From contig OZ245842.1 in NCBI GenBank assembly GCA_965228895.1, positions 4,768,001 to 4,832,000 of the forward strand: a stretch of 64,000 bases of DNA, in the 5' to 3' direction. The translations under genes and the position numbers were made by a program. Positions 1-64,000 of the stretch are shown here, piece by piece. The stretch comes from Alphaproteobacteria bacterium (GTDB taxonomy: Bacteria > Pseudomonadota > Alphaproteobacteria > SP197). The notes beneath the pieces were generated by a model, which saw nothing but the letters and a program-made list of their open reading frames with translations, was not told where the DNA came from and made no database searches. The stretch's first letter is position 1; the number at the start of each line of letters is the position of its first letter.

Positions 1-111
1 ATCGATGGCGAGCGGATCCAGTTTTCGATGGCTGACGCGGTATCGCCGACCATTGTGCGCGACACCAGCGACCCGACGACGCTCTTTGTGCTGATGCCGA
101 TGCGGGTTTAG
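1..111 (+). CDS. dnaN: DNA polymerase III beta clamp, C-terminal fragment (5' truncated by window edge)
   Basis: Frame 1 reads IDGERIQFSMADAVSPTIVRDTSDPTTLFVLMPMRV*. The VLMPMRV end is typical of the beta clamp, and it lies directly upstream of recF-gyrB. Confidence 0.9.
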   Translation: MDGERIQFSMADAVSPTIVRDTSDPTTLFVLMPMRV

Positions 112-131
112 GCAACGGCGCAGCGGACCTT

Positions 132-3718
<3,587 letters not shown>

Positions 3719-3845
3719 GCGCTGCTTCGGCAAGCGCTTCGATGATCCGATCTGCGACGCCCGTCGGGTATGTCATCGAACCGCCTTCTTTTGCTCGTTT
3801 TTTCATGGACTTAGGTCCCAGCCGCAGCCCTTGATGATCTGATTG

Positions 3846-5936
3846 ATGGCCAAAAAGCCAACCAAAAAACCCGCCCGCGCCCGGCCCGCAACGTCGGCCA
3901 AGAAGAAGGCGCCGACGAAGAAGTCTGCGTCAAAGAAGGCCGCACCGAAAAAGGCGTCGGCGAAGAAGAAGGCGCCGCCGAAAAAGACTAGGAAACAGCG
4001 GTCTCTGCTTGGCCGCGTGCTGCGCGGTTTCCTGGTTGTCGGTATCTGGGGTGGGATCGCGTTCGCCTTGCTGATGGGCTGGTATGCGCTTGATCTGCCC
4101 AATCCCTCGACGCTGGCCACCGATCGCCGGCCGGGGGTTACCGTGGTCGCCGCCGACGGTACCGTGTTGGCCAACTATGGCGAACTGCACGGCAATGCCC
4201 TGCACTATGAAGACCTTCCCCAACATCTGATCGATGCGGTGATCGCGACCGAAGACCGGCGGTTCTTTGATCACATGGGTATCGATCCGATCGGCATCGC
4301 GCGCGCCATGGTCGCCAATATTCGCGCCGGTGGCATCGTCCAGGGCGGCAGCACGATCAGCCAGCAGGTGGCCAAGAACCTGTTCCTGACGCCGGAGCGC
4401 TCGTTCAAGCGTAAGGTTCAGGAAGCCATGCTGGCGATCTGGCTGGAGCGTCAGTTCACCAAGGAGCAGATCCTCGTCATTTATCTGAACCGGGTCTATC
4501 TGGGCGCCGGTGCCTTCGGCGTCGATGCCGCTGCCCAGCGCTATTTCGACAAACCGGCGGTCGAACTCAGCCTGGCCGAAGCGGCCATGATCGCCGGCCT
4601 TCTGAAGGCACCGTCGCGCCTGGCACCGATCAACGACTTGGAGGCTGCCCAGGCACGCGCCGCCATCGTGCTCAACCGCATGGTCGATACAGGGCGCCTG
4701 GATGAAGAAAGCGCGGCCATCGCCGAGGCCGAACCGGCGGAACCCGCAGCTCTTGTCAGCCATGGCGATGATGTGCGCTATGCGACCGACTGGGTGATGG
4801 CGCGCGCCGCCGACTATGTCGGCCCGGCCCGCGAGGATCTGATCATCGTGACGACGCTTGAGCCGTCAGCACAAAGCGCGGCGGAGGCCACGATTGTTGA
4901 AGTGTTAGCCGCCTCAGGCGACGAACGCGGCGTCAGTCAGGCGGCTCTGGTCGCCATGGCGCCCGACGGCGCGGTGCGCGCCATGGTCGGCGGCCTCGAC
5001 TACGGTACCAGCCAGTTCAACCGCACGACCCAGGCGCTGCGCCAGCCCGGTTCCGCGTTCAAACTCTTTGTCTATCTCGCGGCACTCGAAGCCGGCCGGC
5101 AGCCGAACGACTCCGTGTTCGATGGCCCGGTCGAGATCGAAGGCTGGAGCCCCGGCAACTTCGGCGGCGATTACGCCGGCCAGATGACGCTGCGCGAAGC
5201 CATCGCCCAGTCGGTCAACACGGTGGCCGCGCAAACCGCCTGGTCGACCGGCATGACCAACGTCGTCGCCATGGCCCATCGGCTGGGTATCAAGGCCGAC
5301 CTGCAGCCATTGCCCAGCCTGGCGCTTGGCACAGCCGAAGTGACCGCGCTCGAACTGACCGCCGCCTACGCGACGCTCGCCAACCAGGGCCGCGAAGTCT
5401 GGCCCTACGCGATCCAGGAGATCCGCACGCGTTCGGGCCAGGTGCTTTACAGCCGCTATGGTCTCTCCGGTAAACAGGTGCTGGAGCCGCAGACCGTCGC
5501 CGCGATGACCGACATGCTGACCGCCGTCGTGCAGAGCGGTACCGGCCGCGCCGCGCAACTGGACCGGCCCGTTGCCGGCAAGACCGGGACCTCCAGCGAC
5601 TTCCGCGATGCCTGGTTCATCGGTCTGACCCGCGACATGGTGGCCGGCGTATGGGTCGGCAACGATGACGGCTCGCCGACGAACAACGTCACCGGCGGTG
5701 GCATGCCGGCCCAGATCTGGGCCGGTTTCATGAACCGGAGCCTGACCGGCATGCCGTCGCGGCCCCTGGTCGATGCCTCGACGAGCGATGCCGCGTCCGA
5801 TGGTTTCGGAATTTTCGACAGCGGCGACGAAACAGCCGGAGAAACAGGCTTCAACGATGTCATGCAAGGCCTGTTCGACGAGCTCGCCGGCGGTGGAGCG
5901 ACCGATCCAGACCGCAACAGCACCAGGGATCGCTGA
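3846..5936 (+). CDS. Class A penicillin-binding protein (PBP1A family transglycosylase/transpeptidase)
   Basis: Single TM helix; glycosyltransferase motifs EDRRFFDH, GGSTISQQ and RKxQE; transpeptidase motifs SAFK, SVN and KTG; Lys/Ala-rich N-terminus. Confidence 0.93.
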   Translation: MAKKPTKKPARARPATSAKKKAPTKKSASKKAAPKKASAKKKAPPKKTRKQRSLLGRVLRGFLVVGIWGGIAFALLMGWYALDLPNPSTLATDRRPGVTVVAADGTVLANYGELHGNALHYEDLPQHLIDAVIATEDRRFFDHMGIDPIGIARAMVANIRAGGIVQGGSTISQQVAKNLFLTPERSFKRKVQEAMLAIWLERQFTKEQILVIYLNRVYLGAGAFGVDAAAQRYFDKPAVELSLAEAAMIAGLLKAPSRLAPINDLEAAQARAAIVLNRMVDTGRLDEESAAIAEAEPAEPAALVSHGDDVRYATDWVMARAADYVGPAREDLIIVTTLEPSAQSAAEATIVEVLAASGDERGVSQAALVAMAPDGAVRAMVGGLDYGTSQFNRTTQALRQPGSAFKLFVYLAALEAGRQPNDSVFDGPVEIEGWSPGNFGGDYAGQMTLREAIAQSVNTVAAQTAWSTGMTNVVAMAHRLGIKADLQPLPSLALGTAEVTALELTAAYATLANQGREVWPYAIQEIRTRSGQVLYSRYGLSGKQVLEPQTVAAMTDMLTAVVQSGTGRAAQLDRPVAGKTGTSSDFRDAWFIGLTRDMVAGVWVGNDDGSPTNNVTGGGMPAQIWAGFMNRSLTGMPSRPLVDASTSDAASDGFGIFDSGDETAGETGFNDVMQGLFDELAGGGATDPDRNSTRDR

Positions 5937-6066
5937 CTAGGGCATTTTCCGTTTGCACTGGCTCGGCGCCGGCCCGCTACCCCTCCCGGCCACCCCTAGG
6001 ATACTGCCATGGGTGGCCGGGAGGGGGAGCGGGCTGGTGATGCGACTTGATCGGAAAATGCTCTAG
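5937..6066. repeat. MITE-like palindromic element (TIR CTAGRGCATTTTCC) with GC-rich internal hairpin, family A copy 1
   Basis: CTAGGGCATTTTCC...GGAAAATGCTCTAG termini. The inner stem CCCTCCCGGCCACCC/GGGTGGCCGGGAGGG recurs at 41.7 kb and 45 kb. Confidence 0.8.
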
Positions 6067-7373
6067 GCGTCGTCGCCGTCGATCAGATGCAGGAACGATC
6101 CGGCGACGCTGCCGACACCTGAACCGGTTTCACCACGACCCATGCACCGCGCATCGTTAACCGCAAAGAGCGGATCGCCGCCGCTTTTGATTTCGGCGGC
6201 ATAGTGAAACTCGTGCCCCCGGAACCGTCCGCCGGCCGGTCCAAGCGGGCATATCGAGAGCAGTTCGAGCCGGCGATAACCCAGGTGAAGCCGCGGCGCA
6301 GCGAACGACGTCGCCACCGGCAGCAGACCGGCCATCGCGTGGGCCTTGCCGTTGCCATCGGTCAGTGTCTCGCCCAAGACCATGAAGCCGCCGCACTCGC
6401 CGAACACGAAGGCCCGTCGTTCGGCCGCATCCTTAAGCCCGCCCAGGAAGCTGCTGTTGGCAGCAAGGCGTGCGCCATGCAGTTCCGGATAGCCGCCGGG
6501 CAGATAGACCGCGTCGCAGGCGGGATCGGGCGCTTCATCGGCCAGCGGCGAGAAGAACGTCAAATCCGCCCCAACGCGCCGCCATCCGGCGAGCACGCTG
6601 GGATAGGCAAAGGCAAACGCCTCGTCGTGAGCAACCGCGATGCGCTGACCCAGCGGCGGCAAGATAGTGGTGTCGACGGTATCCGTTTCCAACGCCGGCC
6701 GTGCTGCAAGGCCCATGAGTGCCTCCAGGTCGACGGCGTCCGCGATGATGTCAGCGGCTACGTTCAAGAATCGTTCGAGGTCGCCATGCTCGCCTGCCTG
6801 AACCAAGCCGAGATGACGTTCGGGGAGCTCAAGGCGCCGATCGCGCGGCACCGCACCGAGGATCGGCATGCGATCGCCGACCGCTTCGCGCAGCAATTCC
6901 GCATGGCTGTCACCACCGACACGGTTGAAGATGACCCCGGCGATCTGGACATCGCTGCGATGACCGACAAATCCGGCCAGCGTCGCGGCGGCCGAAGCGG
7001 CCTGACCGCGCACATCCATCACCAGGACAACCGGCCAGCCGAACTGGGCCGCCAGGTCGGCGGTCGACCCGGTGCCGTCAAGCGCGCTATCGAACAGGCC
7101 CATGACACCTTCGCCGACGACAATGTCGGCATCGTCAGACAGCCGGTGCGCCTCGGCCTGCAACGTCGTGGCGCGCATCGCCCACGGATCGAGGTTGGGC
7201 GCCGGTCTGCCGGTCGCAGCTGCGTGAAAAGCCGGATCGATGTAGTCAGGCCCGGTCTTGAACGAACGCACGTTGATGCCGCGCCGTTTTAGCGCGCGCA
7301 GGATGGCAAGCGTCAGGATGGTCTTGCCCGAGCCCGATGCCGGGGCGGCAATGATCAGGCCCGGTGCGATCAA
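6063..7373 (-). CDS. cobB: Cobyrinate/hydrogenobyrinate a,c-diamide synthase
   Basis: SGSGKT, KTGPDYIDP, EGVMGLFD, LPGGYPEL, GECGG and GHEFHY motifs. Confidence 0.95.
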   Translation of the reverse strand: MIAPGLIIAAPASGSGKTILTLAILRALKRRGINVRSFKTGPDYIDPAFHAAATGRPAPNLDPWAMRATTLQAEAHRLSDDADIVVGEGVMGLFDSALDGTGSTADLAAQFGWPVVLVMDVRGQAASAAATLAGFVGHRSDVQIAGVIFNRVGGDSHAELLREAVGDRMPILGAVPRDRRLELPERHLGLVQAGEHGDLERFLNVAADIIADAVDLEALMGLAARPALETDTVDTTILPPLGQRIAVAHDEAFAFAYPSVLAGWRRVGADLTFFSPLADEAPDPACDAVYLPGGYPELHGARLAANSSFLGGLKDAAERRAFVFGECGGFMVLGETLTDGNGKAHAMAGLLPVATSFAAPRLHLGYRRLELLSICPLGPAGGRFRGHEFHYAAEIKSGGDPLFAVNDARCMGRGETGSGVGSVAGSFLHLIDGDDA

Positions 7374-7382
7374 GAAACGCCC

Positions 7383-8237
7383 TCAGCCGACGCGGCGGTC
7401 GGCCTTCAGCCCCAGGGGATCGGATTTGAGCACGCGGCCGTCCAGCGCGCCGAGCCAGTCGAGCCCGTCGCGCAACCGCACGATATCGCCGATGGCGACG
7501 ATCGCCGGCGCCTCGATGCCGTTCGCCACAACATCATCGGCGGCATCGGAAAGCCGGGTCTCAAGGACGCGTTGGTCGGCCGTCGAGGCGTTCGACACGA
7601 CCGCAACCGGCGTATTGGCCTCCAGACCCCCGATCATCAGCGCACCGGCAATATGGTCGAGGTGCTTCAGCGCCATATAGAGCACGATGGCGCCGGAGCC
7701 CCGGGCAAGCGCCGCCCAGTCGATCGTGTCGGGAACATCGCCGCCGGCAGCATGGCCGGTGACGAAGGTGACGGTGTGGTTGGTGTCGCGATGGGTGGTC
7801 GGAATGCCGGCGTAGCCCAGACCGCCGATACCGGCGGTGATGCCCGGCACGATCCGGAACGGGACTTCCGCCGCGACCAGGGCCAGCGCTTCTTCACCGC
7901 CGCGCCCAAAGACCAGGGGATCGCCACCCTTCAGCCGCAGCACCCGTTTGCCTTGGCGCGCCAATTGGATCAGCCGGTTGGAGATATCCGGCTGCTTGGG
8001 CGACGGTTTGCCGCCACGCTTGCCGGCATAGATCAGTTCGGCCTCGGGCCGCGCCATGGCCAGGATCCGGTCATCGACCAGCGCGTCATAGACGACGACA
8101 TCGGCCTCGCGCAGACCGTGATGGGCGAGCAGCGTGATCAGGCCGGGATCGCCTGGACCGGCGCCAACAAGCCAGACCCAGCCAGGCTCAAACGCCGGCA
8201 GATCAAGCTGAGGACGGGTTTCGGACGCTCCGGTCAT
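7383..8237 (-). CDS. cobA: Uroporphyrinogen-III C-methyltransferase
   Basis: VWLVGAGPGDPGLIT, RLKGGDPLVFGRGGEE, VPGITA. Confidence 0.95.
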   Translation of the reverse strand: MTGASETRPQLDLPAFEPGWVWLVGAGPGDPGLITLLAHHGLREADVVVYDALVDDRILAMARPEAELIYAGKRGGKPSPKQPDISNRLIQLARQGKRVLRLKGGDPLVFGRGGEEALALVAAEVPFRIVPGITAGIGGLGYAGIPTTHRDTNHTVTFVTGHAAGGDVPDTIDWAALARGSGAIVLYMALKHLDHIAGALMIGGLEANTPVAVVSNASTADQRVLETRLSDAADDVVANGIEAPAIVAIGDIVRLRDGLDWLGALDGRVLKSDPLGLKADRRVG

Positions 8238-8340
8238 ACGCGGCAACCTACTACGGGCGCTGGTCGAAGCCTAGATATGCTGTCTCTCCCGCTTCCCGCA
8301 AGCGGTTCCACCTCACCACGACCCGCACTAGGATCGCGCC

Positions 8341-9426
8341 ATGCGTGATAAACCGGATCGTCCCTTAAGGCGCGGCTGGACCACCGGCGCCTGCGCGACG
8401 GCGGCGACGGCGGCGGCCTATGGCGCACTGGTGACCAGCAAGTTCTGCGATCCCGTCGTCATCACACTGCCCAAGGGCGAGCAGCCGAGCTTCGCGCTTA
8501 AACGCAAGGAACGGACGGAGCAGAGCGCGACCGCTTCGGTCATCAAGGACGCCGGCGACGACCCCGACGTCACCCACGGTGCGGAGATCGTCGTGACCGT
8601 CTCCCCAGGCGAACCCGGCACCGGCGTCACCTTTCTGGCCGGACCGGGCGTCGGGACCATCACCAAGCCGGGTCTGCCCTTGCCGCCCAACGAGCCGGCG
8701 ATCAACCCGAAACCGCGCGAGATGATGCGCCAGACCATCGCCGATCTTGCCGAACGCCTGGGCGGTCCCGACGACATCACGATCGAAGTCGCGGTGCCGG
8801 GCGGCGAGGCGCTGGCCGCGCAGACCTGGAACCCCAGGCTCGGCATTGTCGGCGGCATTTCGATCCTGGGGACGACGGGCATCGTCATCCCCTATTCGTG
8901 CTCGGCCTGGATCCACTCGATCCACCGCGGTATCGATGTGGCGCGCGCCACGGGCATCGATCATGTCGCCGGCGCGACCGGCAAAGTTTCCGAAGCCACG
9001 GTCCAGGCGCGCTACGGCCTCGACGAGAGCGCGCTGATCGACATGGGCGACTTTGCCGGCGGCATGCTGAAGTATCTGCGCAACCATCCCGTCGCCAGAG
9101 TCACCATCGCCGGCGGTTTCGCGAAGCTGGCCAAGCTGGCCGACGGCCATCTCGATCTCCACTCCAGCCGCAGCCAGGTCAATATCGCCGGGCTCGCAGC
9201 GTGTCTCGCAAACCTGGGCGCTTCCGCCCAGACCGTCGAGCGGGCCAGAAACGCCCATATGGCCGGCGAGGTCCTGCAGATCGCGGCCGAGAACGCGCTG
9301 CCGATCGCCGACGTGATCGCCGGGCGAGCCCGGCAGACGGCGTTGGCGACACTCTCCGGCGGCATCGCCGTCGACGTGCTGGTTGTCGACCGCCAGGGCG
9401 CGGTGATCGGCGAAGCCGGTGGCTGA
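8341..9426 (+). CDS. cbiD: Cobalt-precorrin-5B C1-methyltransferase
   Basis: LRRGWTTGACATAA, KDAGDDPDVTHG, NPRLGIVGGISILGTTG. Confidence 0.96.
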   Translation: MRDKPDRPLRRGWTTGACATAATAAAYGALVTSKFCDPVVITLPKGEQPSFALKRKERTEQSATASVIKDAGDDPDVTHGAEIVVTVSPGEPGTGVTFLAGPGVGTITKPGLPLPPNEPAINPKPREMMRQTIADLAERLGGPDDITIEVAVPGGEALAAQTWNPRLGIVGGISILGTTGIVIPYSCSAWIHSIHRGIDVARATGIDHVAGATGKVSEATVQARYGLDESALIDMGDFAGGMLKYLRNHPVARVTIAGGFAKLAKLADGHLDLHSSRSQVNIAGLAACLANLGASAQTVERARNAHMAGEVLQIAAENALPIADVIAGRARQTALATLSGGIAVDVLVVDRQGAVIGEAGG

Positions 9427-10168
9427 ACGGCTGCTGATCCTGGGCGGGACCGGCGAGGCGGTCGCCCTCGCCGAAACGCTCACCGAGGCCCTGCCGGAGC
9501 TTCATCTCATCACCTCGCTTGCCGGCGTCACGCGCTCGCCCCGAGCCGTCCCGGGTGAGATTCGCACCGGCGGATTTGGCGGTGTTCCAGGCCTCAAAGA
9601 TTATCTATCGGACATGCATATAAAGTACCTCGTCGACGCGACGCATCCGTTCGCCGCCCAGATCGCCGCCCACGCGGCGCGCGCCTGCAGCGACCTCCAC
9701 ATACCCCGCCTCAAGCTGCTTCGCCCGATGTGGCAACGCACGCCGGAGGATATCTGGGTCGAGGTGGCCGACGCCGGGGAAGCCGCCGTGGCATTGCGAC
9801 AACGAGGCGCCAAGTCGGTCTTTCTGACGCTTGGCATCCGCGATCTCGACCGGTTTGCCGGGCTCGACGACGTGCGGTTCGTCGTTCGTCTGATCGAACG
9901 GCCGGTGGCGCCTCTGCCCATACCCGCCACGATTGTCACCGGTCGCGGCCCGTTCCAGGCAGACGACGAACAAGACCTGATGATCCGCGAAGCGATCGAC
10001 ATGGTCGTCGCGAAAGCCAGCGGCGGTAAGGCGACCGAAGGCAAGATTCTGGCGGCCCGCGCGCTTGGCCTGCCGGTCATCATGATCACCCGCCCCCGAC
10101 CGCCCGACGGCCCGTCGGTTGATAGCATCGACGACGTGCTCAACTGGCTCGCCGATCACATGACATAG
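9419..10168 (+). CDS. cobK: Precorrin-6A reductase
   Basis: LILGGTGEA, GGFGG, VDATHPFA, KASGG. Confidence 0.94.
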   Translation: MAERLLILGGTGEAVALAETLTEALPELHLITSLAGVTRSPRAVPGEIRTGGFGGVPGLKDYLSDMHIKYLVDATHPFAAQIAAHAARACSDLHIPRLKLLRPMWQRTPEDIWVEVADAGEAAVALRQRGAKSVFLTLGIRDLDRFAGLDDVRFVVRLIERPVAPLPIPATIVTGRGPFQADDEQDLMIREAIDMVVAKASGGKATEGKILAARALGLPVIMITRPRPPDGPSVDSIDDVLNWLADHMT

Positions 10169-10230
10169 AGCCGAAGACCGCCCTAGGATGGTCACAGGCG
10201 ACGCTTGTGCGATGCCATGAGGAGGACGAT

Positions 10231-11979
10231 TTGGAACGCAGGCTTGCCGCCATCCTGGCCGCCGACGTGGTCGGCTATGCCCACCGGGTGGAATCCGATG
10301 AGGCCACCACGCAGGCCACATTGGCGGCGCATCGCTCGGAGCTCATCGAGCCAATGGTCTTGCACCATGGCGGTCGCGTCATGAAACAGACGGGCGCCGG
10401 CGTCGTGATCGCGTTTCCGAACGTTGTTGACGCCGTCTCCACCGCCGTGAGCGTGCAGCGAGGTATGGTCAGGCGCAACGCGGGGCTGCCAAAAAGCGCA
10501 CGCATGGACCTCAGGATCGGCATTGACCTGGCCGACGTTTCCGCCAGCGACGACACCTTGCGTGGTGATGTTATCAAGGTCGCCAAGCGTTTGGAGGCGT
10601 TGGCCGAGCCTGGCGGCATTTGTGTTTCCGGCACGGTCTACACGCAAATTGCAGGCAAACTTAATCACCGTTTCATCGACGGTGGCGAACGATCCGTCGC
10701 GCCCTTGCCCGGCCCGGTTCAGCTCTGGCACTGGTCCGATGACATCGCGACGTCAACCGACAAGGCCCTGCCGTTGGCGTTGCCGGACAAGCCGTCGATC
10801 GCCGTCCTGCCCTTCACCAACCGCTCGGGCGATCCCGGGCAGGCATTCTTCGCCGACGGCGTTGCCGAGGACATCATTACCGCACTCAGCCGATATCGAG
10901 GGCTCTTTGTCATCGCCCGCAGTTCTTCCTTCGCCTACCAGGGCACAAGCCCGAAGATCTGGGACGTCGGTCGTGAACTCGGCATCGCCTATGTTGTCGA
11001 GGGCGGCGTCAAACGCGATGGTGACGAGGTCGCGGTCAATGCTCAGATGATCGACACGCGCACCGGCAATCAGGTCTGGAGCGCGCGCCACGACGGCGTT
11101 TTTGAAGACATTTTCGCAATCGAAAGCGAGATCGTGGAAGCCATTGCAACGGCGCTGTCGGTGGCGGTGGATGCGCGCTCACAGGTCGGCGCCGTCCCGC
11201 GACCGGTCGGGAACATGAAGGCCTATGAGCAGGTCTTGCACGCACGTTGGCTTCGGTACCGTGACCAGGAAAATGTCGCGCCCATCATCGAGCTGCTCGA
11301 AAAGGCTCTCGCGCTGGAGCCCGACTGTGCCCAAGCCCTCGCCTTGCTGGCGGATGTCTATGCGTCCAGCATCTTTGCTCCGACCGTGTTTCTGGATCGA
11401 CCGGCGGAACAGGCCCGCTACTATGCCCAGAAGGCCCTGGAAGCCGATGCTAAAGACGCCTTCGTCCAAGCCATTGCCGCCATTACCTACTCCGTCCTTG
11501 GTGCGTTCGATCTTGCCGAAACCCATTCCAGCGATGCCGTCGTGCTTAACCCCAACGATTATCTTGCCGTCTATGCCCGCGGCACCACGCTGACCTATGC
11601 CGGTCACATGAACGCCGGTCTGATGTGGTTGGAAAAAGCGATGCGTCTTGATCCCCACGCCGCGCACCAGGACCTGGAGGTTGTCGTCGAATGTCACTAC
11701 ATGCGCCACGCCTATCTTGACGCGATCAAGACGTTCAAGCGGTGGCAAAGCGCGCCGCTCTATATGTACGACGTGCTGGCGGTCTGTTACGCGCAGCTCG
11801 GGAAGCTGCAAGATGCCGCGGATGCGCGCGATATCTGGTTGAGTGACCAGCCCGACGGCTACAACTTCAAAAACACGCTGGAAACGCACATGAACATGTG
11901 CAAACGCCAGGAAGACCGGGACCACTGGCTTGAGGGCTACCGCAAAGCCGGCCTGTTGCATGAAACGTCCGCGCCTTAG
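10231..11979 (+). CDS. Class III adenylate/guanylate cyclase-like + TolB-N-like + TPR protein (degenerate catalytic site)
   Basis: ERRLAAILAADVVGY, LRIGI, PSIAVLPF, FADGVAEDIITALSR, TPR-like helices; TTG start after AGGAGG. Confidence 0.85.
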   Translation: MERRLAAILAADVVGYAHRVESDEATTQATLAAHRSELIEPMVLHHGGRVMKQTGAGVVIAFPNVVDAVSTAVSVQRGMVRRNAGLPKSARMDLRIGIDLADVSASDDTLRGDVIKVAKRLEALAEPGGICVSGTVYTQIAGKLNHRFIDGGERSVAPLPGPVQLWHWSDDIATSTDKALPLALPDKPSIAVLPFTNRSGDPGQAFFADGVAEDIITALSRYRGLFVIARSSSFAYQGTSPKIWDVGRELGIAYVVEGGVKRDGDEVAVNAQMIDTRTGNQVWSARHDGVFEDIFAIESEIVEAIATALSVAVDARSQVGAVPRPVGNMKAYEQVLHARWLRYRDQENVAPIIELLEKALALEPDCAQALALLADVYASSIFAPTVFLDRPAEQARYYAQKALEADAKDAFVQAIAAITYSVLGAFDLAETHSSDAVVLNPNDYLAVYARGTTLTYAGHMNAGLMWLEKAMRLDPHAAHQDLEVVVECHYMRHAYLDAIKTFKRWQSAPLYMYDVLAVCYAQLGKLQDAADARDIWLSDQPDGYNFKNTLETHMNMCKRQEDRDHWLEGYRKAGLLHETSAP

Positions 11980-12737
11980 CTCTGCCGCGGCCTCAAGACA
12001 TGGTGGTGCTGGGCGTCATAAAGACGGCTGTCGCGGAAGTCTGTCTCGGCGAGCACCCGACCAACGAGGATAAGCGCCGTGCGCGTAAAACCCGCCGCCT
12101 TCACCTTGGCGCGGATGTCGGCCAGCGTGCCGCGAAGGATCTCTTCGTCGGGCCAGGTAACGCGATAGGCGACGACACAAGGACAGTCTTCGCCATAGAG
12201 CGGCACCAACTCGCGCACGACTCGCGCGAGATTGTTGACGGAGAGATGAATGGCGAGCGTCGCGCCGGACTTGCCGAGCGTCGTCAGGTCCTCGCCCTCG
12301 GGCATCGCGGTCGCGCGCACGGCCGTGCGGGTCGCGATGACGGTCTGGCTGATATCCGGCAGCGTCAGCTCGGTCTTCAACGCCGCGGCGGCAGCGGCGA
12401 AAGCGGGCACCCCGGGCGTGACGTCATAGGCGATGCCGAGATCATCAAGCCGGCGCATCTGTTCGGCGATCGCACCATAGATCGAGGGATCGCCGGAATG
12501 GACCCGTGCGACGTCGTGACCGGCGGTATGAGCCTTTTCGATCAGCCCAATAATCTCATCGAGATGGAGCGGCGCGGTATCGACCACATCGGCATCCTCT
12601 GCCGCCTCGGCAACGATTTCCGCGGGCACCAGCGAGCCTGCATAGAGGACGACGGGTGCGGAACGGATCAGGTTGAGGCCACGCACGGTGATGAGATCGG
12701 GTGCGCCGGGACCGGCGCCGATGAAATGGACGGTCAC
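11976..12737 (-). CDS. cobM: Precorrin-4 C11-methyltransferase
   Basis: VHFIGAGPGAPDLIT, LYAGSLV, RVHSGDPSIYGAIAEQ. Confidence 0.96.
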   Translation of the reverse strand: MTVHFIGAGPGAPDLITVRGLNLIRSAPVVLYAGSLVPAEIVAEAAEDADVVDTAPLHLDEIIGLIEKAHTAGHDVARVHSGDPSIYGAIAEQMRRLDDLGIAYDVTPGVPAFAAAAAALKTELTLPDISQTVIATRTAVRATAMPEGEDLTTLGKSGATLAIHLSVNNLARVVRELVPLYGEDCPCVVAYRVTWPDEEILRGTLADIRAKVKAAGFTRTALILVGRVLAETDFRDSRLYDAQHHHVLRPRQS

Positions 12738-14554
12738 GCGTCTTCCCCCCGCTTGGCCGCATAGCCGCGTGGCGTATAGACGACCGGCCGGCCGGCATGT
12801 TTGAAACGCCGTGTCTGGCTGCTGCCGACCATGACGAGACTCATCATGTCGGCATCGTCGGATGTCAGCGCCGCCAACGTGGTCACGCGCATCGCCTCAC
12901 CGTCACGCCCGACATGACGCGCGATGATAACCGGCGTGTCGCCCGGCCGTGTCGTCAGCAAGATGTCTCGGGCGTCCGCCAGGTGCTGGCGGCGTTTCTT
13001 GGAGACCGGGTTATAGAACGCGACGACGAAGTCGCCGGCCGCCGCCGCCTTCAACCGTTTCTCAATGACCGCCCAGGGAGTCAATAGGTCAGAGAGCGAG
13101 ATCGCACAGAAATCGTGGCCGAGCGGTGCTCCGGCCCGCGATGCCGCGGCCTGAAGTGCTGAAATGCCAGGAATGACGGCAATGTCGATGACGCGCCACG
13201 CCGGATCACCTGCTTCGTCGACCAGCTCCCAGGTCAGGCTCGCCATGGCGTAAATGCCGGGGTCGCCGGAACACAACAACACGACCTGCTTACCCTCGCC
13301 CGCCAGATCGAGGGCGGCGCGGCAGCGCGCCTCCTCCTCGCCCAACGCGAAGTCATGGCGTCTTTTGCCGGCGCCGAGCGATCCCGCGAGGTCGAGGTAA
13401 TAGCCGTAACCCACGAGGTCGGTCGCCGCTGCGATCGCGCGGCTGGCTTCAGGGCTGCGCATGGCGCTGCCGCCTGGGCCGAGCCCAACCAGAACCAGGC
13501 TTCCGGATTGATGGGGAGCGACGTCCAAGATACCCGGCGAGCGCGCGACAGCGCAGGTCGCCCGTTTCGATTTGGTCTTGGCGACGATCAGCTCGCTGTC
13601 AGGGCCCGCCGCCGCCAGGGCTGCGCCTTCCGCGACACCGTGACAGCCGACCTCGTTAAAGACGACGTCCGACGGGTTCGCCAGGCGCGGCGCTTCGGCT
13701 TCCAATGTCGCGGCGTCATAGAGGGTCAACGGCACATCGAAGCTGTCGGCGGCGGCCAGCACTGCCGGTTCGCCACCTTTCAGATCGATCGAGGCGACGG
13801 TCGCGACCGCGTCCTCCTCCAGACCGTGGCGTGCGAGCACATCGTGAACCAGGCCAATCAGTTCAGCAGGCTCCGCGCCGCGCTCGGTGCCGACACCTAC
13901 GGTCAGCAAGCGCGGATGATAAACGAGCTCGTTGGGCGCCGGCCGGACACGACGGTGGGTCAGACGGATGGCATGACGGGCATCCTTGTTGGCGAAGGCG
14001 GTATCACCTTTCAGCAGCCACGAGGCATCGCCGGCCTCGACATGAAGCGCGACGGGATCACCGGCGAGCAAGGCCGCCGTTATCGGTTTGACCGCCTCCG
14101 GGTTCATGATGGTCCAGCCGTCCGGCGGCTGATCGAGCGCCAGACCCAATCTGAGATCGCCCGCCGTCGTCACGGCGGCGGGCGTACCAAGGGTATCGGC
14201 GCAGAGCTTTGCCAGCGTGTTGGCACCGTGGTGACCGCCCAACAGCGGAACAACGGCGCTACCGTCCTCGGCAACAGCCAACACCGGCGGCTCGCCACGC
14301 TTATCGGCGAGGAACGGCGAGACCGCACGAATCAAGATGCCGGAAGCGCACAGGCCAATCACCGGCACGCCGGCGACAAACAGGTCGCCGACATGCGCCA
14401 TGGTGTCGCCGAATACGATGTCGGCTGCACCAGCCCGTCCGTCGAGACCGTGCACACTTGATCCCGGCAGTACGGTTTGCAGACGGCGCGCGGTCTCAAG
14501 ACCGCCGGCGCTCAAACAAATGAGCGCCGTGCCTTCGGGCGGCTTCAGCGCCAT
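12734..14554 (-). CDS. cobJ: CbiG-CobJ fusion (precorrin-3B C17-methyltransferase with N-terminal CbiG domains)
   Basis: N-terminal PLLGGHHGAN and GVAEGAAL (CbiG); C-terminal VGLGPG, SGDPGIYAMA, HDFCAISLSDLLTPW, TPRGY. Confidence 0.94.
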   Translation of the reverse strand: MALKPPEGTALICLSAGGLETARRLQTVLPGSSVHGLDGRAGAADIVFGDTMAHVGDLFVAGVPVIGLCASGILIRAVSPFLADKRGEPPVLAVAEDGSAVVPLLGGHHGANTLAKLCADTLGTPAAVTTAGDLRLGLALDQPPDGWTIMNPEAVKPITAALLAGDPVALHVEAGDASWLLKGDTAFANKDARHAIRLTHRRVRPAPNELVYHPRLLTVGVGTERGAEPAELIGLVHDVLARHGLEEDAVATVASIDLKGGEPAVLAAADSFDVPLTLYDAATLEAEAPRLANPSDVVFNEVGCHGVAEGAALAAAGPDSELIVAKTKSKRATCAVARSPGILDVAPHQSGSLVLVGLGPGGSAMRSPEASRAIAAATDLVGYGYYLDLAGSLGAGKRRHDFALGEEEARCRAALDLAGEGKQVVLLCSGDPGIYAMASLTWELVDEAGDPAWRVIDIAVIPGISALQAAASRAGAPLGHDFCAISLSDLLTPWAVIEKRLKAAAAGDFVVAFYNPVSKKRRQHLADARDILLTTRPGDTPVIIARHVGRDGEAMRVTTLAALTSDDADMMSLVMVGSSQTRRFKHAGRPVVYTPRGYAAKRGEDA

Positions 14555-15252
14555 GCCTCACCTCGGCTGTGCACGAGCACCATGGAGAAGTAGGGCGCCT
14601 TGGCTTCGCCGAGATCAGCCAGCGGCAACGATTTCTGGTCGGCCATGGTGGCATGTTCGACATAGCGGGCGCGCTCGACCATGCCGAGACGCTCGATGAC
14701 GGCTTTGATCTTCGGCATGTGGCGGCCGACCTTGATGATGGCCGCCGCCTCGACGTCCTTCAGGCGACGCTCCAGCTCGTCCTCCGAGAGTATCCCCGGC
14801 AAGACCGTCAGCACATCGTCGCGCGCGGCAAGCGGTGCGCCGGCGACAGCCGGGCACGCGACCAGCGAAGAAACGCCGGGCACGACTTCGACGCGGTGGC
14901 TGTGGGCGAGGCGCCCGAAGAGGTACATGAAGGAGCCGTAGAAGAACGGGTCGCCTTCGCAGATAGCCGCGACGTCGCGCCCGGCGGACAAATGCTCCGC
15001 GATGTCCTCGGCCGCCTGGTCATAGACCGCCTCGACCGGAAACCGGTTGAGGTCGAGCGGCATGCGGATGGCGATCTCGGTCTGGCCGCCCGGCAGGTGA
15101 CTCTCGACGATGGCGCGCGCCAGGCTCGGTCCTTGTTCCGGTGCCGGATAGGCGACGACCGGCGCCGCCCGCAACAGGCGGTGGGCCTTCAAGGTAATGA
15201 GTTCGGGATCACCCGGCCCGACGCCCAGCCCCCACAGGGTTCCGGCACTCAT
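14545..15252 (-). CDS. cobI: Precorrin-2 C20-methyltransferase
   Basis: GLGVGPGDPELITLKA, EGDPFFYGSF, PYFS. Confidence 0.95.
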   Translation of the reverse strand: MSAGTLWGLGVGPGDPELITLKAHRLLRAAPVVAYPAPEQGPSLARAIVESHLPGGQTEIAIRMPLDLNRFPVEAVYDQAAEDIAEHLSAGRDVAAICEGDPFFYGSFMYLFGRLAHSHRVEVVPGVSSLVACPAVAGAPLAARDDVLTVLPGILSEDELERRLKDVEAAAIIKVGRHMPKIKAVIERLGMVERARYVEHATMADQKSLPLADLGEAKAPYFSMVLVHSRGEAWR

Positions 15253-16454
15253 GGTTTCACCAGGGCAAGCTGTGTCACCGGCATCAGAGGACGCCAGCCG
15301 TTATAGGGTCCGACCGGATCGGCCCGGCTGATCGCAAGGCGCGTCATCGAGCCACCGTGGTCGCGATGCCAGGCCATCAAGACGGTCTCGCCTTCCAACG
15401 TCACCGCGTTAGCAACCAGCCGGCCGCCAGGCGGCAGCGCGTTCCAGGCATGTTCCATCAGACCGTCGGTTGTCAACCCGCCGCCGACAAAGACGGCGTC
15501 CGGTTCATCGAGGTCGGCCAGGGCTTCCGGCGCCGAGCCAGCCACAACATGGAGCAGCGGTGTGCCGAGCAGAGCGGCGTTCTCGGCCATCATCGCCCGA
15601 CGTTCACCATCCCGCTCGACGGCAATCGCACGGGCGCCATCGGCGGCACGCATCCACTCGATGGCGATCGAGCCGCAACCGGCGCCGACATCCCACAAGA
15701 GCCCACCGGGCACGGGCCCGAGCATGGCAAGCGTTGCCGCGCGCACCTCCCGCTTGGTCATCTGGCCGTCATGGCGAAAGGCATCATCGGGCAGGCCCGG
15801 CACGCGCGGCAGAAGCGGCCGGCCCGCATCGGCAACAACTTCGACGGCGACGGTGTTGAGGTCGGGAACGGCATCTGACACACCCTGCTCGGCGGTCGTC
15901 GTGAGACAGGCCTCCTGCTCACCGCCCATATGCGACAACACCGTCATCGGGCTCGCACCGAAACCGGCCTCGGCCAGCAGCTCCGCGAGCGCCGCCGGTG
16001 TCGTACCATCCTCCGACAGGATCAGGAGCCGGTTGCCCGGCGTCAGATGGGCACGCACGAGATCGAGCGGGCGGCCGTGCACGGTCAAGAGCCGGCATTC
16101 CGCCAGCGGCCAGCCAAGCCGGGCGCAGGCCAGGCTGAACGCGCCGACGCCCGGCAGGCAGACGACCTCGTCATGGGCAAACCGGCGCATCAGCGTGACG
16201 CCGATGCCGTAAGCCATGGGGTCGCCGCTGGCGAGCACCGTGACACGCTTGCCTCGCAGGCTTTCCAATCGCGCCACCGTCGCCTTCAACGGGCTTTCCC
16301 AGGTGAGCTTTTCGGCCTTGTGGTCGGCAACCATGGCCAGATGCCGTTCGCCGCCGACCAGCACCTCCGCATCGTCAACCAGCGCGCGCGCCGGTGCGGC
16401 AAGCCCTGCCAGACCATCCTCGCCAATGCCCACGATGCGCAGCCAGGGTTTCAT
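15249..16454 (-). CDS. cobL: Precorrin-6Y C5,15-methyltransferase (CbiE-CbiT bifunctional)
   Basis: VGIGEDG, LASGDP, MTKREVRA, WDVGAGCGSI, NAVTLE. Confidence 0.95.
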   Translation of the reverse strand: MKPWLRIVGIGEDGLAGLAAPARALVDDAEVLVGGERHLAMVADHKAEKLTWESPLKATVARLESLRGKRVTVLASGDPMAYGIGVTLMRRFAHDEVVCLPGVGAFSLACARLGWPLAECRLLTVHGRPLDLVRAHLTPGNRLLILSEDGTTPAALAELLAEAGFGASPMTVLSHMGGEQEACLTTTAEQGVSDAVPDLNTVAVEVVADAGRPLLPRVPGLPDDAFRHDGQMTKREVRAATLAMLGPVPGGLLWDVGAGCGSIAIEWMRAADGARAIAVERDGERRAMMAENAALLGTPLLHVVAGSAPEALADLDEPDAVFVGGGLTTDGLMEHAWNALPPGGRLVANAVTLEGETVLMAWHRDHGGSMTRLAISRADPVGPYNGWRPLMPVTQLALVKP

Positions 16455-17086
16455 GGAATACCGCCCATCAGCGCGTTGACTCCGGCGGCCGCAAGCGCGC
16501 TGCCGCCGCGCCGGCCATGAACCGTGACATAGGGCAAGCCGCTTTCGGCCAGCGCCTGTTTCGATTCTGCCGCGCCGACGAAACCGACGGGCATGCCGAT
16601 GACAAGCGCCGGGCGCACCGCGATTTCATCGAGTTTTTCCAGCAGACGGAACAAGGCCGTCGGCGCGTTGCCGATGGCGACAACGGCGTTGTCGAGATGA
16701 TCGTCCCACAGGTCAACCGCCGCCGCCGAACGGGTCGTCCCCTGCGTTTTCGCCAGGTCAGGCACAGCCGGATCGTTCAAACGGCACAACACCGCGTTCC
16801 CCGCCGGCAGACGACTGGCAATGATGCCGCGCGCGACCATTTCCACGTCGCACAGGATGGCCGCGCCGGCCTGAAGTGCCTCGCAGCCCCGGGTGACGGC
16901 ACCGGATGACAACGCGAGGTCGTCGATCAGATCGGTCATGCCGCAGGCGTGGATCAGCCGCACGGCCAGCGGACGCGCGTCATTGTCCAGACGCGACAGG
17001 TCCGCCTCGCCCTCGATGATGCGGCGGGACTCCCGATAGATCGCATCGGGATCGCGCAGATAAGCCCCGGTTTCAGGCAGCGACAT
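16451..17086 (-). CDS. cobH: Precorrin-8X methylmutase
   Basis: AIYRES, RLIHACG, AIGNAPTAL, PVGFVGAAESK, GRRGGS. Confidence 0.96.
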   Translation of the reverse strand: MSLPETGAYLRDPDAIYRESRRIIEGEADLSRLDNDARPLAVRLIHACGMTDLIDDLALSSGAVTRGCEALQAGAAILCDVEMVARGIIASRLPAGNAVLCRLNDPAVPDLAKTQGTTRSAAAVDLWDDHLDNAVVAIGNAPTALFRLLEKLDEIAVRPALVIGMPVGFVGAAESKQALAESGLPYVTVHGRRGGSALAAAGVNALMGGIP

Positions 17087-18038
17087 GGCCGCCCTCCGCG
17101 AACAGCGCATCGACGTTGACGGCGATGCGCCCGGCCTTCGTGCCCGGCTCGCTCACCCCCAGGATCCACGCTTCCTCGGTTTCGACCGTCCGGCGTTCGG
17201 CGGTGGTCAGGTCATCCGCACCGGCAAAGAGAGCGCCAAGCTCTCCCGTGTCGTCGCGCGTTTTCAGATGGCCGACCATGGCCTGAACCTGCAGCGCATC
17301 CTTGACCGCATCGCCGATCGATTGCGGTGCGACAAGTGACGGATAGATTTCCGCCAAGACCACGTCGCAGTCGTGCAGGGCCGCCTTCGTCAGGGTCTTC
17401 AGGCCGGTGTCGAATGGCCAGATACGCGCCTTGAACCGCGTATCGTGACGCAGCGCCTTCACCACCGGCAGCCCCGTCAGGACCTGACTGCCGACCGAGC
17501 CCGTGTAGGCCAACTTCCAGACCGGCTGGGGGCCGGTGATGTAGCGTTCGCCGATACGCCGCTCGGCAAGCCGTCCGTGGCCATAGGCGTCGGGCCGCCG
17601 CGTTGTCAGCGTCTCGCGCGCCTGACCGGCGGGGCAACCCCAGAACGGACCGGGTCGACCGAGCCTTCGGTTGAGCCCCGCACCGACGTCGAAGCGGTTG
17701 TTGGTGTTATCGTCCGCGTCCTCGATCAGCCGGTCGACCTCATCCCAGGCCGCGCGCCAGGCCGGGCCGTTGAGACCGAGCGCGCGTGCGAATCCCTGGG
17801 GGTAGCCAAAGGGAAAGTCAAAGCCCGCGAGAACTTTCTGGCCGCCGTTTCGGCGCGCGGCAAGAAGCTCGGCGATCCGGTCGCGCGCCGCCGTCCGTGT
17901 CGCCGGGTTTTCCAGCGCCAACAGACGAAGGCCGTCGGGCTCGCGCGCGGCCAGGCAGATCCAGATCGAGTCCTTGCCCGTGCGTGGCGCGGCCGCCGCG
18001 CTCCAGTCGACCATCATATAGGCGTCGAACAGCGCCAT
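17073..18038 (-). CDS. Uncharacterised cob-associated protein, probable RNase H-like (DUF429-like) fold
   Basis: VDWSA, GFDFPFGYP, IWPF and EIYPS motifs; tightly coupled between cbiX and cobH. Confidence 0.7.
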   Translation of the reverse strand: MALFDAYMMVDWSAAAAPRTGKDSIWICLAAREPDGLRLLALENPATRTAARDRIAELLAARRNGGQKVLAGFDFPFGYPQGFARALGLNGPAWRAAWDEVDRLIEDADDNTNNRFDVGAGLNRRLGRPGPFWGCPAGQARETLTTRRPDAYGHGRLAERRIGERYITGPQPVWKLAYTGSVGSQVLTGLPVVKALRHDTRFKARIWPFDTGLKTLTKAALHDCDVVLAEIYPSLVAPQSIGDAVKDALQVQAMVGHLKTRDDTGELGALFAGADDLTTAERRTVETEEAWILGVSEPGTKAGRIAVNVDALFAEGGHVAA

Positions 18039-18045
18039 CGTTGAC

Positions 18046-19116
18046 TCAGCCCTTCAGGGTACGCGGGCCCAGCGGATGATCGGCGTGGGGATAGGGATGG
18101 TGGCCGTGATCATGGCTGTGGCCGTGGTCGTGACTGTGGTCGTGCCTGTGGTCGTGCCCATGATCGTGCCCATGATCGTGACCGTGATGATGGTGGTGAC
18201 CATGATCGTGGCCGTGCCCGCCGTTATCCGCCGGGCCGGTGCCGATGCCCTCGACGTGGTGGTGATGGCTTTCCTGGGCGAGGCCGACCTCGTCCTCGAA
18301 ACCCAGGACCTGCATGCGGTACTTGCAGGTCTGGCAGTTCATGTTGCCGGTGCCGCCCTCAATCTCCTCGATACGGTCCAGGAAGGTATCGACCACCAGC
18401 GGATGGTCGTTCAGGTAACCGGCCTTGACGAAGTCAACGTCGGGGAACTCCGCGGCGACGATATCGGTGTGGTCATAGATGCGGCGCACCAGAATGCCGG
18501 TGAAGAGGAAGTATGGGAAAACGACGATGCGTTTGTAGCCGAGCCGCACCGCATGGCGCAGGCCGGGCTGCACCAGCGGGAAGGTGACGCCGGAATAGGC
18601 GACCTCGCCCCAACCGAAACCCAGCCCCTCCCACAACATACGCCCGACCTTGGCGACGTTGGAGTTGGCGTCGGGATCCGACGCGCCGCGTCCGACGGTG
18701 ACCAGCAGGGTCTCGTCGAGCGGCACCTCGCCCTTGGCCTTGTTCGCCGCGTCGACGGCGGCCATGACGCGGTCGCCCGCGGCGCGCACCATGCGGGTAT
18801 CGATGCCGAGATCCCGGCCAAACTTGATCGTCAAACCGTCGTGCTGCGCCATATAGGTGTTCAGCACCGACGGCACGTCGTTCTTCACATGACCGGCGGC
18901 GAACAGCATGCCGGGCACGGCCAGGATGTTCCTGGCGCCACCGTCGCGCAGCTTGTCGAGCCCGTCACGGATGATCGGCGTCGCGAACTCCAGGAAACCG
19001 TGTTCAAGCGGCACGTCGACCCGTTCGCGCAGGCGTTCCGCGATAGCGGCGAACTCGGTGATGGCGCCTTCGTCGCGGCTGCCATGGCCGCACAGCATGA
19101 TGGCTGTCTCGCTCAT
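18046..19116 (-). CDS. cbiX: Long-form sirohydrochlorin chelatase CbiX with MxCxxC motif and His-rich tail
   Basis: GHGSR, AGHVKNDVP, GRGASDPDAN, PYFLFTG, MNCQTCKYR, long (GHDH)n tail. Confidence 0.92.
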   Translation of the reverse strand: MSETAIMLCGHGSRDEGAITEFAAIAERLRERVDVPLEHGFLEFATPIIRDGLDKLRDGGARNILAVPGMLFAAGHVKNDVPSVLNTYMAQHDGLTIKFGRDLGIDTRMVRAAGDRVMAAVDAANKAKGEVPLDETLLVTVGRGASDPDANSNVAKVGRMLWEGLGFGWGEVAYSGVTFPLVQPGLRHAVRLGYKRIVVFPYFLFTGILVRRIYDHTDIVAAEFPDVDFVKAGYLNDHPLVVDTFLDRIEEIEGGTGNMNCQTCKYRMQVLGFEDEVGLAQESHHHHVEGIGTGPADNGGHGHDHGHHHHHGHDHGHDHGHDHRHDHSHDHGHSHDHGHHPYPHADHPLGPRTLKG

Positions 19117-19190
19117 GATCGTGTCCTTTCCCCCATTGGACGTGGGTTGTTTCGATTGACGCCCGGGACCCATCGTCCCATGTACGCGCC

Positions 19191-20156
19191 ATGTTTTTCG
19201 ATCTCGCCGCGCCGTCGGTCCTGGCGGCGGCTCTTCTTCTGGATGCGCTGATCGGCGATCCGCGCTGGCTGTGGGGACGGGTGCCCCATCCGGTCGCGCT
19301 TTTGGGCGGTCTGATCGACTGGCTCGACCGTCGCCTCAACCGCCGCGACGCCGCGACCCGGCATCTGCGCGGCGTCTTCGTGCTGATCCTGGTCACCGCA
19401 CTCGCGGCCTTCTTCGGCTGGGTGATCGTGGCGATCACCGACCTCATCCCGTTCGGCTGGCTGATCGAGGCCTTTTGCGCCTCCGTCCTGATCGCTCAAC
19501 GCGACCTCTACGTTCACGTACGGCGCGTTGCGCAGGGCCTGCGCGACGAGGGCTTGGCGGGCGGACGCGCCGCTGTCGCGCATATCGTCGGACGCGATCC
19601 CAAGGCGCTGGACGATCACGGCGTCGGGCGCGCCACGATCGAATCCTGCGCCGAGAACTTCGCCGATGGCGTGGTCGCGCCGGTCTTCTGGTTCCTGCTC
19701 CTCGGCCTGCCCGGCATGGCGGCCTATAAGGCCGTCAACACGCTGGACAGCATGCTGGGCCATAGAAGCGAATCCCATCGTGCATTCGGCGCAGCGTCGG
19801 CCCGCTTCGACGATCTGGTTAACTGGGTCCCGGCGCGGATTTCGGCCCTGATCGTCGTTTTCGGCGCCTGCTTCATGACCGGCAGCCGGCCGGGCGAGGG
19901 TTTGAAAGCCGCCTTCCGCGATGCGCCGCAGCACAATTCGCCGAACGCCGGCTGGCCGGAGGCCGCCTTTGCCGGCTCGCTGGGCATCGCCATTGCGGGG
20001 CCCCGCCAGTACGGACACGAGACCGTCGACGGCGCCTGGATGGGCGATGGCCGCACGGAGGTCACCGCCGAAGATATCGACCGTTCGCTCAAGCTTTACG
20101 TGAATGCGTGCATCATTCATGGGCTGATCGCCGTCACCTTGCTGACCTGGCTTTGA
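19191..20156 (+). CDS. cobD: Adenosylcobinamide-phosphate synthase (CobD/CbiB)
   Basis: [44 protein letters not shown]. Confidence 0.95.
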
Positions 20157-21628
20157 TCGCCATTGGCGATCGCGATAAGGCGGTCCAGGTCAAGCGCCTG
20201 CTCCATACCGTCAGCGACCCGGTCCAGCGCGTCGTCGACCTCGGCCTCGAAGGCAAGACCCGACGTCGCGCGCTTCCGGATGCGCTGCAGAAATCGGTGA
20301 CGAAAGCCGTCGGCGGCAAACAGACCGTGCACGTAACAACCCATGACGCGGCCCGACGGCGCAATGGCGCCATCAGACCGACCGTCGATCTCGATCATGG
20401 GCCGGCTGATCCCAGCACCCGACGTCTCGCCGATATGCATCTCGTAGCCGGTGAAGACCTCGCCGGTCGCGACATCCCGTGCGGCGACTTCGGTCAACCG
20501 CTTGTCGCCGGCCAACACCGTCTCGACATCGAGCAGACCGAGACCCGCCTCCGTGCCTGTCGCACCTTCGATACCGTCGGGGTCGGCAACCGTGTGGCCA
20601 AGCATCTGGTAGCCGGCGCAGACACCGAGCACCCAGCCGCCGCGCCGGATGTGGGCGGCAAGGTCGATATCCCAGCCCTGCGCCTTCAGGTCGCGCAGAT
20701 CGCCGACCGTCGCTTTCGACCCCGGCAGGATGATCAGATCCGCGTCGCCCGGAAGCGGCTGGCCCGGTTCGACCACGGTGACGGCAACATCGGGCTCGGC
20801 GAGCAGCGGGTCGAGGTCATCGAAGTTGGCGATGCGGGCGAGCCGGGGCACCGCGATGCGGATGGCATCACCGGGCGCGTCCTCCGAGGCGAAGCTGTCG
20901 AGCGCGACCGCGTCCTCCGCCGGCAGGCGCTTGGCATCGGCCAAGTGCGGCACGATGCCCAGGCATTCCAAACCGGTGCGCGCCACAATGATGGCCAGCG
21001 CGTCGTCGAAGAGCGCGGGATCCCCGCGAAACTTGTTGATGATGTAGGCACGAATGCGCGCGCGTTCGTCCGGTTCCAGGAGCGCCATGGTGCCGACGAG
21101 GCTGGCGATCACGCCGCCCCGGTCGATATCGCCGACCAGGACGACCGGCACATCGACCGCTTCGGCAAAACCCATGTTGGCGATGTCGCCGCGGCGCAGG
21201 TTGACTTCCGCCGGGCTGCCTGCGCCTTCCACCAGAACCAGATCGGCATCGGCGCCGAGACGCTCGAAACTCTCGATAACACGCGGCAGAAGCTGCGGCT
21301 TCAGCGTGTGATAGTCGCGCGCCTGGGCCTCACCAAAGACACGGCCTTGAACGACAACCTGGGCGCCGCGCTCCGACTGGGGTTTCAACAGCACGGGGTT
21401 CATGTCGACCGACGGCGCGATCCCGGCCGCGCGCGCCTGCAGCATCTGGGCCCGGCCGATCTCGCCGCCATCGGCGGTGACGCCCGCGTTGTTCGACATG
21501 TTCTGCGGCTTGAACGGCCGTACCTTCAGGCCACGGCGTGTGTAGGCGCGCGCCAAACCGGCAACCAGCAGCGACTTGCCGACATCCGATCCGGTGCCCT
21601 GCAGCATGACGGCGGGCGGACGCGTCAC
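20117..21628 (-). CDS. cobQ: Cobyric acid synthase
   Basis: [51 protein letters not shown]. Confidence 0.97.
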
Positions 21629-21634
21629 GCCGTG

Positions 21635-22336
21635 CTACTCCTCATCGACGCCGGTGAGCGCGGCGCGCAGACCGTCAGCGCCGTCGTTCGACACGGTGCC
21701 GGCCTGAACGATCTCGCGCGTTGTCGCGGCCTCGCCATAGTAGAGCTGGTTGGTGTCCTCATCGGGGATCAGGATCGCGCCCTCGACGGCGACGCCGGCA
21801 AACAGTCCCTGGCCGGTGCCGTAGGCATAGATGTCCTGGTCGAAGTCGGTGCTGGTCGTCGCCGCCTTGGCGTTGATGCCGACCGGCCCGGCCGCGACGG
21901 AAGCATCACCGCCAATCTCGATCTTATCGGCCAGCATCGCCTCCATACCTTCGTCGGTCATGATGACCAGCACGATCTGGCTGACCGATGCGCCGATCTG
22001 TAAGCCGACGCTACCCGACGCCATGGTCATGAACGCCGGATAACTCCATGCGCCGGTGTTCAGATCATGAGCCAGCAAGACGGCCTCACCGGCTTCGCCG
22101 CCGATGATCAGACCGGCTTTGTAGAGCGCCGGCACGACGACGACGCCGCGAGCGCGGGTCAAAAGGCCGCGCAGGTTCTCGAAATCCGGGTCGGCGACCA
22201 GTTGTTCGACTGTGGCCTGGGCTTCGCCGACCAGATTCTGCGGCGTATCGGCATGAGCCGGGGCAGCGGCGGCATAAGCCGCCACCACCACCAAACCCAT
22301 CATCCAGCGCCGCAGAACGGACATCGTCGTTCTCAC
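21635..22336 (-). CDS. Exported Ysc84/SYLF (DUF500) lipid-binding protein, copy 1
   Basis: Signal-like N-terminus, KAGLIIGG, GSVGLQIGA, SVAAGPVG, GLFAGV, N..YYG. Confidence 0.85.
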   Translation of the reverse strand: MRTTMSVLRRWMMGLVVVAAYAAAAPAHADTPQNLVGEAQATVEQLVADPDFENLRGLLTRARGVVVVPALYKAGLIIGGEAGEAVLLAHDLNTGAWSYPAFMTMASGSVGLQIGASVSQIVLVIMTDEGMEAMLADKIEIGGDASVAAGPVGINAKAATTSTDFDQDIYAYGTGQGLFAGVAVEGAILIPDEDTNQLYYGEAATTREIVQAGTVSNDGADGLRAALTGVDEE

Positions 22337-22342
22337 TTTCGA

Positions 22343-23011
22343 TCAGAAGCCGGACAGGCGTGCGCGCAAGGGGTTCGAACCGGCATTGTCGACGACGCGG
22401 TTGATCATGATGTCGCGCAGCGAGACAGAACGGCCGTAGTATTCGGCGTTGCGCGTGTTGTCCGGTTCGATCACCGCACCCTCCAACGAGGCCCCAACAA
22501 AAAGGCCCTGCGCCTTGGTGTAGGAATAAACGTCGGCTCCGATATCGGTCGTCGTCTGCGCCGCGACACCCGCGCCAATCGGGCCGGCCGCCACGGAGGC
22601 TTCACCGCCAAGCGTGACCTTGTTGGAGAGGATCGCGTCCAGGCCGCCTTCGGTCATGACCATCAGCACGACCTTCGAGACCTGGGCGCCAATCTGGAGG
22701 CCGACGCTGCCCGCGCCGATCTGGAGGAATCCGACCGGGCTCCAGCTGCCGTCCTCGCCGCGCACCAGCATCACGGCGTTGCCGAACTGGCCGCCGATGA
22801 TGAAACCGGCCTTGAACATGTCCGGCACGATGACGATCGCCTTGGCGCGGTCGACAAGCGTGTTGAGGTTCTTGAAGTTGGGATCGGCGCTCATGTTGTT
22901 GAAGGTGACGAGCGCAGAATCGACGATGTTCTGTGGCGATTCCGCGGCTTGCGGCGATGTCGCCGGGATCGCAAGAGCAAGCACAAAGATGGCTGCGATC
23001 AGATGTTTCAT
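22343..23011 (-). CDS. Exported Ysc84/SYLF (DUF500) lipid-binding protein, copy 2
   Basis: Signal peptide MKHLIAAIFVLALA; KAGFIIGG, GSVGLQIGAQ, GLFVGASLEG; paralog of the adjacent gene. Confidence 0.87.
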   Translation of the reverse strand: MKHLIAAIFVLALAIPATSPQAAESPQNIVDSALVTFNNMSADPNFKNLNTLVDRAKAIVIVPDMFKAGFIIGGQFGNAVMLVRGEDGSWSPVGFLQIGAGSVGLQIGAQVSKVVLMVMTEGGLDAILSNKVTLGGEASVAAGPIGAGVAAQTTTDIGADVYSYTKAQGLFVGASLEGAVIEPDNTRNAEYYGRSVSLRDIMINRVVDNAGSNPLRARLSGF

Positions 23012-23090
23012 GGCTGCGGTTTCCTTTCCAGGTATTCCTGAACGGGTGGAAGGATGGTGGTGCGCCTCTTTTTTGATTTCGTTTCTTTGA

Positions 23091-23717
23091 TCAGAACTCG
23101 ACCCCAGGCTGACCGCGCACGCCTTCGCGGAAGGGGTGTTTGACAAGCGTCATTTCGGTCACCAGGTCGGCCATCTCAATGAGCTCGGGTTTGGCGTTGC
23201 GCCCGGTGATGACGACATGCAGATCGGGCCGCTTTGTGGCAAGCGTATCCAGCACCTCGTCCAGGTCGACGTATTCATAGCGCAGCGCCACATTCAGCTC
23301 ATCCAGGATCACCATGCGGATCTCCGGATCGGCCATCATGTCCTTCGAGGCCTGCCAGGCGGCTGTCGCGGCGGCGATATCGCGCTCGCGGTCCTGGGTT
23401 TCCCAGGTGAAACCCTCGCCCATGATCTTGTGGGTCACGAGGTCGGGAAACTTGGCGAACAGCTTGTGTTCGCCGGTTTCGCGCCGGCCCTTGATGTACT
23501 GGACAACGCCAATCTTGTAACCGTGACCCAGGCAGCGCAGCGCCATGCCCCAGGCCGAGGACGATTTGCCCTTGCCCTTGCCGGTATGGACGATGATCAG
23601 GCCGCGCTCTTCGGTCTTCGACGCCATCATCTTGTCGCGCGCGGCCTTGCGCTTTTTCATCTTCTCGCGATGACGCTCGTTGACCTCTTCGGTTTCGACG
23701 ACGGTGTCTTCGCTCAT
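23091..23717 (-). CDS. cobO: Cob(I)alamin adenosyltransferase
   Basis: HTGKGKGKSS, GEGFTWETQ, ILDE, ITGRNA, KHPF; ATGA overlap with the cobN stop. Confidence 0.96.
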   Translation of the reverse strand: MSEDTVVETEEVNERHREKMKKRKAARDKMMASKTEERGLIIVHTGKGKGKSSSAWGMALRCLGHGYKIGVVQYIKGRRETGEHKLFAKFPDLVTHKIMGEGFTWETQDRERDIAAATAAWQASKDMMADPEIRMVILDELNVALRYEYVDLDEVLDTLATKRPDLHVVITGRNAKPELIEMADLVTEMTLVKHPFREGVRGQPGVEF

Positions 23718-26700
23718 GCGACATCCTCCTCGGCGGTGCCCGCCAGCGTGTTCAGCAGCGGCATGGTGGAATTGCGGCGCGGACGCCACAGGCCGCGCGC
23801 TTCGGCCTCGGCCAGACGGCGTGCGATATCGCCCAGCGCGGCCGGATTGGCCCGCTCGAGGAAACTTCGGACATCAGGGTCCAGAAGATAGGCCTCGAAA
23901 ACGGCATCAAAGTGGTGATGGGCGACGCAGCGCGCCGAGGCGGCGAAGCCAAACAGATAGTCGACCGTCGCCGCCATCTCGAACGCGCCCTTGTAGCCAT
24001 GGCGCATGACACCGGCGATCCACTTCGGATTGACCACACGGGCGCGCACGACGCGGGCGATCTCTTCTTCCAGCCGTCGGATCGCGGGGTTTTCCGGCCG
24101 GCTGGTGTCGTTGTGATAAACGACGGGCTGGCGGCCGGAAAGTTCGCGCACGGCCGCGGTGATGCCGCCCTCGAACTGATAGTAGTCGTCGCTGTCGAGC
24201 AGATCGTGCTCGCGGTTGTCCTGGTTGTGCAGCACCGCCTCGACCTGCTTCAGCCGGTCGCGGAACAGGTTGTGCTGGGCCTCGCCCTCGGCCCCGTCGC
24301 CATAGGCATAACCACTCCAGGCGAGATAGGCGTCGGCCAAATCGCCTTCGTTCTCCCAGATGCCTTCGTCGATCAGCGCCTGCAGACCGGCGCCATAGGC
24401 GCCGGGTTTGGAGCCGAACACACGGTGGCCTGCCATCTGGCGGGCTCGATCCGGGTCGACGCCGTCTCGTGTCAGGCGCGCTGCCTCTTCGGCGGTTCGC
24501 ACCGCCAGCGGGTTGACGTCGGCCGGTTCGTCGAGTGCCGCGACGGCGCGAGCCGCGCTGTCGACAAGATCGATCAGGTTGGGAAAGGCATCGCGGAAAA
24601 AACCGGAGACGCGCAGCGTGACATCGACGCGCGGCCGGCCCAGCACGCCCGCGGGCATGATCTCGAACCCGGTAACCCGCCCGCTACGGGGTTCCCACTG
24701 CGGCTGCACGCCCATCAGCGCGAGCGCCTGGGCGATATCGTCACCGCCGGTGCGCATGTTGGCGGTACCCCAGCAGCTCAACGCGACCGCACGCGGCCAT
24801 TCGCCGTGATCCTGGACGTGGCGCTCCAAGAGCAACGTCGCCGACTTCCAACCCAGAGTCCAAGCCGCCGGCGTCGGCACCGCGCGGGTATCGACCGAAT
24901 AAAAGTTGCGGCCCGTGGGCAGGACATCGGGACGGCCGCGCGACGGCGCGCCGGACGGCCCCGGCGCGACGAAACGGCCGTCGAGGCCGGTCAGGAGCCC
25001 GGCCATTTCGGCGGCCCCCGATCCCGCGACCGCAGGTGCCAAGCGGGTCTCTATTTCGTCGAGAACCGCGCGGGTTGCCGGCCAATCGGCGGGGCAACCC
25101 TTGGGCTCTCTGACGAGCTTGAGCGCCAAGAGCTCGATGCGTTCGACCGTGTCACCGGCGGTGCGCCACGGGTCATCGGTCTGGTCGGCCAAGATGCCGG
25201 GACGCTCGCCGGTCCAAGGTGCCCCCATGTCGGCATTCAGCGGATCGAGGCCGAGATCGAGATCGGCAGCGATAGCACGCGTCAGGGACGCATCGCCGCC
25301 TTCGCCGGTGCCGCGCGGCACGCGCGCGAGCGCGACCAGCAGGGCATCGCAAAGGTCGCCGACCGGCGCGCTGCCGAAGACATGCAGGCCGTCACGGATC
25401 TGCATTTCCTTGAGTTCGCAGAGATAGCCATCGAGCTTCTGGAGTTTGTCGGCTTCGGTGTCGCCGGAACCGATGCCGCAATCGGCGTCCAAGCCGGTCG
25501 TCGCGCACAGTTCCAGGATATCGCGGGCCAATACCGGCAGGCGGCGCGGATCGGTCTGGCTGGCCTCGAAGTACTCGTCGACCAGAGCCTCCAACTCGCG
25601 CAAGGGGCCATAAGACTCCGCACGCGCCAAAGGCGGTGTCAGGTGATCGACGATGACGGCGGCGGTGCGCCGTTTCGCCTGGGTGCCCTCGCCGGGGTCG
25701 TTGACGATGAACGGATAAAGGTGCGGCAGGGGCGCGAAGACGGCTTCGGGAAAGCAGGTTTCCGACAGCGCCAGCGCCTTGCCCGGCAGCCATTCGAGGT
25801 TGCCGTGTTTGCCCAAGTGGACGACGGCGTGCGCGCCAAACGAGCCGGCGATCCAGGCGTAGAACGCAAGATAGCCGTGCGGCGGGACGAGGTCCGGATC
25901 GTGATAGGTCGCCTTGGGATCGATGTTGTAACCGCGCGCCGGCTGCACCCCGACGGCGATGCTGCCGAACGTCAAAACGCTCAGATGAAAGCCGCCCTCC
26001 GCGACGAACGGATCGCGCTCAGGCTCGCCCCAGCGTTCGGTAATTTGATTGCGGACTTCCTGGGGCAGGCTGTCGAAGACATTGCGATAGGCACCGAGCG
26101 ATAGCACGACGTCCGATCGTTTCCAGGCTCGCGCCGTCAGATCGTTGGTCGGCCCGGCAAGCAGCTGTTCGATGAGATCGGCGCCGTCTTCGGGCGCATC
26201 GGTCACGTCGTAACCGGCGGCATGAAGGCTCGTCAGCACGGCGGCCGCGCTGGCCGGCGTATCGAGGCCGACACCGTTGCCGATGCGCGCATCCCGGTTG
26301 GGATAGTTGGCGAGCACCAGGGCGACCTTGCGTTCACCCGTGGGCGCCGCACGCAGCCGCGCCCAGCTTGCCGCCAGACGCGCGACCCAGCGCGCGCGAT
26401 CGGGGAGCGGTTGGTAGGCGACGATGTTGGTCTGGGTTCGCTCGTCAAAACGGGCGGCTTCCTTGAACGAGACCGCACGGGTCATCAAGCGGCCGTCGAC
26501 CTCGGGCAGTGCCACGTTCATGGCGATGTCGCGCGGCGCCAGGCCGCGCATGCCGTCGCGCCACGCAGCCTCCGTGCCACCGGAGAAGACGACCTGCAGC
26601 ACCGGACAATCCGCGCCATCGAACGGCGTCGGCGTGCGCGCCGCGCCGGGACTGGAGAGCGCGAAACCGGTGCCGTTAAGAATGACCGAGGGCGCGGCCT

Positions 26701-27466
26701 CCGCAAGAAAACCGGCGACGGCCTCGGCGGCCAACGGCTCCTTCAAACTCTGACTGAAGATCGGCAAGGCGTTCAGACCCTGCGCGTCCAATGCCGTGAT
26801 CAGCGTGTCGATGGCCGCGAGGTTCGCAGCCTGAACCAGCGCCCGATAGAACACGATCGCAGCGACCGGCCGGTCGGCACGCCAATGGGACTTTAGCGCA
26901 TCGACCGAACCCGGCGTTTCACCCGGCCAGTAAAGACCGAAGCGCGGCAGCGGCTCCGGCTCGACCCACGCGGTCTCGAAGCCCGCGAGTGTCGACGCAT
27001 AGTCGAGAAACGCACCGGCATTGGCGAGGCCGCCGTGGATCAGATAGGCCCACAGGCGGTCATAGGTCCCGCCTTCCAGCGTCGAGAGCTCACGCAGTTC
27101 CGGATCATCCTTGTCGTCGCCGGGCAGAAGCGCCAGTGCGATACCCTGGCGGCGGCACAAGGCGCTCACCTGCTCGGCGCCATAGGACCAATAGGCGGCA
27201 CCGCCCAAGAGCCTGACCACCACCAGCTTGGCCTCGGCGATTACCGTCTCGACATAGGTATCGACGGAAAGGTGATGGGCAAGCTGCATGGGATTGGCGA
27301 GCCGCAGGCTCGGTCCGCCGTCGCCGCGCGCGCCACGCGCATTGGCGAGACAGGCGAGTTCCGTGTCGGCGGCAGACAGCACGACGATATCGCCCGGCGT
27401 TTGGCCGAGATCGATCGCCTCCGACCCATCGGAGATCGTGCCGGGCTGTGCCGCCAGCAGATGCAT
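23714..27466 (-). CDS. cobN: Cobaltochelatase large subunit
   Basis: MHLLAAQPG start, LANYPNRD, HLGKHGNLEWLPGK, PTGRNFY, HDLLDSDDYYQFEGG; 1250 aa. Confidence 0.98.
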   Translation of the reverse strand: MHLLAAQPGTISDGSEAIDLGQTPGDIVVLSAADTELACLANARGARGDGGPSLRLANPMQLAHHLSVDTYVETVIAEAKLVVVRLLGGAAYWSYGAEQVSALCRRQGIALALLPGDDKDDPELRELSTLEGGTYDRLWAYLIHGGLANAGAFLDYASTLAGFETAWVEPEPLPRFGLYWPGETPGSVDALKSHWRADRPVAAIVFYRALVQAANLAAIDTLITALDAQGLNALPIFSQSLKEPLAAEAVAGFLAEAAPSVILNGTGFALSSPGAARTPTPFDGADCPVLQVVFSGGTEAAWRDGMRGLAPRDIAMNVALPEVDGRLMTRAVSFKEAARFDERTQTNIVAYQPLPDRARWVARLAASWARLRAAPTGERKVALVLANYPNRDARIGNGVGLDTPASAAAVLTSLHAAGYDVTDAPEDGADLIEQLLAGPTNDLTARAWKRSDVVLSLGAYRNVFDSLPQEVRNQITERWGEPERDPFVAEGGFHLSVLTFGSIAVGVQPARGYNIDPKATYHDPDLVPPHGYLAFYAWIAGSFGAHAVVHLGKHGNLEWLPGKALALSETCFPEAVFAPLPHLYPFIVNDPGEGTQAKRRTAAVIVDHLTPPLARAESYGPLRELEALVDEYFEASQTDPRRLPVLARDILELCATTGLDADCGIGSGDTEADKLQKLDGYLCELKEMQIRDGLHVFGSAPVGDLCDALLVALARVPRGTGEGGDASLTRAIAADLDLGLDPLNADMGAPWTGERPGILADQTDDPWRTAGDTVERIELLALKLVREPKGCPADWPATRAVLDEIETRLAPAVAGSGAAEMAGLLTGLDGRFVAPGPSGAPSRGRPDVLPTGRNFYSVDTRAVPTPAAWTLGWKSATLLLERHVQDHGEWPRAVALSCWGTANMRTGGDDIAQALALMGVQPQWEPRSGRVTGFEIMPAGVLGRPRVDVTLRVSGFFRDAFPNLIDLVDSAARAVAALDEPADVNPLAVRTAEEAARLTRDGVDPDRARQMAGHRVFGSKPGAYGAGLQALIDEGIWENEGDLADAYLAWSGYAYGDGAEGEAQHNLFRDRLKQVEAVLHNQDNREHDLLDSDDYYQFEGGITAAVRELSGRQPVVYHNDTSRPENPAIRRLEEEIARVVRARVVNPKWIAGVMRHGYKGAFEMAATVDYLFGFAASARCVAHHHFDAVFEAYLLDPDVRSFLERANPAALGDIARRLAEAEARGLWRPRRNSTMPLLNTLAGTAEEDVA

Positions 27467-28509
27467 CAGGCAGCGCCTGCCACGGCGGCGGCGATGGCGT
27501 CGCGGTCGAGACCCTTCAGGCCGATCACGACCAGTTCGCTGCGCCGCACCTCATCGGCACCCCAGGGCCGGTCGTAATGGCGCGCGAAACGGCCGCCGAC
27601 GCCCTGGACCACATGGCGCATGGCCTTGCCGGGAATATCGAGAAAACCTTTGATGCGCAGCACGTCGTGATCGGCGACGGTCTTCTGCAATATGGCTTCC
27701 AGCGCCTCGGGATCGGTGATCGGGCCCAAGGTCAGCGTGAACGTATCGAAATCGTCGTGGTCGTGATCATCGTCCAGGTCATCGTGGTGCGAGTGACGGC
27801 TGTCCAGATCGTCCTCGGCGGCTGAAGCCAGGCCGAGCACGGCGACGGGATCGACGGCGCCCGAACGCGCCTTCACCAGTTTGACGGCATCGCGCCGGTG
27901 CGGACCGACCGCAGCGTGTACGGCGTCAAGCCCATCGTCGTCCAACAAATCGGTCTTGTTGATGATGATCATGTCGGCGCAGGCGACCTGTTCCTCGAAC
28001 ACCTCTTCCAGAGGGTTTTCGTGATCCAGGTTGTCGTCGGCTTCGCGCTGGGCCTGCACGGCGTCGGGATCGTCGGCAAAACGGCCGTCGGCAACGGCGC
28101 GCCCGTCAATCACCGCGACAACGCCGTCGACCGTCACCCGGCTTCTGACCTCCGGCCAGGTGAACGCCTTGACCAGGGGTTTCGGCAGGGCGAGCCCCGA
28201 CGTTTCGATGACGATGTGTTCCGGCGGATCGTCGCGGTCGATCAGCGTCTGGATGGTCGGCAGGAAATCGTCGGCGACCGTGCAGCAGATGCAGCCATTG
28301 GTCAGCTCGACGATATCCTCGTCCTCACAGCCTTCGACGCCACAGCCTTTGATCAGCTCGCGGTCGACGCCGAGATCACCGAACTCGTTGATGATAAAGG
28401 CAAAGCGGCGGCCGCCTGACTGCTCGATAAGGTGGCGGATCAAGGTCGTCTTGCCGGCGCCCAGGAAACCGGTGACGACGGTGGCAGGAATTTTTGTGGG
28501 AAGGCTCAT
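27466..28509 (-). CDS. cobW: CobW (COG0523 GTPase cobalt chaperone)
   Basis: GFLGAGKTT, NEFG, GCICC, ETSGLA, NKTDL, His/Asp-rich stretch. Confidence 0.96.
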   Translation of the reverse strand: MSLPTKIPATVVTGFLGAGKTTLIRHLIEQSGGRRFAFIINEFGDLGVDRELIKGCGVEGCEDEDIVELTNGCICCTVADDFLPTIQTLIDRDDPPEHIVIETSGLALPKPLVKAFTWPEVRSRVTVDGVVAVIDGRAVADGRFADDPDAVQAQREADDNLDHENPLEEVFEEQVACADMIIINKTDLLDDDGLDAVHAAVGPHRRDAVKLVKARSGAVDPVAVLGLASAAEDDLDSRHSHHDDLDDDHDHDDFDTFTLTLGPITDPEALEAILQKTVADHDVLRIKGFLDIPGKAMRHVVQGVGGRFARHYDRPWGADEVRRSELVVIGLKGLDRDAIAAAVAGAA

Positions 28510-28533
28510 GGAGGCAACAAACTCCGTTTGGGA

Positions 28534-29433
28534 TCAAAGCGCACGCCAACCACGGCCTTCATGACCGAAGCCGGCGACGGCGGGATGCAGGATTTCGGCC
28601 ATGATCTCGATCGAGTCGACGAGACCCGGGCCGGGGCGCGTGAAATAGCGGTTGGCGTCGACGGCGACCGCCGGCATGGCAAGCCCCGCCCAAACCGGTT
28701 CGCTCAACGCCTTGCGGGCCTCCGACGACGCCCGGTCCAGATCGAAACCGCAGGGCATGAAGACGGCGACCTCCGCATCGACCGCGGCGATTTCGTCGGT
28801 GCTCAGCAGCCGTGCCTTGTCGCCCGGTTCGGCCAGGATCGGTTCGCCGCTGGCAGCTTCCACGACATCACCGATCCAATGGCCCGAGGCCATCGGTGGA
28901 TCGCACCATTCGACCGCCAGGACGCGTTTGGACGGCTGGCCGAACAGGACGCCGCGAATGGCGCCGATGCGTGCTTCCAGTTCGTCGACAATCAGCGCGT
29001 CGCCGCCCAGCGTCGCCGCGACACGCCGCATATCGGCGAAGACATCGCCGAGCCGGGCGGGCGACAGTGAGATGATCTCGGGTCTCAGTCCGGCCATCTC
29101 GCCGACAACACGTTCGACCGCGGCAAGATCGATGGCGCAGGCCGCACAGCGGTCCTGGGTCACGATGTGGGTCGGGTGCAGCGCGGCGAGCGCCTCAAGG
29201 TCGAGGTCGTAAAGCGTCAACGCTTGGCGCGCTCGTTCGCGCACGGTGTTGTCGATCTCAGCGCTGGGTTTGGAGGAATCGATGCTGCTCGACGTCAGAA
29301 CCGTGCGATCACGGATCGTTTCGGGCCAATCGCATTCGTGGCTGATGCCGACGATCCGATCGGCCAGGCCGAGCGCAGCGACGATCTCGGTCGCCGCCGG
29401 CAACAGGCAGACGATGCGAAGCGCATCGGTCAT
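28534..29433 (-). CDS. BtuF-like cobalamin-binding protein without obvious signal peptide
   Basis: RIVCLLPAATEI, VGISHECD, TQDRCAAC, RPGPGL; ATGA overlap with cobP. Confidence 0.8.
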   Translation of the reverse strand: MTDALRIVCLLPAATEIVAALGLADRIVGISHECDWPETIRDRTVLTSSSIDSSKPSAEIDNTVRERARQALTLYDLDLEALAALHPTHIVTQDRCAACAIDLAAVERVVGEMAGLRPEIISLSPARLGDVFADMRRVAATLGGDALIVDELEARIGAIRGVLFGQPSKRVLAVEWCDPPMASGHWIGDVVEAASGEPILAEPGDKARLLSTDEIAAVDAEVAVFMPCGFDLDRASSEARKALSEPVWAGLAMPAVAVDANRYFTRPGPGLVDSIEIMAEILHPAVAGFGHEGRGWRAL

Positions 29434-29999
29434 GGACGACCCTCGCCCTTGAGCACCTGGGCCAGCCCGGCGGTGACGAAGACAACCTTGCCGGCCAGCG
29501 CCGCGACCTGTTGGTGCAGCCGGCCGGCGTGGTCGCGGAACTCCCGCGCAACCTTGTTGGCCGGCACGATGCCCTGGCCGACCTCGTTCGAGACGATGGT
29601 GACATGGCCACCGACCGTGCCGAGCACCCGGCACACGGCCTCGGCCTCCTTGATGACATCGCGTTCGGCCGCCATCAGATTGGCGAGCCACAAGGTCAGA
29701 CAGTCGACCAGAACGGCGCGGCCTTCGCCGGCGTTCTTGGAGAGCGCGCGCGCCAGGTCGAGCGGTTCCTCGACCGTCGTCCAGTGCTCGTCGCGCTGGG
29801 CCCGGTGCTGGGCGATGCGCCGCTGCATCTCCTGATCATGGGCTTCCGCCGTCGCCAGGTAGACCGGCGCCAGGCGCGACTCCAGGACGTGGTTCTCCGC
29901 CCACAGGCTCTTGCCCGAGCGCGCGCCGCCAAGGACAAAGGTCACGGCGGCGTTGCCGGCCGCATCGGGTCGGGGAATATCGGGACGAGGTACACTCAC
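29430..29999 (-). CDS. cobP: Adenosylcobinamide kinase/phosphate guanylyltransferase (CobP; CobU in enteric naming)
   Basis: LGGARSGKS, YLATA, VDCLTLW, SNEVGQG. Confidence 0.95.
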   Translation of the reverse strand: MSVPRPDIPRPDAAGNAAVTFVLGGARSGKSLWAENHVLESRLAPVYLATAEAHDQEMQRRIAQHRAQRDEHWTTVEEPLDLARALSKNAGEGRAVLVDCLTLWLANLMAAERDVIKEAEAVCRVLGTVGGHVTIVSNEVGQGIVPANKVAREFRDHAGRLHQQVAALAGKVVFVTAGLAQVLKGEGRP

Positions 30000-30045
30000 C
30001 GGGTCGCTTGCCTCCCTCCGAGGTCGTGACTGGCCCTAGCTGCCG

Positions 30046-30222
30046 CGCGAGGAGGTCTCCTGGCTCCGGGTCACCGGCTGGAAGGCCCCTTCCCGGTTCT
30101 TGAAGGAACCAGTGGGATCAAGCCTTCGGCCTCGCCGTTACAGTTGCGGGGGCAGCGCCGGTCTGGCGGACGATCCGCGTCACCGGCTTCCCTCTTCTCA
30201 CGTGCATCGACGAACCTAGCAG
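30046..30222 (-). ncRNA. Cobalamin (B12) riboswitch
   Basis: The minus strand reads AGGGAAGCCGGTG...CCGGCGCTGCCCCCGCAACTGTA...CCACTG...GGGAAGG...GAGCCAGGAGACCT (B12 box), directly upstream of cobP. Boundaries are approximate. Confidence 0.95.
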
Positions 30223-30238
30223 ACGAAGGGGGCGAGCG

Positions 30239-30880
30239 CTACGCCAGTTGTCCGCCGCCACCGTCGTTTGTTGGTGGCCGGTTCATCCAGGTAACACGCC
30301 ATACCGGCGAATGCCCACCCGACGCCGCGTGATGGTCGAGCCGGGTCAGCGACAGGTTCTCGGTTGCGAACTTCAGCGCGTCTTCCGGTTCGAGATCGAG
30401 GGCGACGCCGAGCGCGGCGCGGATGCTGCCGCCATGCGCCACGGCGATGATATCGCGTCCTGCATTCTCGTCATTCAGCCGATGGATTACGTGACCGACG
30501 CGGATCGTGAGGTCTACGAAACTCTCGCCCTCGGGTGGGCGATGGGTTGCCGGCGCCAGCCAGAAGCGGTGACTGTCGGCAAAGGCGTTGACCTCGTCAT
30601 AGGTCAGGCCCTGCCAGGCGCCGAAGCTTTGCTCGCCGAGATCCGGTTCCTCAAGCGGCATGATCCGGCGCCCCCCGGCCTCGGCAATCGCGGCGGCCGT
30701 CTGTTTGGTGCGCTTCAGATGACTGGTCACCCAGATGGCATCATCGGGCAGGATCGCGGCCAGCGCGCGATAGGCCTCCGGGTTCTCGATCGTGGCATTG
30801 GGGTCGGAAGCGCCATAGATCCGACCGTTGGTCTCGGTGACCGGCGCGTGGCGGATCCACCACCAGCGGGTGACCGTCAT
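30239..30880 (-). CDS. Histidine phosphatase, probable alpha-ribazole-phosphate phosphatase (CobC-like)
   Basis: IRHAP, SHLKRTKQTA, EQSFGAWQG, GES, VAHGGSIR; coupled to cobS. Confidence 0.85.
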   Translation of the reverse strand: MTVTRWWWIRHAPVTETNGRIYGASDPNATIENPEAYRALAAILPDDAIWVTSHLKRTKQTAAAIAEAGGRRIMPLEEPDLGEQSFGAWQGLTYDEVNAFADSHRFWLAPATHRPPEGESFVDLTIRVGHVIHRLNDENAGRDIIAVAHGGSIRAALGVALDLEPEDALKFATENLSLTRLDHHAASGGHSPVWRVTWMNRPPTNDGGGGQLA

Positions 30881-31668
30881 GTCGCCATCACGACGGCGAT
30901 CAGGACGGCGAGCTCGGTCGCCTGCTGCATGGCGCCCAGGACGTCGCCGGTCTGACCGCCGATCTGCCGGCCGGCGACAAAGATGACGACCGCCGCCGCC
31001 GCGGCGGCCAGAACCAGCGCCAGCACCCAGGTCCATGGCAACAGAAGGACGAGCGTCAAGAGCGCGGCGATGCCAAGCGCCATGATGGTAGCGTCGAAAC
31101 CGGGTATGCCGGCGCTGGCGCCCAGGCCGTCGGTGCGCGCCCGCGGCATCATGCGCATGGCGACCACGATCACGGCGCGCGACACCGCGCCCGCCGCAAT
31201 CAACGTCGCCAGCACTTCATAGGGATTGCCGATGCCAGCCAGCGCGCCGATCCGAGCGGCGATGACCAGCACCAGAGCAATCACGCCGTAACTGCCGATG
31301 CGGCTGTCGCGCATGATGGCGAGCTTCGACTCGCGGTCGCCGCCGCCGCCGAACCCGTCGGCAACATCGGCCAAGCCGTCCTCGTGCAACGCGCCGGTGA
31401 TCAGGATCGCCGTGCCGACCGCCAGGCAGGCGGCGAGCCACGGTCCGGTGCCGAGCCCATGCGCGATGACATAGACGACGCCAGCCGCCAGGCCGATCAC
31501 GGCGCCGACAATCGGGAACGACGCGGCCGCTTGCGCCAACGGTGCGGTCACGCTGCGACCACCCACAGGCAGGCGGGTCAGGAAACCAAAGGCAAGACGC
31601 AGGCGGTCGATCCAGTCGAGATCCGGATCGTCTTGCCCGCTATCATGGCCGGGGTCATCGTGGGACAT
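30877..31668 (-). CDS. cobS: Cobalamin synthase (CobS/CobV)
   Basis: FLTRLP, TGALHEDGLADVADG, IMRDSRIGSYG, GGQTGDVLGA. Confidence 0.96.
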   Translation of the reverse strand: MSHDDPGHDSGQDDPDLDWIDRLRLAFGFLTRLPVGGRSVTAPLAQAAASFPIVGAVIGLAAGVVYVIAHGLGTGPWLAACLAVGTAILITGALHEDGLADVADGFGGGGDRESKLAIMRDSRIGSYGVIALVLVIAARIGALAGIGNPYEVLATLIAAGAVSRAVIVVAMRMMPRARTDGLGASAGIPGFDATIMALGIAALLTLVLLLPWTWVLALVLAAAAAAVVIFVAGRQIGGQTGDVLGAMQQATELAVLIAVVMAT

Positions 31669-31742
31669 GAGCGATCAGGGGTTGCGTTGTCGCGCCGACC
31701 TGTGCTTATCCCGCGCCCTCCTCCACCCGTCAAGGCAAGGCC

Positions 31743-31878
31743 TGGAGCAGATCCCACTTTGATTGAATCGCTTGGCGTTTCAATCAAAGTGGGTGAATCT
31801 GCTCCACTCATGTAAGTGAGCGGATTCACGTGATTTGGTGAAACCGTTCAACGGTTTCACCAAATCACGACCCGCTCA
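31743..31878. repeat. Double-hairpin palindromic intergenic element, family B copy 1
   Basis: Hairpin 1 TGGAGCAGAT..CCACTTTGATTGAA/TTCAATCAAAGTGG..ATCTGCTCCA (31743-31806). Hairpin 2 TGAGCGG..CGTGATTTGGTGAAACCG/CGGTTTCACCAAATCACG..CCGCTCA (31817-31878). Confidence 0.8.
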
Positions 31879-32888
31879 TGCAACCCGGCTCTTTCGACGA
31901 CATCCGCGCCCTGATGGCGGATTTGCCCCAACCCGACGCCGATGCCCTGGCCGACGCCGACGCGCGTGACGCGGTTCTGACCAAACCGCCGGGCGCGCTT
32001 GGCCGGCTCGAGACCATCGCGCGCTGGCTGGCCGGCTGGCAGGGCCACCCGCCGCGCGCCGACAAGCCGGCGATCCTGGTCTTCGCCGGCAACCACGGCG
32101 TGACGGCCCAGGGCATCTCGGCTTTTCCCGCCGATGTGACCCACCAGATGGTGGCGAACTTCGAGGCGGGCGGTGCGGCGATCAACCAACTCGCCAAACG
32201 TGCCGGCGCCAGCTTGGCGGTCACCGCGCTCGATCTCGACCAGCCGACCGGCGACTTCTCCCAGGGTCCCGCCATGGACGAAGCGGCGGCGGTTGAAGCC
32301 TTTGCCATCGGCATGGCGGCCGTCGGCGACGCCGATCTGGTGATCCCCGGCGACATGGGCATCGGCAACACAACGGTCTCCGCCGCCCTGGCGGCCGCTC
32401 TTTTGGGCGGCAGCGGGGCCGACTGGGCGGGACCGGGTACCGGACTGGACGCCGCCGGCGTCAATCACAAGGCCGCGGTCATCGACCGGGCGCTCGCCTT
32501 CCACGGCGACCGGCTCAACGACCCGCTCGACGCGCTGGCTAGCGTCGGCGGGCGCGAGCTCGCCGCCATCGCCGGTTCGATCCTGGCCGCGCGGCTGAAA
32601 CGTATCCCGGTCATCCTGGACGGCTATGTCGCGACCGCGAGCGCGGCGGTCCTGAGGGCTTTGCGGGACGACGCGCTCGATCACTGCCTGCTCGGCCATC
32701 TCAGCGCCGAACACGGCCACGGTCCGCTTGCCGACAAGCTGGGCCTGGACCCCATCGTCAACCTGGCCATGCGTCTGGGCGAAGGGTCCGGCGCGGCGGT
32801 CGCCCTGCTGATCGTCCAGGCCGCCGCCGACTGCCACAACGGCATGGCGACGTTCGCCGAAGCCGGGGTCAGCGGAAAAAGCGACTGA
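31878..32888 (+). CDS. cobT: Nicotinate-nucleotide-dimethylbenzimidazole phosphoribosyltransferase
   Basis: LTKPPGALGRLE, FAGNHGV, MGIGNTT, MRLGEGSGA. Confidence 0.95.
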   Translation: MQPGSFDDIRALMADLPQPDADALADADARDAVLTKPPGALGRLETIARWLAGWQGHPPRADKPAILVFAGNHGVTAQGISAFPADVTHQMVANFEAGGAAINQLAKRAGASLAVTALDLDQPTGDFSQGPAMDEAAAVEAFAIGMAAVGDADLVIPGDMGIGNTTVSAALAAALLGGSGADWAGPGTGLDAAGVNHKAAVIDRALAFHGDRLNDPLDALASVGGRELAAIAGSILAARLKRIPVILDGYVATASAAVLRALRDDALDHCLLGHLSAEHGHGPLADKLGLDPIVNLAMRLGEGSGAAVALLIVQAAADCHNGMATFAEAGVSGKSD

Positions 32889-32937
32889 GCCCGAAAGGTC
32901 CCCTTTTGTCGCAGGCGGCCGCCGCTAAGCTTCAGTC

Positions 32938-33405
32938 ATGGCGGATGTGATTCGGGACGGGTTGGAAGACGTCGGCGGGCGCGACGTGGCGCCGCTGCTG
33001 GCGCGCGGCATCGGGCGGCTGTTCGACGCCATGGCGGTGGCTTCGCTGACCGAGTTCAGCCTGAAGAACGGCCGGCGCGCCGATGTCCTGGCGCTCGACG
33101 GCGACGGCCGGTTCACCATCGTGGAAATCAAAAGTTCTCTGGCAGATTTTCGTGCCGATTCGAAGTGGCCGGACTATCTTGAGTTTTGTGACAACTTTTT
33201 CTTCGCCGTGCCGCAGGGGTTCCCCATCGATGTTTTGCCCGAGAACGAAGGCCTGATGATCGCCGACCGCTGGGACGCCACCATCATCCGGCCATCGGCC
33301 GAGCGCGCCATGCATGCCTCGCGCCGCAAGGCGCTGACCCTGCGCTTCGCGCGCCAGGCCGCGCAACGCCTGCAACGGTTGAACGACTCCCCGACACCTG
33401 GATGA
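32938..33405 (+). CDS. mmcB: MmcB family DNA repair protein (PD-(D/E)XK nuclease)
   Basis: GRRADV, IVEIKSSLADFRADSKWPDY, CDNFFFAVP. Confidence 0.88.
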   Translation: MADVIRDGLEDVGGRDVAPLLARGIGRLFDAMAVASLTEFSLKNGRRADVLALDGDGRFTIVEIKSSLADFRADSKWPDYLEFCDNFFFAVPQGFPIDVLPENEGLMIADRWDATIIRPSAERAMHASRRKALTLRFARQAAQRLQRLNDSPTPG

Positions 33406-33422
33406 CCGCGCCCAAGCCGGGT

Positions 33423-33513
33423 CTAGAGCGGATCATGGTTCGGTGGAACCGTCTGGCGGTTCGACCGAACCATGTGAATCCGCTCTCCATTCATAGCGTA
33501 GAGCAGGTTCACC
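33423..33513. repeat. Palindromic intergenic element, family B copy 2 (second hairpin truncated)
   Basis: CTAGAGCGGATCATGGTTCGGT..ACCGAACCATGTGAATCCGCTCT, then a spacer and TAGAGCAGGTTCAC. It has the same GAGCRGAT/GTGAATCYGCTC ends as the 31.8 kb element. Confidence 0.72.
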
Positions 33514-33517
33514 TGCC

Positions 33518-34759
33518 GTGACGGAATCGCGAAGCGATACCTTCAAATCAGGACCTGCTCTAAGGCGGCGCTTGGGTTTCTGGTTGCTGACGCTTTACGG
33601 CCTCGGCGTCACCATCGGCGCCGGCATCTATGTGCTGATCGGCAAGGTCGCGGGCGAGACTGGCGCCTTGATGCCGCTGGCGTTTCTGGCCGCCGCCGTC
33701 CTGGCCGGCTTGACCGCGCTCTCCTTCGCCGAACTCGCGGCGCGTTTTCCCAGGAGCGCCGGGGAAGCCATCTATATCGCTGAGGGTTTCCGCTCCAAGA
33801 CCCTGTCGCTGATCGCCGGTCTGGCGGTCGCCCTGGTCGGCATGGTGTCGTCGGCGGCGATCGCCATCGGCGCGGCCGGCTACATCGCCGAGATCGTGCC
33901 GCTGCCACAATGGGCCTTGATCACCATCGTCATCGTCGCGCTGACCGCCCTGGCGTGCTGGGGCATCAAGGAGTCCGTCCTTGTCGCCGGCATCGTGACG
34001 GTGCTGGAGATCGGCGGCCTGCTGCTGGTCATCGGCGTTGCCCTGCCCGAGTTTTCCGAACTCGGCGAGAGGCTGACGACCACCATGCCCGCCGATGGTT
34101 TCGTGTGGGCCGGTTTCATGGGCGCCATGCTGCTCGCTTTCTTTGCCTTTGTCGGCTTCGAGGACATGGTCAACGTGATCGAGGAGGTGAAGGAACCGCG
34201 CCGCATGATGCCGCGCGCCATCATCGCGACGCTGATCGGATCGACCGTCATCTATGTCCTGGTGGCGCTTGCGGCCCTTGCCGTCGTGCCACCCGGCGAA
34301 CTGGCGGCGAGCGACGCGCCGCTGGCGCTGGTGTATGAAAAGGCGAGCGGCACGTCGCCCATCCTCTTGATCACGATCGCCAGCTTCGCCACGTTAAATG
34401 GTGTTGTGATTCAGACCGTCATGGCATCGCGCGTTCTCTATGGGTTGAGCTGGCAAGGCTCGATCCCCGCGGTCTTTGGCCGCATCAACCCCTTTACCCA
34501 CACCCCGATCATCGCGACGGTCTCCGTCGGGGCCTTGATCTTGATCATGGCGCTCGCGCTGCCGATCGATACGCTCGCCGAGGCGACGGCGTTGATCGTG
34601 CTGGCCATTTTCACCGCCGTGAACCTGGCGCTGGGCCTGATCAAGCGGCGCGACACGATCGGGCCGTCACGTTTCACCGTGCCCGCCTTCTGGCCCTGGC
34701 TCGCCTTTGCGGCCAGCCTGGCGATCCTCGTCGCCGATGTGGTTCGGCGGCTTCTATGA
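33518..34759 (+). CDS. APC-family amino acid permease
   Basis: TIGAGIY, FPRSAGE, FFAFVGFE, multiple TM segments. Confidence 0.9.
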   Translation: MTESRSDTFKSGPALRRRLGFWLLTLYGLGVTIGAGIYVLIGKVAGETGALMPLAFLAAAVLAGLTALSFAELAARFPRSAGEAIYIAEGFRSKTLSLIAGLAVALVGMVSSAAIAIGAAGYIAEIVPLPQWALITIVIVALTALACWGIKESVLVAGIVTVLEIGGLLLVIGVALPEFSELGERLTTTMPADGFVWAGFMGAMLLAFFAFVGFEDMVNVIEEVKEPRRMMPRAIIATLIGSTVIYVLVALAALAVVPPGELAASDAPLALVYEKASGTSPILLITIASFATLNGVVIQTVMASRVLYGLSWQGSIPAVFGRINPFTHTPIIATVSVGALILIMALALPIDTLAEATALIVLAIFTAVNLALGLIKRRDTIGPSRFTVPAFWPWLAFAASLAILVADVVRRLL

Positions 34760-34804
34760 TTGCGATCCAACAACATGAGCTTCAACACCGGACGGAGGAC
34801 CACC

Positions 34805-35263
34805 ATGAAGTCGAAGCGGTTATGGCTTGTCGTCGCCGATGGTTCACGCGCACGCATTCTCGCGCGCAATGGGGTGAACGGCGCCCTGGCTGAGATCGAA
34901 CAGCTCGATCACGCCGCGGCGCGCGCCCATGTCCGCGATCTCGTGACCGACGGCCAGGGCCGCACCTTCGACAGCGGCGGCCAGGGCCGCCATGCGGTGG
35001 AACCCACGACCGAACCCAAGGATCACGAGAAGACCGAGTTCCTGGACCATCTGGCCGAGCGCATCAACATGGCCGTCGCCAAGAACAAGTTGGACGAACT
35101 GGTGGTCATGGCGCCGGCGACCGCGCTCGGGCGCTTGCGCGATAAACTGTCGAAACAGGCAAGCCAGCGCGTCGCCGCCGATCTGGGCAAGGACCTGACC
35201 GGTCACACCGTGCGCGAGCTGGAAGCGCGGCTGAAGGAGCTGACCCGGCCCTGGAAGGACTGA
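34805..35263 (+). CDS. Host-attachment / baeRF12-like protein
   Basis: WLVVADGSRARI, GRTFDS, VMAP..LGRLR, KDLT; RBS GGAGG. Confidence 0.82.
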   Translation: MKSKRLWLVVADGSRARILARNGVNGALAEIEQLDHAAARAHVRDLVTDGQGRTFDSGGQGRHAVEPTTEPKDHEKTEFLDHLAERINMAVAKNKLDELVVMAPATALGRLRDKLSKQASQRVAADLGKDLTGHTVRELEARLKELTRPWKD

Positions 35264-35273
35264 GAGGCGCGGC

Positions 35274-35693
35274 GTGACCACGGGCGACCTGCCGACCTTC
35301 GAATGCGCGGTCGCCCTGATCGTCGCCGACAGCCGCGTCCTGCTCGGCCACCGGTCGAAGGACCGGCCGACCTATCCCGACGTCTGGGATCTCTTCGGCG
35401 GCCATGTCGAGGAAGGCGAGACGATGGAGGAGGCTCTTGCGCGCGAGCTCGACGAGGAGCTCGCGATCCGACCGACCGCGTTCGAACGCTTCACAGAACT
35501 CGCCGAACCGGAAGCCGGCCCCTATGGCCACAAGCGCTACACGATCTTCAAGGTGACGGCCTGGGACGGTCCCGGCCCGCGCCTGACCGGCGACGAACAC
35601 ACGGAGATCGCCTGGTTCACCCCCGACGAAGCCCGCAACGCTAACCTCGCCCACCGCGTCTACCGCACTCTGATCGCGGATGCGGTTGGGTGA
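35274..35693 (+). CDS. NUDIX hydrolase (MutT-like)
   Basis: Nudix box GGHVEEGETMEEALARELDEEL. Confidence 0.9.
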   Translation: MTTGDLPTFECAVALIVADSRVLLGHRSKDRPTYPDVWDLFGGHVEEGETMEEALARELDEELAIRPTAFERFTELAEPEAGPYGHKRYTIFKVTAWDGPGPRLTGDEHTEIAWFTPDEARNANLAHRVYRTLIADAVG

Positions 35694-35704
35694 AGGCCCC
35701 AGTG

Positions 35705-36151
35705 TCATCGCGCGACGTCACGCAACCAGCGGACGACGTCACCGTCTTCGTCAAACGTGCTCCACGGCCACGTGCCCCAGCCTACCGCGCGCGACTCCGC
35801 CTTGCCGCCGACCATGACGATGCGTTCGAGCTCGGCGCACTCATCTCGCTGATCGAAGTCGGGGGGCGGCAGGGCTTGCTCTCTCGCCAACGCCGTCGCG
35901 ATTTTCATCGTGTTGTTCCACACACCGCTGTCATCGAACAACACCATCGCCGGGCGCGCGACAACAGTGTTCGGCCCCGATAACCAGGCGACATCTCGGT
36001 CGCGATAGTTCAGCGTGTCAACGAACTCCAGCGCCGCCTCCGGAGTCATCGGACCGACAACAGACTGGTGAGAGGTGACAACGAGCGAGCCATTGTCGAC
36101 AAAGCATGGCGGGCGGAACGGGACCCAGCCGAACTGGAACCAGATGCCATG
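35705..36151. repeat. 447-bp direct repeat shared with 37878-38324 (3' halves of paralogs 4 and 2)
   Basis: Same length, no indels, and long identical runs (e.g. GCGCGACTCCGCCTTGCCGCCGACCATGACGATGCGTTCGAGCTC). Confidence 0.85.
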
Positions 36152-36511
36152 AGCGACGGAGACGATCGCCAGAAACGTCGCGCCGCGAACCCACGGCTTC
36201 CACCGCGCAACCGGCGCGGGCCACCTGCAATACCAGCCCACCGCGAACACGATAGCCGCGATGGAACCGAAAGCGCCGAACGGCGTCTCAAGGTAGGCCA
36301 TGAAGTAAAGCAAGACGAACACGTCCCACTTGCCGAACAGGACAAAAGCGAGATGGATATGTGTCGACGCGACAAGCACGAACGCCTTTGCATAGAAGAA
36401 GGTGGCAACGGCCGAGAGAAGAACGAACGCACCGATACGTAGCCGCCACCGCCAATCGCGTTTGGAAGGTCGACGGTGGTGTGGTCGATAGGAGGGGATG
36501 AGACCGATCAT
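35705..36511 (-). CDS. Membrane protein, putative immunity paralog 4 (cassette 1)
   Basis: Hydrophobic N-half, then the family motifs HxxWFxxGWxxFxPxC, GPM, RP, CxxLE, GWGxWPW. Confidence 0.8.
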   Translation of the reverse strand: MIGLIPSYRPHHRRPSKRDWRWRLRIGAFVLLSAVATFFYAKAFVLVASTHIHLAFVLFGKWDVFVLLYFMAYLETPFGAFGSIAAIVFAVGWYCRWPAPVARWKPWVRGATFLAIVSVAHGIWFQFGWVPFRPPCFVDNGSLVVTSHQSVVGPMTPEAALEFVDTLNYRDRDVAWLSGPNTVVARPAMVLFDDSGVWNNTMKIATALAREQALPPPDFDQRDECAELERIVMVGGKAESRAVGWGTWPWSTFDEDGDVVRWLRDVAR

Positions 36512-36526
36512 GTCCGCGACAGCCGC

Positions 36527-37291
36527 TTACGCGTCCCTATAGAGATCGCGAAGCCAGCGGGCGAACGAGCCGTCATCGTGGATTGTGTTCCACGGCCACA
36601 AGCCCCAGCCCGCCCGCCATAACACGGCCCGACGGTCAACAAGGGCGTTGCGTTCGATGGCGTGACAGACACCGTACTTAGTACCGGCTAGGTCTGCCGG
36701 CATCGGCCTAGCGCCGACATATTCGGAGATCCTTTCGACCCGCTGGCTATCCAACAAGCCGAAGACGGGTCTGACCAGAATGGTATGGGCGTCCGAACGG
36801 TGAACGGCATGTTCGCCCAAGCTCTCGATGAGTTCTCGCTCGAAGTGATCGGCATAGGCTGGATCCAGTCTTCCAACGAGTGTGTGTTGGTTGTTCATGC
36901 CGCCCACGCCCGCATTGTGCCGACAGGTCGGGTAAAACGTCGTCCAGCCAACCAGGAACCAACCGGTGTGCAAAACGACGATGACGGCCAACACAATCGT
37001 TGCCCGTTTCCAGGCCTTGAGCCTCGCCATGCCGAGCGGCAGCGGCAGATACCAACCCACGGCGAAGACAACCGCCGCGACAGTGGCGAACGCCGTAACC
37101 GGGAAGTTTAGGTATGCCCACAGATAGAATAGATAGAGGATCAGGCCCTTCACCACGTCGAGCCCGAACAAGGCAAGGAGCGGGACGGCAAGGACGGCAG
37201 CGATCAGCAGACGCCGCAACAGGCGGACGTGATTTGGATCGGGCGGCCATCGACCTTGGCTGATCCCCGGCAACAGATTGAGCCAGATCAT
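36527..37291 (-). CDS. Membrane protein, putative immunity paralog 3 (cassette 1)
   Basis: Start MIWLNL at an ATGA overlap with the upstream stop; HTGWFLVGWTTFYPTC, CHAIE, GWGLWPWN. Confidence 0.8.
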   Translation of the reverse strand: MIWLNLLPGISQGRWPPDPNHVRLLRRLLIAAVLAVPLLALFGLDVVKGLILYLFYLWAYLNFPVTAFATVAAVVFAVGWYLPLPLGMARLKAWKRATIVLAVIVVLHTGWFLVGWTTFYPTCRHNAGVGGMNNQHTLVGRLDPAYADHFERELIESLGEHAVHRSDAHTILVRPVFGLLDSQRVERISEYVGARPMPADLAGTKYGVCHAIERNALVDRRAVLWRAGWGLWPWNTIHDDGSFARWLRDLYRDA

Positions 37292-37785
37292 GAGCCGCCA
37301 CGCTTCGGCGGTACCGCACAAGACCTTGCACTTCGCCTCTGAAACCAATCGACCATGAGCCGGACCGGACCGATGACGAGGGCGGCAGCAGCCATCAGCC
37401 AGCCAGCTAGTCCAACCATAACGACCAAGGCACCGGCCCAATCGTCGGGCGTGGCTGCGGGCTTTATGCTCAAAAGAGGCCAAACCCAGAAAGGATGGCT
37501 GAGTGTCAAAGCGATGGTCACCGCCAAGGCAGCGATCGTGGTCCGCTTAGCGCCGAACCACGCGATAAGTTTCCATGCGCCCAGGACAATGACGAAGGGT
37601 GTTGCCGGTAGAAGCAGGACAAGCCAACGCTCGTCGATTGGCTGCGCGATCCATAGGAAAGGCAGGGCAACGACGCCGTAGATGACGACGAACGCGAGTG
37701 TCGTCACGCTGAAGAGCCGGACGTGCCCCGGCGGCGGTTCTCCTCCGCCGCCCTGGCCAGCATTGGTCCAGTTGATACGGAACAC
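37288..37785 (-). CDS. Unrelated ~4-TM membrane protein inside the array (possibly 5'-interrupted; extends to 37881 across an in-frame TAA)
   Basis: Four hydrophobic segments; its stop overlaps the next ATG. Confidence 0.6.
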   Translation of the reverse strand: MFRINWTNAGQGGGGEPPPGHVRLFSVTTLAFVVIYGVVALPFLWIAQPIDERWLVLLLPATPFVIVLGAWKLIAWFGAKRTTIAALAVTIALTLSHPFWVWPLLSIKPAATPDDWAGALVVMVGLAGWLMAAAALVIGPVRLMVDWFQRRSARSCAVPPKRGGS

Positions 37786-37877
37786 GGCTTAACGCCCGAC
37801 CAACGCAAAGAGGATGAACAAATCATCCGCGCCCGCCCGCGACGGTATCGGTATCCCGAACAGAACGCCGCGCACCA

Positions 37878-38651
37878 TCATCGCGCGATGTCACGCAGCC
37901 AACGAACGACAAGACCGCGCTCATCGAACGTGTTCCACGGCCACGTGCCCCAGCCCTTCGCGCGCGACTCCGCCTTGCCGCCGACCATGACGATGCGTTC
38001 GAGCTCCGCACACTGGTCGCTCCGATCAAAATCAGGGGGCGGCAGGCCTTGCTCCTGCGCCAAAGCCGTCGCGATCTTCATCGTGTTGTTCCAGACGCCG
38101 CCGTCATCGAACAGCGCCATCGCCGGGCGCGCGACGACAGTGTTCGGTCCCGACAACCAGGCGACGTCGCGGTCCCGCCAGTTTAAGGTGTCAACAAACG
38201 CCATTGCCGCCTCGGGCGTCATCGGACCGACAAGAGCGTGGTGGCCACCGAGCGACAACGGGCCATCACCCGTGCTGCAAGGCGGCCGGAAGGACACCCA
38301 GCCGAACTGGAACCAGATGCCATGCGCGACGACAACAACCGCCAAGACCGCGAAGCCGCGTCGCACTGGCGACAAACGCGCCAACAGCGGCGGCCAGCGC
38401 AGATACGTGCCCAATGCGAAGATGACCGCCATCAGCGTGCCGAAGGCGACAACAGGCGATAAAGCCAGTAGCAGGACGGGAAGAAAAAACATGCTGATGA
38501 CAAGGAGAGGATTGTTGCCCGGCCACATCCACACCGCTACCAGGCTGCCAACGAGCAAGACAACGACAGTTAGGTTGGACAGCCATCTAGACCGGAGTAT
38601 CCACCGGCCGCGTCGCACCTTCTCTCCGCTTGTCGTTTCGCGCCGCGCCAT
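37878..38651 (-). CDS. Membrane protein, putative immunity paralog 2 (cassette 1)
   Basis: HGIWFQFGWVSFRPPC, LVGPM, CAELE, GWGTWPWN. Start chosen at MARRETT. Confidence 0.8.
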   Translation of the reverse strand: MARRETTSGEKVRRGRWILRSRWLSNLTVVVLLVGSLVAVWMWPGNNPLLVISMFFLPVLLLALSPVVAFGTLMAVIFALGTYLRWPPLLARLSPVRRGFAVLAVVVVAHGIWFQFGWVSFRPPCSTGDGPLSLGGHHALVGPMTPEAAMAFVDTLNWRDRDVAWLSGPNTVVARPAMALFDDGGVWNNTMKIATALAQEQGLPPPDFDRSDQCAELERIVMVGGKAESRAKGWGTWPWNTFDERGLVVRWLRDIAR

Positions 38652-38669
38652 GTCCGCGTGAGCCCCCAC

Positions 38670-39437
38670 CTAGTCCTTGTGGAGGCTGAGCAGCCATTGA
38701 ACGAAGGCACCATCTTCGTCGAACGTGTTCCATGGCCAGTAGCCGTAACCGACAAGTCGTGAGTCGGCATGCCCTCTAGCCATAAGTGCCTCTTCTATCG
38801 CGCCGCAATGCCCTGTCGATACGCGACCGCCAAGATCATCGGCAATGTTGATCGTGTAGCGCTCGTGAACACTATTGGGAAAGAGGGCTATGGCCGGCCG
38901 TACCAGAACGGTGTGGTCGCCGACCAGCCGGGCCGCGTCCTCGCTGTACTGCCTCTGCAAGACATCGACGAAGCGCCGCGCGGCCTCGGCCTTCATCGGC
39001 CCCTTCAGCAGTGTTTCACTACCGTAGAACGGGTCGAAATTCCCGGAGCACGGCGGCCGGAACGGCATCCAGCCAGTGTGAAACCAAGCAGCGTGTAGAA
39101 CAAAGATGACGACCAGCCAGGTGAGACCGCGCATCGGCGGCCATTGCCGCGCCAGCATCGGTGGCCATCGCAGGTAACAACCCAATACGAAGATGAAAGC
39201 AGCCACGGCCCCGAAGGCCACATGAGGCAGTTCCGTAAAGGCCATGATCACCAGCATCACAAACGCGATTGGCAGAGGGAACATCGCGTCCGACCAGAAC
39301 CCGTTCGCCAAGACCAACACGACAATGATGAAACCGGCGCACAGAAGCCAAACTCGGTCGCGTTTGGAAAGCCGGTCGGGGCGCGGCCGACGACGTGGGC
39401 GACCGCCGTTGCCGGAAGGCGGGGAATCAGGTGTCAC
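38670..39437 (-). CDS. Membrane protein, putative immunity paralog 1 (cognate position, cassette 1)
   Basis: HAAWFHTGWMPFRPPC, LKGPM, CGAIE, GYGYWPWN; starts 24 bp after the stop of the lead gene. Confidence 0.8.
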   Translation of the reverse strand: MTPDSPPSGNGGRPRRRPRPDRLSKRDRVWLLCAGFIIVVLVLANGFWSDAMFPLPIAFVMLVIMAFTELPHVAFGAVAAFIFVLGCYLRWPPMLARQWPPMRGLTWLVVIFVLHAAWFHTGWMPFRPPCSGNFDPFYGSETLLKGPMKAEAARRFVDVLQRQYSEDAARLVGDHTVLVRPAIALFPNSVHERYTINIADDLGGRVSTGHCGAIEEALMARGHADSRLVGYGYWPWNTFDEDGAFVQWLLSLHKD

Positions 39438-39461
39438 TGATGCTTCTCCGTCACACCACGC

Positions 39462-40841
39462 CTACTCAAGTACCGGATGGGTTCCGACAGGTCCGTCGTC
39501 GGGTGCCGTCTCGTCGCGGTCCAGTTCCCGCCAATTGATCTTTGACTTGGATCGATCAGGTTGACCGTCGACGAGAGTGATGAACCCTGTTACGAGCCAC
39601 AATCTGCTGCTCTGGGTTCGAAACGGTTTGGCCAAATCGTAGACTTCGAGATCGCGCAAATCGCTGGCCGTAACGTTTGGCAATTTCAATGAGAGAGTCG
39701 ATACCCAGCCAGCCAAGCCGAAATCGTCTTCAAAATCGTAACGTTCGTCAAAACGCATATCGACCCGGCCCGCCACATAGATGACATCGCCTCGACGGGT
39801 GAACGACAGGTTTCCATAATCTTTGATCGCTGCCGCACCGAAGGCCGCTATGAAGTCACGTTCAAACCTCGTGACGGCCGGTGTTTCATCTCTCTTGCTA
39901 GCCAGAGAGAACACATTGGGTTTCCAAACTGCGTCCCAACGGACCCGGCTGCTACTTCCATCGGTCCCCAGCTTTATCGTTTCTCCGTCCTGCAACCTCA
40001 AAAACGGTTCGCCAAACACATCGTCGTGCGTTGCTCCCAAAAACCAGTTCTCATAGTGATTTCGAACAGTCTTCTCTGCAGATCGAAACAGCGAGAACCC
40101 ACGCAATAGGGACCATGGCATCGTGTATGTGCCTCCCTCGTTCTTGACGTAGCGATCGAGGAACTCACTTGACAAGATGAAGCCATCGTCTCGCCCAATC
40201 TCAACTATCTCTTTGACGGCATTGATAGTTTCCTCCAACTCCTCGCGCAGCTTGGGATCGTCAGGCGACCTTTGCTTATCTTCCAGGAGCATGTCTTCGA
40301 CAGTTTCACGCAACCGATCGAACGACACAGTCGGCAAGCCAGCTGCAGGACGAGTGCTGACCCGACGCGTTGCCGACAACGGCTGGTCAGCGGACGACGA
40401 CACTTTCCGTTGTCGAACAGGCGACGGCTTACCGCCCCGTCTGTTGGCATCGGCCAAAGTCGGTGTGGCGTCATCCGATGGCTCGCCCAACCTCCTGCGC
40501 CCCCCACCCGTCAAGATTGTGCCCTGCCGCACCGGCGGCGCCTCCTTCTCCTGCCCGAGGCGCAGGCGGCGTTCGCGGGCGGGGTCGAAGGGTTCGAGTT
40601 CGTCGACGAAGGGTTTGGGGCGGCCGATGCGCAAGGGCTTCGGCTTGCCGCTGGGGTCGTCGTAGACGCGGCGGAACTGGCGGTGGATGTAGGCGCGGTA
40701 GTCGGGGTCGCCGTCCAGATAGCGGGCGTCGCGCATGAGGTGCGCGAGCTGGCCGCTGAGGCGCTTCTCGATTTCGTCCTCGATATCTTCCCGGGTCTTG
40801 GCGCGCGGCCGGCGTTTCAGCGGATCGTCACGTTGCGGCAT
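39462..40841 (-). CDS. Putative toxin 1: conserved N-terminal module + low-complexity linker + colicin-M-like C-terminal domain
   Basis: GGAG RBS; full-length homolog at 59199-60437; C-terminal FG..I..YG.L.F.R.GD.I.V.G.V...DExYDFE. The ORF is secure; the function is inferred. Confidence 0.65.
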   Translation of the reverse strand: MPQRDDPLKRRPRAKTREDIEDEIEKRLSGQLAHLMRDARYLDGDPDYRAYIHRQFRRVYDDPSGKPKPLRIGRPKPFVDELEPFDPARERRLRLGQEKEAPPVRQGTILTGGGRRRLGEPSDDATPTLADANRRGGKPSPVRQRKVSSSADQPLSATRRVSTRPAAGLPTVSFDRLRETVEDMLLEDKQRSPDDPKLREELEETINAVKEIVEIGRDDGFILSSEFLDRYVKNEGGTYTMPWSLLRGFSLFRSAEKTVRNHYENWFLGATHDDVFGEPFLRLQDGETIKLGTDGSSSRVRWDAVWKPNVFSLASKRDETPAVTRFERDFIAAFGAAAIKDYGNLSFTRRGDVIYVAGRVDMRFDERYDFEDDFGLAGWVSTLSLKLPNVTASDLRDLEVYDLAKPFRTQSSRLWLVTGFITLVDGQPDRSKSKINWRELDRDETAPDDGPVGTHPVLE

Positions 40842-40858
40842 GATTCACTCCAGAGTCG

Positions 40859-40873
40859 GTTCACACTCTGTTC
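40859..40873 (-). promoter_or_regulatory. Alphaproteobacterial LexA (SOS) box
   Basis: GTTC-ACACTCT-GTTC (GTTC-N7-GTTC), 17 bp upstream of the toxin 1 start. Confidence 0.72.
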
Positions 40874-41052
40874 CATAACGCGAAAAAGCAGGTGCAGCTA
40901 GAGTACAATAACCCTTAATTCACGTCATAGTTGTCTAGAAGCTGAATTCGCGAATTCGCGCTAAAGTTTAGTCAGGCTGCGCGCCGATTGGGGCGATGAC
41001 GGGGCCATACCGGGGAAATGTCGTGGCGTGCCGGTAGGTCGGTGCCGGTCGG

Positions 41053-41667
41053 TCAGGCCCAGGCCGCGCGCACGGTCTCGCGGTGGCGGGCGAGCCACAG
41101 CAGCGCGATCACCGTGTGGGAGGCGACCAGGCGGCCGTCATCGGCCATGGCGATGGCGTCATCGGCAGCCATGACGTGGACGCGGATATCCTCGCCCTCG
41201 TCGTCGAGGCCGTGGATGCCGCCGGCGCCATCGGCGTCGACCTCGCCGAGGAAGACGTCGATTGCTTCGGTCACCGCGCCCGGCGACGGCAGAAAGCGGG
41301 TGATCGGTTTGAGGCGCTTGAGCTCGAGCCCCGCCTCCTCCATGACCTCCCGGCGCACGGTGGTCTCCGCGTCCTCGCCATCGTCGATGATCCCGGCGGG
41401 GATTTCGATCAGCCAGGGCGGGTCGACGGTCGGGATGGCGGCGACGCGGAACTGTTCGACCAGGACGACCTGATCCGTCTTGGGATCATAGGGCAGAACC
41501 GCGGCGGCATGGCCACGCTCGAAGACCTCAAGCGCGCGTTCTTCACCCCAGCCGCCGGCAAAAAGCGTGTGGCGGACATGCCAGCGATCGAGCTCGAAGT
41601 AGCCGCGATGACAGGGCTCGACCTTCAGCACCTCGAACTTCTTTTCGCCCATGATCCCGTTTCCCAT
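41053..41667 (-). CDS. nudF: ADP-ribose pyrophosphatase (NudF-like)
   Basis: ERGHAAAVLPYDP, VLVEQFR, EIPAG, RREVMEEAG, GLDDEGEDI. Confidence 0.88.
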   Translation of the reverse strand: MGNGIMGEKKFEVLKVEPCHRGYFELDRWHVRHTLFAGGWGEERALEVFERGHAAAVLPYDPKTDQVVLVEQFRVAAIPTVDPPWLIEIPAGIIDDGEDAETTVRREVMEEAGLELKRLKPITRFLPSPGAVTEAIDVFLGEVDADGAGGIHGLDDEGEDIRVHVMAADDAIAMADDGRLVASHTVIALLWLARHRETVRAAWA

Positions 41668-41723
41668 GGCAACCGGTCGCGCTGCTTAGCACGGTTCCGG
41701 CGATGTCGCCGCTCTATCCCCTG

Positions 41724-41802
41724 GCATCACCGGCCCACTCCCCCTCCCGGTCACCCATGGCAGCATCCTCGGGGTGGCCGGGAGGGGGAGTGGGCCGGCG
41801 CT
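41724..41802. repeat. Family A GC-rich hairpin repeat, copy 2 (inverted relative to copy 1)
   Basis: CCGGCCCACTCCCCCTCCCGGTCACCCATGGCAGCATCCTCGGGGTGGCCGGGAGGGGGAGTGGGCCGG. Confidence 0.82.
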
Positions 41803-41822
41803 GATCGCGCGAGCGATACTAA

Positions 41823-42353
41823 CTAGACAGAGACTCCGGCCGCTGCGAGCGCGGCGCGATAGACATCAGTGTCGTCGTCGCCGAAACAGCAAAAGATGAC
41901 TTCGCGCGGAGGATCGTGGATGGACAGAAAGTCGGTGACCTCATGCACCGCGATGCGGGCGGCGCGTGCGATCGGGAAACCGTAGATGCCGGTGCTGATC
42001 GACGGGAACGCGACGGTGGCGAGCCGGTTCTGGTTGGCGATCTCCAGCACCGAACGGTAGCAGTTGGCGAGCAATTGCGGTTCGTTCCTGCCGCCGCCAT
42101 GCCAGACCGGCCCGGCGGTGTGGATGACGTAGTCGGCGGCCAGATCATAACCGCCGGTCAAAACGGCGGTGCCGGTCGGGCAGCCACCGATGGCGCGGCA
42201 TTCCTCGTCCAGCTTCGGCCCGGCCGCGCGCCGGATCGCGCCGTCGACGCCGCCGCCGGCGATCAGGCCTTCGTTGGCCGCGTTGACGATAGCCGCGACC
42301 GCAAGCTTGGTGATGTCACCGTCGATCAGCCTGATGCGCTGGCTGAGATCCAT
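41823..42353 (-). CDS. Macro domain protein (YmdB-like O-acetyl-ADP-ribose deacetylase)
   Basis: GDIT, IVNAAN, GGGVDGAI, IHTAGP, FPSISTGIYGFP. Confidence 0.92.
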   Translation of the reverse strand: MDLSQRIRLIDGDITKLAVAAIVNAANEGLIAGGGVDGAIRRAAGPKLDEECRAIGGCPTGTAVLTGGYDLAADYVIHTAGPVWHGGGRNEPQLLANCYRSVLEIANQNRLATVAFPSISTGIYGFPIARAARIAVHEVTDFLSIHDPPREVIFCCFGDDDTDVYRAALAAAGVSV

Positions 42354-42490
42354 GCCCCTTCTCCCCGCTGGTAGTTTAGCGGCTCGAAACGGGTCATGCA
42401 CGCGCACGCCGCCACAGACTTTCGCAATGCCGAACGAACGCTTAGAGTCCCGCGCCCGCGCCGCGTCACGCCAACAAGAACAGGACCCCC

Positions 42491-44080
42491 ATGCGCCCTT
42501 TCTATTCGCCGCCCCGCTCCGTCGCCCATGCCGAGGATGGCATGGCGGCGACCTCCCATCCCCACGCCACGCTTGCCGCGCTGGATTGCCTGCGTGCCGG
42601 CGGCACGGCGATGGATGCGGCGGTGACGGCGGCGGCGGTGCTGGCGGTTGTCGAACCGATGTCGACGGGCATCGGCGGCGACGTCTTCTGTCTCTATGCG
42701 CCCAAGGGCTCGGCGGACATCATCGCCTATAACGGTTCCGGGCGCGCGCCGGCCAAGGCAGAGGCTGCGTGGTTTCTGGAGCAGGGTATCACGGCGATCG
42801 ACGCCAACACCGCCCACGCGGTCACCGTGCCCGGCACGATCGAGGCGTGGTGCCGGCTGGCCGCCGACCACGGCCTTAAAAGCATGGACGAGATTCTGGC
42901 GCCGGCCATTCGTTACGCCGAAGCCGGCTACACGATCCAGCCGGTGGTCGGCGCCATGTGGCGCGAATGCGCGGCCCGCCTGCGCGGCGACGACAACGCG
43001 CGCGCCATCCTGCTGGTCGATGACGAAGCGCCGGCGGTCGGCGCCGTGCACAGCCAGCCGCTGCTCGCCAAGACGCTGAAGGAGGTTGCCGCCAAAGGTG
43101 CTGCGGGTTTTTACGAAGGCTGGGTCGCCGAAGACATGGTGACCTACCTGAACGGCCTGGGCGGTTTGCACACGCTCGACGACATTGCCGGCGCCGCCGG
43201 CGAATACGTGACGCCGATCGCGACCGACTATGGCGGTTACCGGGTGCACGAATGCCCGCCCAACGGCCAGGGCGTCATCGCGCTCCTTATGATGAACATC
43301 CTGAACGGCTACGACATCGCGGCGATGGATCCTCTGGGCGCCGAGCGTCTGCATCTGACGCTGGAAGCCGGACGCCTGGCGTTCCGCGACCGCGCCGCCT
43401 ATGTCGCCGATCCCGCCATGGCCGAGGTGCCGGTCGAGGCCCTGCTGTCGGAGGCTTACGCCGCCGAACAGCGCGGCCTGATCGATCCCGAACGCGCCAT
43501 GGTCGACGTGCCGCCGCCGTCACTGCCGAAACACAAGGACACGGTCTACCTGACCGTGGTCGACAAGGACCGCAACGCCGCGAGCTTCATCAACTCGCTC
43601 TACTATGGTTTCGGCAGCGCGCGGGTCGCACCGCAATCGGGCGTCTGTTTTCAGAACCGGGGTTCCGGCTTTGTCATTCAGCCCGGCCATCCCAACTGCA
43701 TCGCGCCCGGCAAACGACCGATGCACACGATCATCCCGGCGATGCTGACCAAGGGCGAGCGCACCGTCATGCCGTTCGGTGTGATGGGCGGCGACTACCA
43801 GCCCTGGGGCCACACCCACTTCCTGCAGAACGTGCTGGACTATGGCATGGATGTGCAGGAGGCGTTCGACCTGCCGCGCTTTATGATCGACAGCGGCGTG
43901 GCGGTGCTGGAAGCCGGCGTGCCCAGCCCGACCGCCCGGGCGCTCGCCGGCATGGGCCACGCGGTGACGATCGCCGGCGACGACCATGGCGGCGGTCAGG
44001 CGATCTGGATCGATTGGGAACGCGGCACCCTTGCCGGCGGCACCGAGCCGCGCAAGGACGGCATTGCGATGGGCTACTGA
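42491..44080 (+). CDS. ggt: Gamma-glutamyltransferase family protein
   Basis: GIGGD, VTVPG, PPNGQG, DTVYL (Thr nucleophile), KRPMHTIIP, GVMGG, PRKDG. Confidence 0.92.
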   Translation: MRPFYSPPRSVAHAEDGMAATSHPHATLAALDCLRAGGTAMDAAVTAAAVLAVVEPMSTGIGGDVFCLYAPKGSADIIAYNGSGRAPAKAEAAWFLEQGITAIDANTAHAVTVPGTIEAWCRLAADHGLKSMDEILAPAIRYAEAGYTIQPVVGAMWRECAARLRGDDNARAILLVDDEAPAVGAVHSQPLLAKTLKEVAAKGAAGFYEGWVAEDMVTYLNGLGGLHTLDDIAGAAGEYVTPIATDYGGYRVHECPPNGQGVIALLMMNILNGYDIAAMDPLGAERLHLTLEAGRLAFRDRAAYVADPAMAEVPVEALLSEAYAAEQRGLIDPERAMVDVPPPSLPKHKDTVYLTVVDKDRNAASFINSLYYGFGSARVAPQSGVCFQNRGSGFVIQPGHPNCIAPGKRPMHTIIPAMLTKGERTVMPFGVMGGDYQPWGHTHFLQNVLDYGMDVQEAFDLPRFMIDSGVAVLEAGVPSPTARALAGMGHAVTIAGDDHGGGQAIWIDWERGTLAGGTEPRKDGIAMGY

Positions 44081-44082
44081 TC

Positions 44083-44916
44083 ATGCGCACGGTAACACTG
44101 CCCGGCGGCGAAGTGGTTCCCGCGCTCGGTCTCGGCACATGGCGCATGGGCGAGAACCGCAAGGCGTGGTCGGACGAGGTCAAGGCGCTCAACTACGGCC
44201 TCGATCTCGGCATGACCCTGATCGACACCGCGGAGATGTACGGCGAAGGCGGCGCCGAACGGGTCGTCGGCGAGGTGTTGAAGTCCCGCCGCGACGAGGT
44301 CTTCCTGGTCTCCAAGGTCTATCCCCACAACGCGACCTATGAAGGCGTCCAGGACGCCTGCGCGCGCAGCCTGAAACGCCTGGCGACCGACCGCATCGAT
44401 CTCTACCTGCTGCACTGGCCGGGCTCGACACCCATCGCCGAAACGGTCGAGGGGTTCGAGCGCCTTGTCGAGGTCGGCGACATCCGCCGTTGGGGCGTCA
44501 GCAATTTCGACACCGCCGACATGGACGGCCTGTGGAGCACGGCCGACGGCCGCAACTGTGCGACCAACCAGGTGCTCTACAATCTCGCGCGGCGCGGCAT
44601 CGAGCACGACCTTCTGCCGTGGAGCCAGGCCCGCGACCTGCCGGTCATGGCCTATTCCCCCTTGGAGCAAGGCCGGCAGTTGGGCAGCGGCGCACTGGAG
44701 ACCGTGGCCGAGCGCCACGGCGTCACGCCATTACAAGTCGCACTGGCCTGGTGCCTGCGCCGGCGCGACATCATCGCCATTCCCAAGGCCGTCAGAACCG
44801 AACACCTGGACGACAACCGGGCGGCGCTGGACATCACCTTGAACGCCAACGACCTCGCCGACCTCGATGCCGCCTTCCCGCCGCCGGAAGACAAGCTGCC
44901 GCTGGCGATCCTATAG
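44083..44916 (+). CDS. Aldo/keto reductase
   Basis: LGLGTW, IDTAEMY, SKV, DLYLLHWP, GVSNF, AYSPL, IPKA. Confidence 0.93.
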   Translation: MRTVTLPGGEVVPALGLGTWRMGENRKAWSDEVKALNYGLDLGMTLIDTAEMYGEGGAERVVGEVLKSRRDEVFLVSKVYPHNATYEGVQDACARSLKRLATDRIDLYLLHWPGSTPIAETVEGFERLVEVGDIRRWGVSNFDTADMDGLWSTADGRNCATNQVLYNLARRGIEHDLLPWSQARDLPVMAYSPLEQGRQLGSGALETVAERHGVTPLQVALAWCLRRRDIIAIPKAVRTEHLDDNRAALDITLNANDLADLDAAFPPPEDKLPLAIL

Positions 44917-44937
44917 GTACGTTAACAGTTTTAGTCG

Positions 44938-45046
44938 GCATCACCGGCCCGCTCCCCCACCTCCGGGGCAAAACGCCGAGAGGCGTTTTCGCCGAGGCCA
45001 CCCCGAGGATGCTGCCATGGGTGGCCGGGCGGGGGAGTGGGCTGGC
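44938..45046. repeat. Family A hairpin repeat, copy 3, with an extra internal hairpin
   Basis: Same arms and GGATGCTGCCATG loop, plus inserted AAAACGCC-GAGA-GGCGTTTT. Confidence 0.78.
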
Positions 45047-45081
45047 CCCGGCTACGCGCAAGCGGCTCGAACCCTAGACAA

Positions 45082-45699
45082 CTACATCAAGACCTCGACA
45101 TGGGCGTCCTGAGGCGTGCCGTCGCCGCCATTGGTCGGATAGACATCGTCCGGACACGCTGAGAATGCCATCAGGCAATCGGCTTCGGCGGTGATCTCCA
45201 CGTAGTCGCCCGGCCGTGATGTCGGCCGCACATAGTCGATGGTGCGGCCGTCCTTGACCGGCGCCAGCATGAAAAGGTTCCAGGGGCTTGGCGTGAACGG
45301 CAGGCTGCGACCGTGGGTCGCGAGCGCGGCCGCCAAATTGTCGGCGCAGTTGGCATGATCGGCGCCGACCCCGGCATGGACGTACATGGCCCGGCTGCAG
45401 GCGGCGATCAGCGTGTCGTGGCCGCCCGGCGACGTGTCGGCGGTGATGGTGAGAAGCGGCCGGTAGCGGTTGTCGATCAACGTATCACCGGGTTCGAAGA
45501 CGATGCGCTGCAGCACCTCCCGGCAATGCTCAAGCGATAGAAAGGCCGTCGGATCGGCATCGGGGAAGGCCCAGGTATCGACAACCTGGGTCCCCGGCGT
45601 GTTGATGACGCGCAGTCGCTCGCCGGCGGTGAGGGGGACCGCCAGCCCGTGGCGCGCCGGAATGGTCAGCCGCTGCCTGATCTCTCCCGGTTGAACCAT
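45082..45699 (-). CDS. Urea carboxylase-associated (DUF1989) family protein
   Basis: GTQVVDTWAF, HDTLIAAC, CADNL, PWNLFM, SACP. Confidence 0.85.
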   Translation of the reverse strand: MVQPGEIRQRLTIPARHGLAVPLTAGERLRVINTPGTQVVDTWAFPDADPTAFLSLEHCREVLQRIVFEPGDTLIDNRYRPLLTITADTSPGGHDTLIAACSRAMYVHAGVGADHANCADNLAAALATHGRSLPFTPSPWNLFMLAPVKDGRTIDYVRPTSRPGDYVEITAEADCLMAFSACPDDVYPTNGGDGTPQDAHVEVLM

Positions 45700-45810
45700 G
45701 GTTATCTCCCTGTTTGGGCAATCAGATGTGTGACGGGCGGTTGTTCTCAAGCCCACCTGCCACATGCTAGGTTGTCCGTCCGCCCTTGGCTCAAAGTTTC
45801 AGGACATCCG

Positions 45811-47148
45811 ATGGATAACGACTCATTCAACTATCCCGACCGGCCCAACGATCTTTCATCCTATTGGATGCCGTTCACGGCCAACCAGGCCTATAAAAAG
45901 GCGCCACGCCTGATGGTTGGGGCCAAAGACATGCACTACACGACCGTCGACGGCCGCCAGATCCTGGACGGCACCGCGGGCCTTTGGTGCTGCAACGCGG
46001 GCCACGGCCGCGGCAAGATCGCCGAAGCGGTTAAAAAACAGGTCGATCGCATGGATTTCGCGCCGTCGTTCCAGCTCGGCCACCCCGCGGCGTTCGAGTT
46101 CGCCAACCGCCTGGCAGATTTGATGCCGGGCGATCTGGACCACGTCTTTTTCACCAATTCCGGCTCTGAGTCCGCAGATACAGCGCTTAAAATCGCACTC
46201 GGCTACCACTATGTCCGCGGCAAAGGCTCGAAAACCCGGCTGATCGGGCGTGAGCGCGGCTATCACGGCACCAATTTCGGCGGCACGTCGGTCGGCGGCA
46301 TCGTCAAGAACCGCATGTTCTACGGCAGCCTCCTGGCCGGCACCGACCACATCCGCCACACCCACGACATCGAGCACAACGCGTTTTCAAAAGGCGAGCC
46401 GGAATGGGGCGCCCACCTGGCCGACGATCTGGAGCGTCTCGTCCAACTGCATGACGCCTCGACCATCGCCGCCGTCATCGTCGAGCCGGTCGCCGGATCG
46501 ACCGGCGTCTTGATCCCGCCCAAGGGTTATCTCAAACGTCTGCGCGAGATCTGCGACAGGCACGACATCCTGCTGATCTTCGATGAGGTGATCACCGGCT
46601 TCGGCCGTCTGGGCGCGAGCTTCGCGACCGAGTACTTCGGTGTTGAGCCGGACATCGCGACCACCGCCAAGGGTCTGACCAACGCGGTCGTGCCGATGGG
46701 CGCGGTGTTCTGCAAAAAGAAGATTTACGACGCTTATATGGAGAACACGAAGTCGGGCATCGAGCTCTTCCACGGTTACACCTATTCCGGTCATCCCCTG
46801 GCCGCCGTTGCCGGCATCGCAACCCTTGACGTCTATAAGGAAGAAGGCTTGTTCGAGCGCGCCGCCGAACTTTCCGATTACTGGGAAGATGCGCTGTGGT
46901 CGCTTAAGGGCGGCCACCATGTCATTGACCTGCGCAATCTAGGTTTGATCGCCGGCATCGAGTTGGAACCTCGCCCCGGCGCCCCGACGGCACGCGCCAT
47001 GGAAGCGTTCCAGAAGTGCTTCGACGACGGTGTTCTGATCCGCGTGACCGGCGATATCATCGCGCTGTCACCGCCCCTGATTGTCCAAAAGAATCAAATC
47101 GATCAGATGTTTGACACGATTGGCAATGCGTTGAAGGCGGTCGATTAA
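45811..47148 (+). CDS. Class III aminotransferase (omega-amino acid/beta-alanine:pyruvate type)
   Basis: WMPFTAN, DGTAGLWC, NSGSE, FDEVITGFGR, TAKG, HGYTYSGHP. Confidence 0.93.
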   Translation: MDNDSFNYPDRPNDLSSYWMPFTANQAYKKAPRLMVGAKDMHYTTVDGRQILDGTAGLWCCNAGHGRGKIAEAVKKQVDRMDFAPSFQLGHPAAFEFANRLADLMPGDLDHVFFTNSGSESADTALKIALGYHYVRGKGSKTRLIGRERGYHGTNFGGTSVGGIVKNRMFYGSLLAGTDHIRHTHDIEHNAFSKGEPEWGAHLADDLERLVQLHDASTIAAVIVEPVAGSTGVLIPPKGYLKRLREICDRHDILLIFDEVITGFGRLGASFATEYFGVEPDIATTAKGLTNAVVPMGAVFCKKKIYDAYMENTKSGIELFHGYTYSGHPLAAVAGIATLDVYKEEGLFERAAELSDYWEDALWSLKGGHHVIDLRNLGLIAGIELEPRPGAPTARAMEAFQKCFDDGVLIRVTGDIIALSPPLIVQKNQIDQMFDTIGNALKAVD

Positions 47149-47197
47149 TCGCTATAGTAGTCGTGGATTGGGGCCACTGAAAAAAGTACTCGAGACG

Positions 47198-48517
47198 ATG
47201 GCGCAGCGAACCATCAGCGCGGCAGTCTGCCGCCGCCTTGCCGCATGTCTTGTCGTCGGGTCCTTGCTGGTGGCGTGCGACGATGGTCAGCCGCAGCAAG
47301 CCGCCTCGGCAGCGCCTGCGCCATCCGTTGTCGTCGCACCAGTCATAGAGCGCGAACTGAAGGGTCAAACGACCTTTGTCGGACGAACCGTGGCGGTCGA
47401 CTATGTCGAGCTGGCGGCCCAGGTCGAGGGATACCTGCAGGAGCGCCTGTTCACGGAAGGCCAGTTGGTCCAACCCGGCGACCTGCTGTTCACGATTGAC
47501 CCCGCTTTGTTCCAGGCGGCCGTTGAGTCCGCCCAGGCGACGGTCGCCAAGGCCCAGGCCAGCGTCACCGAGACCAGCAGCCAGCTGGACCGCACCAAGG
47601 AGCTTTACGGAACGCAAGATGTCAGTAAAGCCAGGCTGGATCAGGACACCGCATCATTTCTGCAAGCCCAAGCGGACCTTCAGGTCGCGCAGGCCGAACT
47701 GAAACAGGCCCAGGTCGATCTCGACTTCACCCGCATCATGGCGCCGATCGCGGGACAAATCGGCGAAGCCCGCTACTCGATTGGCAATTTGATCACGTCC
47801 AGCAGCGATCCGCTGGCGACGATCACCAGCCTGGACCCGATCTACGTCACCTTCACGGTCAGCGAGCGCGACATTCTTCGTGTCAAACGCCTGCGCATAC
47901 AACAGGGCGATGACGCCACGTTCGACACCTTGGACGGTCTCGATACGATGGTCGTTCCCAAAGTCGAACTGCCCGACGGCACCATGTATGATCAGCCCGG
48001 CGAAATTGACTTTGTCGACAACACGGTCGATCCCCGGACCGGTACCGTGACAATCCGCGCCGTCTTTCCCAACCCCCACGTGTTGCTGGCACCCGGACAG
48101 TTTGTCTCCGTGCAGATTGAATCGCGCGATGCGACCAAACGCATGGTCGTGCCACAGGCTGCCGTGCAAGAGGATCAACAGGGGGCCTTTGTCCTGGTCG
48201 TCAACTCGCAAAACCAGGTGGAAAAGCGCCAAATTCAAGTCGGCGACACAGAGGGCACCGATTGGATCGTCACGTCAGGTCTGAAGATTGGCGAGTCCGT
48301 CATTGTCGAAGGGCTGCAGAAAGTGCGGGCCGGCGTTGCCGTCAATCCCGTCACACAATCATCGACGGATCAATCGACCTCCGGCGGATCATCCTCGAAC
48401 ACGGGATCCTCGGATACGGCGTCCACGAGTGGATCGTCATCGGACGGATCGTCGTCGGACGGATCGTCGTCGGACGGATCGTCGTCGGACGGGTCATCGT
48501 CGGATCAGGGCAGCTAG
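47198..48517 (+). CDS. RND efflux membrane fusion (periplasmic adaptor) lipoprotein
   Basis: Lipobox LVAC, AQVEGYL, APIAGQIG, VDPRTGT; Ser-rich tail. Confidence 0.9.
   Translation: MAQRTISAAVCRRLAACLVVGSLLVACDDGQPQQAASAAPAPSVVVAPVIERELKGQTTFVGRTVAVDYVELAAQVEGYLQERLFTEGQLVQPGDLLFTIDPALFQAAVESAQATVAKAQASVTETSSQLDRTKELYGTQDVSKARLDQDTASFLQAQADLQVAQAELKQAQVDLDFTRIMAPIAGQIGEARYSIGNLITSSSDPLATITSLDPIYVTFTVSERDILRVKRLRIQQGDDATFDTLDGLDTMVVPKVELPDGTMYDQPGEIDFVDNTVDPRTGTVTIRAVFPNPHVLLAPGQFVSVQIESRDATKRMVVPQAAVQEDQQGAFVLVVNSQNQVEKRQIQVGDTEGTDWIVTSGLKIGESVIVEGLQKVRAGVAVNPVTQSSTDQSTSGGSSSNTGSSDTASTSGSSSDGSSSDGSSSDGSSSDGSSSDQGS
48431..48505 (+). repeat. 15-bp tandem repeat x5 encoding GSSSD
   Basis: GGATCGTCGTCGGAC units, with the three central copies identical. 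Confidence 0.9.
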
Positions 48518-48523
48518 GCAACC

Positions 48524-51500
48524 ATGCTGCCACAGTTCTTTATCGGCCGGCCGAAGTTTGCTTTTGTTATCTCGATCCTGATCACGCTTGCCGGCCTTAT
48601 CTCGCTGACCGTGTTACCGGTTTCGGAGTATCCGGATATCAGCCCGCCGCAGGTCAGCGTAACGGCAACCTATTCCGGCGCGACCTCGGAAGTGATCCAG
48701 GCCACGGTCGGCACACCCATCGAAACACAGGTCAACGGTGTCGACGACATGATGTACATGTCGTCGACAAGCTCGGATTCCGGCAGCTACAGCCTGACGG
48801 TCACGTTCGAGATCGGCACCGACCCCGATATTGCCGCCGTCAACGTTCAAAACCGGGTTTCACTCGCGACCCCGCAGCTGCCCAGCGAAGTCACGGCCCA
48901 GGGCATCTCGGTCAAAAAAGCATCGACCAGCATGTTGATGATTATCAACGTGTCCTCACCAAACAACACATACGACGCGACGTTCCTGAGCAATTATGTC
49001 GATATCAATATCGCCGATGCGTTGTCCCGGGTGGACGGCGTCGGCGACGCGACGATCCTGGGCTCCCAGCCCTACAGCATGCGTATATGGCTGGACCCTG
49101 ACAGGCTCGCCGGATTTGATCTGACAGCTTCGGATGTCGTCCTCGCGATCGCCGAACAGAACATTCAGGCGAGCGCCGGTTCCATCGGCGCGCCGCCGGC
49201 GCCAAGCAATCAGCAATTCCAGTACACGATCCAAACCCAGGGCCGGCTGACCCATCCCGATGAGTTCGGCGACATCATCGTGCAGGCGTTCGAAGACGGC
49301 TCAGACGTCCGCGTCAAGGATGTCGCGCGTGTCGAGCTCGGCGCTCAGTTCTACTCTTCGTTCAGCAACCTCGACGGCCAGCCGACGGCGGCGCTCTCTA
49401 TCTACCAATCGCCGGACGCAAATGCACTGGACGTCGCCAACGCCGTGAAAGCGGAGTTGGAGCAGTTGTCAAAGCGCTTTCCCGAGGACATGGAGTACAA
49501 CGTCACCTACGACACAACCCGCTATGTCCAGGCAACCATCGACGAGGTCATCGAAACCCTGTTGATCGCCTTCGCGCTGGTGGTGTTTGTCACCTTTGTT
49601 TTCCTGCAGAACTGGCGCGCGACGCTGATCCCGACCCTGGCAATTCCGGTCTCGCTGGTCGGCACGTTCGCGGTTCTCTACGTTCTCGGCTACTCGGCCA
49701 ATACCATCTCGCTGTTCGCCCTGATCCTGGCCATCGGCATTGTCGTCGACGATGCGATCATCGTGGTGGAGAACGTCCAGCGCATCATGACCGATGAGGG
49801 TCTGGAACGCCGTGAGGCGACCCGCAAGGCGATGAAACAGATTACCGGTCCGGTCATCGCCACCACCCTGGTGCTGCTCGCAGTTTTTGTGCCGATCGGA
49901 TTCATGCCGGGTTTGTCGGGCAGGATCTATCAGCAGTTCGCCGTGACGATCTCGGTGGCGGTGGTGATCTCGTCGATCAACGCCCTGACCTTGAGTCCGG
50001 CGCTGTGCGCATCACTGCTGCGCAGCGGCACCTTGACAAACAAAGGCCCATTCGGCGTGTTCAACCGCGTGTTCAACAAGGTGCGTGACGGCTACACCGG
50101 CATCGTTGTTGCCCTGGCGCGCCGTGCGATTTTCGGCCTGGCTATCCTGGCTGCCGTGTTTGGTGGCGGCTATGTGCTGTTCAATGCCATACCGACCGGC
50201 TTTTTGCCGGAAGAAGATCGTGGCGCCTTTTTCGTCAATGTCGAACTGCCGGACGCTTCGTCGCTGCCGCGCACGGAAGCCGTGGTCGCCCAGGTCGAAG
50301 AAGTCCTTGCCGGTCTGGATGGTGTTCAGAACATCATCACCATCCCCGGCTACAGCCTGCTGGCCGGCGGCACGCAGTCGAACGGCGGTTTCGCCGTGGT
50401 CGTCCTGAAACCTTGGGACGAGAGAACCGGTTCCGCGCTTTCGATCAACAGCATCATGGGACAAGCACAGGCGAAGCTGTTCGGCTTGGCGACCGCGTCG
50501 GTGTTCGTCTTTAGCCCGCCGCCTATACCGGGCCTGGGTTCGACCGGCGGTCTTAACCTGGAGGTCCAAGACGAGGGCGGCAACACGCCGCAGGCCTTGG
50601 CGCAAGCGGTCAACGCACTGGTCTACAACGCCAACCAGCGGCCCGAACTCAGCAACATTTTCGCGACATTCAGCGCCAACGTGCCGCAGGTTTATGTGAA
50701 CCTGGACCGCCAGAAGGCCGAAGCCATGGGCGTTTCCGTGGTCGACGTCTTCACCGCGCTCCAGGCCAACATGGGTTCGTACTACGTCAACGACTTCAAC
50801 TATCTAAGCCGTGTCTTCCAGGTCATCGTGCAGGCGGAGAGCGATTACCGCAGCACCGTCGATGACATCGGGCGCATCTATGTGCGCTCATCCAATGACG
50901 AGATGATCCCGTTGAGTACGCTGGTCGACGTCACCACGGTTCTCGGCCCGCAGCAGCTGAACGCCTATAACCTGTTCCGTTCGGCCGCCGTCAACGGCCA
51001 GCAGGCGGACGGCTACAGCACCGGCCAAGCGCTGGCCGCCATGGAAGAGGTCGCCGATCAGTACCTGCCACAAGGCTTTACGTTCTCGTGGTCCGGGCAA
51101 TCCCTGCAGGAGCTGGAAGCCGCCGGCAAGACAACCAGTCTGATCATCTTTGCGATCGTGTTCGTCTACCTGTTCCTGGTCGCCCAGTACGAAAGCTGGA
51201 CGATGCCATTCGTCGTTGTCCTGTCGGTGCCGACGGCAGCGCTCGGCGCCCTCGGATTGGTCCTGGTCGTCGGTTCCGACATCAACATCTATACGCAGAT
51301 AGGACTGGTCTTGCTGATAGGCTTGGCGTCAAAGAACGCGATCCTTATCGCCGAGTTCGCCAAAGTTCGGCGCGAAGAGGGCGCGGGCATCGTGGACGCC
51401 GCATCCGAAGCGGCGAAGCTTCGGTTCCGCGCCATCTTGATGACGTCGTTCTCGTTCATTCTTGGCGTCGTGCCGCTGGCCATTGCGGTCGGTGCCGGCG

Positions 51501-51667
51501 CCGGCAGCCGCCGCGCCATGGGCAACACCGTTTTGGGCGGCATGGCGGCTGCCGTTCTGATCGGCATTTTCCTGATACCGCTGCTCTACGTGATCGTGCA
51601 ACACATCGTCGAATGGCGGCGCCACAAGGAACCCGAACAGGCAGAAGAAGCCGAGACGACCGTCTGA
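48524..51667 (+). CDS. HAE1-family RND efflux permease (AcrB-like)
   Basis: FFIGRPKFA, YPDISPP, GIVVDDAIIVVEN, SKNAIL, RFRAILMTS. Confidence 0.96.
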   Translation: MLPQFFIGRPKFAFVISILITLAGLISLTVLPVSEYPDISPPQVSVTATYSGATSEVIQATVGTPIETQVNGVDDMMYMSSTSSDSGSYSLTVTFEIGTDPDIAAVNVQNRVSLATPQLPSEVTAQGISVKKASTSMLMIINVSSPNNTYDATFLSNYVDINIADALSRVDGVGDATILGSQPYSMRIWLDPDRLAGFDLTASDVVLAIAEQNIQASAGSIGAPPAPSNQQFQYTIQTQGRLTHPDEFGDIIVQAFEDGSDVRVKDVARVELGAQFYSSFSNLDGQPTAALSIYQSPDANALDVANAVKAELEQLSKRFPEDMEYNVTYDTTRYVQATIDEVIETLLIAFALVVFVTFVFLQNWRATLIPTLAIPVSLVGTFAVLYVLGYSANTISLFALILAIGIVVDDAIIVVENVQRIMTDEGLERREATRKAMKQITGPVIATTLVLLAVFVPIGFMPGLSGRIYQQFAVTISVAVVISSINALTLSPALCASLLRSGTLTNKGPFGVFNRVFNKVRDGYTGIVVALARRAIFGLAILAAVFGGGYVLFNAIPTGFLPEEDRGAFFVNVELPDASSLPRTEAVVAQVEEVLAGLDGVQNIITIPGYSLLAGGTQSNGGFAVVVLKPWDERTGSALSINSIMGQAQAKLFGLATASVFVFSPPPIPGLGSTGGLNLEVQDEGGNTPQALAQAVNALVYNANQRPELSNIFATFSANVPQVYVNLDRQKAEAMGVSVVDVFTALQANMGSYYVNDFNYLSRVFQVIVQAESDYRSTVDDIGRIYVRSSNDEMIPLSTLVDVTTVLGPQQLNAYNLFRSAAVNGQQADGYSTGQALAAMEEVADQYLPQGFTFSWSGQSLQELEAAGKTTSLIIFAIVFVYLFLVAQYESWTMPFVVVLSVPTAALGALGLVLVVGSDINIYTQIGLVLLIGLASKNAILIAEFAKVRREEGAGIVDAASEAAKLRFRAILMTSFSFILGVVPLAIAVGAGAGSRRAMGNTVLGGMAAAVLIGIFLIPLLYVIVQHIVEWRRHKEPEQAEEAETTV

Positions 51668-51694
51668 GCTGCCGAAACGTCGCCGATTGTCGGG

Positions 51695-52189
51695 TTAGAG
51701 TTCGCCGTAAGCCGCGGTAAATCCGGTCAAGGAAATCGGCAATTGAATAGGCTGCTCGGCCTGCTCATAGATGGTCACGACCGCCTGGGTGCCTTGGCGC
51801 ATCTGTTCCAGGACATCGGCGGTCAGGCCAACCTGGGTCATACAGCCGTCGGGCAGACAGTTGATGAAACCGACGGTGCCCATGTCGGTGCCGTCGACCG
51901 ATAGGTTCAGGCCGCCAGGCAGCAGGATGCCCAAGGGCACGACAACACGCAGGAACGCATCGCCCTCGGGCGGCTTGACGACCAGGGCGGCCAACACACG
52001 TCGCCCGTCTTCCTCTCTGACCAGGTTCTGCACCATGGCGCATGGATTGGCCGCCGATTCGTCAGGCGGACACTGAACCTGCCAGTCGCCGTGGGTTGCC
52101 TTGACCGTGACGTCTTGCGCGGCGGCCGGCAAGGCGGCAAAGCCGAAAGCGGCCGCGGCCAAAAGAGTACCGACAAAATAATTCTTCAT
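51695..52189 (-). CDS. Invasion-associated locus B (IalB) family protein
   Basis: Signal peptide, HGDWQVQC, PLGILL, CLPDGC, ISLTGFTAAY. Confidence 0.88.
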   Translation of the reverse strand: MKNYFVGTLLAAAAFGFAALPAAAQDVTVKATHGDWQVQCPPDESAANPCAMVQNLVREEDGRRVLAALVVKPPEGDAFLRVVVPLGILLPGGLNLSVDGTDMGTVGFINCLPDGCMTQVGLTADVLEQMRQGTQAVVTIYEQAEQPIQLPISLTGFTAAYGEL

Positions 52190-52272
52190 AGATCACCCGT
52201 AAGGCGGTTGTGAGAGATAAGCACCGCGCCGCAAGATCAGGCGGCACCCTTGGCTGGATGCGCGGCGCCACT

Positions 52273-52328
52273 CTAGAGCAAGACCGCTCCTGATTGAATC
52301 AGTCAGGCGCGTTCGGTTCAGGCTCTAG
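52273..52328. repeat. Short CTAGAGC...GCTCTAG element (MITE remnant)
   Basis: Inverted CTAGAGC termini; the right end supplies the phaR TAG stop. Confidence 0.55.
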
Positions 52329-52972
52329 TCTGTTTTCTTTGCCAGACTTTCCAGCTGGCGTTGCAGCTCATTGATTTGTTCGCGCAGGCCCGCAAGGTCT
52401 TGGTCCTGCCCACCGGCCGTCGCGCCGTTTGCGGACGGCGCAGTCTCGGACGCGCCGCCCTCAGGCGGCATGCCGCCGTTGCGCGCGGTTGTTGCGGGAT
52501 AGAACATTTCCATCGCGCGCTGAAACATCGCCATGTTGTTCTTCACCATCTCTTCCATGGCATGGCTCTGGTCGCCGCCTGGAAACGGGAACATCTGGCC
52601 GAAGGTTTTGGCCATGGCACTGCGCATGTCTTCCTGATTGCGCGTGAAGTTCTCCATGCTCATCTCGAGGTAACGCGGCACGAAACTTTGCAGACTGTCG
52701 CCGTAGAAGCCGATCAGCTTGCGCAGGAAGTTGATGGGCAACAGGTTGGCGCCCTTGGCCTCCTCCTCGACGATGATCTGGGTCAGCACCGAGCGGGTAA
52801 TATCCTCGCCAGTCTTGGCGTCGAACACAGCGAATTCGATGCCGTCCTTCACCATCTGGGCCAGATGGTCCAAGGTGACGTAACTGCTGGTCGCCGTGTT
52901 ATAGAGGCGACGATTGGCGTACTTCTTGATGACGACAGTTTCGCCGTCGATGTGGTCCTTGGTCCGCGCCAT
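52325..52972 (-). CDS. phaR: Polyhydroxyalkanoate synthesis repressor PhaR (AniA)
   Basis: IKKYANRRLYNT, DAKTGEDITRSVLTQII. Confidence 0.96.
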   Translation of the reverse strand: MARTKDHIDGETVVIKKYANRRLYNTATSSYVTLDHLAQMVKDGIEFAVFDAKTGEDITRSVLTQIIVEEEAKGANLLPINFLRKLIGFYGDSLQSFVPRYLEMSMENFTRNQEDMRSAMAKTFGQMFPFPGGDQSHAMEEMVKNNMAMFQRAMEMFYPATTARNGGMPPEGGASETAPSANGATAGGQDQDLAGLREQINELQRQLESLAKKTD

Positions 52973-53015
52973 GGTTTCATGTCCAATAGCTTATCGGACG
53001 GGTATTATGGTCCAA

Positions 53016-53048
53016 ATGCTGCACTGCGAACAGCGCTTGTTGCAGCGC
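53016..53048. promoter_or_regulatory. Candidate PhaR-binding TGC-rich sites in the divergent phaR/phaC promoter
   Basis: ATGCTGCACTGCGAA and TTGTTGCAGCGC resemble the TGC-rich sites described for alphaproteobacterial PhaR. Confidence 0.45.
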
Positions 53049-53097
53049 CATAACAAAGCTGTGTCCGCCGCTACTGGCGCTACTTATACTGCTTGCC

Positions 53098-53433
53098 ATG
53101 ACCAAGGATCCCGATCTCGAGCAATTGGCCCGCGATTTCATGGAATTGTGGCAGGAGCAGGTCGCCGCCGCCGCGACCGACCCTGCCCTGGCCAAATGGG
53201 CGGAGGCCTGGATGGCGCCGCTGGCCGCCGCAGCGGGCGCACCGGGCGGTGACGGCCGCGGCCTGGCGTCAGGGCCCACGGCCCCTGGCGCTCCATATGA
53301 CGACATCCTTCGCCGTATGGATGAGTTCGCTGGGCGCCTTGATGCCTGCGAAAAACGGCTTGCTGCCCTGGAACGACAGTCTCAGCGCAAAGGCCGTCCC
53401 GATCCAGACAGCGATCGAGGCCGCCAGCGCTGA
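53098..53433 (+). CDS. Small coiled-coil protein, possible PhaE-like partner
   Basis: DLEQLARDFMELWQEQ N-terminus and RRMDEFAGRLDACEKRLAALE coiled coil; immediately before phaC. Confidence 0.65.
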   Translation: MTKDPDLEQLARDFMELWQEQVAAAATDPALAKWAEAWMAPLAAAAGAPGGDGRGLASGPTAPGAPYDDILRRMDEFAGRLDACEKRLAALERQSQRKGRPDPDSDRGRQR

Positions 53434-54460
53434 GGACCTGGCCCGCGCGCTGCATGGCGAAGCCACACAGCGCATGGCGGACTTCCTGGCCGGCGTCAAA
53501 GCCTATCGCCATCACCCCTACCGGCGCGCCGCCGTCGATCCCGACCCCATCTGGACGGCCGGCGGCGCCAAGCTGCGCGACTACGGCGGCAAAGGCCGGC
53601 CGGTCCTCCTGGTCCCCTCACTGATCAACCGCGCCTATATCCTGGACCTCGACACCAAGAACAGCCTGGCGCGCTATCTCAAACACCGTGGCTGGCGCCC
53701 GCTGCTGATGGATTGGGACGCGCCGGGCGACGCCGAAAGAGGGTTCGATCTGGACGACTACATCCTGGGCTATCTGGCCCAGGCGCTTGGCGAGGCCCGC
53801 AAGCTGGGCGATGCGCCGGTGCCGGTCGTCGGTTACTGCATGGGCGGTCTGCTGGCGCTTGCCCTGGCGCAGCATCATGGTGCCGACGTCGCCGGCTTGG
53901 CCCTGCTCGCGACCCCCTGGGATTTCCACGCCGACCGCAGCGGTCAGGCCGGGTTGTTCGCCATGGCCGCGCCCCAGGTCGAGGCTGCCGGCAAGACCGA
54001 CGGCATGATCCCGGTCGACGTGCTGCAGATGATGTTCGCCTCGATGTCGCCGAGCCTGATCCAGGCGAAGTTCCGCCGCTTCGCCGGCATGGACCCTGCG
54101 AGCGAGCAGGCCCAGGCCTTTGTCGCCCTGGAAGACTGGCTCAACGACGGCGTGCCGCTGACCGGACCGGTCGGCCGGGCCTGCCTGCACGGCTGGTATG
54201 GCGAGAACCTGCCGGGCCGCGATCGCTGGGAAATCGGCGGACAGATCATCAAGCCCGAAGCCGTCGACCTGCCGGCGCTCGTCGCCATTCCCCGGCGCGA
54301 CCACATCGTGCCGCCGGGAAGCGCCCAGCCCTTGGCCGACCGCCTGCCCCAGGCCGAGGTCATGACGCCGGCGGCCGGCCATATCGGCATGGTGGTCGGG
54401 CGCCGGGCGCGCGAACAGCTGTGGCGCCCGCTCGACGCCTGGCTGCGCAAAACCGTGTGA
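53249..54460 (+). CDS. phaC: Short (class III-like) PHA synthase / alpha-beta hydrolase; start uncertain (53249 or 53474)
   Basis: VPSLINRAYILDL, lipase box GYCMGG, D in RRDHIVP, H in AGHIG. Confidence 0.8.
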   Translation: MTAAAWRQGPRPLALHMTTSFAVWMSSLGALMPAKNGLLPWNDSLSAKAVPIQTAIEAASAEDLARALHGEATQRMADFLAGVKAYRHHPYRRAAVDPDPIWTAGGAKLRDYGGKGRPVLLVPSLINRAYILDLDTKNSLARYLKHRGWRPLLMDWDAPGDAERGFDLDDYILGYLAQALGEARKLGDAPVPVVGYCMGGLLALALAQHHGADVAGLALLATPWDFHADRSGQAGLFAMAAPQVEAAGKTDGMIPVDVLQMMFASMSPSLIQAKFRRFAGMDPASEQAQAFVALEDWLNDGVPLTGPVGRACLHGWYGENLPGRDRWEIGGQIIKPEAVDLPALVAIPRRDHIVPPGSAQPLADRLPQAEVMTPAAGHIGMVVGRRAREQLWRPLDAWLRKTV

Positions 54461-54477
54461 GACTTCCGCGACACCCG

Positions 54478-54499
54478 TCATTTCGCACCTGCGAAATGA
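54478..54499. promoter_or_regulatory. 22-bp palindrome upstream of phaA, candidate operator (possibly PhaR)
   Basis: TCATTTCGCA-CC-TGCGAAATGA. Confidence 0.55.
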
Positions 54500-54556
54500 A
54501 TGCAAATGTCCTATATAGAAACCACACCATCAGTGAAGCAGGGAGTGGACCCAGTC

Positions 54557-55729
<1,173 letters not shown>

Positions 55730-55907
55730 TCGACCGTTGTTTCGGCCGGCGCCATCGCGTGCCGGTGTGACGGAAGTCATGGCGGGTTCGAACGTGCTGG
55801 ACTCGTTGAAGCAGGCGCGTTAGACGCCTGTCATAAGGTTGTGGTGACGTGGCGGCGGGGGGCGTGAGCCGACCCGCCGTCCGTCGTTTAGAGGTTAGGG
55901 GATAATC

Positions 55908-56630
55908 ATGGGACGAGTAGCATTGGTGACAGGCGGCACCCGCGGCATCGGGGCGGCCATCGCAACATCATTGAAGGACGCGGGCTATACGGTCGCCGTC
56001 AACTACGGCGGCAACGACGAGGCCGCAAAAGCGTTCACCGCCGAACACGGCATTCCCGCCTTGAAGTGGGATGTCGCCGATCACGAGGCCTGCGTCGCCG
56101 GTGTCGCCCAGGTCGCCGAACAGGTCGGCCCGGTCGAGGTGCTGATCAACAACGCCGGCATCAGCCGCGACGGTTTCTGCCACAAGATGAGCGCCGAGGA
56201 CTGGGACCGGGTGATCAACGTCGACCTGTGCTCGTGTTTCCATATGTCGCACGAAGTCCTGAACGGCATGCGCGGCGCGAACTTCGGGCGCATCGTCAAC
56301 ATCAGCTCGATCAACGGCCAGGCCGGCCAGCTGGGCGTCGCCAACTATGCCGCCGCCAAGGCCGGCATGCTGGGCTTCACCAAGGCGGTCGCACTGGAGA
56401 ACGCCCGGAAGGGCATCACGGTCAACGCCATCTGCCCGGGCTATATCGCGACCGACCTGATCGCCGGCGTCTCCGACGACATGATGGCGAAGATCGTCGC
56501 CGGCATCCCGGTGGGCCGTATCGGCGAGGCCGACGAGATCGCGCGCTGCGTCCTCTTCCTGGTCAGCGACGACGCCGGCTTCATCACCGGCTCGACGCTT
56601 TCGGTCAACGGCGGCGCCTATATGGCATAG
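55908..56630 (+). CDS. phaB: Acetoacetyl-CoA reductase
   Basis: TGGTRGIG, NNAGI, NYAAAKAG; follows phaA. Confidence 0.93.
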   Translation: MGRVALVTGGTRGIGAAIATSLKDAGYTVAVNYGGNDEAAKAFTAEHGIPALKWDVADHEACVAGVAQVAEQVGPVEVLINNAGISRDGFCHKMSAEDWDRVINVDLCSCFHMSHEVLNGMRGANFGRIVNISSINGQAGQLGVANYAAAKAGMLGFTKAVALENARKGITVNAICPGYIATDLIAGVSDDMMAKIVAGIPVGRIGEADEIARCVLFLVSDDAGFITGSTLSVNGGAYMA

Positions 56631-56656
56631 GGCGGCCGCGGTTCAGACCTTCGCCG

Positions 56657-56771
56657 CCCCCTCACCCTGCCCTCTCCCCAAGGGGAGAGGGATCCTGTCG
56701 CCATCCGTTCTTCCCCTCGCCCGCTTGCGGGAGAGGGAGGGGCCCAGCGCGAAGCGCTGGGAGGGTGAGGG
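56657..56771. repeat. REP-like multi-hairpin element (CCCTCACCC..CCCTCTCCC/GGGAGAGGG..GGGTGAGGG type)
   Basis: Outer CCCTCACCCT/AGGGTGAGGG arms with three inner hairpins. Confidence 0.75.
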
Positions 56772-56825
56772 TCAGATCGATCGGCTCCCTCGGATCACAA
56801 ACGTTGGCGCGCTAAACTGGCGTCC

Positions 56826-57809
56826 ATGAAGAAGCGCTTCGTCTTTGCCCGCGAACCGGAGCCGGGCGCTGATTGGCTCGCCCGCTTCAATACCGGTCGC
56901 GAGGAGGCCGAACGCTGGTATCGTGGCGAAGGCTTGTCCGATCCGCCCAGCGCCGCCGCATGCCGTGCGGCGCTCGCCCGCCACATGCCGGAACTTCTGG
57001 CGCCCTATGACCACGCCTGCGCGCTGGTCGACGATGACGACATCGCGCACCGCATCCTCAGCCACTACCGCCCGCCTCCGCTCGTGACAGGATGCAGTCA
57101 GGCGGTCTGGCTTGACGATGACGGCCCGGCACTGGTGCGCAATTACGACTTCCCGCTCGACGCCGTCTCCGACGATTTCGAATCGACGTCCTGGATCGGC
57201 CGCGAGGTCATCTGTAAGGCGCAACGACCTTGGGGCGGCTGTCTCGACGGCATGAACGCCGATGGCCTCGTCGCCAGCCTCACCTTCGGCGGCGGACAAG
57301 ACCAGGGTGAAGGTTTCTCCATCATCCTGATCCTGCGTTATGTGCTGGAGACCTGCCGCCGTGTCGACGAAGCCGTCGCCACGCTTTGCCGCATCCCCGT
57401 CGCGCTCACCCAGAACGTCACCCTGATCGATGCGGCGGGCGCGTACGCGACGGTCTATCTTGGTCCAAGTGGGTCACCCGCTGTCACCAAGGATCGCTTC
57501 TGCACCAACCATCAGGAACAGATCACCTGGCCTGAACATGCTGCGCGCAGCCAGACCGTGGAACGGCGCGCCCATCTCGAAGCACTGCTCGGCGACCCCA
57601 CCATGACGCTCGACGAGCTCACCACCCGTTTCCTCGAACCGCCGCTCCATTCCCGCCGCGCGGCGTTCCCGACAGTTTACACCGCCGTCTACCGCCCGGC
57701 CGAGCGGCGGGTTGAGTATGTCTGGCCTGGCCACACCGTCCGCCAACACATCGGCGGTTTCGACGAGCTCGCCTACACCCACGACTTCGGTGAGCTTGAA
57801 CGAGATTGA
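56826..57809 (+). CDS. Peptidase C45 / Ntn-hydrolase family protein
   Basis: G|CSQ autoprocessing site, RNYD, DGMNADGL, TNHQ. Confidence 0.85.
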   Translation: MKKRFVFAREPEPGADWLARFNTGREEAERWYRGEGLSDPPSAAACRAALARHMPELLAPYDHACALVDDDDIAHRILSHYRPPPLVTGCSQAVWLDDDGPALVRNYDFPLDAVSDDFESTSWIGREVICKAQRPWGGCLDGMNADGLVASLTFGGGQDQGEGFSIILILRYVLETCRRVDEAVATLCRIPVALTQNVTLIDAAGAYATVYLGPSGSPAVTKDRFCTNHQEQITWPEHAARSQTVERRAHLEALLGDPTMTLDELTTRFLEPPLHSRRAAFPTVYTAVYRPAERRVEYVWPGHTVRQHIGGFDELAYTHDFGELERD

Positions 57810-57812
57810 CGG

Positions 57813-58496
57813 TCAACATCGCGGCGGACGGTCCGAGCAATGGTAGAAGACGAGGTACCGCCCGACCGTCGAATTGTCGTCGATCACGTTGTAGGGCCAG
57901 TATCCCCAGCCCTCGCTGTGGCGGCTTGCTTCTTCGCCCTCCATCAGCATTTCCTCGATGAAGTCGCAATCTTGCGTTCTGCGCTCTGGTTGGACCGCGA
58001 TACCGCGCCTTTTGGCGATCCCTTCCGCGACTTGTCGAGAGACGTTCCAGAGATAGTCCGTTGGAATCATGCGAAGCGCAGGTCGAACGTCGATGTGACG
58101 GTCTCCGAAACGCCGGACGGAATTGGGGCCCAGCCATGACACGAAGAAGTCATGAAACTCGTCGGTTGCTTCGACCGTCATAGGCCCGATGAGCTCACTC
58201 CACTCTCTCCCATAGTGCTCCCGGTCGCGACACAATGGGTGGAACGCCGACCAGCCATGGGCGAACCAGATGACATGAAAGACGACCACCCATGGCAAAG
58301 CGAAGGCGACCCACGTGACTCTTGGCGGTGACATAAGCCACCGAAGAAAACGCCAGACCCACACAAAACCGCACCCGATCAATCGAAGAGGTGCGAAGGC
58401 GATTAGAATGGGTAACGCCAGAAACATGATGGCCGGCTTCGGTCTGTGGTCCGAGACACCATCACGTGCAGGAGACCGCCTATTGCCTCTCAACAT
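57813..58496 (-). CDS. Membrane protein, putative immunity paralog 6 (cassette 2)
   Basis: HVIWFAHGWSAFHPLC, LIGPM, VRPAL, CDFIE, GWGYWPYN. Confidence 0.8.
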   Translation of the reverse strand: MLRGNRRSPARDGVSDHRPKPAIMFLALPILIAFAPLRLIGCGFVWVWRFLRWLMSPPRVTWVAFALPWVVVFHVIWFAHGWSAFHPLCRDREHYGREWSELIGPMTVEATDEFHDFFVSWLGPNSVRRFGDRHIDVRPALRMIPTDYLWNVSRQVAEGIAKRRGIAVQPERRTQDCDFIEEMLMEGEEASRHSEGWGYWPYNVIDDNSTVGRYLVFYHCSDRPPRC

Positions 58497-58512
58497 GCCA
58501 GATTGCTGCTCA

Positions 58513-59196
58513 TTACGGCGCGGAACCCGGCTTGTGGTAAAAGACGAGGTACCGCCAGAACGGTGATCGGAAGTCCTCGAATTCGTTGTAGGGCCAATAG
58601 CCCCAGCCGGTGCTGTAGCCTTCGGCCTTGCCGCCTTCCATCACCCTCTCTTCGACAAGGCTGCAGTCCGTGGGGCTGCGTCCTTGTTCGTCGACGATAC
58701 CCTGCTCGGCCGCGAGCTTTTGAGCGACCTTACCGCTGTGGTTCCACAAGAGATCGGTGGGCATCAGACGCAACGCCGGACGTACATCGATCTGATTTGT
58801 GCCAAAACGCCGAACGGAGTCCGGACCCAGCCATGCCACAAAGAAATCATAGTACGCATCCGTCGCCTCGACCGTCATGGGCCCCATGAGTTCCTGTCGC
58901 GGATACCCTTCCTCGCTCCAACACAACGGTCTAAAGGTGGCCCAGCCATGGGCAAACCAGACCACGTGGAAGACGACGATCCAGGGCAAGGCAAAGGCGA
59001 CCCAAACGACGCGCGGCGGCGTCAGAAGCCAATGCATGAAACGCCAACACCAGACAAAACCGCACCCGACCAGTCGGAACGGTTCGAACGCGATCAGAAG
59101 CGGCAGGGCCAGAAACATGATCGCCGGTTTCGGCCGTCTACAGGCCGGTCCATCTTCTCGTTTAGGCGAGCCGCGCTCCTGAGATTCGTCTGGCAT
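58513..59196 (-). CDS. Membrane protein, putative immunity paralog 5 (cognate position, cassette 2)
   Basis: HVVWFAHGWATFRPLC, LMGPM, CSLVE, GWGYWPYN; starts 2 bp after the toxin 2 stop. Confidence 0.8.
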   Translation of the reverse strand: MPDESQERGSPKREDGPACRRPKPAIMFLALPLLIAFEPFRLVGCGFVWCWRFMHWLLTPPRVVWVAFALPWIVVFHVVWFAHGWATFRPLCWSEEGYPRQELMGPMTVEATDAYYDFFVAWLGPDSVRRFGTNQIDVRPALRLMPTDLLWNHSGKVAQKLAAEQGIVDEQGRSPTDCSLVEERVMEGGKAEGYSTGWGYWPYNEFEDFRSPFWRYLVFYHKPGSAP

Positions 59197-59198
59197 CG

Positions 59199-60437
59199 CT
59201 AGGAGTGATGCCGGTCAAGGTCACGCCACGTAAACGTCGACAGCTCTGGGGCGGGAACCCCGTCGCGCAGCACGATCGTGCCAATCAGTTCCGCGAGGTG
59301 GCGCGATCGGAGTTTGAACTCGGCTGCCGGGCCCAATCTGGCAAGCGACTTCAGGTTAATGTTGGTTATCGTCGGTCCGTCAGAGAAGAACGTCGATACA
59401 AACATCGCCGTGAATCCTACGCCTTCAAAGTCGTAGGGTTCGTCTAGTTCAAAGGACACGACTCCGCTGACGTGGATTTCGTCTCCTTGTCGTTCGAATT
59501 GAAGCTGACCATAGCCTTTGATCTGCCCCGTTCCAAAGACAAGGGAGCTATCCAGATTCTCCTGGTTGATGAGATCGCGATCGAACGTTCTGGACCACCA
59601 GACGCTACTTCCCTCTCTCGGTTTGCCGATTTCAAGCACCTCTCCATCGGCAAGCTCCATGAAAGGCGCACCGATTGACTTGTCCTCCTCCAAACCGACT
59701 AACCAGTCTGTGAAGAGACTTCGCACCTCTACTTCGGCTGTGGCAGCGGGACCGTGGTCGCGGACCGTCGACCAGTCCAGGCCGACCACGCCACCCACTC
59801 CATCCAGGTAACGGCGCAGGTACTTCACCGCCATCGTCAAACCACGACGCTCACCAGCTCTAAGCAAGCCCTCGACGCCTTCGGCGATATGTCGGATCCT
59901 CTGCTCTCGTTCGGCCTTTGCGCTTCCCGCCTGTGGACCGCGAGGGAAGATTTGGCGTTCTTGCTTCAGGCCCGTTTCATCGGCATCTGTGTCCGGTTGA
60001 GCTTGGGCGGCCTCTGCGGCGACCTTGCGCTGCCGCAACTGCCCAGTGCCATCATCAAGACTGGCTCCGTCTCCCGAACCTCTCTGACGAGTTCGCCTCG
60101 CACGCGTAACGTCGGATGATGGAGTAACGGGCCGCTCAACCTCTTCCCCCCGCCTGATCCGCCGCTCGCGGTCGCGGTCGAAAGGTTCGAGGTCGGTGAC
60201 GAAGACATCGGGGCGGCCGATCCTGAGGCCCTCGCGCGGCTCGCCGGAGGGATCGTCGTAGACGCGGCGGTATTGGCGCTGGACGAAGTGGCGGTAGTCC
60301 GGGTCGTTCTTCTGGTTGCGCTCGTCGGTCATCAGCAGACGCAGATCGGCGCTTAAGCGCCGTTCGGTCTCGTCGGGGGTCTCGTTCTTCTTCTTGCGGC
60401 GCGGATGGGGCCGGAGGGGATCGTGCTTGAAACGCAT
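59199..60437 (-). CDS. Putative toxin 2, homolog of 39462-40841
   Basis: Start MRFKHDPL aligns with MPQRDDPL; shared DPDYR..QxRRVYDDPSG, LRIGRP, LEPFD..RERR and DExYDFE motifs. Confidence 0.65.
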   Translation of the reverse strand: MRFKHDPLRPHPRRKKKNETPDETERRLSADLRLLMTDERNQKNDPDYRHFVQRQYRRVYDDPSGEPREGLRIGRPDVFVTDLEPFDRDRERRIRRGEEVERPVTPSSDVTRARRTRQRGSGDGASLDDGTGQLRQRKVAAEAAQAQPDTDADETGLKQERQIFPRGPQAGSAKAEREQRIRHIAEGVEGLLRAGERRGLTMAVKYLRRYLDGVGGVVGLDWSTVRDHGPAATAEVEVRSLFTDWLVGLEEDKSIGAPFMELADGEVLEIGKPREGSSVWWSRTFDRDLINQENLDSSLVFGTGQIKGYGQLQFERQGDEIHVSGVVSFELDEPYDFEGVGFTAMFVSTFFSDGPTITNINLKSLARLGPAAEFKLRSRHLAELIGTIVLRDGVPAPELSTFTWRDLDRHHS

Positions 60438-60460
60438 GGATGCCTCGCGTGTCAGGCTAC

Positions 60461-60475
60461 GTTCAGTGGATGTTC
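60461..60475 (-). promoter_or_regulatory. Alphaproteobacterial LexA (SOS) box
   Basis: GTTC-AGTGGAT-GTTC, 23 bp upstream of the toxin 2 start. Confidence 0.72.
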
Positions 60476-60630
60476 CGACTCCATGATACACCTCTTTAAG
60501 GGGAAAAAGCGCCTTAATATGCAATCTTACTGAATTCTGGATTCGGAATGGGACGCAAACGTGGCGCGGGCGTGACCCTTTGCGGGCCGCTTGCCCGCAG
60601 GGCGCGGGCTCTGTCATGCTCGCGCCCGTC

Positions 60631-61788
60631 ATGACGACGGACACGACGGATATCTTCGACCCCGCCCACTACGCGGCCGTGCGCCGGCCGGTGCTGGAGG
60701 CCGGCACCCTGCCCGCCTGGTGCTACACGTCGCCGGCCTTCTTTGAACGCGAGCGCGAGCGGGTGTTTCTGAAGGGCTGGAACTTCGTCGGACGGGCCGA
60801 CGAAGTGGCGGAGACCGGCGCCTACCTGGCGGTCGAGACGCCGGGCGGGCCGGTGCTGCTGGTGCAGGACAACGCCGGTGAGCTCCGCGCCTTCGCCAAC
60901 ACCTGCCGGCATCGCGGCGCGCGGCTGTTGACCGGCAGTGGCACGTGCCGGCGGCTGGTCTGCCCCTATCACGCCTGGACCTACGATCTGGATGGCCGTC
61001 TGGTGGGCGCGCCGGGCATGGACGCGACGGCGGGTTTCGATACCGCCGACTGGCCGCTGACGCCGGTCCGGCTTGACGCCTGGCAGGGCTTCCTCTTCGT
61101 CTGTTTCTCTGAGGCCACGCCGCCGCTCACCGAGTATCTGGGCGACCTGACCGTGCAGTTGGGCAGCTACAGTTTCGACGACCTCGTGACGACGCGCCGG
61201 GTCGACTACGACGTCCCCTGCAATTGGAAGCTTCTGGCCGAGAACGCCATGGAGGCCTATCACACGGGCACGGTCCATAGCGCCTCGCTCGGCCAGCAGG
61301 TGGGCGAGCAGGTCGAGACCGCCGGCCATTGGGACGCGCTCTTCATCGCTCAGGAAACCAGCATCGCCGTGCTGCCGGGCGAGACCGCGCCCTTCCCCCA
61401 TATCCCGACGCTTGAGGGGCGCGCCAGGGAAGGCACGTTCTTCACCATGCTGCATCCCAACACCCAGCTTGCCTGCACCCAGGATGCGCTGTGGTGGTCG
61501 ACCTTCCGCCCGGTCGCCGCCGACCGCACGATCCTCCATGTCGGCCAGTGCTTTCCGCGCGCGACGGCAGCCCGGCCGGACTTCGCGGCGAAGGTGGAGC
61601 CTTACTACCGGCGCTGGGACAAGGGCATCGAGGAGGATAACGCCATCGGCGCCGAGCAGCAGGCGGGCCTGATGTCGGCGCTGCGCACGCCCGGGCGATT
61701 TTCGGAGCGCGAGACGGCGATACACAGCCTCGCCAACTGGATCGTCGACCAGGTCATCGACGACGGCCAGGCGACCCGGCGCATCTGA
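60631..61788 (+). CDS. Rieske non-heme iron oxygenase alpha subunit
   Basis: CRHRG...CPYHAW Rieske motif, NWK..ENAMEAYH...VH, EED. Start approximate. Confidence 0.92.
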   Translation: MTTDTTDIFDPAHYAAVRRPVLEAGTLPAWCYTSPAFFERERERVFLKGWNFVGRADEVAETGAYLAVETPGGPVLLVQDNAGELRAFANTCRHRGARLLTGSGTCRRLVCPYHAWTYDLDGRLVGAPGMDATAGFDTADWPLTPVRLDAWQGFLFVCFSEATPPLTEYLGDLTVQLGSYSFDDLVTTRRVDYDVPCNWKLLAENAMEAYHTGTVHSASLGQQVGEQVETAGHWDALFIAQETSIAVLPGETAPFPHIPTLEGRAREGTFFTMLHPNTQLACTQDALWWSTFRPVAADRTILHVGQCFPRATAARPDFAAKVEPYYRRWDKGIEEDNAIGAEQQAGLMSALRTPGRFSERETAIHSLANWIVDQVIDDGQATRRI

Positions 61789-61804
61789 CGGCGACAGCGC
61801 ATTC

Positions 61805-62737
61805 ATGGTCTCCAAGCTTCCCCGGCACACCATCATCGCGACCCTGGTCGGGCTCGGCGCGATCTGCTTGTGGTCGACAGGCGGCCCGCTGCTGACACTG
61901 ATCCCCGACTTCCCGCCCTTCCAGTTGATGGCCATGACCTTGGTGACGTTCTTTCTGGTCATGGTGCCGATCTGGCTGGCGCGCGGCCAGTCGGTGACGG
62001 CAAAGTTCAGGATGCCGCTCAAGGTCTGGCTGGTCGGCATCGCCGGACCCTGGGGCTACACGATCTGCTTTTTCATCTCCTACCAATTGATCACGCCAGT
62101 CCATGCCAGCCTTCTGTTGTTGAGCTGGCCGGTGATGTTGCTGCTGGCGAACGCCCTGCTGCGCGACCGGCGCATCCGTTGGTGGCACGGGCTGGGCGCG
62201 ATGGCGGGATTTGGCGGGGCGATCCTGCTGATCCTGTCGCGGCAGTCAGGCAGCGCGGTCGATGAAGCGCCGTTGCTCGGTTACCTGATCGCCGCCGGCG
62301 GCGCGATTTGTTTTGCAGTCTATTCGTTTTGCCGCAGCGGCTGGCCCGAGGTGGCGACCGATGCCGGGTCCCTGTTCTGCCTGGGCGGCGCGGTATTGAG
62401 CGTGCCCATCCATCTGATCTTTGAAACCACGGTCATGCCGTCGGCGATTGCCTGGACCGTCATCGTCGCCTTCGGCCTGGGCAACGTCGCGGCCGCGTTG
62501 TTCGCCTGGGATTACGGCATGAAGTTCGGTCAGGTGCGTTCGCTCGTCGCGATGAGTTATCTGATCCCGCTCTTCACCGCGTTGATCCTGATCGCCATCG
62601 GCGCCAGCCCGTTCACGGTGGCGGCGGCGGTCGCCTGTCTTTTGATCATCGGCGGCGCCTTCATCGGCTCGCGCGACCTCTTCATGACGACGCCGGCGAC
62701 CGTTCAGTCGCGGGCGCCGAGGAAAGCGTCCATGTGA
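61805..62737 (+). CDS. DMT/EamA family transporter
   Basis: About 10 TM segments with a duplicated EamA pattern. Confidence 0.85.
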   Translation: MVSKLPRHTIIATLVGLGAICLWSTGGPLLTLIPDFPPFQLMAMTLVTFFLVMVPIWLARGQSVTAKFRMPLKVWLVGIAGPWGYTICFFISYQLITPVHASLLLLSWPVMLLLANALLRDRRIRWWHGLGAMAGFGGAILLILSRQSGSAVDEAPLLGYLIAAGGAICFAVYSFCRSGWPEVATDAGSLFCLGGAVLSVPIHLIFETTVMPSAIAWTVIVAFGLGNVAAALFAWDYGMKFGQVRSLVAMSYLIPLFTALILIAIGASPFTVAAAVACLLIIGGAFIGSRDLFMTTPATVQSRAPRKASM

Positions 62738-63363
62738 AACCGGGCCTGGGCCGGCACATAGACAGCATCGCGCCCGACCGGACAGGCGCGCCGCGCCCGA
62801 CAGCCGAGGTCCAGGCAATCGGCGCCTTCGGGCGTGCGCAGATGGCCGGCGCATGCTTCGACGTCATAACGTTCGCCATCGAAGGCGGCGACCGGACAGG
62901 TCGTCAGGCACGGTTTGTCGGCACAGCTTTCGCACGGGCTGGGCCGGTCATCGCGTTCGGGCAAGCCTTCGACCTCATGGTCAAAAGCAAGCGCGCCGCG
63001 ATAGGCGTGCCAAAGCCCGTGCTCGTGATGGATCAGCATGCCGATCGGTGACGGATAAACCGCCTCGGCGCGCTGCGCCCAGCGTTGGAACGGCAGCCAA
63101 GGCGGACCGTCGAACGGGTAATGCGGATCCGCACCGAGCCGTTGCGCCACATCGTCCAGCACCGCGCGCGTCCATCGGTTCATGGGATTGGGACCATCGG
63201 TCCGGGCGGCTTCGAAGACCGGCCACACATCCGGGCCCGCATTGCCGACCATGACGAGACAGTGGGGATCGCCGGGAACGCCATCCTCGCCAACCGGGCG
63301 AAAGCCGCCGCGTGCGATCAAGCCAAACGGGCCAAGCGCTTCGACGATGGTCGCGTAACGCAT
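62704..63363 (-). CDS. 4Fe-4S protein with QueG/MMACHC-like segment
   Basis: PFQRWA, IHHEHGLWHAYRGAL, CxxCxxxxCxxxCP, C...GCxARRACP; ATG 8 bp after the GST stop. Confidence 0.75.
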   Translation of the reverse strand: MRYATIVEALGPFGLIARGGFRPVGEDGVPGDPHCLVMVGNAGPDVWPVFEAARTDGPNPMNRWTRAVLDDVAQRLGADPHYPFDGPPWLPFQRWAQRAEAVYPSPIGMLIHHEHGLWHAYRGALAFDHEVEGLPERDDRPSPCESCADKPCLTTCPVAAFDGERYDVEACAGHLRTPEGADCLDLGCRARRACPVGRDAVYVPAQARFHMDAFLGARD

Positions 63364-63371
63364 GACCGCGC

Positions 63372-63971
63372 TTAGGCGGGATCGCTCGGCACGGTACCGG
63401 CCATGGACGGGCGTTTGGAAAACGCCTCGTACCAGGCCGCAAGCTTGGGCCGGCCTTCGCGCCAGTTCAGGACGCCCAAGCGAAAGTCGACATAGCCCAG
63501 CGCCGCACCGACCGCGATGGTCGAAAGGTCGACCGTGTCGCCCATGCCGTCGGCCTCGGCTTCGAGCTGGTCGAGGGCGCGGGTGATCTTGCCCTTTTGG
63601 CGATCGACGGCGTCGGACCATTGTTTGTCGTCCGGCCGACGGCCTTCCATGACGCAGGCCAGGCCCGCCTCCATGATGCCGTCGGCGAGCGCGTGGCGGC
63701 ACAGCACGGTGCTTCGCTTGTCCGGGTCAGCGGGGATCAGCTCAGGCCCATCGCCCCGACTGTCCAGGTGATCGCAAATCACCATGCTGTCGAAGAGCGC
63801 CTGGCCGCAATCGGAAATGAGTGCCGGCACCTTTTCGAGCGGATTGTCGCCGGCCAGGCCGCCCATATCACCGGCAGCGACAAATTCGATCTTGTCGGCA
63901 AGGCCCTTCTCGTGGGCCGCGATCATGACCTTGCGCACGAAAGGCGAGGTCTGGCTGTAGTAGAGCTTCAT
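63372..63971 (-). CDS. Glutathione S-transferase family protein
   Basis: SPFVRKV, NPLEKVPAL, FDSMVIC. Confidence 0.93.
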   Translation of the reverse strand: MKLYYSQTSPFVRKVMIAAHEKGLADKIEFVAAGDMGGLAGDNPLEKVPALISDCGQALFDSMVICDHLDSRGDGPELIPADPDKRSTVLCRHALADGIMEAGLACVMEGRRPDDKQWSDAVDRQKGKITRALDQLEAEADGMGDTVDLSTIAVGAALGYVDFRLGVLNWREGRPKLAAWYEAFSKRPSMAGTVPSDPA

Positions 63972-64000
63972 GGTGATAGTCCCTGATGAACCCTAGAGCG

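Follow-up and report, generated by a model that had tools for sequence, protein, structure and literature searches.

The stretch of DNA analysed here (the window, 64,000 nucleotides) contains two toxin-like genes on the minus strand, as are all the gene parts and membrane-protein genes described below. Gene 1, at 39462-40841, is a 459-aa ORF made up of an N-terminal module (N-module), a variable linker and a C-terminal domain (C-domain). Gene 2, at 59199-60437, encodes 412 aa when counted from MRFKHDPL and has the same three-part build. The minus-strand translation of 40551-40841 reads MPQRDDPLKRR...LAHLMRDARYLDGDPDYRAYIHRQFRRVYDDPSG..LRIGRP..FV..LEPFD..RERR and is the N-terminus of the gene 1 protein. 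Within it, residues 29-60 (SGQLAHLMRDARYLDGDPDYRAYIHRQFRRVY; 40662-40757) form a stretch that resembles a phage scaffold tail, as judged by hhalign, column shuffles and matches in whole genomes and phage records. Residues 61-97 (DDPSG..LRIGRP..FV..LEPFD..RERR; 40551-40661) are conserved in alignments, and the hhalign match stops at residue 60. The linker, at about residues 98-193 (40263-40550), is rich in R, S, P, G and A and variable in both length and sequence, with alignment columns 101-300 being mostly gaps or unconserved. The C-domain, at about residues 194-459 (39465-40262), is a widespread uncharacterised domain, probably of cargo or toxin type. For gene 2, the scaffold-tail-like stretch is again at residues 29-60 (60258-60353), with an N replacing the Y of the 'RY' pair (DERNQ).

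Identity between the two proteins is 34% as a whole (BLASTP E 6e-64) and rises to 55% within the first 97 aa. The N-terminus is therefore their best-conserved part, as an earlier note on this DNA had stated. That note had also proposed a search for more genes with this N-terminus, and a third paralogue was found elsewhere in the same genome (G000:C1:1037401-1038663); all three paralogues have an N-module of ~95 aa, a variable linker and a C-domain of ~260 aa. The gene 1 protein is rare, with ten relatives among 5.8 billion clustered proteins. Pfam, NCBIfam, PHROG and PADLOC scans gave no family for the toxins or for the membrane proteins described below, and neither window toxin matched a Pfam family at E<=0.1. 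The C-domain was assigned to no family or structure by these scans and a profile search of PDB sequences, and no catalytic motif was recognised in it. Hydrophobic segments are missing from the toxins (for gene 1, the maximum Kyte-Doolittle 19-residue window is 0.86).

Each of the three paralogues is directly followed by one to four paralogous membrane-protein genes. After gene 1 these are I1a, the candidate cognate immunity protein (38670-39437, 255 aa), I1b (37878-38669, 263 aa), I1c (36527-37288, with an uncertain start and an ORF open up to 37483) and I1d (35705-36511, 268 aa). After gene 2 they are I2a (58513-59196) and I2b (57813-58496), both of 227 aa. All six were assigned by alignment and family adjacency; the ORF at 35106-35708 was rejected as a family member by alignment. 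Two cysteines, C130 and C211, are invariant in the alignment of the I1a family. The pairing of toxin and membrane protein is strict: the membrane family is directly downstream of 9/9 toxin genes and adjoins the toxin in five of the six metagenome loci with room downstream, and the seven members in the genome containing the window are all next to toxin genes only.

The C-domain was found in 487 representatives at E<=1e-3, most of them covering only profile positions about 160-430. Among the matches listed, 131 of 157 family proteins carry the C-domain without the N-module. Where relatives were scanned with Pfam (98 proteins), the C-domain partners were PG_binding_1 (15), eCIS_core (8), Phage_Mu_F (2), M23 (1) and LysM (1). 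By these domain matches, the C-domain is shown to be portable, being joined to differing modules; it may already stand in the toxin-domain lists of MuF or eCIS papers. The N-module is not portable. Every full-length bearer among the matches listed (26/26) has the same C-domain, as do all six N-module bearers among the metagenome genes long enough to judge, and the five N-only entries among the matches listed are fragments of 96-188 aa.

The earlier note had likened part of the N-module to a motif in the C-terminal end of T7 gp9-type scaffolding proteins. The motif was stated correctly: T7 gp9, read from NC_001604, ends in ...EMIKAMSDPRYRTDANYRRQVEQKVIDSNF and displays it. The profile-profile comparison with T7-like scaffolds that the note had suggested was made with hhalign, using an N-module profile of 26 sequences. 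Against 121 T7 gp9 relatives, N-module residues 29-52 aligned on gp9 276-298 (P 7.7e-5). Against 14 diverse full-length scaffolds, residues 29-60 aligned on gp9 276-306 of 307 (P 1.3e-6, probability 90.7%), and against 5 marine-type scaffolds the P value was 6.4e-7. Overall, residues 29-60 fell on the last 31-35 scaffold residues with P ~1e-6 and a probability of about 91-92%. When alignment columns were shuffled, the observed score of 34.2 was reached in 0/200 cases in the first set (maximum 19.8) and that of 45.9 in 0/200 cases in the second (maximum 19.6). Control profiles from the same loci (C-domain and membrane family) gave P values of 0.2-0.78 with the scaffolds. No other 30-residue block of the scaffold is as well conserved as the tail (0.55 vs 0.30-0.49), and the motif common to scaffolds and N-module residues 29-60 is [AL]M-x-D-x-R-Y-x(2-5)-D-x-x-[YF]-x(3)-V-x(3)-[FLV]-x-[KR]-x-[YF]. 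Among these N-module residues, D38, R40, Y41, Y48 and F56 are conserved in toxins and scaffolds alike. The best-matching scaffolds are those of marine podophages (Pelagibacter, Methylophilales and Roseobacter phages) and of the T7-type contig of genome G002.

Searches of whole genomes and phage records led to the same place. Over G002 (4.3 Mb), N-module profile A5 gave a single match at E<=10, which covers the final 40 codons of that genome's sole PF05396 gene. Its E value is 0.004, or an expectation of about 0.13 for the whole experiment when all 33 genomes are counted. Among 13 T7-type phage records, five were matched once each (E 2.5e-5 to 0.013), always on the scaffold tail and never elsewhere. 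The scaffold tail was the sole match in 6/14 T7-type sources (genomes or phage records), and over the 33 genomes of the order (E<=5) it was the best of four non-toxin matches. A weak A5 match at G000:2813786-2813968 was dismissed as an antisense frame of a 570-aa gene. In the opposite direction, an HMM built from 14 phage tails only was run on the 157 listed family proteins; it found 24/24 stretch-bearing proteins (E 6e-6 to 0.31) and 0/131 C-domain-only proteins (best 0.75). These comparisons showed a similarity that is specific to the scaffold tail at the profile level, and at that level they confirmed a resemblance beyond chance that is confined to residues 29-60. The likeness that the earlier note had drawn between the module and the scaffold tail held for residues 29-60 (profile P 1.3e-6 and 6.4e-7) and not for the whole 97-aa module. 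Residues 61-97 are conserved and have no scaffold counterpart in the profile alignments.

The scaffold-tail match is short, at 32 residues only, and several tests missed it. The PF05396 model (cut-off 27.1 bits) gave 0 matches at E<=10 over the whole genome containing the window, and hmmscan with Pfam and PHROG gave no scaffold family for the toxin proteins. A tblastn search with the N-module against 50,697 phage records produced three chance-level matches (E 3-4), none in scaffolds, and the N-module was absent from 2.9 million viral contigs searched. The N-module profile had 0 matches in T7 itself and 7 other phage records. In the PDB sequences, the profile search gave only a chance-level chorismate mutase match (E 0.9), and no T7 gp9 chain was found in the PDB copy searched. 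From the scaffold side, a single scaffold tail as query gave no significant match to the toxins. Scaffold-tail HMMs run over the 48,508 frames of the genome placed the window copies 9th and 13th (E 8 and 13) and the third copy 473rd, and other such runs ranked the toxins worse. The topology is also reversed: the scaffold tail is a free C-terminus, whereas the toxin stretch is near the N-terminus and is followed by 400 residues. The tail motif of the scaffolds is present in the toxins at the profile level only, and there it lies at residues 29-60 and not C-terminally.

The toxin cassettes sit among housekeeping genes and not between podophage portal and major capsid genes. The neighbours of copy 1 are NUDIX, Macro, a permease and cobalamin genes; at other loci they are aconitase, SPFH/NfeD, CobT, EamA and SDR, and 10/10 of those scanned belong to non-phage families. 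No conserved third gene was found alongside the cassette in its different locations. The Macro and NUDIX genes upstream of copy 1 were rejected as parts of the system because copies 2 and 3 occur without them.

The earlier note had looked to a resident prophage or GTA-like particle as a possible partner of the module, which the genome searches did not support. The complete genome containing the window has no PF05065 capsid and no PF04860 portal of the GTA type, no MuF (PF04233) and no T7 scaffold, and PF05396 was found in 0/6 module-bearing genomes. The prophage head module of this genome (2.578-2.592 Mb) has a capsid unlike T7 gp10 and a scaffold-like protein that gave no match with the N-module profile. 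The capsid is strain-specific, being found in one of the 33 genomes of the order and absent from the other 32. Two further terminase matches in the genome are remnants. One 32.9-kb contig with T7-like gene order was placed in the bin of a genome from the same bacterial family. With no GTA, no T7-type scaffold and one strain-specific prophage, a resident capsid partner was rejected as a general explanation, and an encapsulin shell was rejected as partner with PF04454 in 0/6 module-bearing genomes. Markers for T6SS TssC, a phage-type sheath and eCIS_core were also absent from the complete genome, so that no known delivery route is at hand; the toxins lack a hydrophobic segment as well.

We tentatively favour the reading that a coat-binding tag derived from a scaffold tail takes an envelope-acting toxin into the heads of T7-like phages; toxicity, envelope target, immunity, coat binding, packaging and delivery are all steps that we infer. 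The toxin-like protein would be made in the cytoplasm, having no signal peptide, and its C-domain would most likely act on the cell envelope. The downstream membrane proteins would most likely neutralise it via an outward-facing domain with the conserved cysteine pair. Residues 29-60 would have originated from, or would closely imitate, the conserved tail that ends T7-type scaffolds; by analogy with P22 we take this tail to be the coat-binding part of gp9 and to hold the inner face of the coat shell. When T7-like podophages grow in the cell, residues 29-60 would bind their coat protein, and the toxin, tethered by its flexible linker, would in this way become part of the procapsids. Carried out of the cell by the virions, it would reach the envelope of whichever cell the particle attacks next; sibling cells would be shielded by their immunity arrays. 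In the available text of two reports (PMC12005531, PMC7196576), helical density beneath the T7 shell is assigned to scaffold, with the residues not named.

The reading of a coat-binding tag is favoured by the C-domain being joined elsewhere to modules known to load phage-derived particles (Phage_Mu_F and eCIS_core) and to cell-wall modules. The analogy with MuF toxins drawn in the earlier note gained weight in the same way, from the fusion of this C-domain to Phage_Mu_F in 2/98 relatives and to eCIS_core in 8/98; taken as a whole, the note's interpretation is partly supported. The reading is weakened by the absence of a conserved partner capsid, by the housekeeping setting, by the absence of the N-module from viral contigs, by the shortness of the match, by several null searches and by the reversed topology. 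The gain for a host whose cell is lysed is also not obvious. It is possible, if rather doubtful, that the stolen scaffold tail serves as a boarding pass, with the toxin taking the place of some scaffold during packing and then being injected into the envelope of whatever cell the virion meets next; this contact might just as well act as a brake on head assembly.

Several known systems share parts of this arrangement. In periplasm-acting effector/immunity pairs, such as T6SS cell-wall effectors, a cytoplasmic toxin without signal peptide has a membrane or periplasm protector adjacent, and extra protector genes are arrayed. The present toxins similarly have no signal peptide and adjoin arrays of candidate protectors, but the genome has no T6SS and the domains are in no described family. 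T7 gp9-type scaffolds (PF05396) resemble the toxins in their last ~32-35 residues, which align with N-module residues 29-60. Unlike these scaffolds, the toxins have no PF05396 model match and no acidic or coiled-coil body; their genes are chromosomal rather than between portal and capsid genes, and their motif is N-terminal, with a linker and a domain of 260 aa behind it. O'Neil et al. reportedly achieved engineered cargo loading by P22 scaffold fusion in 2011, and the filling of P22 capsids with cargo fused to scaffolding protein is an established engineering method (PMC11626933). There the coat-binding part of the scaffold draws fused cargo into procapsids, of which we propose a natural counterpart; P22 loading differs in belonging to another phage family and in not being natural. 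In the engineered fusions, moreover, the scaffold tail remains a free C-terminus.

For the MuF toxins of temperate phages, transport inside phage heads has been proposed (Jamet et al. 2017, PMC5576092). There, as proposed here, a toxin domain is carried by an N-terminal head-protein module, and two of the 98 relatives have our C-domain on a MuF protein. MuF toxins are phage-encoded and portal-binding, whereas the present toxin is host-encoded, would bind coat and has no MuF domain. Toxins associated with eCIS and bearing DUF4157 or eCIS_core have a loading module and a C-terminal toxin (PMC8213781, PMC11297309) and share the C-domain with the eight eCIS_core-bearing relatives; the window toxins have no eCIS_core, and their genome has neither eCIS_core nor a sheath gene. 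In polymorphic toxin systems (Zhang et al. 2012, PMC3482391), a C-terminal toxin domain is likewise common to proteins with different N-terminal modules, and an immunity gene immediately downstream is a feature. Here the membrane gene is adjacent, with a putative protective role, but the N-module, among the matches listed, never occurs with an alternative C-terminal domain.

Other explanations of the N-module have to be weighed against a coat-binding tag. Mere coincidence between two short, charged helical segments, picked out selectively in the earlier note, would fit a match that is short and invisible to HMMER-level family scans, and toxins that were not found from the scaffold side in their own genome. 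We nevertheless consider it very improbable. The hhalign P values of 1e-6 to 6e-7 with full-length scaffolds become ~0.03-0.05 on simple multiplication by ~39,000 PHROG families, none of the 400 shuffles came near, the matches in 6/6 whole sources fell on the scaffold tail with none off-target in those sources, and the 14-phage-tail HMM separated the proteins cleanly (24/24 vs 0/131). A use unrelated to capsids is harder to set aside, and we regard it as possible though questionable. The helix pair, borrowed from a scaffold or convergent, would then be e.g. a leader or chaperone-binding region for export, or a regulator of the toxin within the cell. What the N-module has in common with scaffolds (M, Y, Y, V/I, F, Y and the D-x-R-Y turn) may do no more than form a small hairpin, 37 more conserved residues (61-97) lack a scaffold counterpart, the topology is reversed and module-bearing genomes have no conserved capsid partner. 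The N-module is also tied to one C-domain clade (26/26 full-length among the matches listed and 6/6 in metagenomes), as expected if the module co-evolved with that domain. However, nothing positive points to another partner, with T6SS, sheath and eCIS markers absent and no conserved third gene, and the conserved positions of the N-module coincide with those conserved across distant scaffolds, which would most simply reflect a shared binding task.

The same scaffold-tail mimicry could instead serve defence. As a decoy or sensor, the mimic would bind the coat of an infecting T7-like phage and either spoil head assembly by competition or trigger abortive infection through the C-domain. Several defence systems are triggered by capsid proteins. 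The toxin genes are host-encoded among housekeeping genes rather than in phages, and the T7-like contig binned within the bacterial family also fits such a role. Module-bearing genomes have no resident T7-type element, so any capsid partner must come from outside. We nevertheless think a decoy or sensor unlikely. There is no PADLOC family match, the two to five paralogous membrane proteins arrayed after each toxin gene look more like the immunity repertoires of competition toxins than like a lone antitoxin, and an ever-present membrane immunity protein would blunt a suicide effector. The other partners of the C-domain (MuF, eCIS core and cell-wall binding) likewise point to delivery into other cells.

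If the coat-binding reading is true, ordinary phage particles would carry a host-encoded weapon that is effective even on cells that destroy phage DNA. Phage-encoded head toxins (MuF) and engineered scaffold fusions are already known, and a limited literature search found no natural scaffold-tail toxin in print. Should the N-module bind coat, it would be the first case in nature of a cargo tag taken over from a scaffolding protein, and it would offer a small, naturally evolved means of loading podophage capsids. Through a host gene exploiting the contact that is best conserved in T7-like head assembly, competition toxins would be tied to the phages infecting their producer. Whatever the N-module does, the C-domain, with 487 representative clusters and no family name, forms with its membrane partner a sizeable uncharacterised pair of toxin/immunity type that is worth defining.

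The N-terminal text on which the earlier note was built is the minus-strand translation of 40551-40841, and it opens an ORF of 459 aa (toxin gene 1, 39462-40841, minus strand; 'toxin' is used here for toxin-like proteins). A paralogue of 412 aa, with its start taken at MRFKHDPL, lies on the same strand at 59199-60437 (toxin gene 2), and the organism's own genome has a third beyond the window, at G000:C1:1037401-1038663. Alignment of 11 family members gave a three-part build: an N-module of ∼95 conserved residues, a linker variable in both length and sequence, and a C-domain of ∼260 conserved residues. HMMs of the two conserved parts recovered exactly these three genes from the complete 5.53 Mb genome (48,508 six-frame ORFs), the next-best E-values being 0.078 and 1.7. 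The two window toxins are 34% identical overall versus 55% across the first 97 residues, so that the N-terminus is indeed their best-conserved part. The peak 19-residue hydropathy of the toxins is 0.83-0.94; there is no hydrophobic segment, and therefore no signal peptide or anchor.

Downstream of the toxin genes, on the same strand, are paralogous genes for membrane proteins, four after toxin gene 1 and two after toxin gene 2. Neither these proteins nor the toxins matched any family in Pfam, NCBIfam, PHROG or PADLOC scans. The membrane-family HMM matched the ORF directly 3′ of the toxin gene in 9/9 cases, a count that takes in the window, the third own locus and five loci of other genomes, with runs of up to five genes. 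All seven members in the own genome adjoin toxin genes, and on nine short metagenome contigs a member follows five of the six toxin genes that have downstream room. At loci L017 and L053 the cassettes are in tandem: a single contig holds two toxin genes in head-to-tail order, and each of the two has a membrane-protein gene of its own. The partners have hydrophobic helices at the N-terminus and a C-terminal domain of ∼130 residues in which two cysteines are invariant and a GWGxWPW motif occurs; they are probably proteins of the immunity type. At the third own locus the partner has a one-helix form; this and the cysteine pair suggest that the domain faces outwards, from which we infer that the toxin target is the cell envelope.

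The N-module is rare. In 5.8 billion clusters it was matched 10 and 12 times by two word-indexed searches; among 185,579 species genomes there were five loci, in three alphaproteobacterial MAGs; nine metagenome contigs carried it; and a single peptide pattern found none in 2.9 million viral contigs. Within the window's order its distribution is patchy (6/33 genomes). The C-domain defines a large unnamed family, with 487 representative clusters at E≤1e-3 in an exhaustive profile search; among the best 150 of the 487, most match only profile positions ∼160-430 and have diverse, unrelated N-terminal parts. Its consensus (proteins P0036-P0159) reads ...AAxLLxHYLxGxG...FExW...DG...GxFxxxRxGxxIxxxGxVxxxxxDxYDF.... 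Among 157 family proteins listed, 21 have both parts, 131 the C-domain only and five the N-module only, the last being fragments (96-188 aa); another five N-module proteins, obtained in the second word-indexed search, carry the C-domain as well. Therefore, the N-module belongs with a single clade of a C-domain that is itself portable, and does not behave as a leader that moves between different toxins.

Domain scans of 98 of 147 C-domain relatives, each at least 300 aa long, identified fusions to PG_binding_1 (15), eCIS_core (8), Phage_Mu_F (2), Peptidase_M23 (1) and LysM (1). MuF is described as a module of proteins that travel in phage heads (PMC5576092), and eCIS-core as one of proteins carried by phage-tail-like injection particles (PMC8213781). 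Since the C-domain is joined to both, its assignment as a cargo or toxin domain is supported, and the cell-wall modules hint at the envelope as its target. Other relatives include P0036, with an HTH/RepB-like region, and P0120, a 1281-aa M23 peptidase protein.

The earlier note likened the N-module to the coat-binding tail of T7-like scaffolds. The motif it gave was right, the public record of T7 gp9 ending in ...EMIKAMSDPRYRTDANYRRQVEQKVIDSNF. Pfam and PHROG scans of the toxins gave no family, tblastn of the N-module drew a blank in 50,697 phage records, and in PDB sequences a profile search brought up nothing relevant. With hhalign, N-module residues 29-52 aligned to gp9 276-298 in a set of 121 close gp9 relatives (P 7.7e-5); none of 200 column shuffles reached the observed 34.2 (mean 12.3, maximum 19.8). 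We then gathered 13 further scaffolds of greater diversity, drawn from public phage records and one relative's genome. With these, the alignment extended to residues 29-60 on the last 31-35 scaffold residues, now including the final F-x-[KR]-[LV]-Y, with P 1.3e-6 for the set of 14 full-length scaffolds and 6.4e-7 for five of marine type (probability 91-92%). Again 0/200 shuffles came near the observed 45.9 (maximum 19.6), and for two unrelated profiles taken from the toxin loci P was 0.2-0.78. Scaling by ∼39,000 PHROG families, a hand-made correction and not an all-family search, brings these P values to ∼0.03-0.05. No other 30-residue block of the scaffolds is as conserved as the tail. The turn is one residue longer in the window toxins, which rank with the weaker matches; in P0072, P0025 and P0021 the spacing is that of scaffolds.

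Searches that did not single out the scaffold gene led to the same place. The genome G002, from the same bacterial family, lacks the N-module but has one gene matching the T7 scaffold family PF05396 (50.9 bits), on a 32.9-kb contig of T7-like gene order. This contig (G002:C241, loci L038 and L044), which is either a prophage or a co-binned phage, encodes a portal, the scaffold, a 272-aa capsid, tail tube genes and large internal proteins; its scaffold is closest to one from a Pelagibacter podophage (36% identity). When the N-module profile was run against all of G002, its sole match at E≤10 was the final 40 codons of the scaffold gene (E 0.004, 19.1 bits, profile positions 23-60). Across all 33 genomes of the order at E≤5 there were 16 places, 12 of them toxins; the best of the other four was this tail, and the remaining three were at noise level (E 0.03-0.07), the one inspected being in an antisense frame. 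The expectation of a match as good as 0.004 across 33 genomes is ∼0.13, so the result carries weight for its location, not its score. Five of 13 whole T7-type phage records matched once each, every time at the scaffold tail: Pelagibacter phage EXVC031P (E 2.5e-5), Methylophilales phage MEP301 (3.3e-4), Roseobacter phage CRP-125 (5.5e-4), Prochlorococcus phage P-SCSP1i (0.003) and Vibrio phage ICP3 (0.013); the other eight, T7 included, gave no match. Conversely, an HMM of 14 phage tails only found all 24 stretch-containing proteins in the set of 157 (E 6e-6 to 0.31) and 0/131 C-domain-only proteins (best 0.75); over the whole own genome the window copies came no higher than 9th and 13th (E 8 and 13).

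By these profile comparisons the similarity is specific and very unlikely to be due to chance. The likeness holds for residues 29-60 and fails for residues 61-97: it is confined to a 32-residue element, which does not make the toxin a scaffold-family member. The second half of the N-module (40551-40661, minus strand, DDPSG..LRIGRP..FV..LEPFD..RERR) is conserved equally with the scaffold-like half, and no counterpart was found in scaffolds or any family searched.

The surroundings of the cassettes vary, with housekeeping genes throughout: NUDIX, Macro, permease and cobalamin genes in the window, and aconitase, SPFH/NfeD, dienelactone hydrolase, CobT, EamA and SDR at other loci. No phage family was found among the neighbours at those other loci (10/10 scanned were non-phage). 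The cassette is therefore self-contained and not phage-borne. Directly upstream of toxin gene 1 are NUDIX (41053-41667) and Macro-domain (41823-42407) genes, both on the minus strand. A link to ADP-ribose chemistry is possible; toxin copies 2 and 3 lack these genes, and we took them as synteny rather than a functional part of the system. A NUDIX gene also lies upstream of the cassette at metagenome locus L045. The cobalamin biosynthesis neighbourhood of the window (12734-31668) includes CobN (23714-27466), CobW (27466-28509), a histidine phosphatase (30239-31036) and CobS (30877-31668); at metagenome locus L049, a CobT gene adjoins the cassette.

The resident capsid partner suggested in the earlier note is not supported. 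The own genome (one contig, 98.7% complete) has no HK97-type capsid (PF05065), Phage_portal, MuF or T7 scaffold, with zero PF05396 matches at E≤10, and no T6SS TssC, phage sheath or eCIS_core; it therefore lacks an RcGTA-like cluster or known injection device. It does contain one prophage head module, at G000:C1:2578800-2591776 (2.578-2.592 Mb; L035), where G+C falls to 55-60%. The module encodes a terminase, a portal-like protein (phrog_332), an acidic protein of 198 aa that resembles a scaffold, and a major head protein (phrog_1357); two further terminase matches were remnants. The 198-aa protein has an internal ...AFAMRYRDPDGFKKVV... stretch faintly like the tail motif. The prophage capsid has no likeness to T7 gp10 and occurs in 1/33 genomes of the order, and so is absent from the other five module-bearers. 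Neither PF05396 nor family-1 encapsulin was found in any of the six module-bearing genomes. Two genomes of one genus of the order, both lacking the N-module, do have family-1 encapsulin genes (PF04454, E 1e-86 to 2e-88), at G002:C80 and G003:C352.

The three-part build, the pairing with membrane proteins, the portable C-domain and the tail-like element are observations; the mechanism that follows is a proposal. By analogy, the gp9 tail is presumably the coat-binding part of the scaffold, and we tentatively favour, at less than even probability, a reading in which residues 29-60 would bind a T7-like coat shell and so package the toxin. Those parts of PMC12005531 and PMC7196576 that assign helical density beneath the T7 shell to the scaffold do not name its residues. 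A head-borne toxin has likewise been proposed for MuF toxins (PMC5576092), and engineered P22 scaffold fusions take cargo into capsids (PMC11626933). Against packaging, the topology is reversed relative to scaffolds, there is no resident capsid partner, and the gain to a cell undergoing lysis is not obvious. A borrowed hairpin with a use unrelated to capsids, which we consider somewhat unlikely, would better explain the extra conserved residues 61-97. The same coat contact might instead serve defence, by spoiling head assembly or sensing infection; this seems to us improbable. That the resemblance is pure chance is hardly credible.

If the toxin is packaged, its capsid partner would have to be brought by an infecting phage, since no resident capsid is conserved in the module-bearers. 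Residues 29-60 would then bind the inner face of the coat shell, as scaffold tails are thought to, the toxin would be built into procapsids, and the virions would carry it into the envelope of the next cell.
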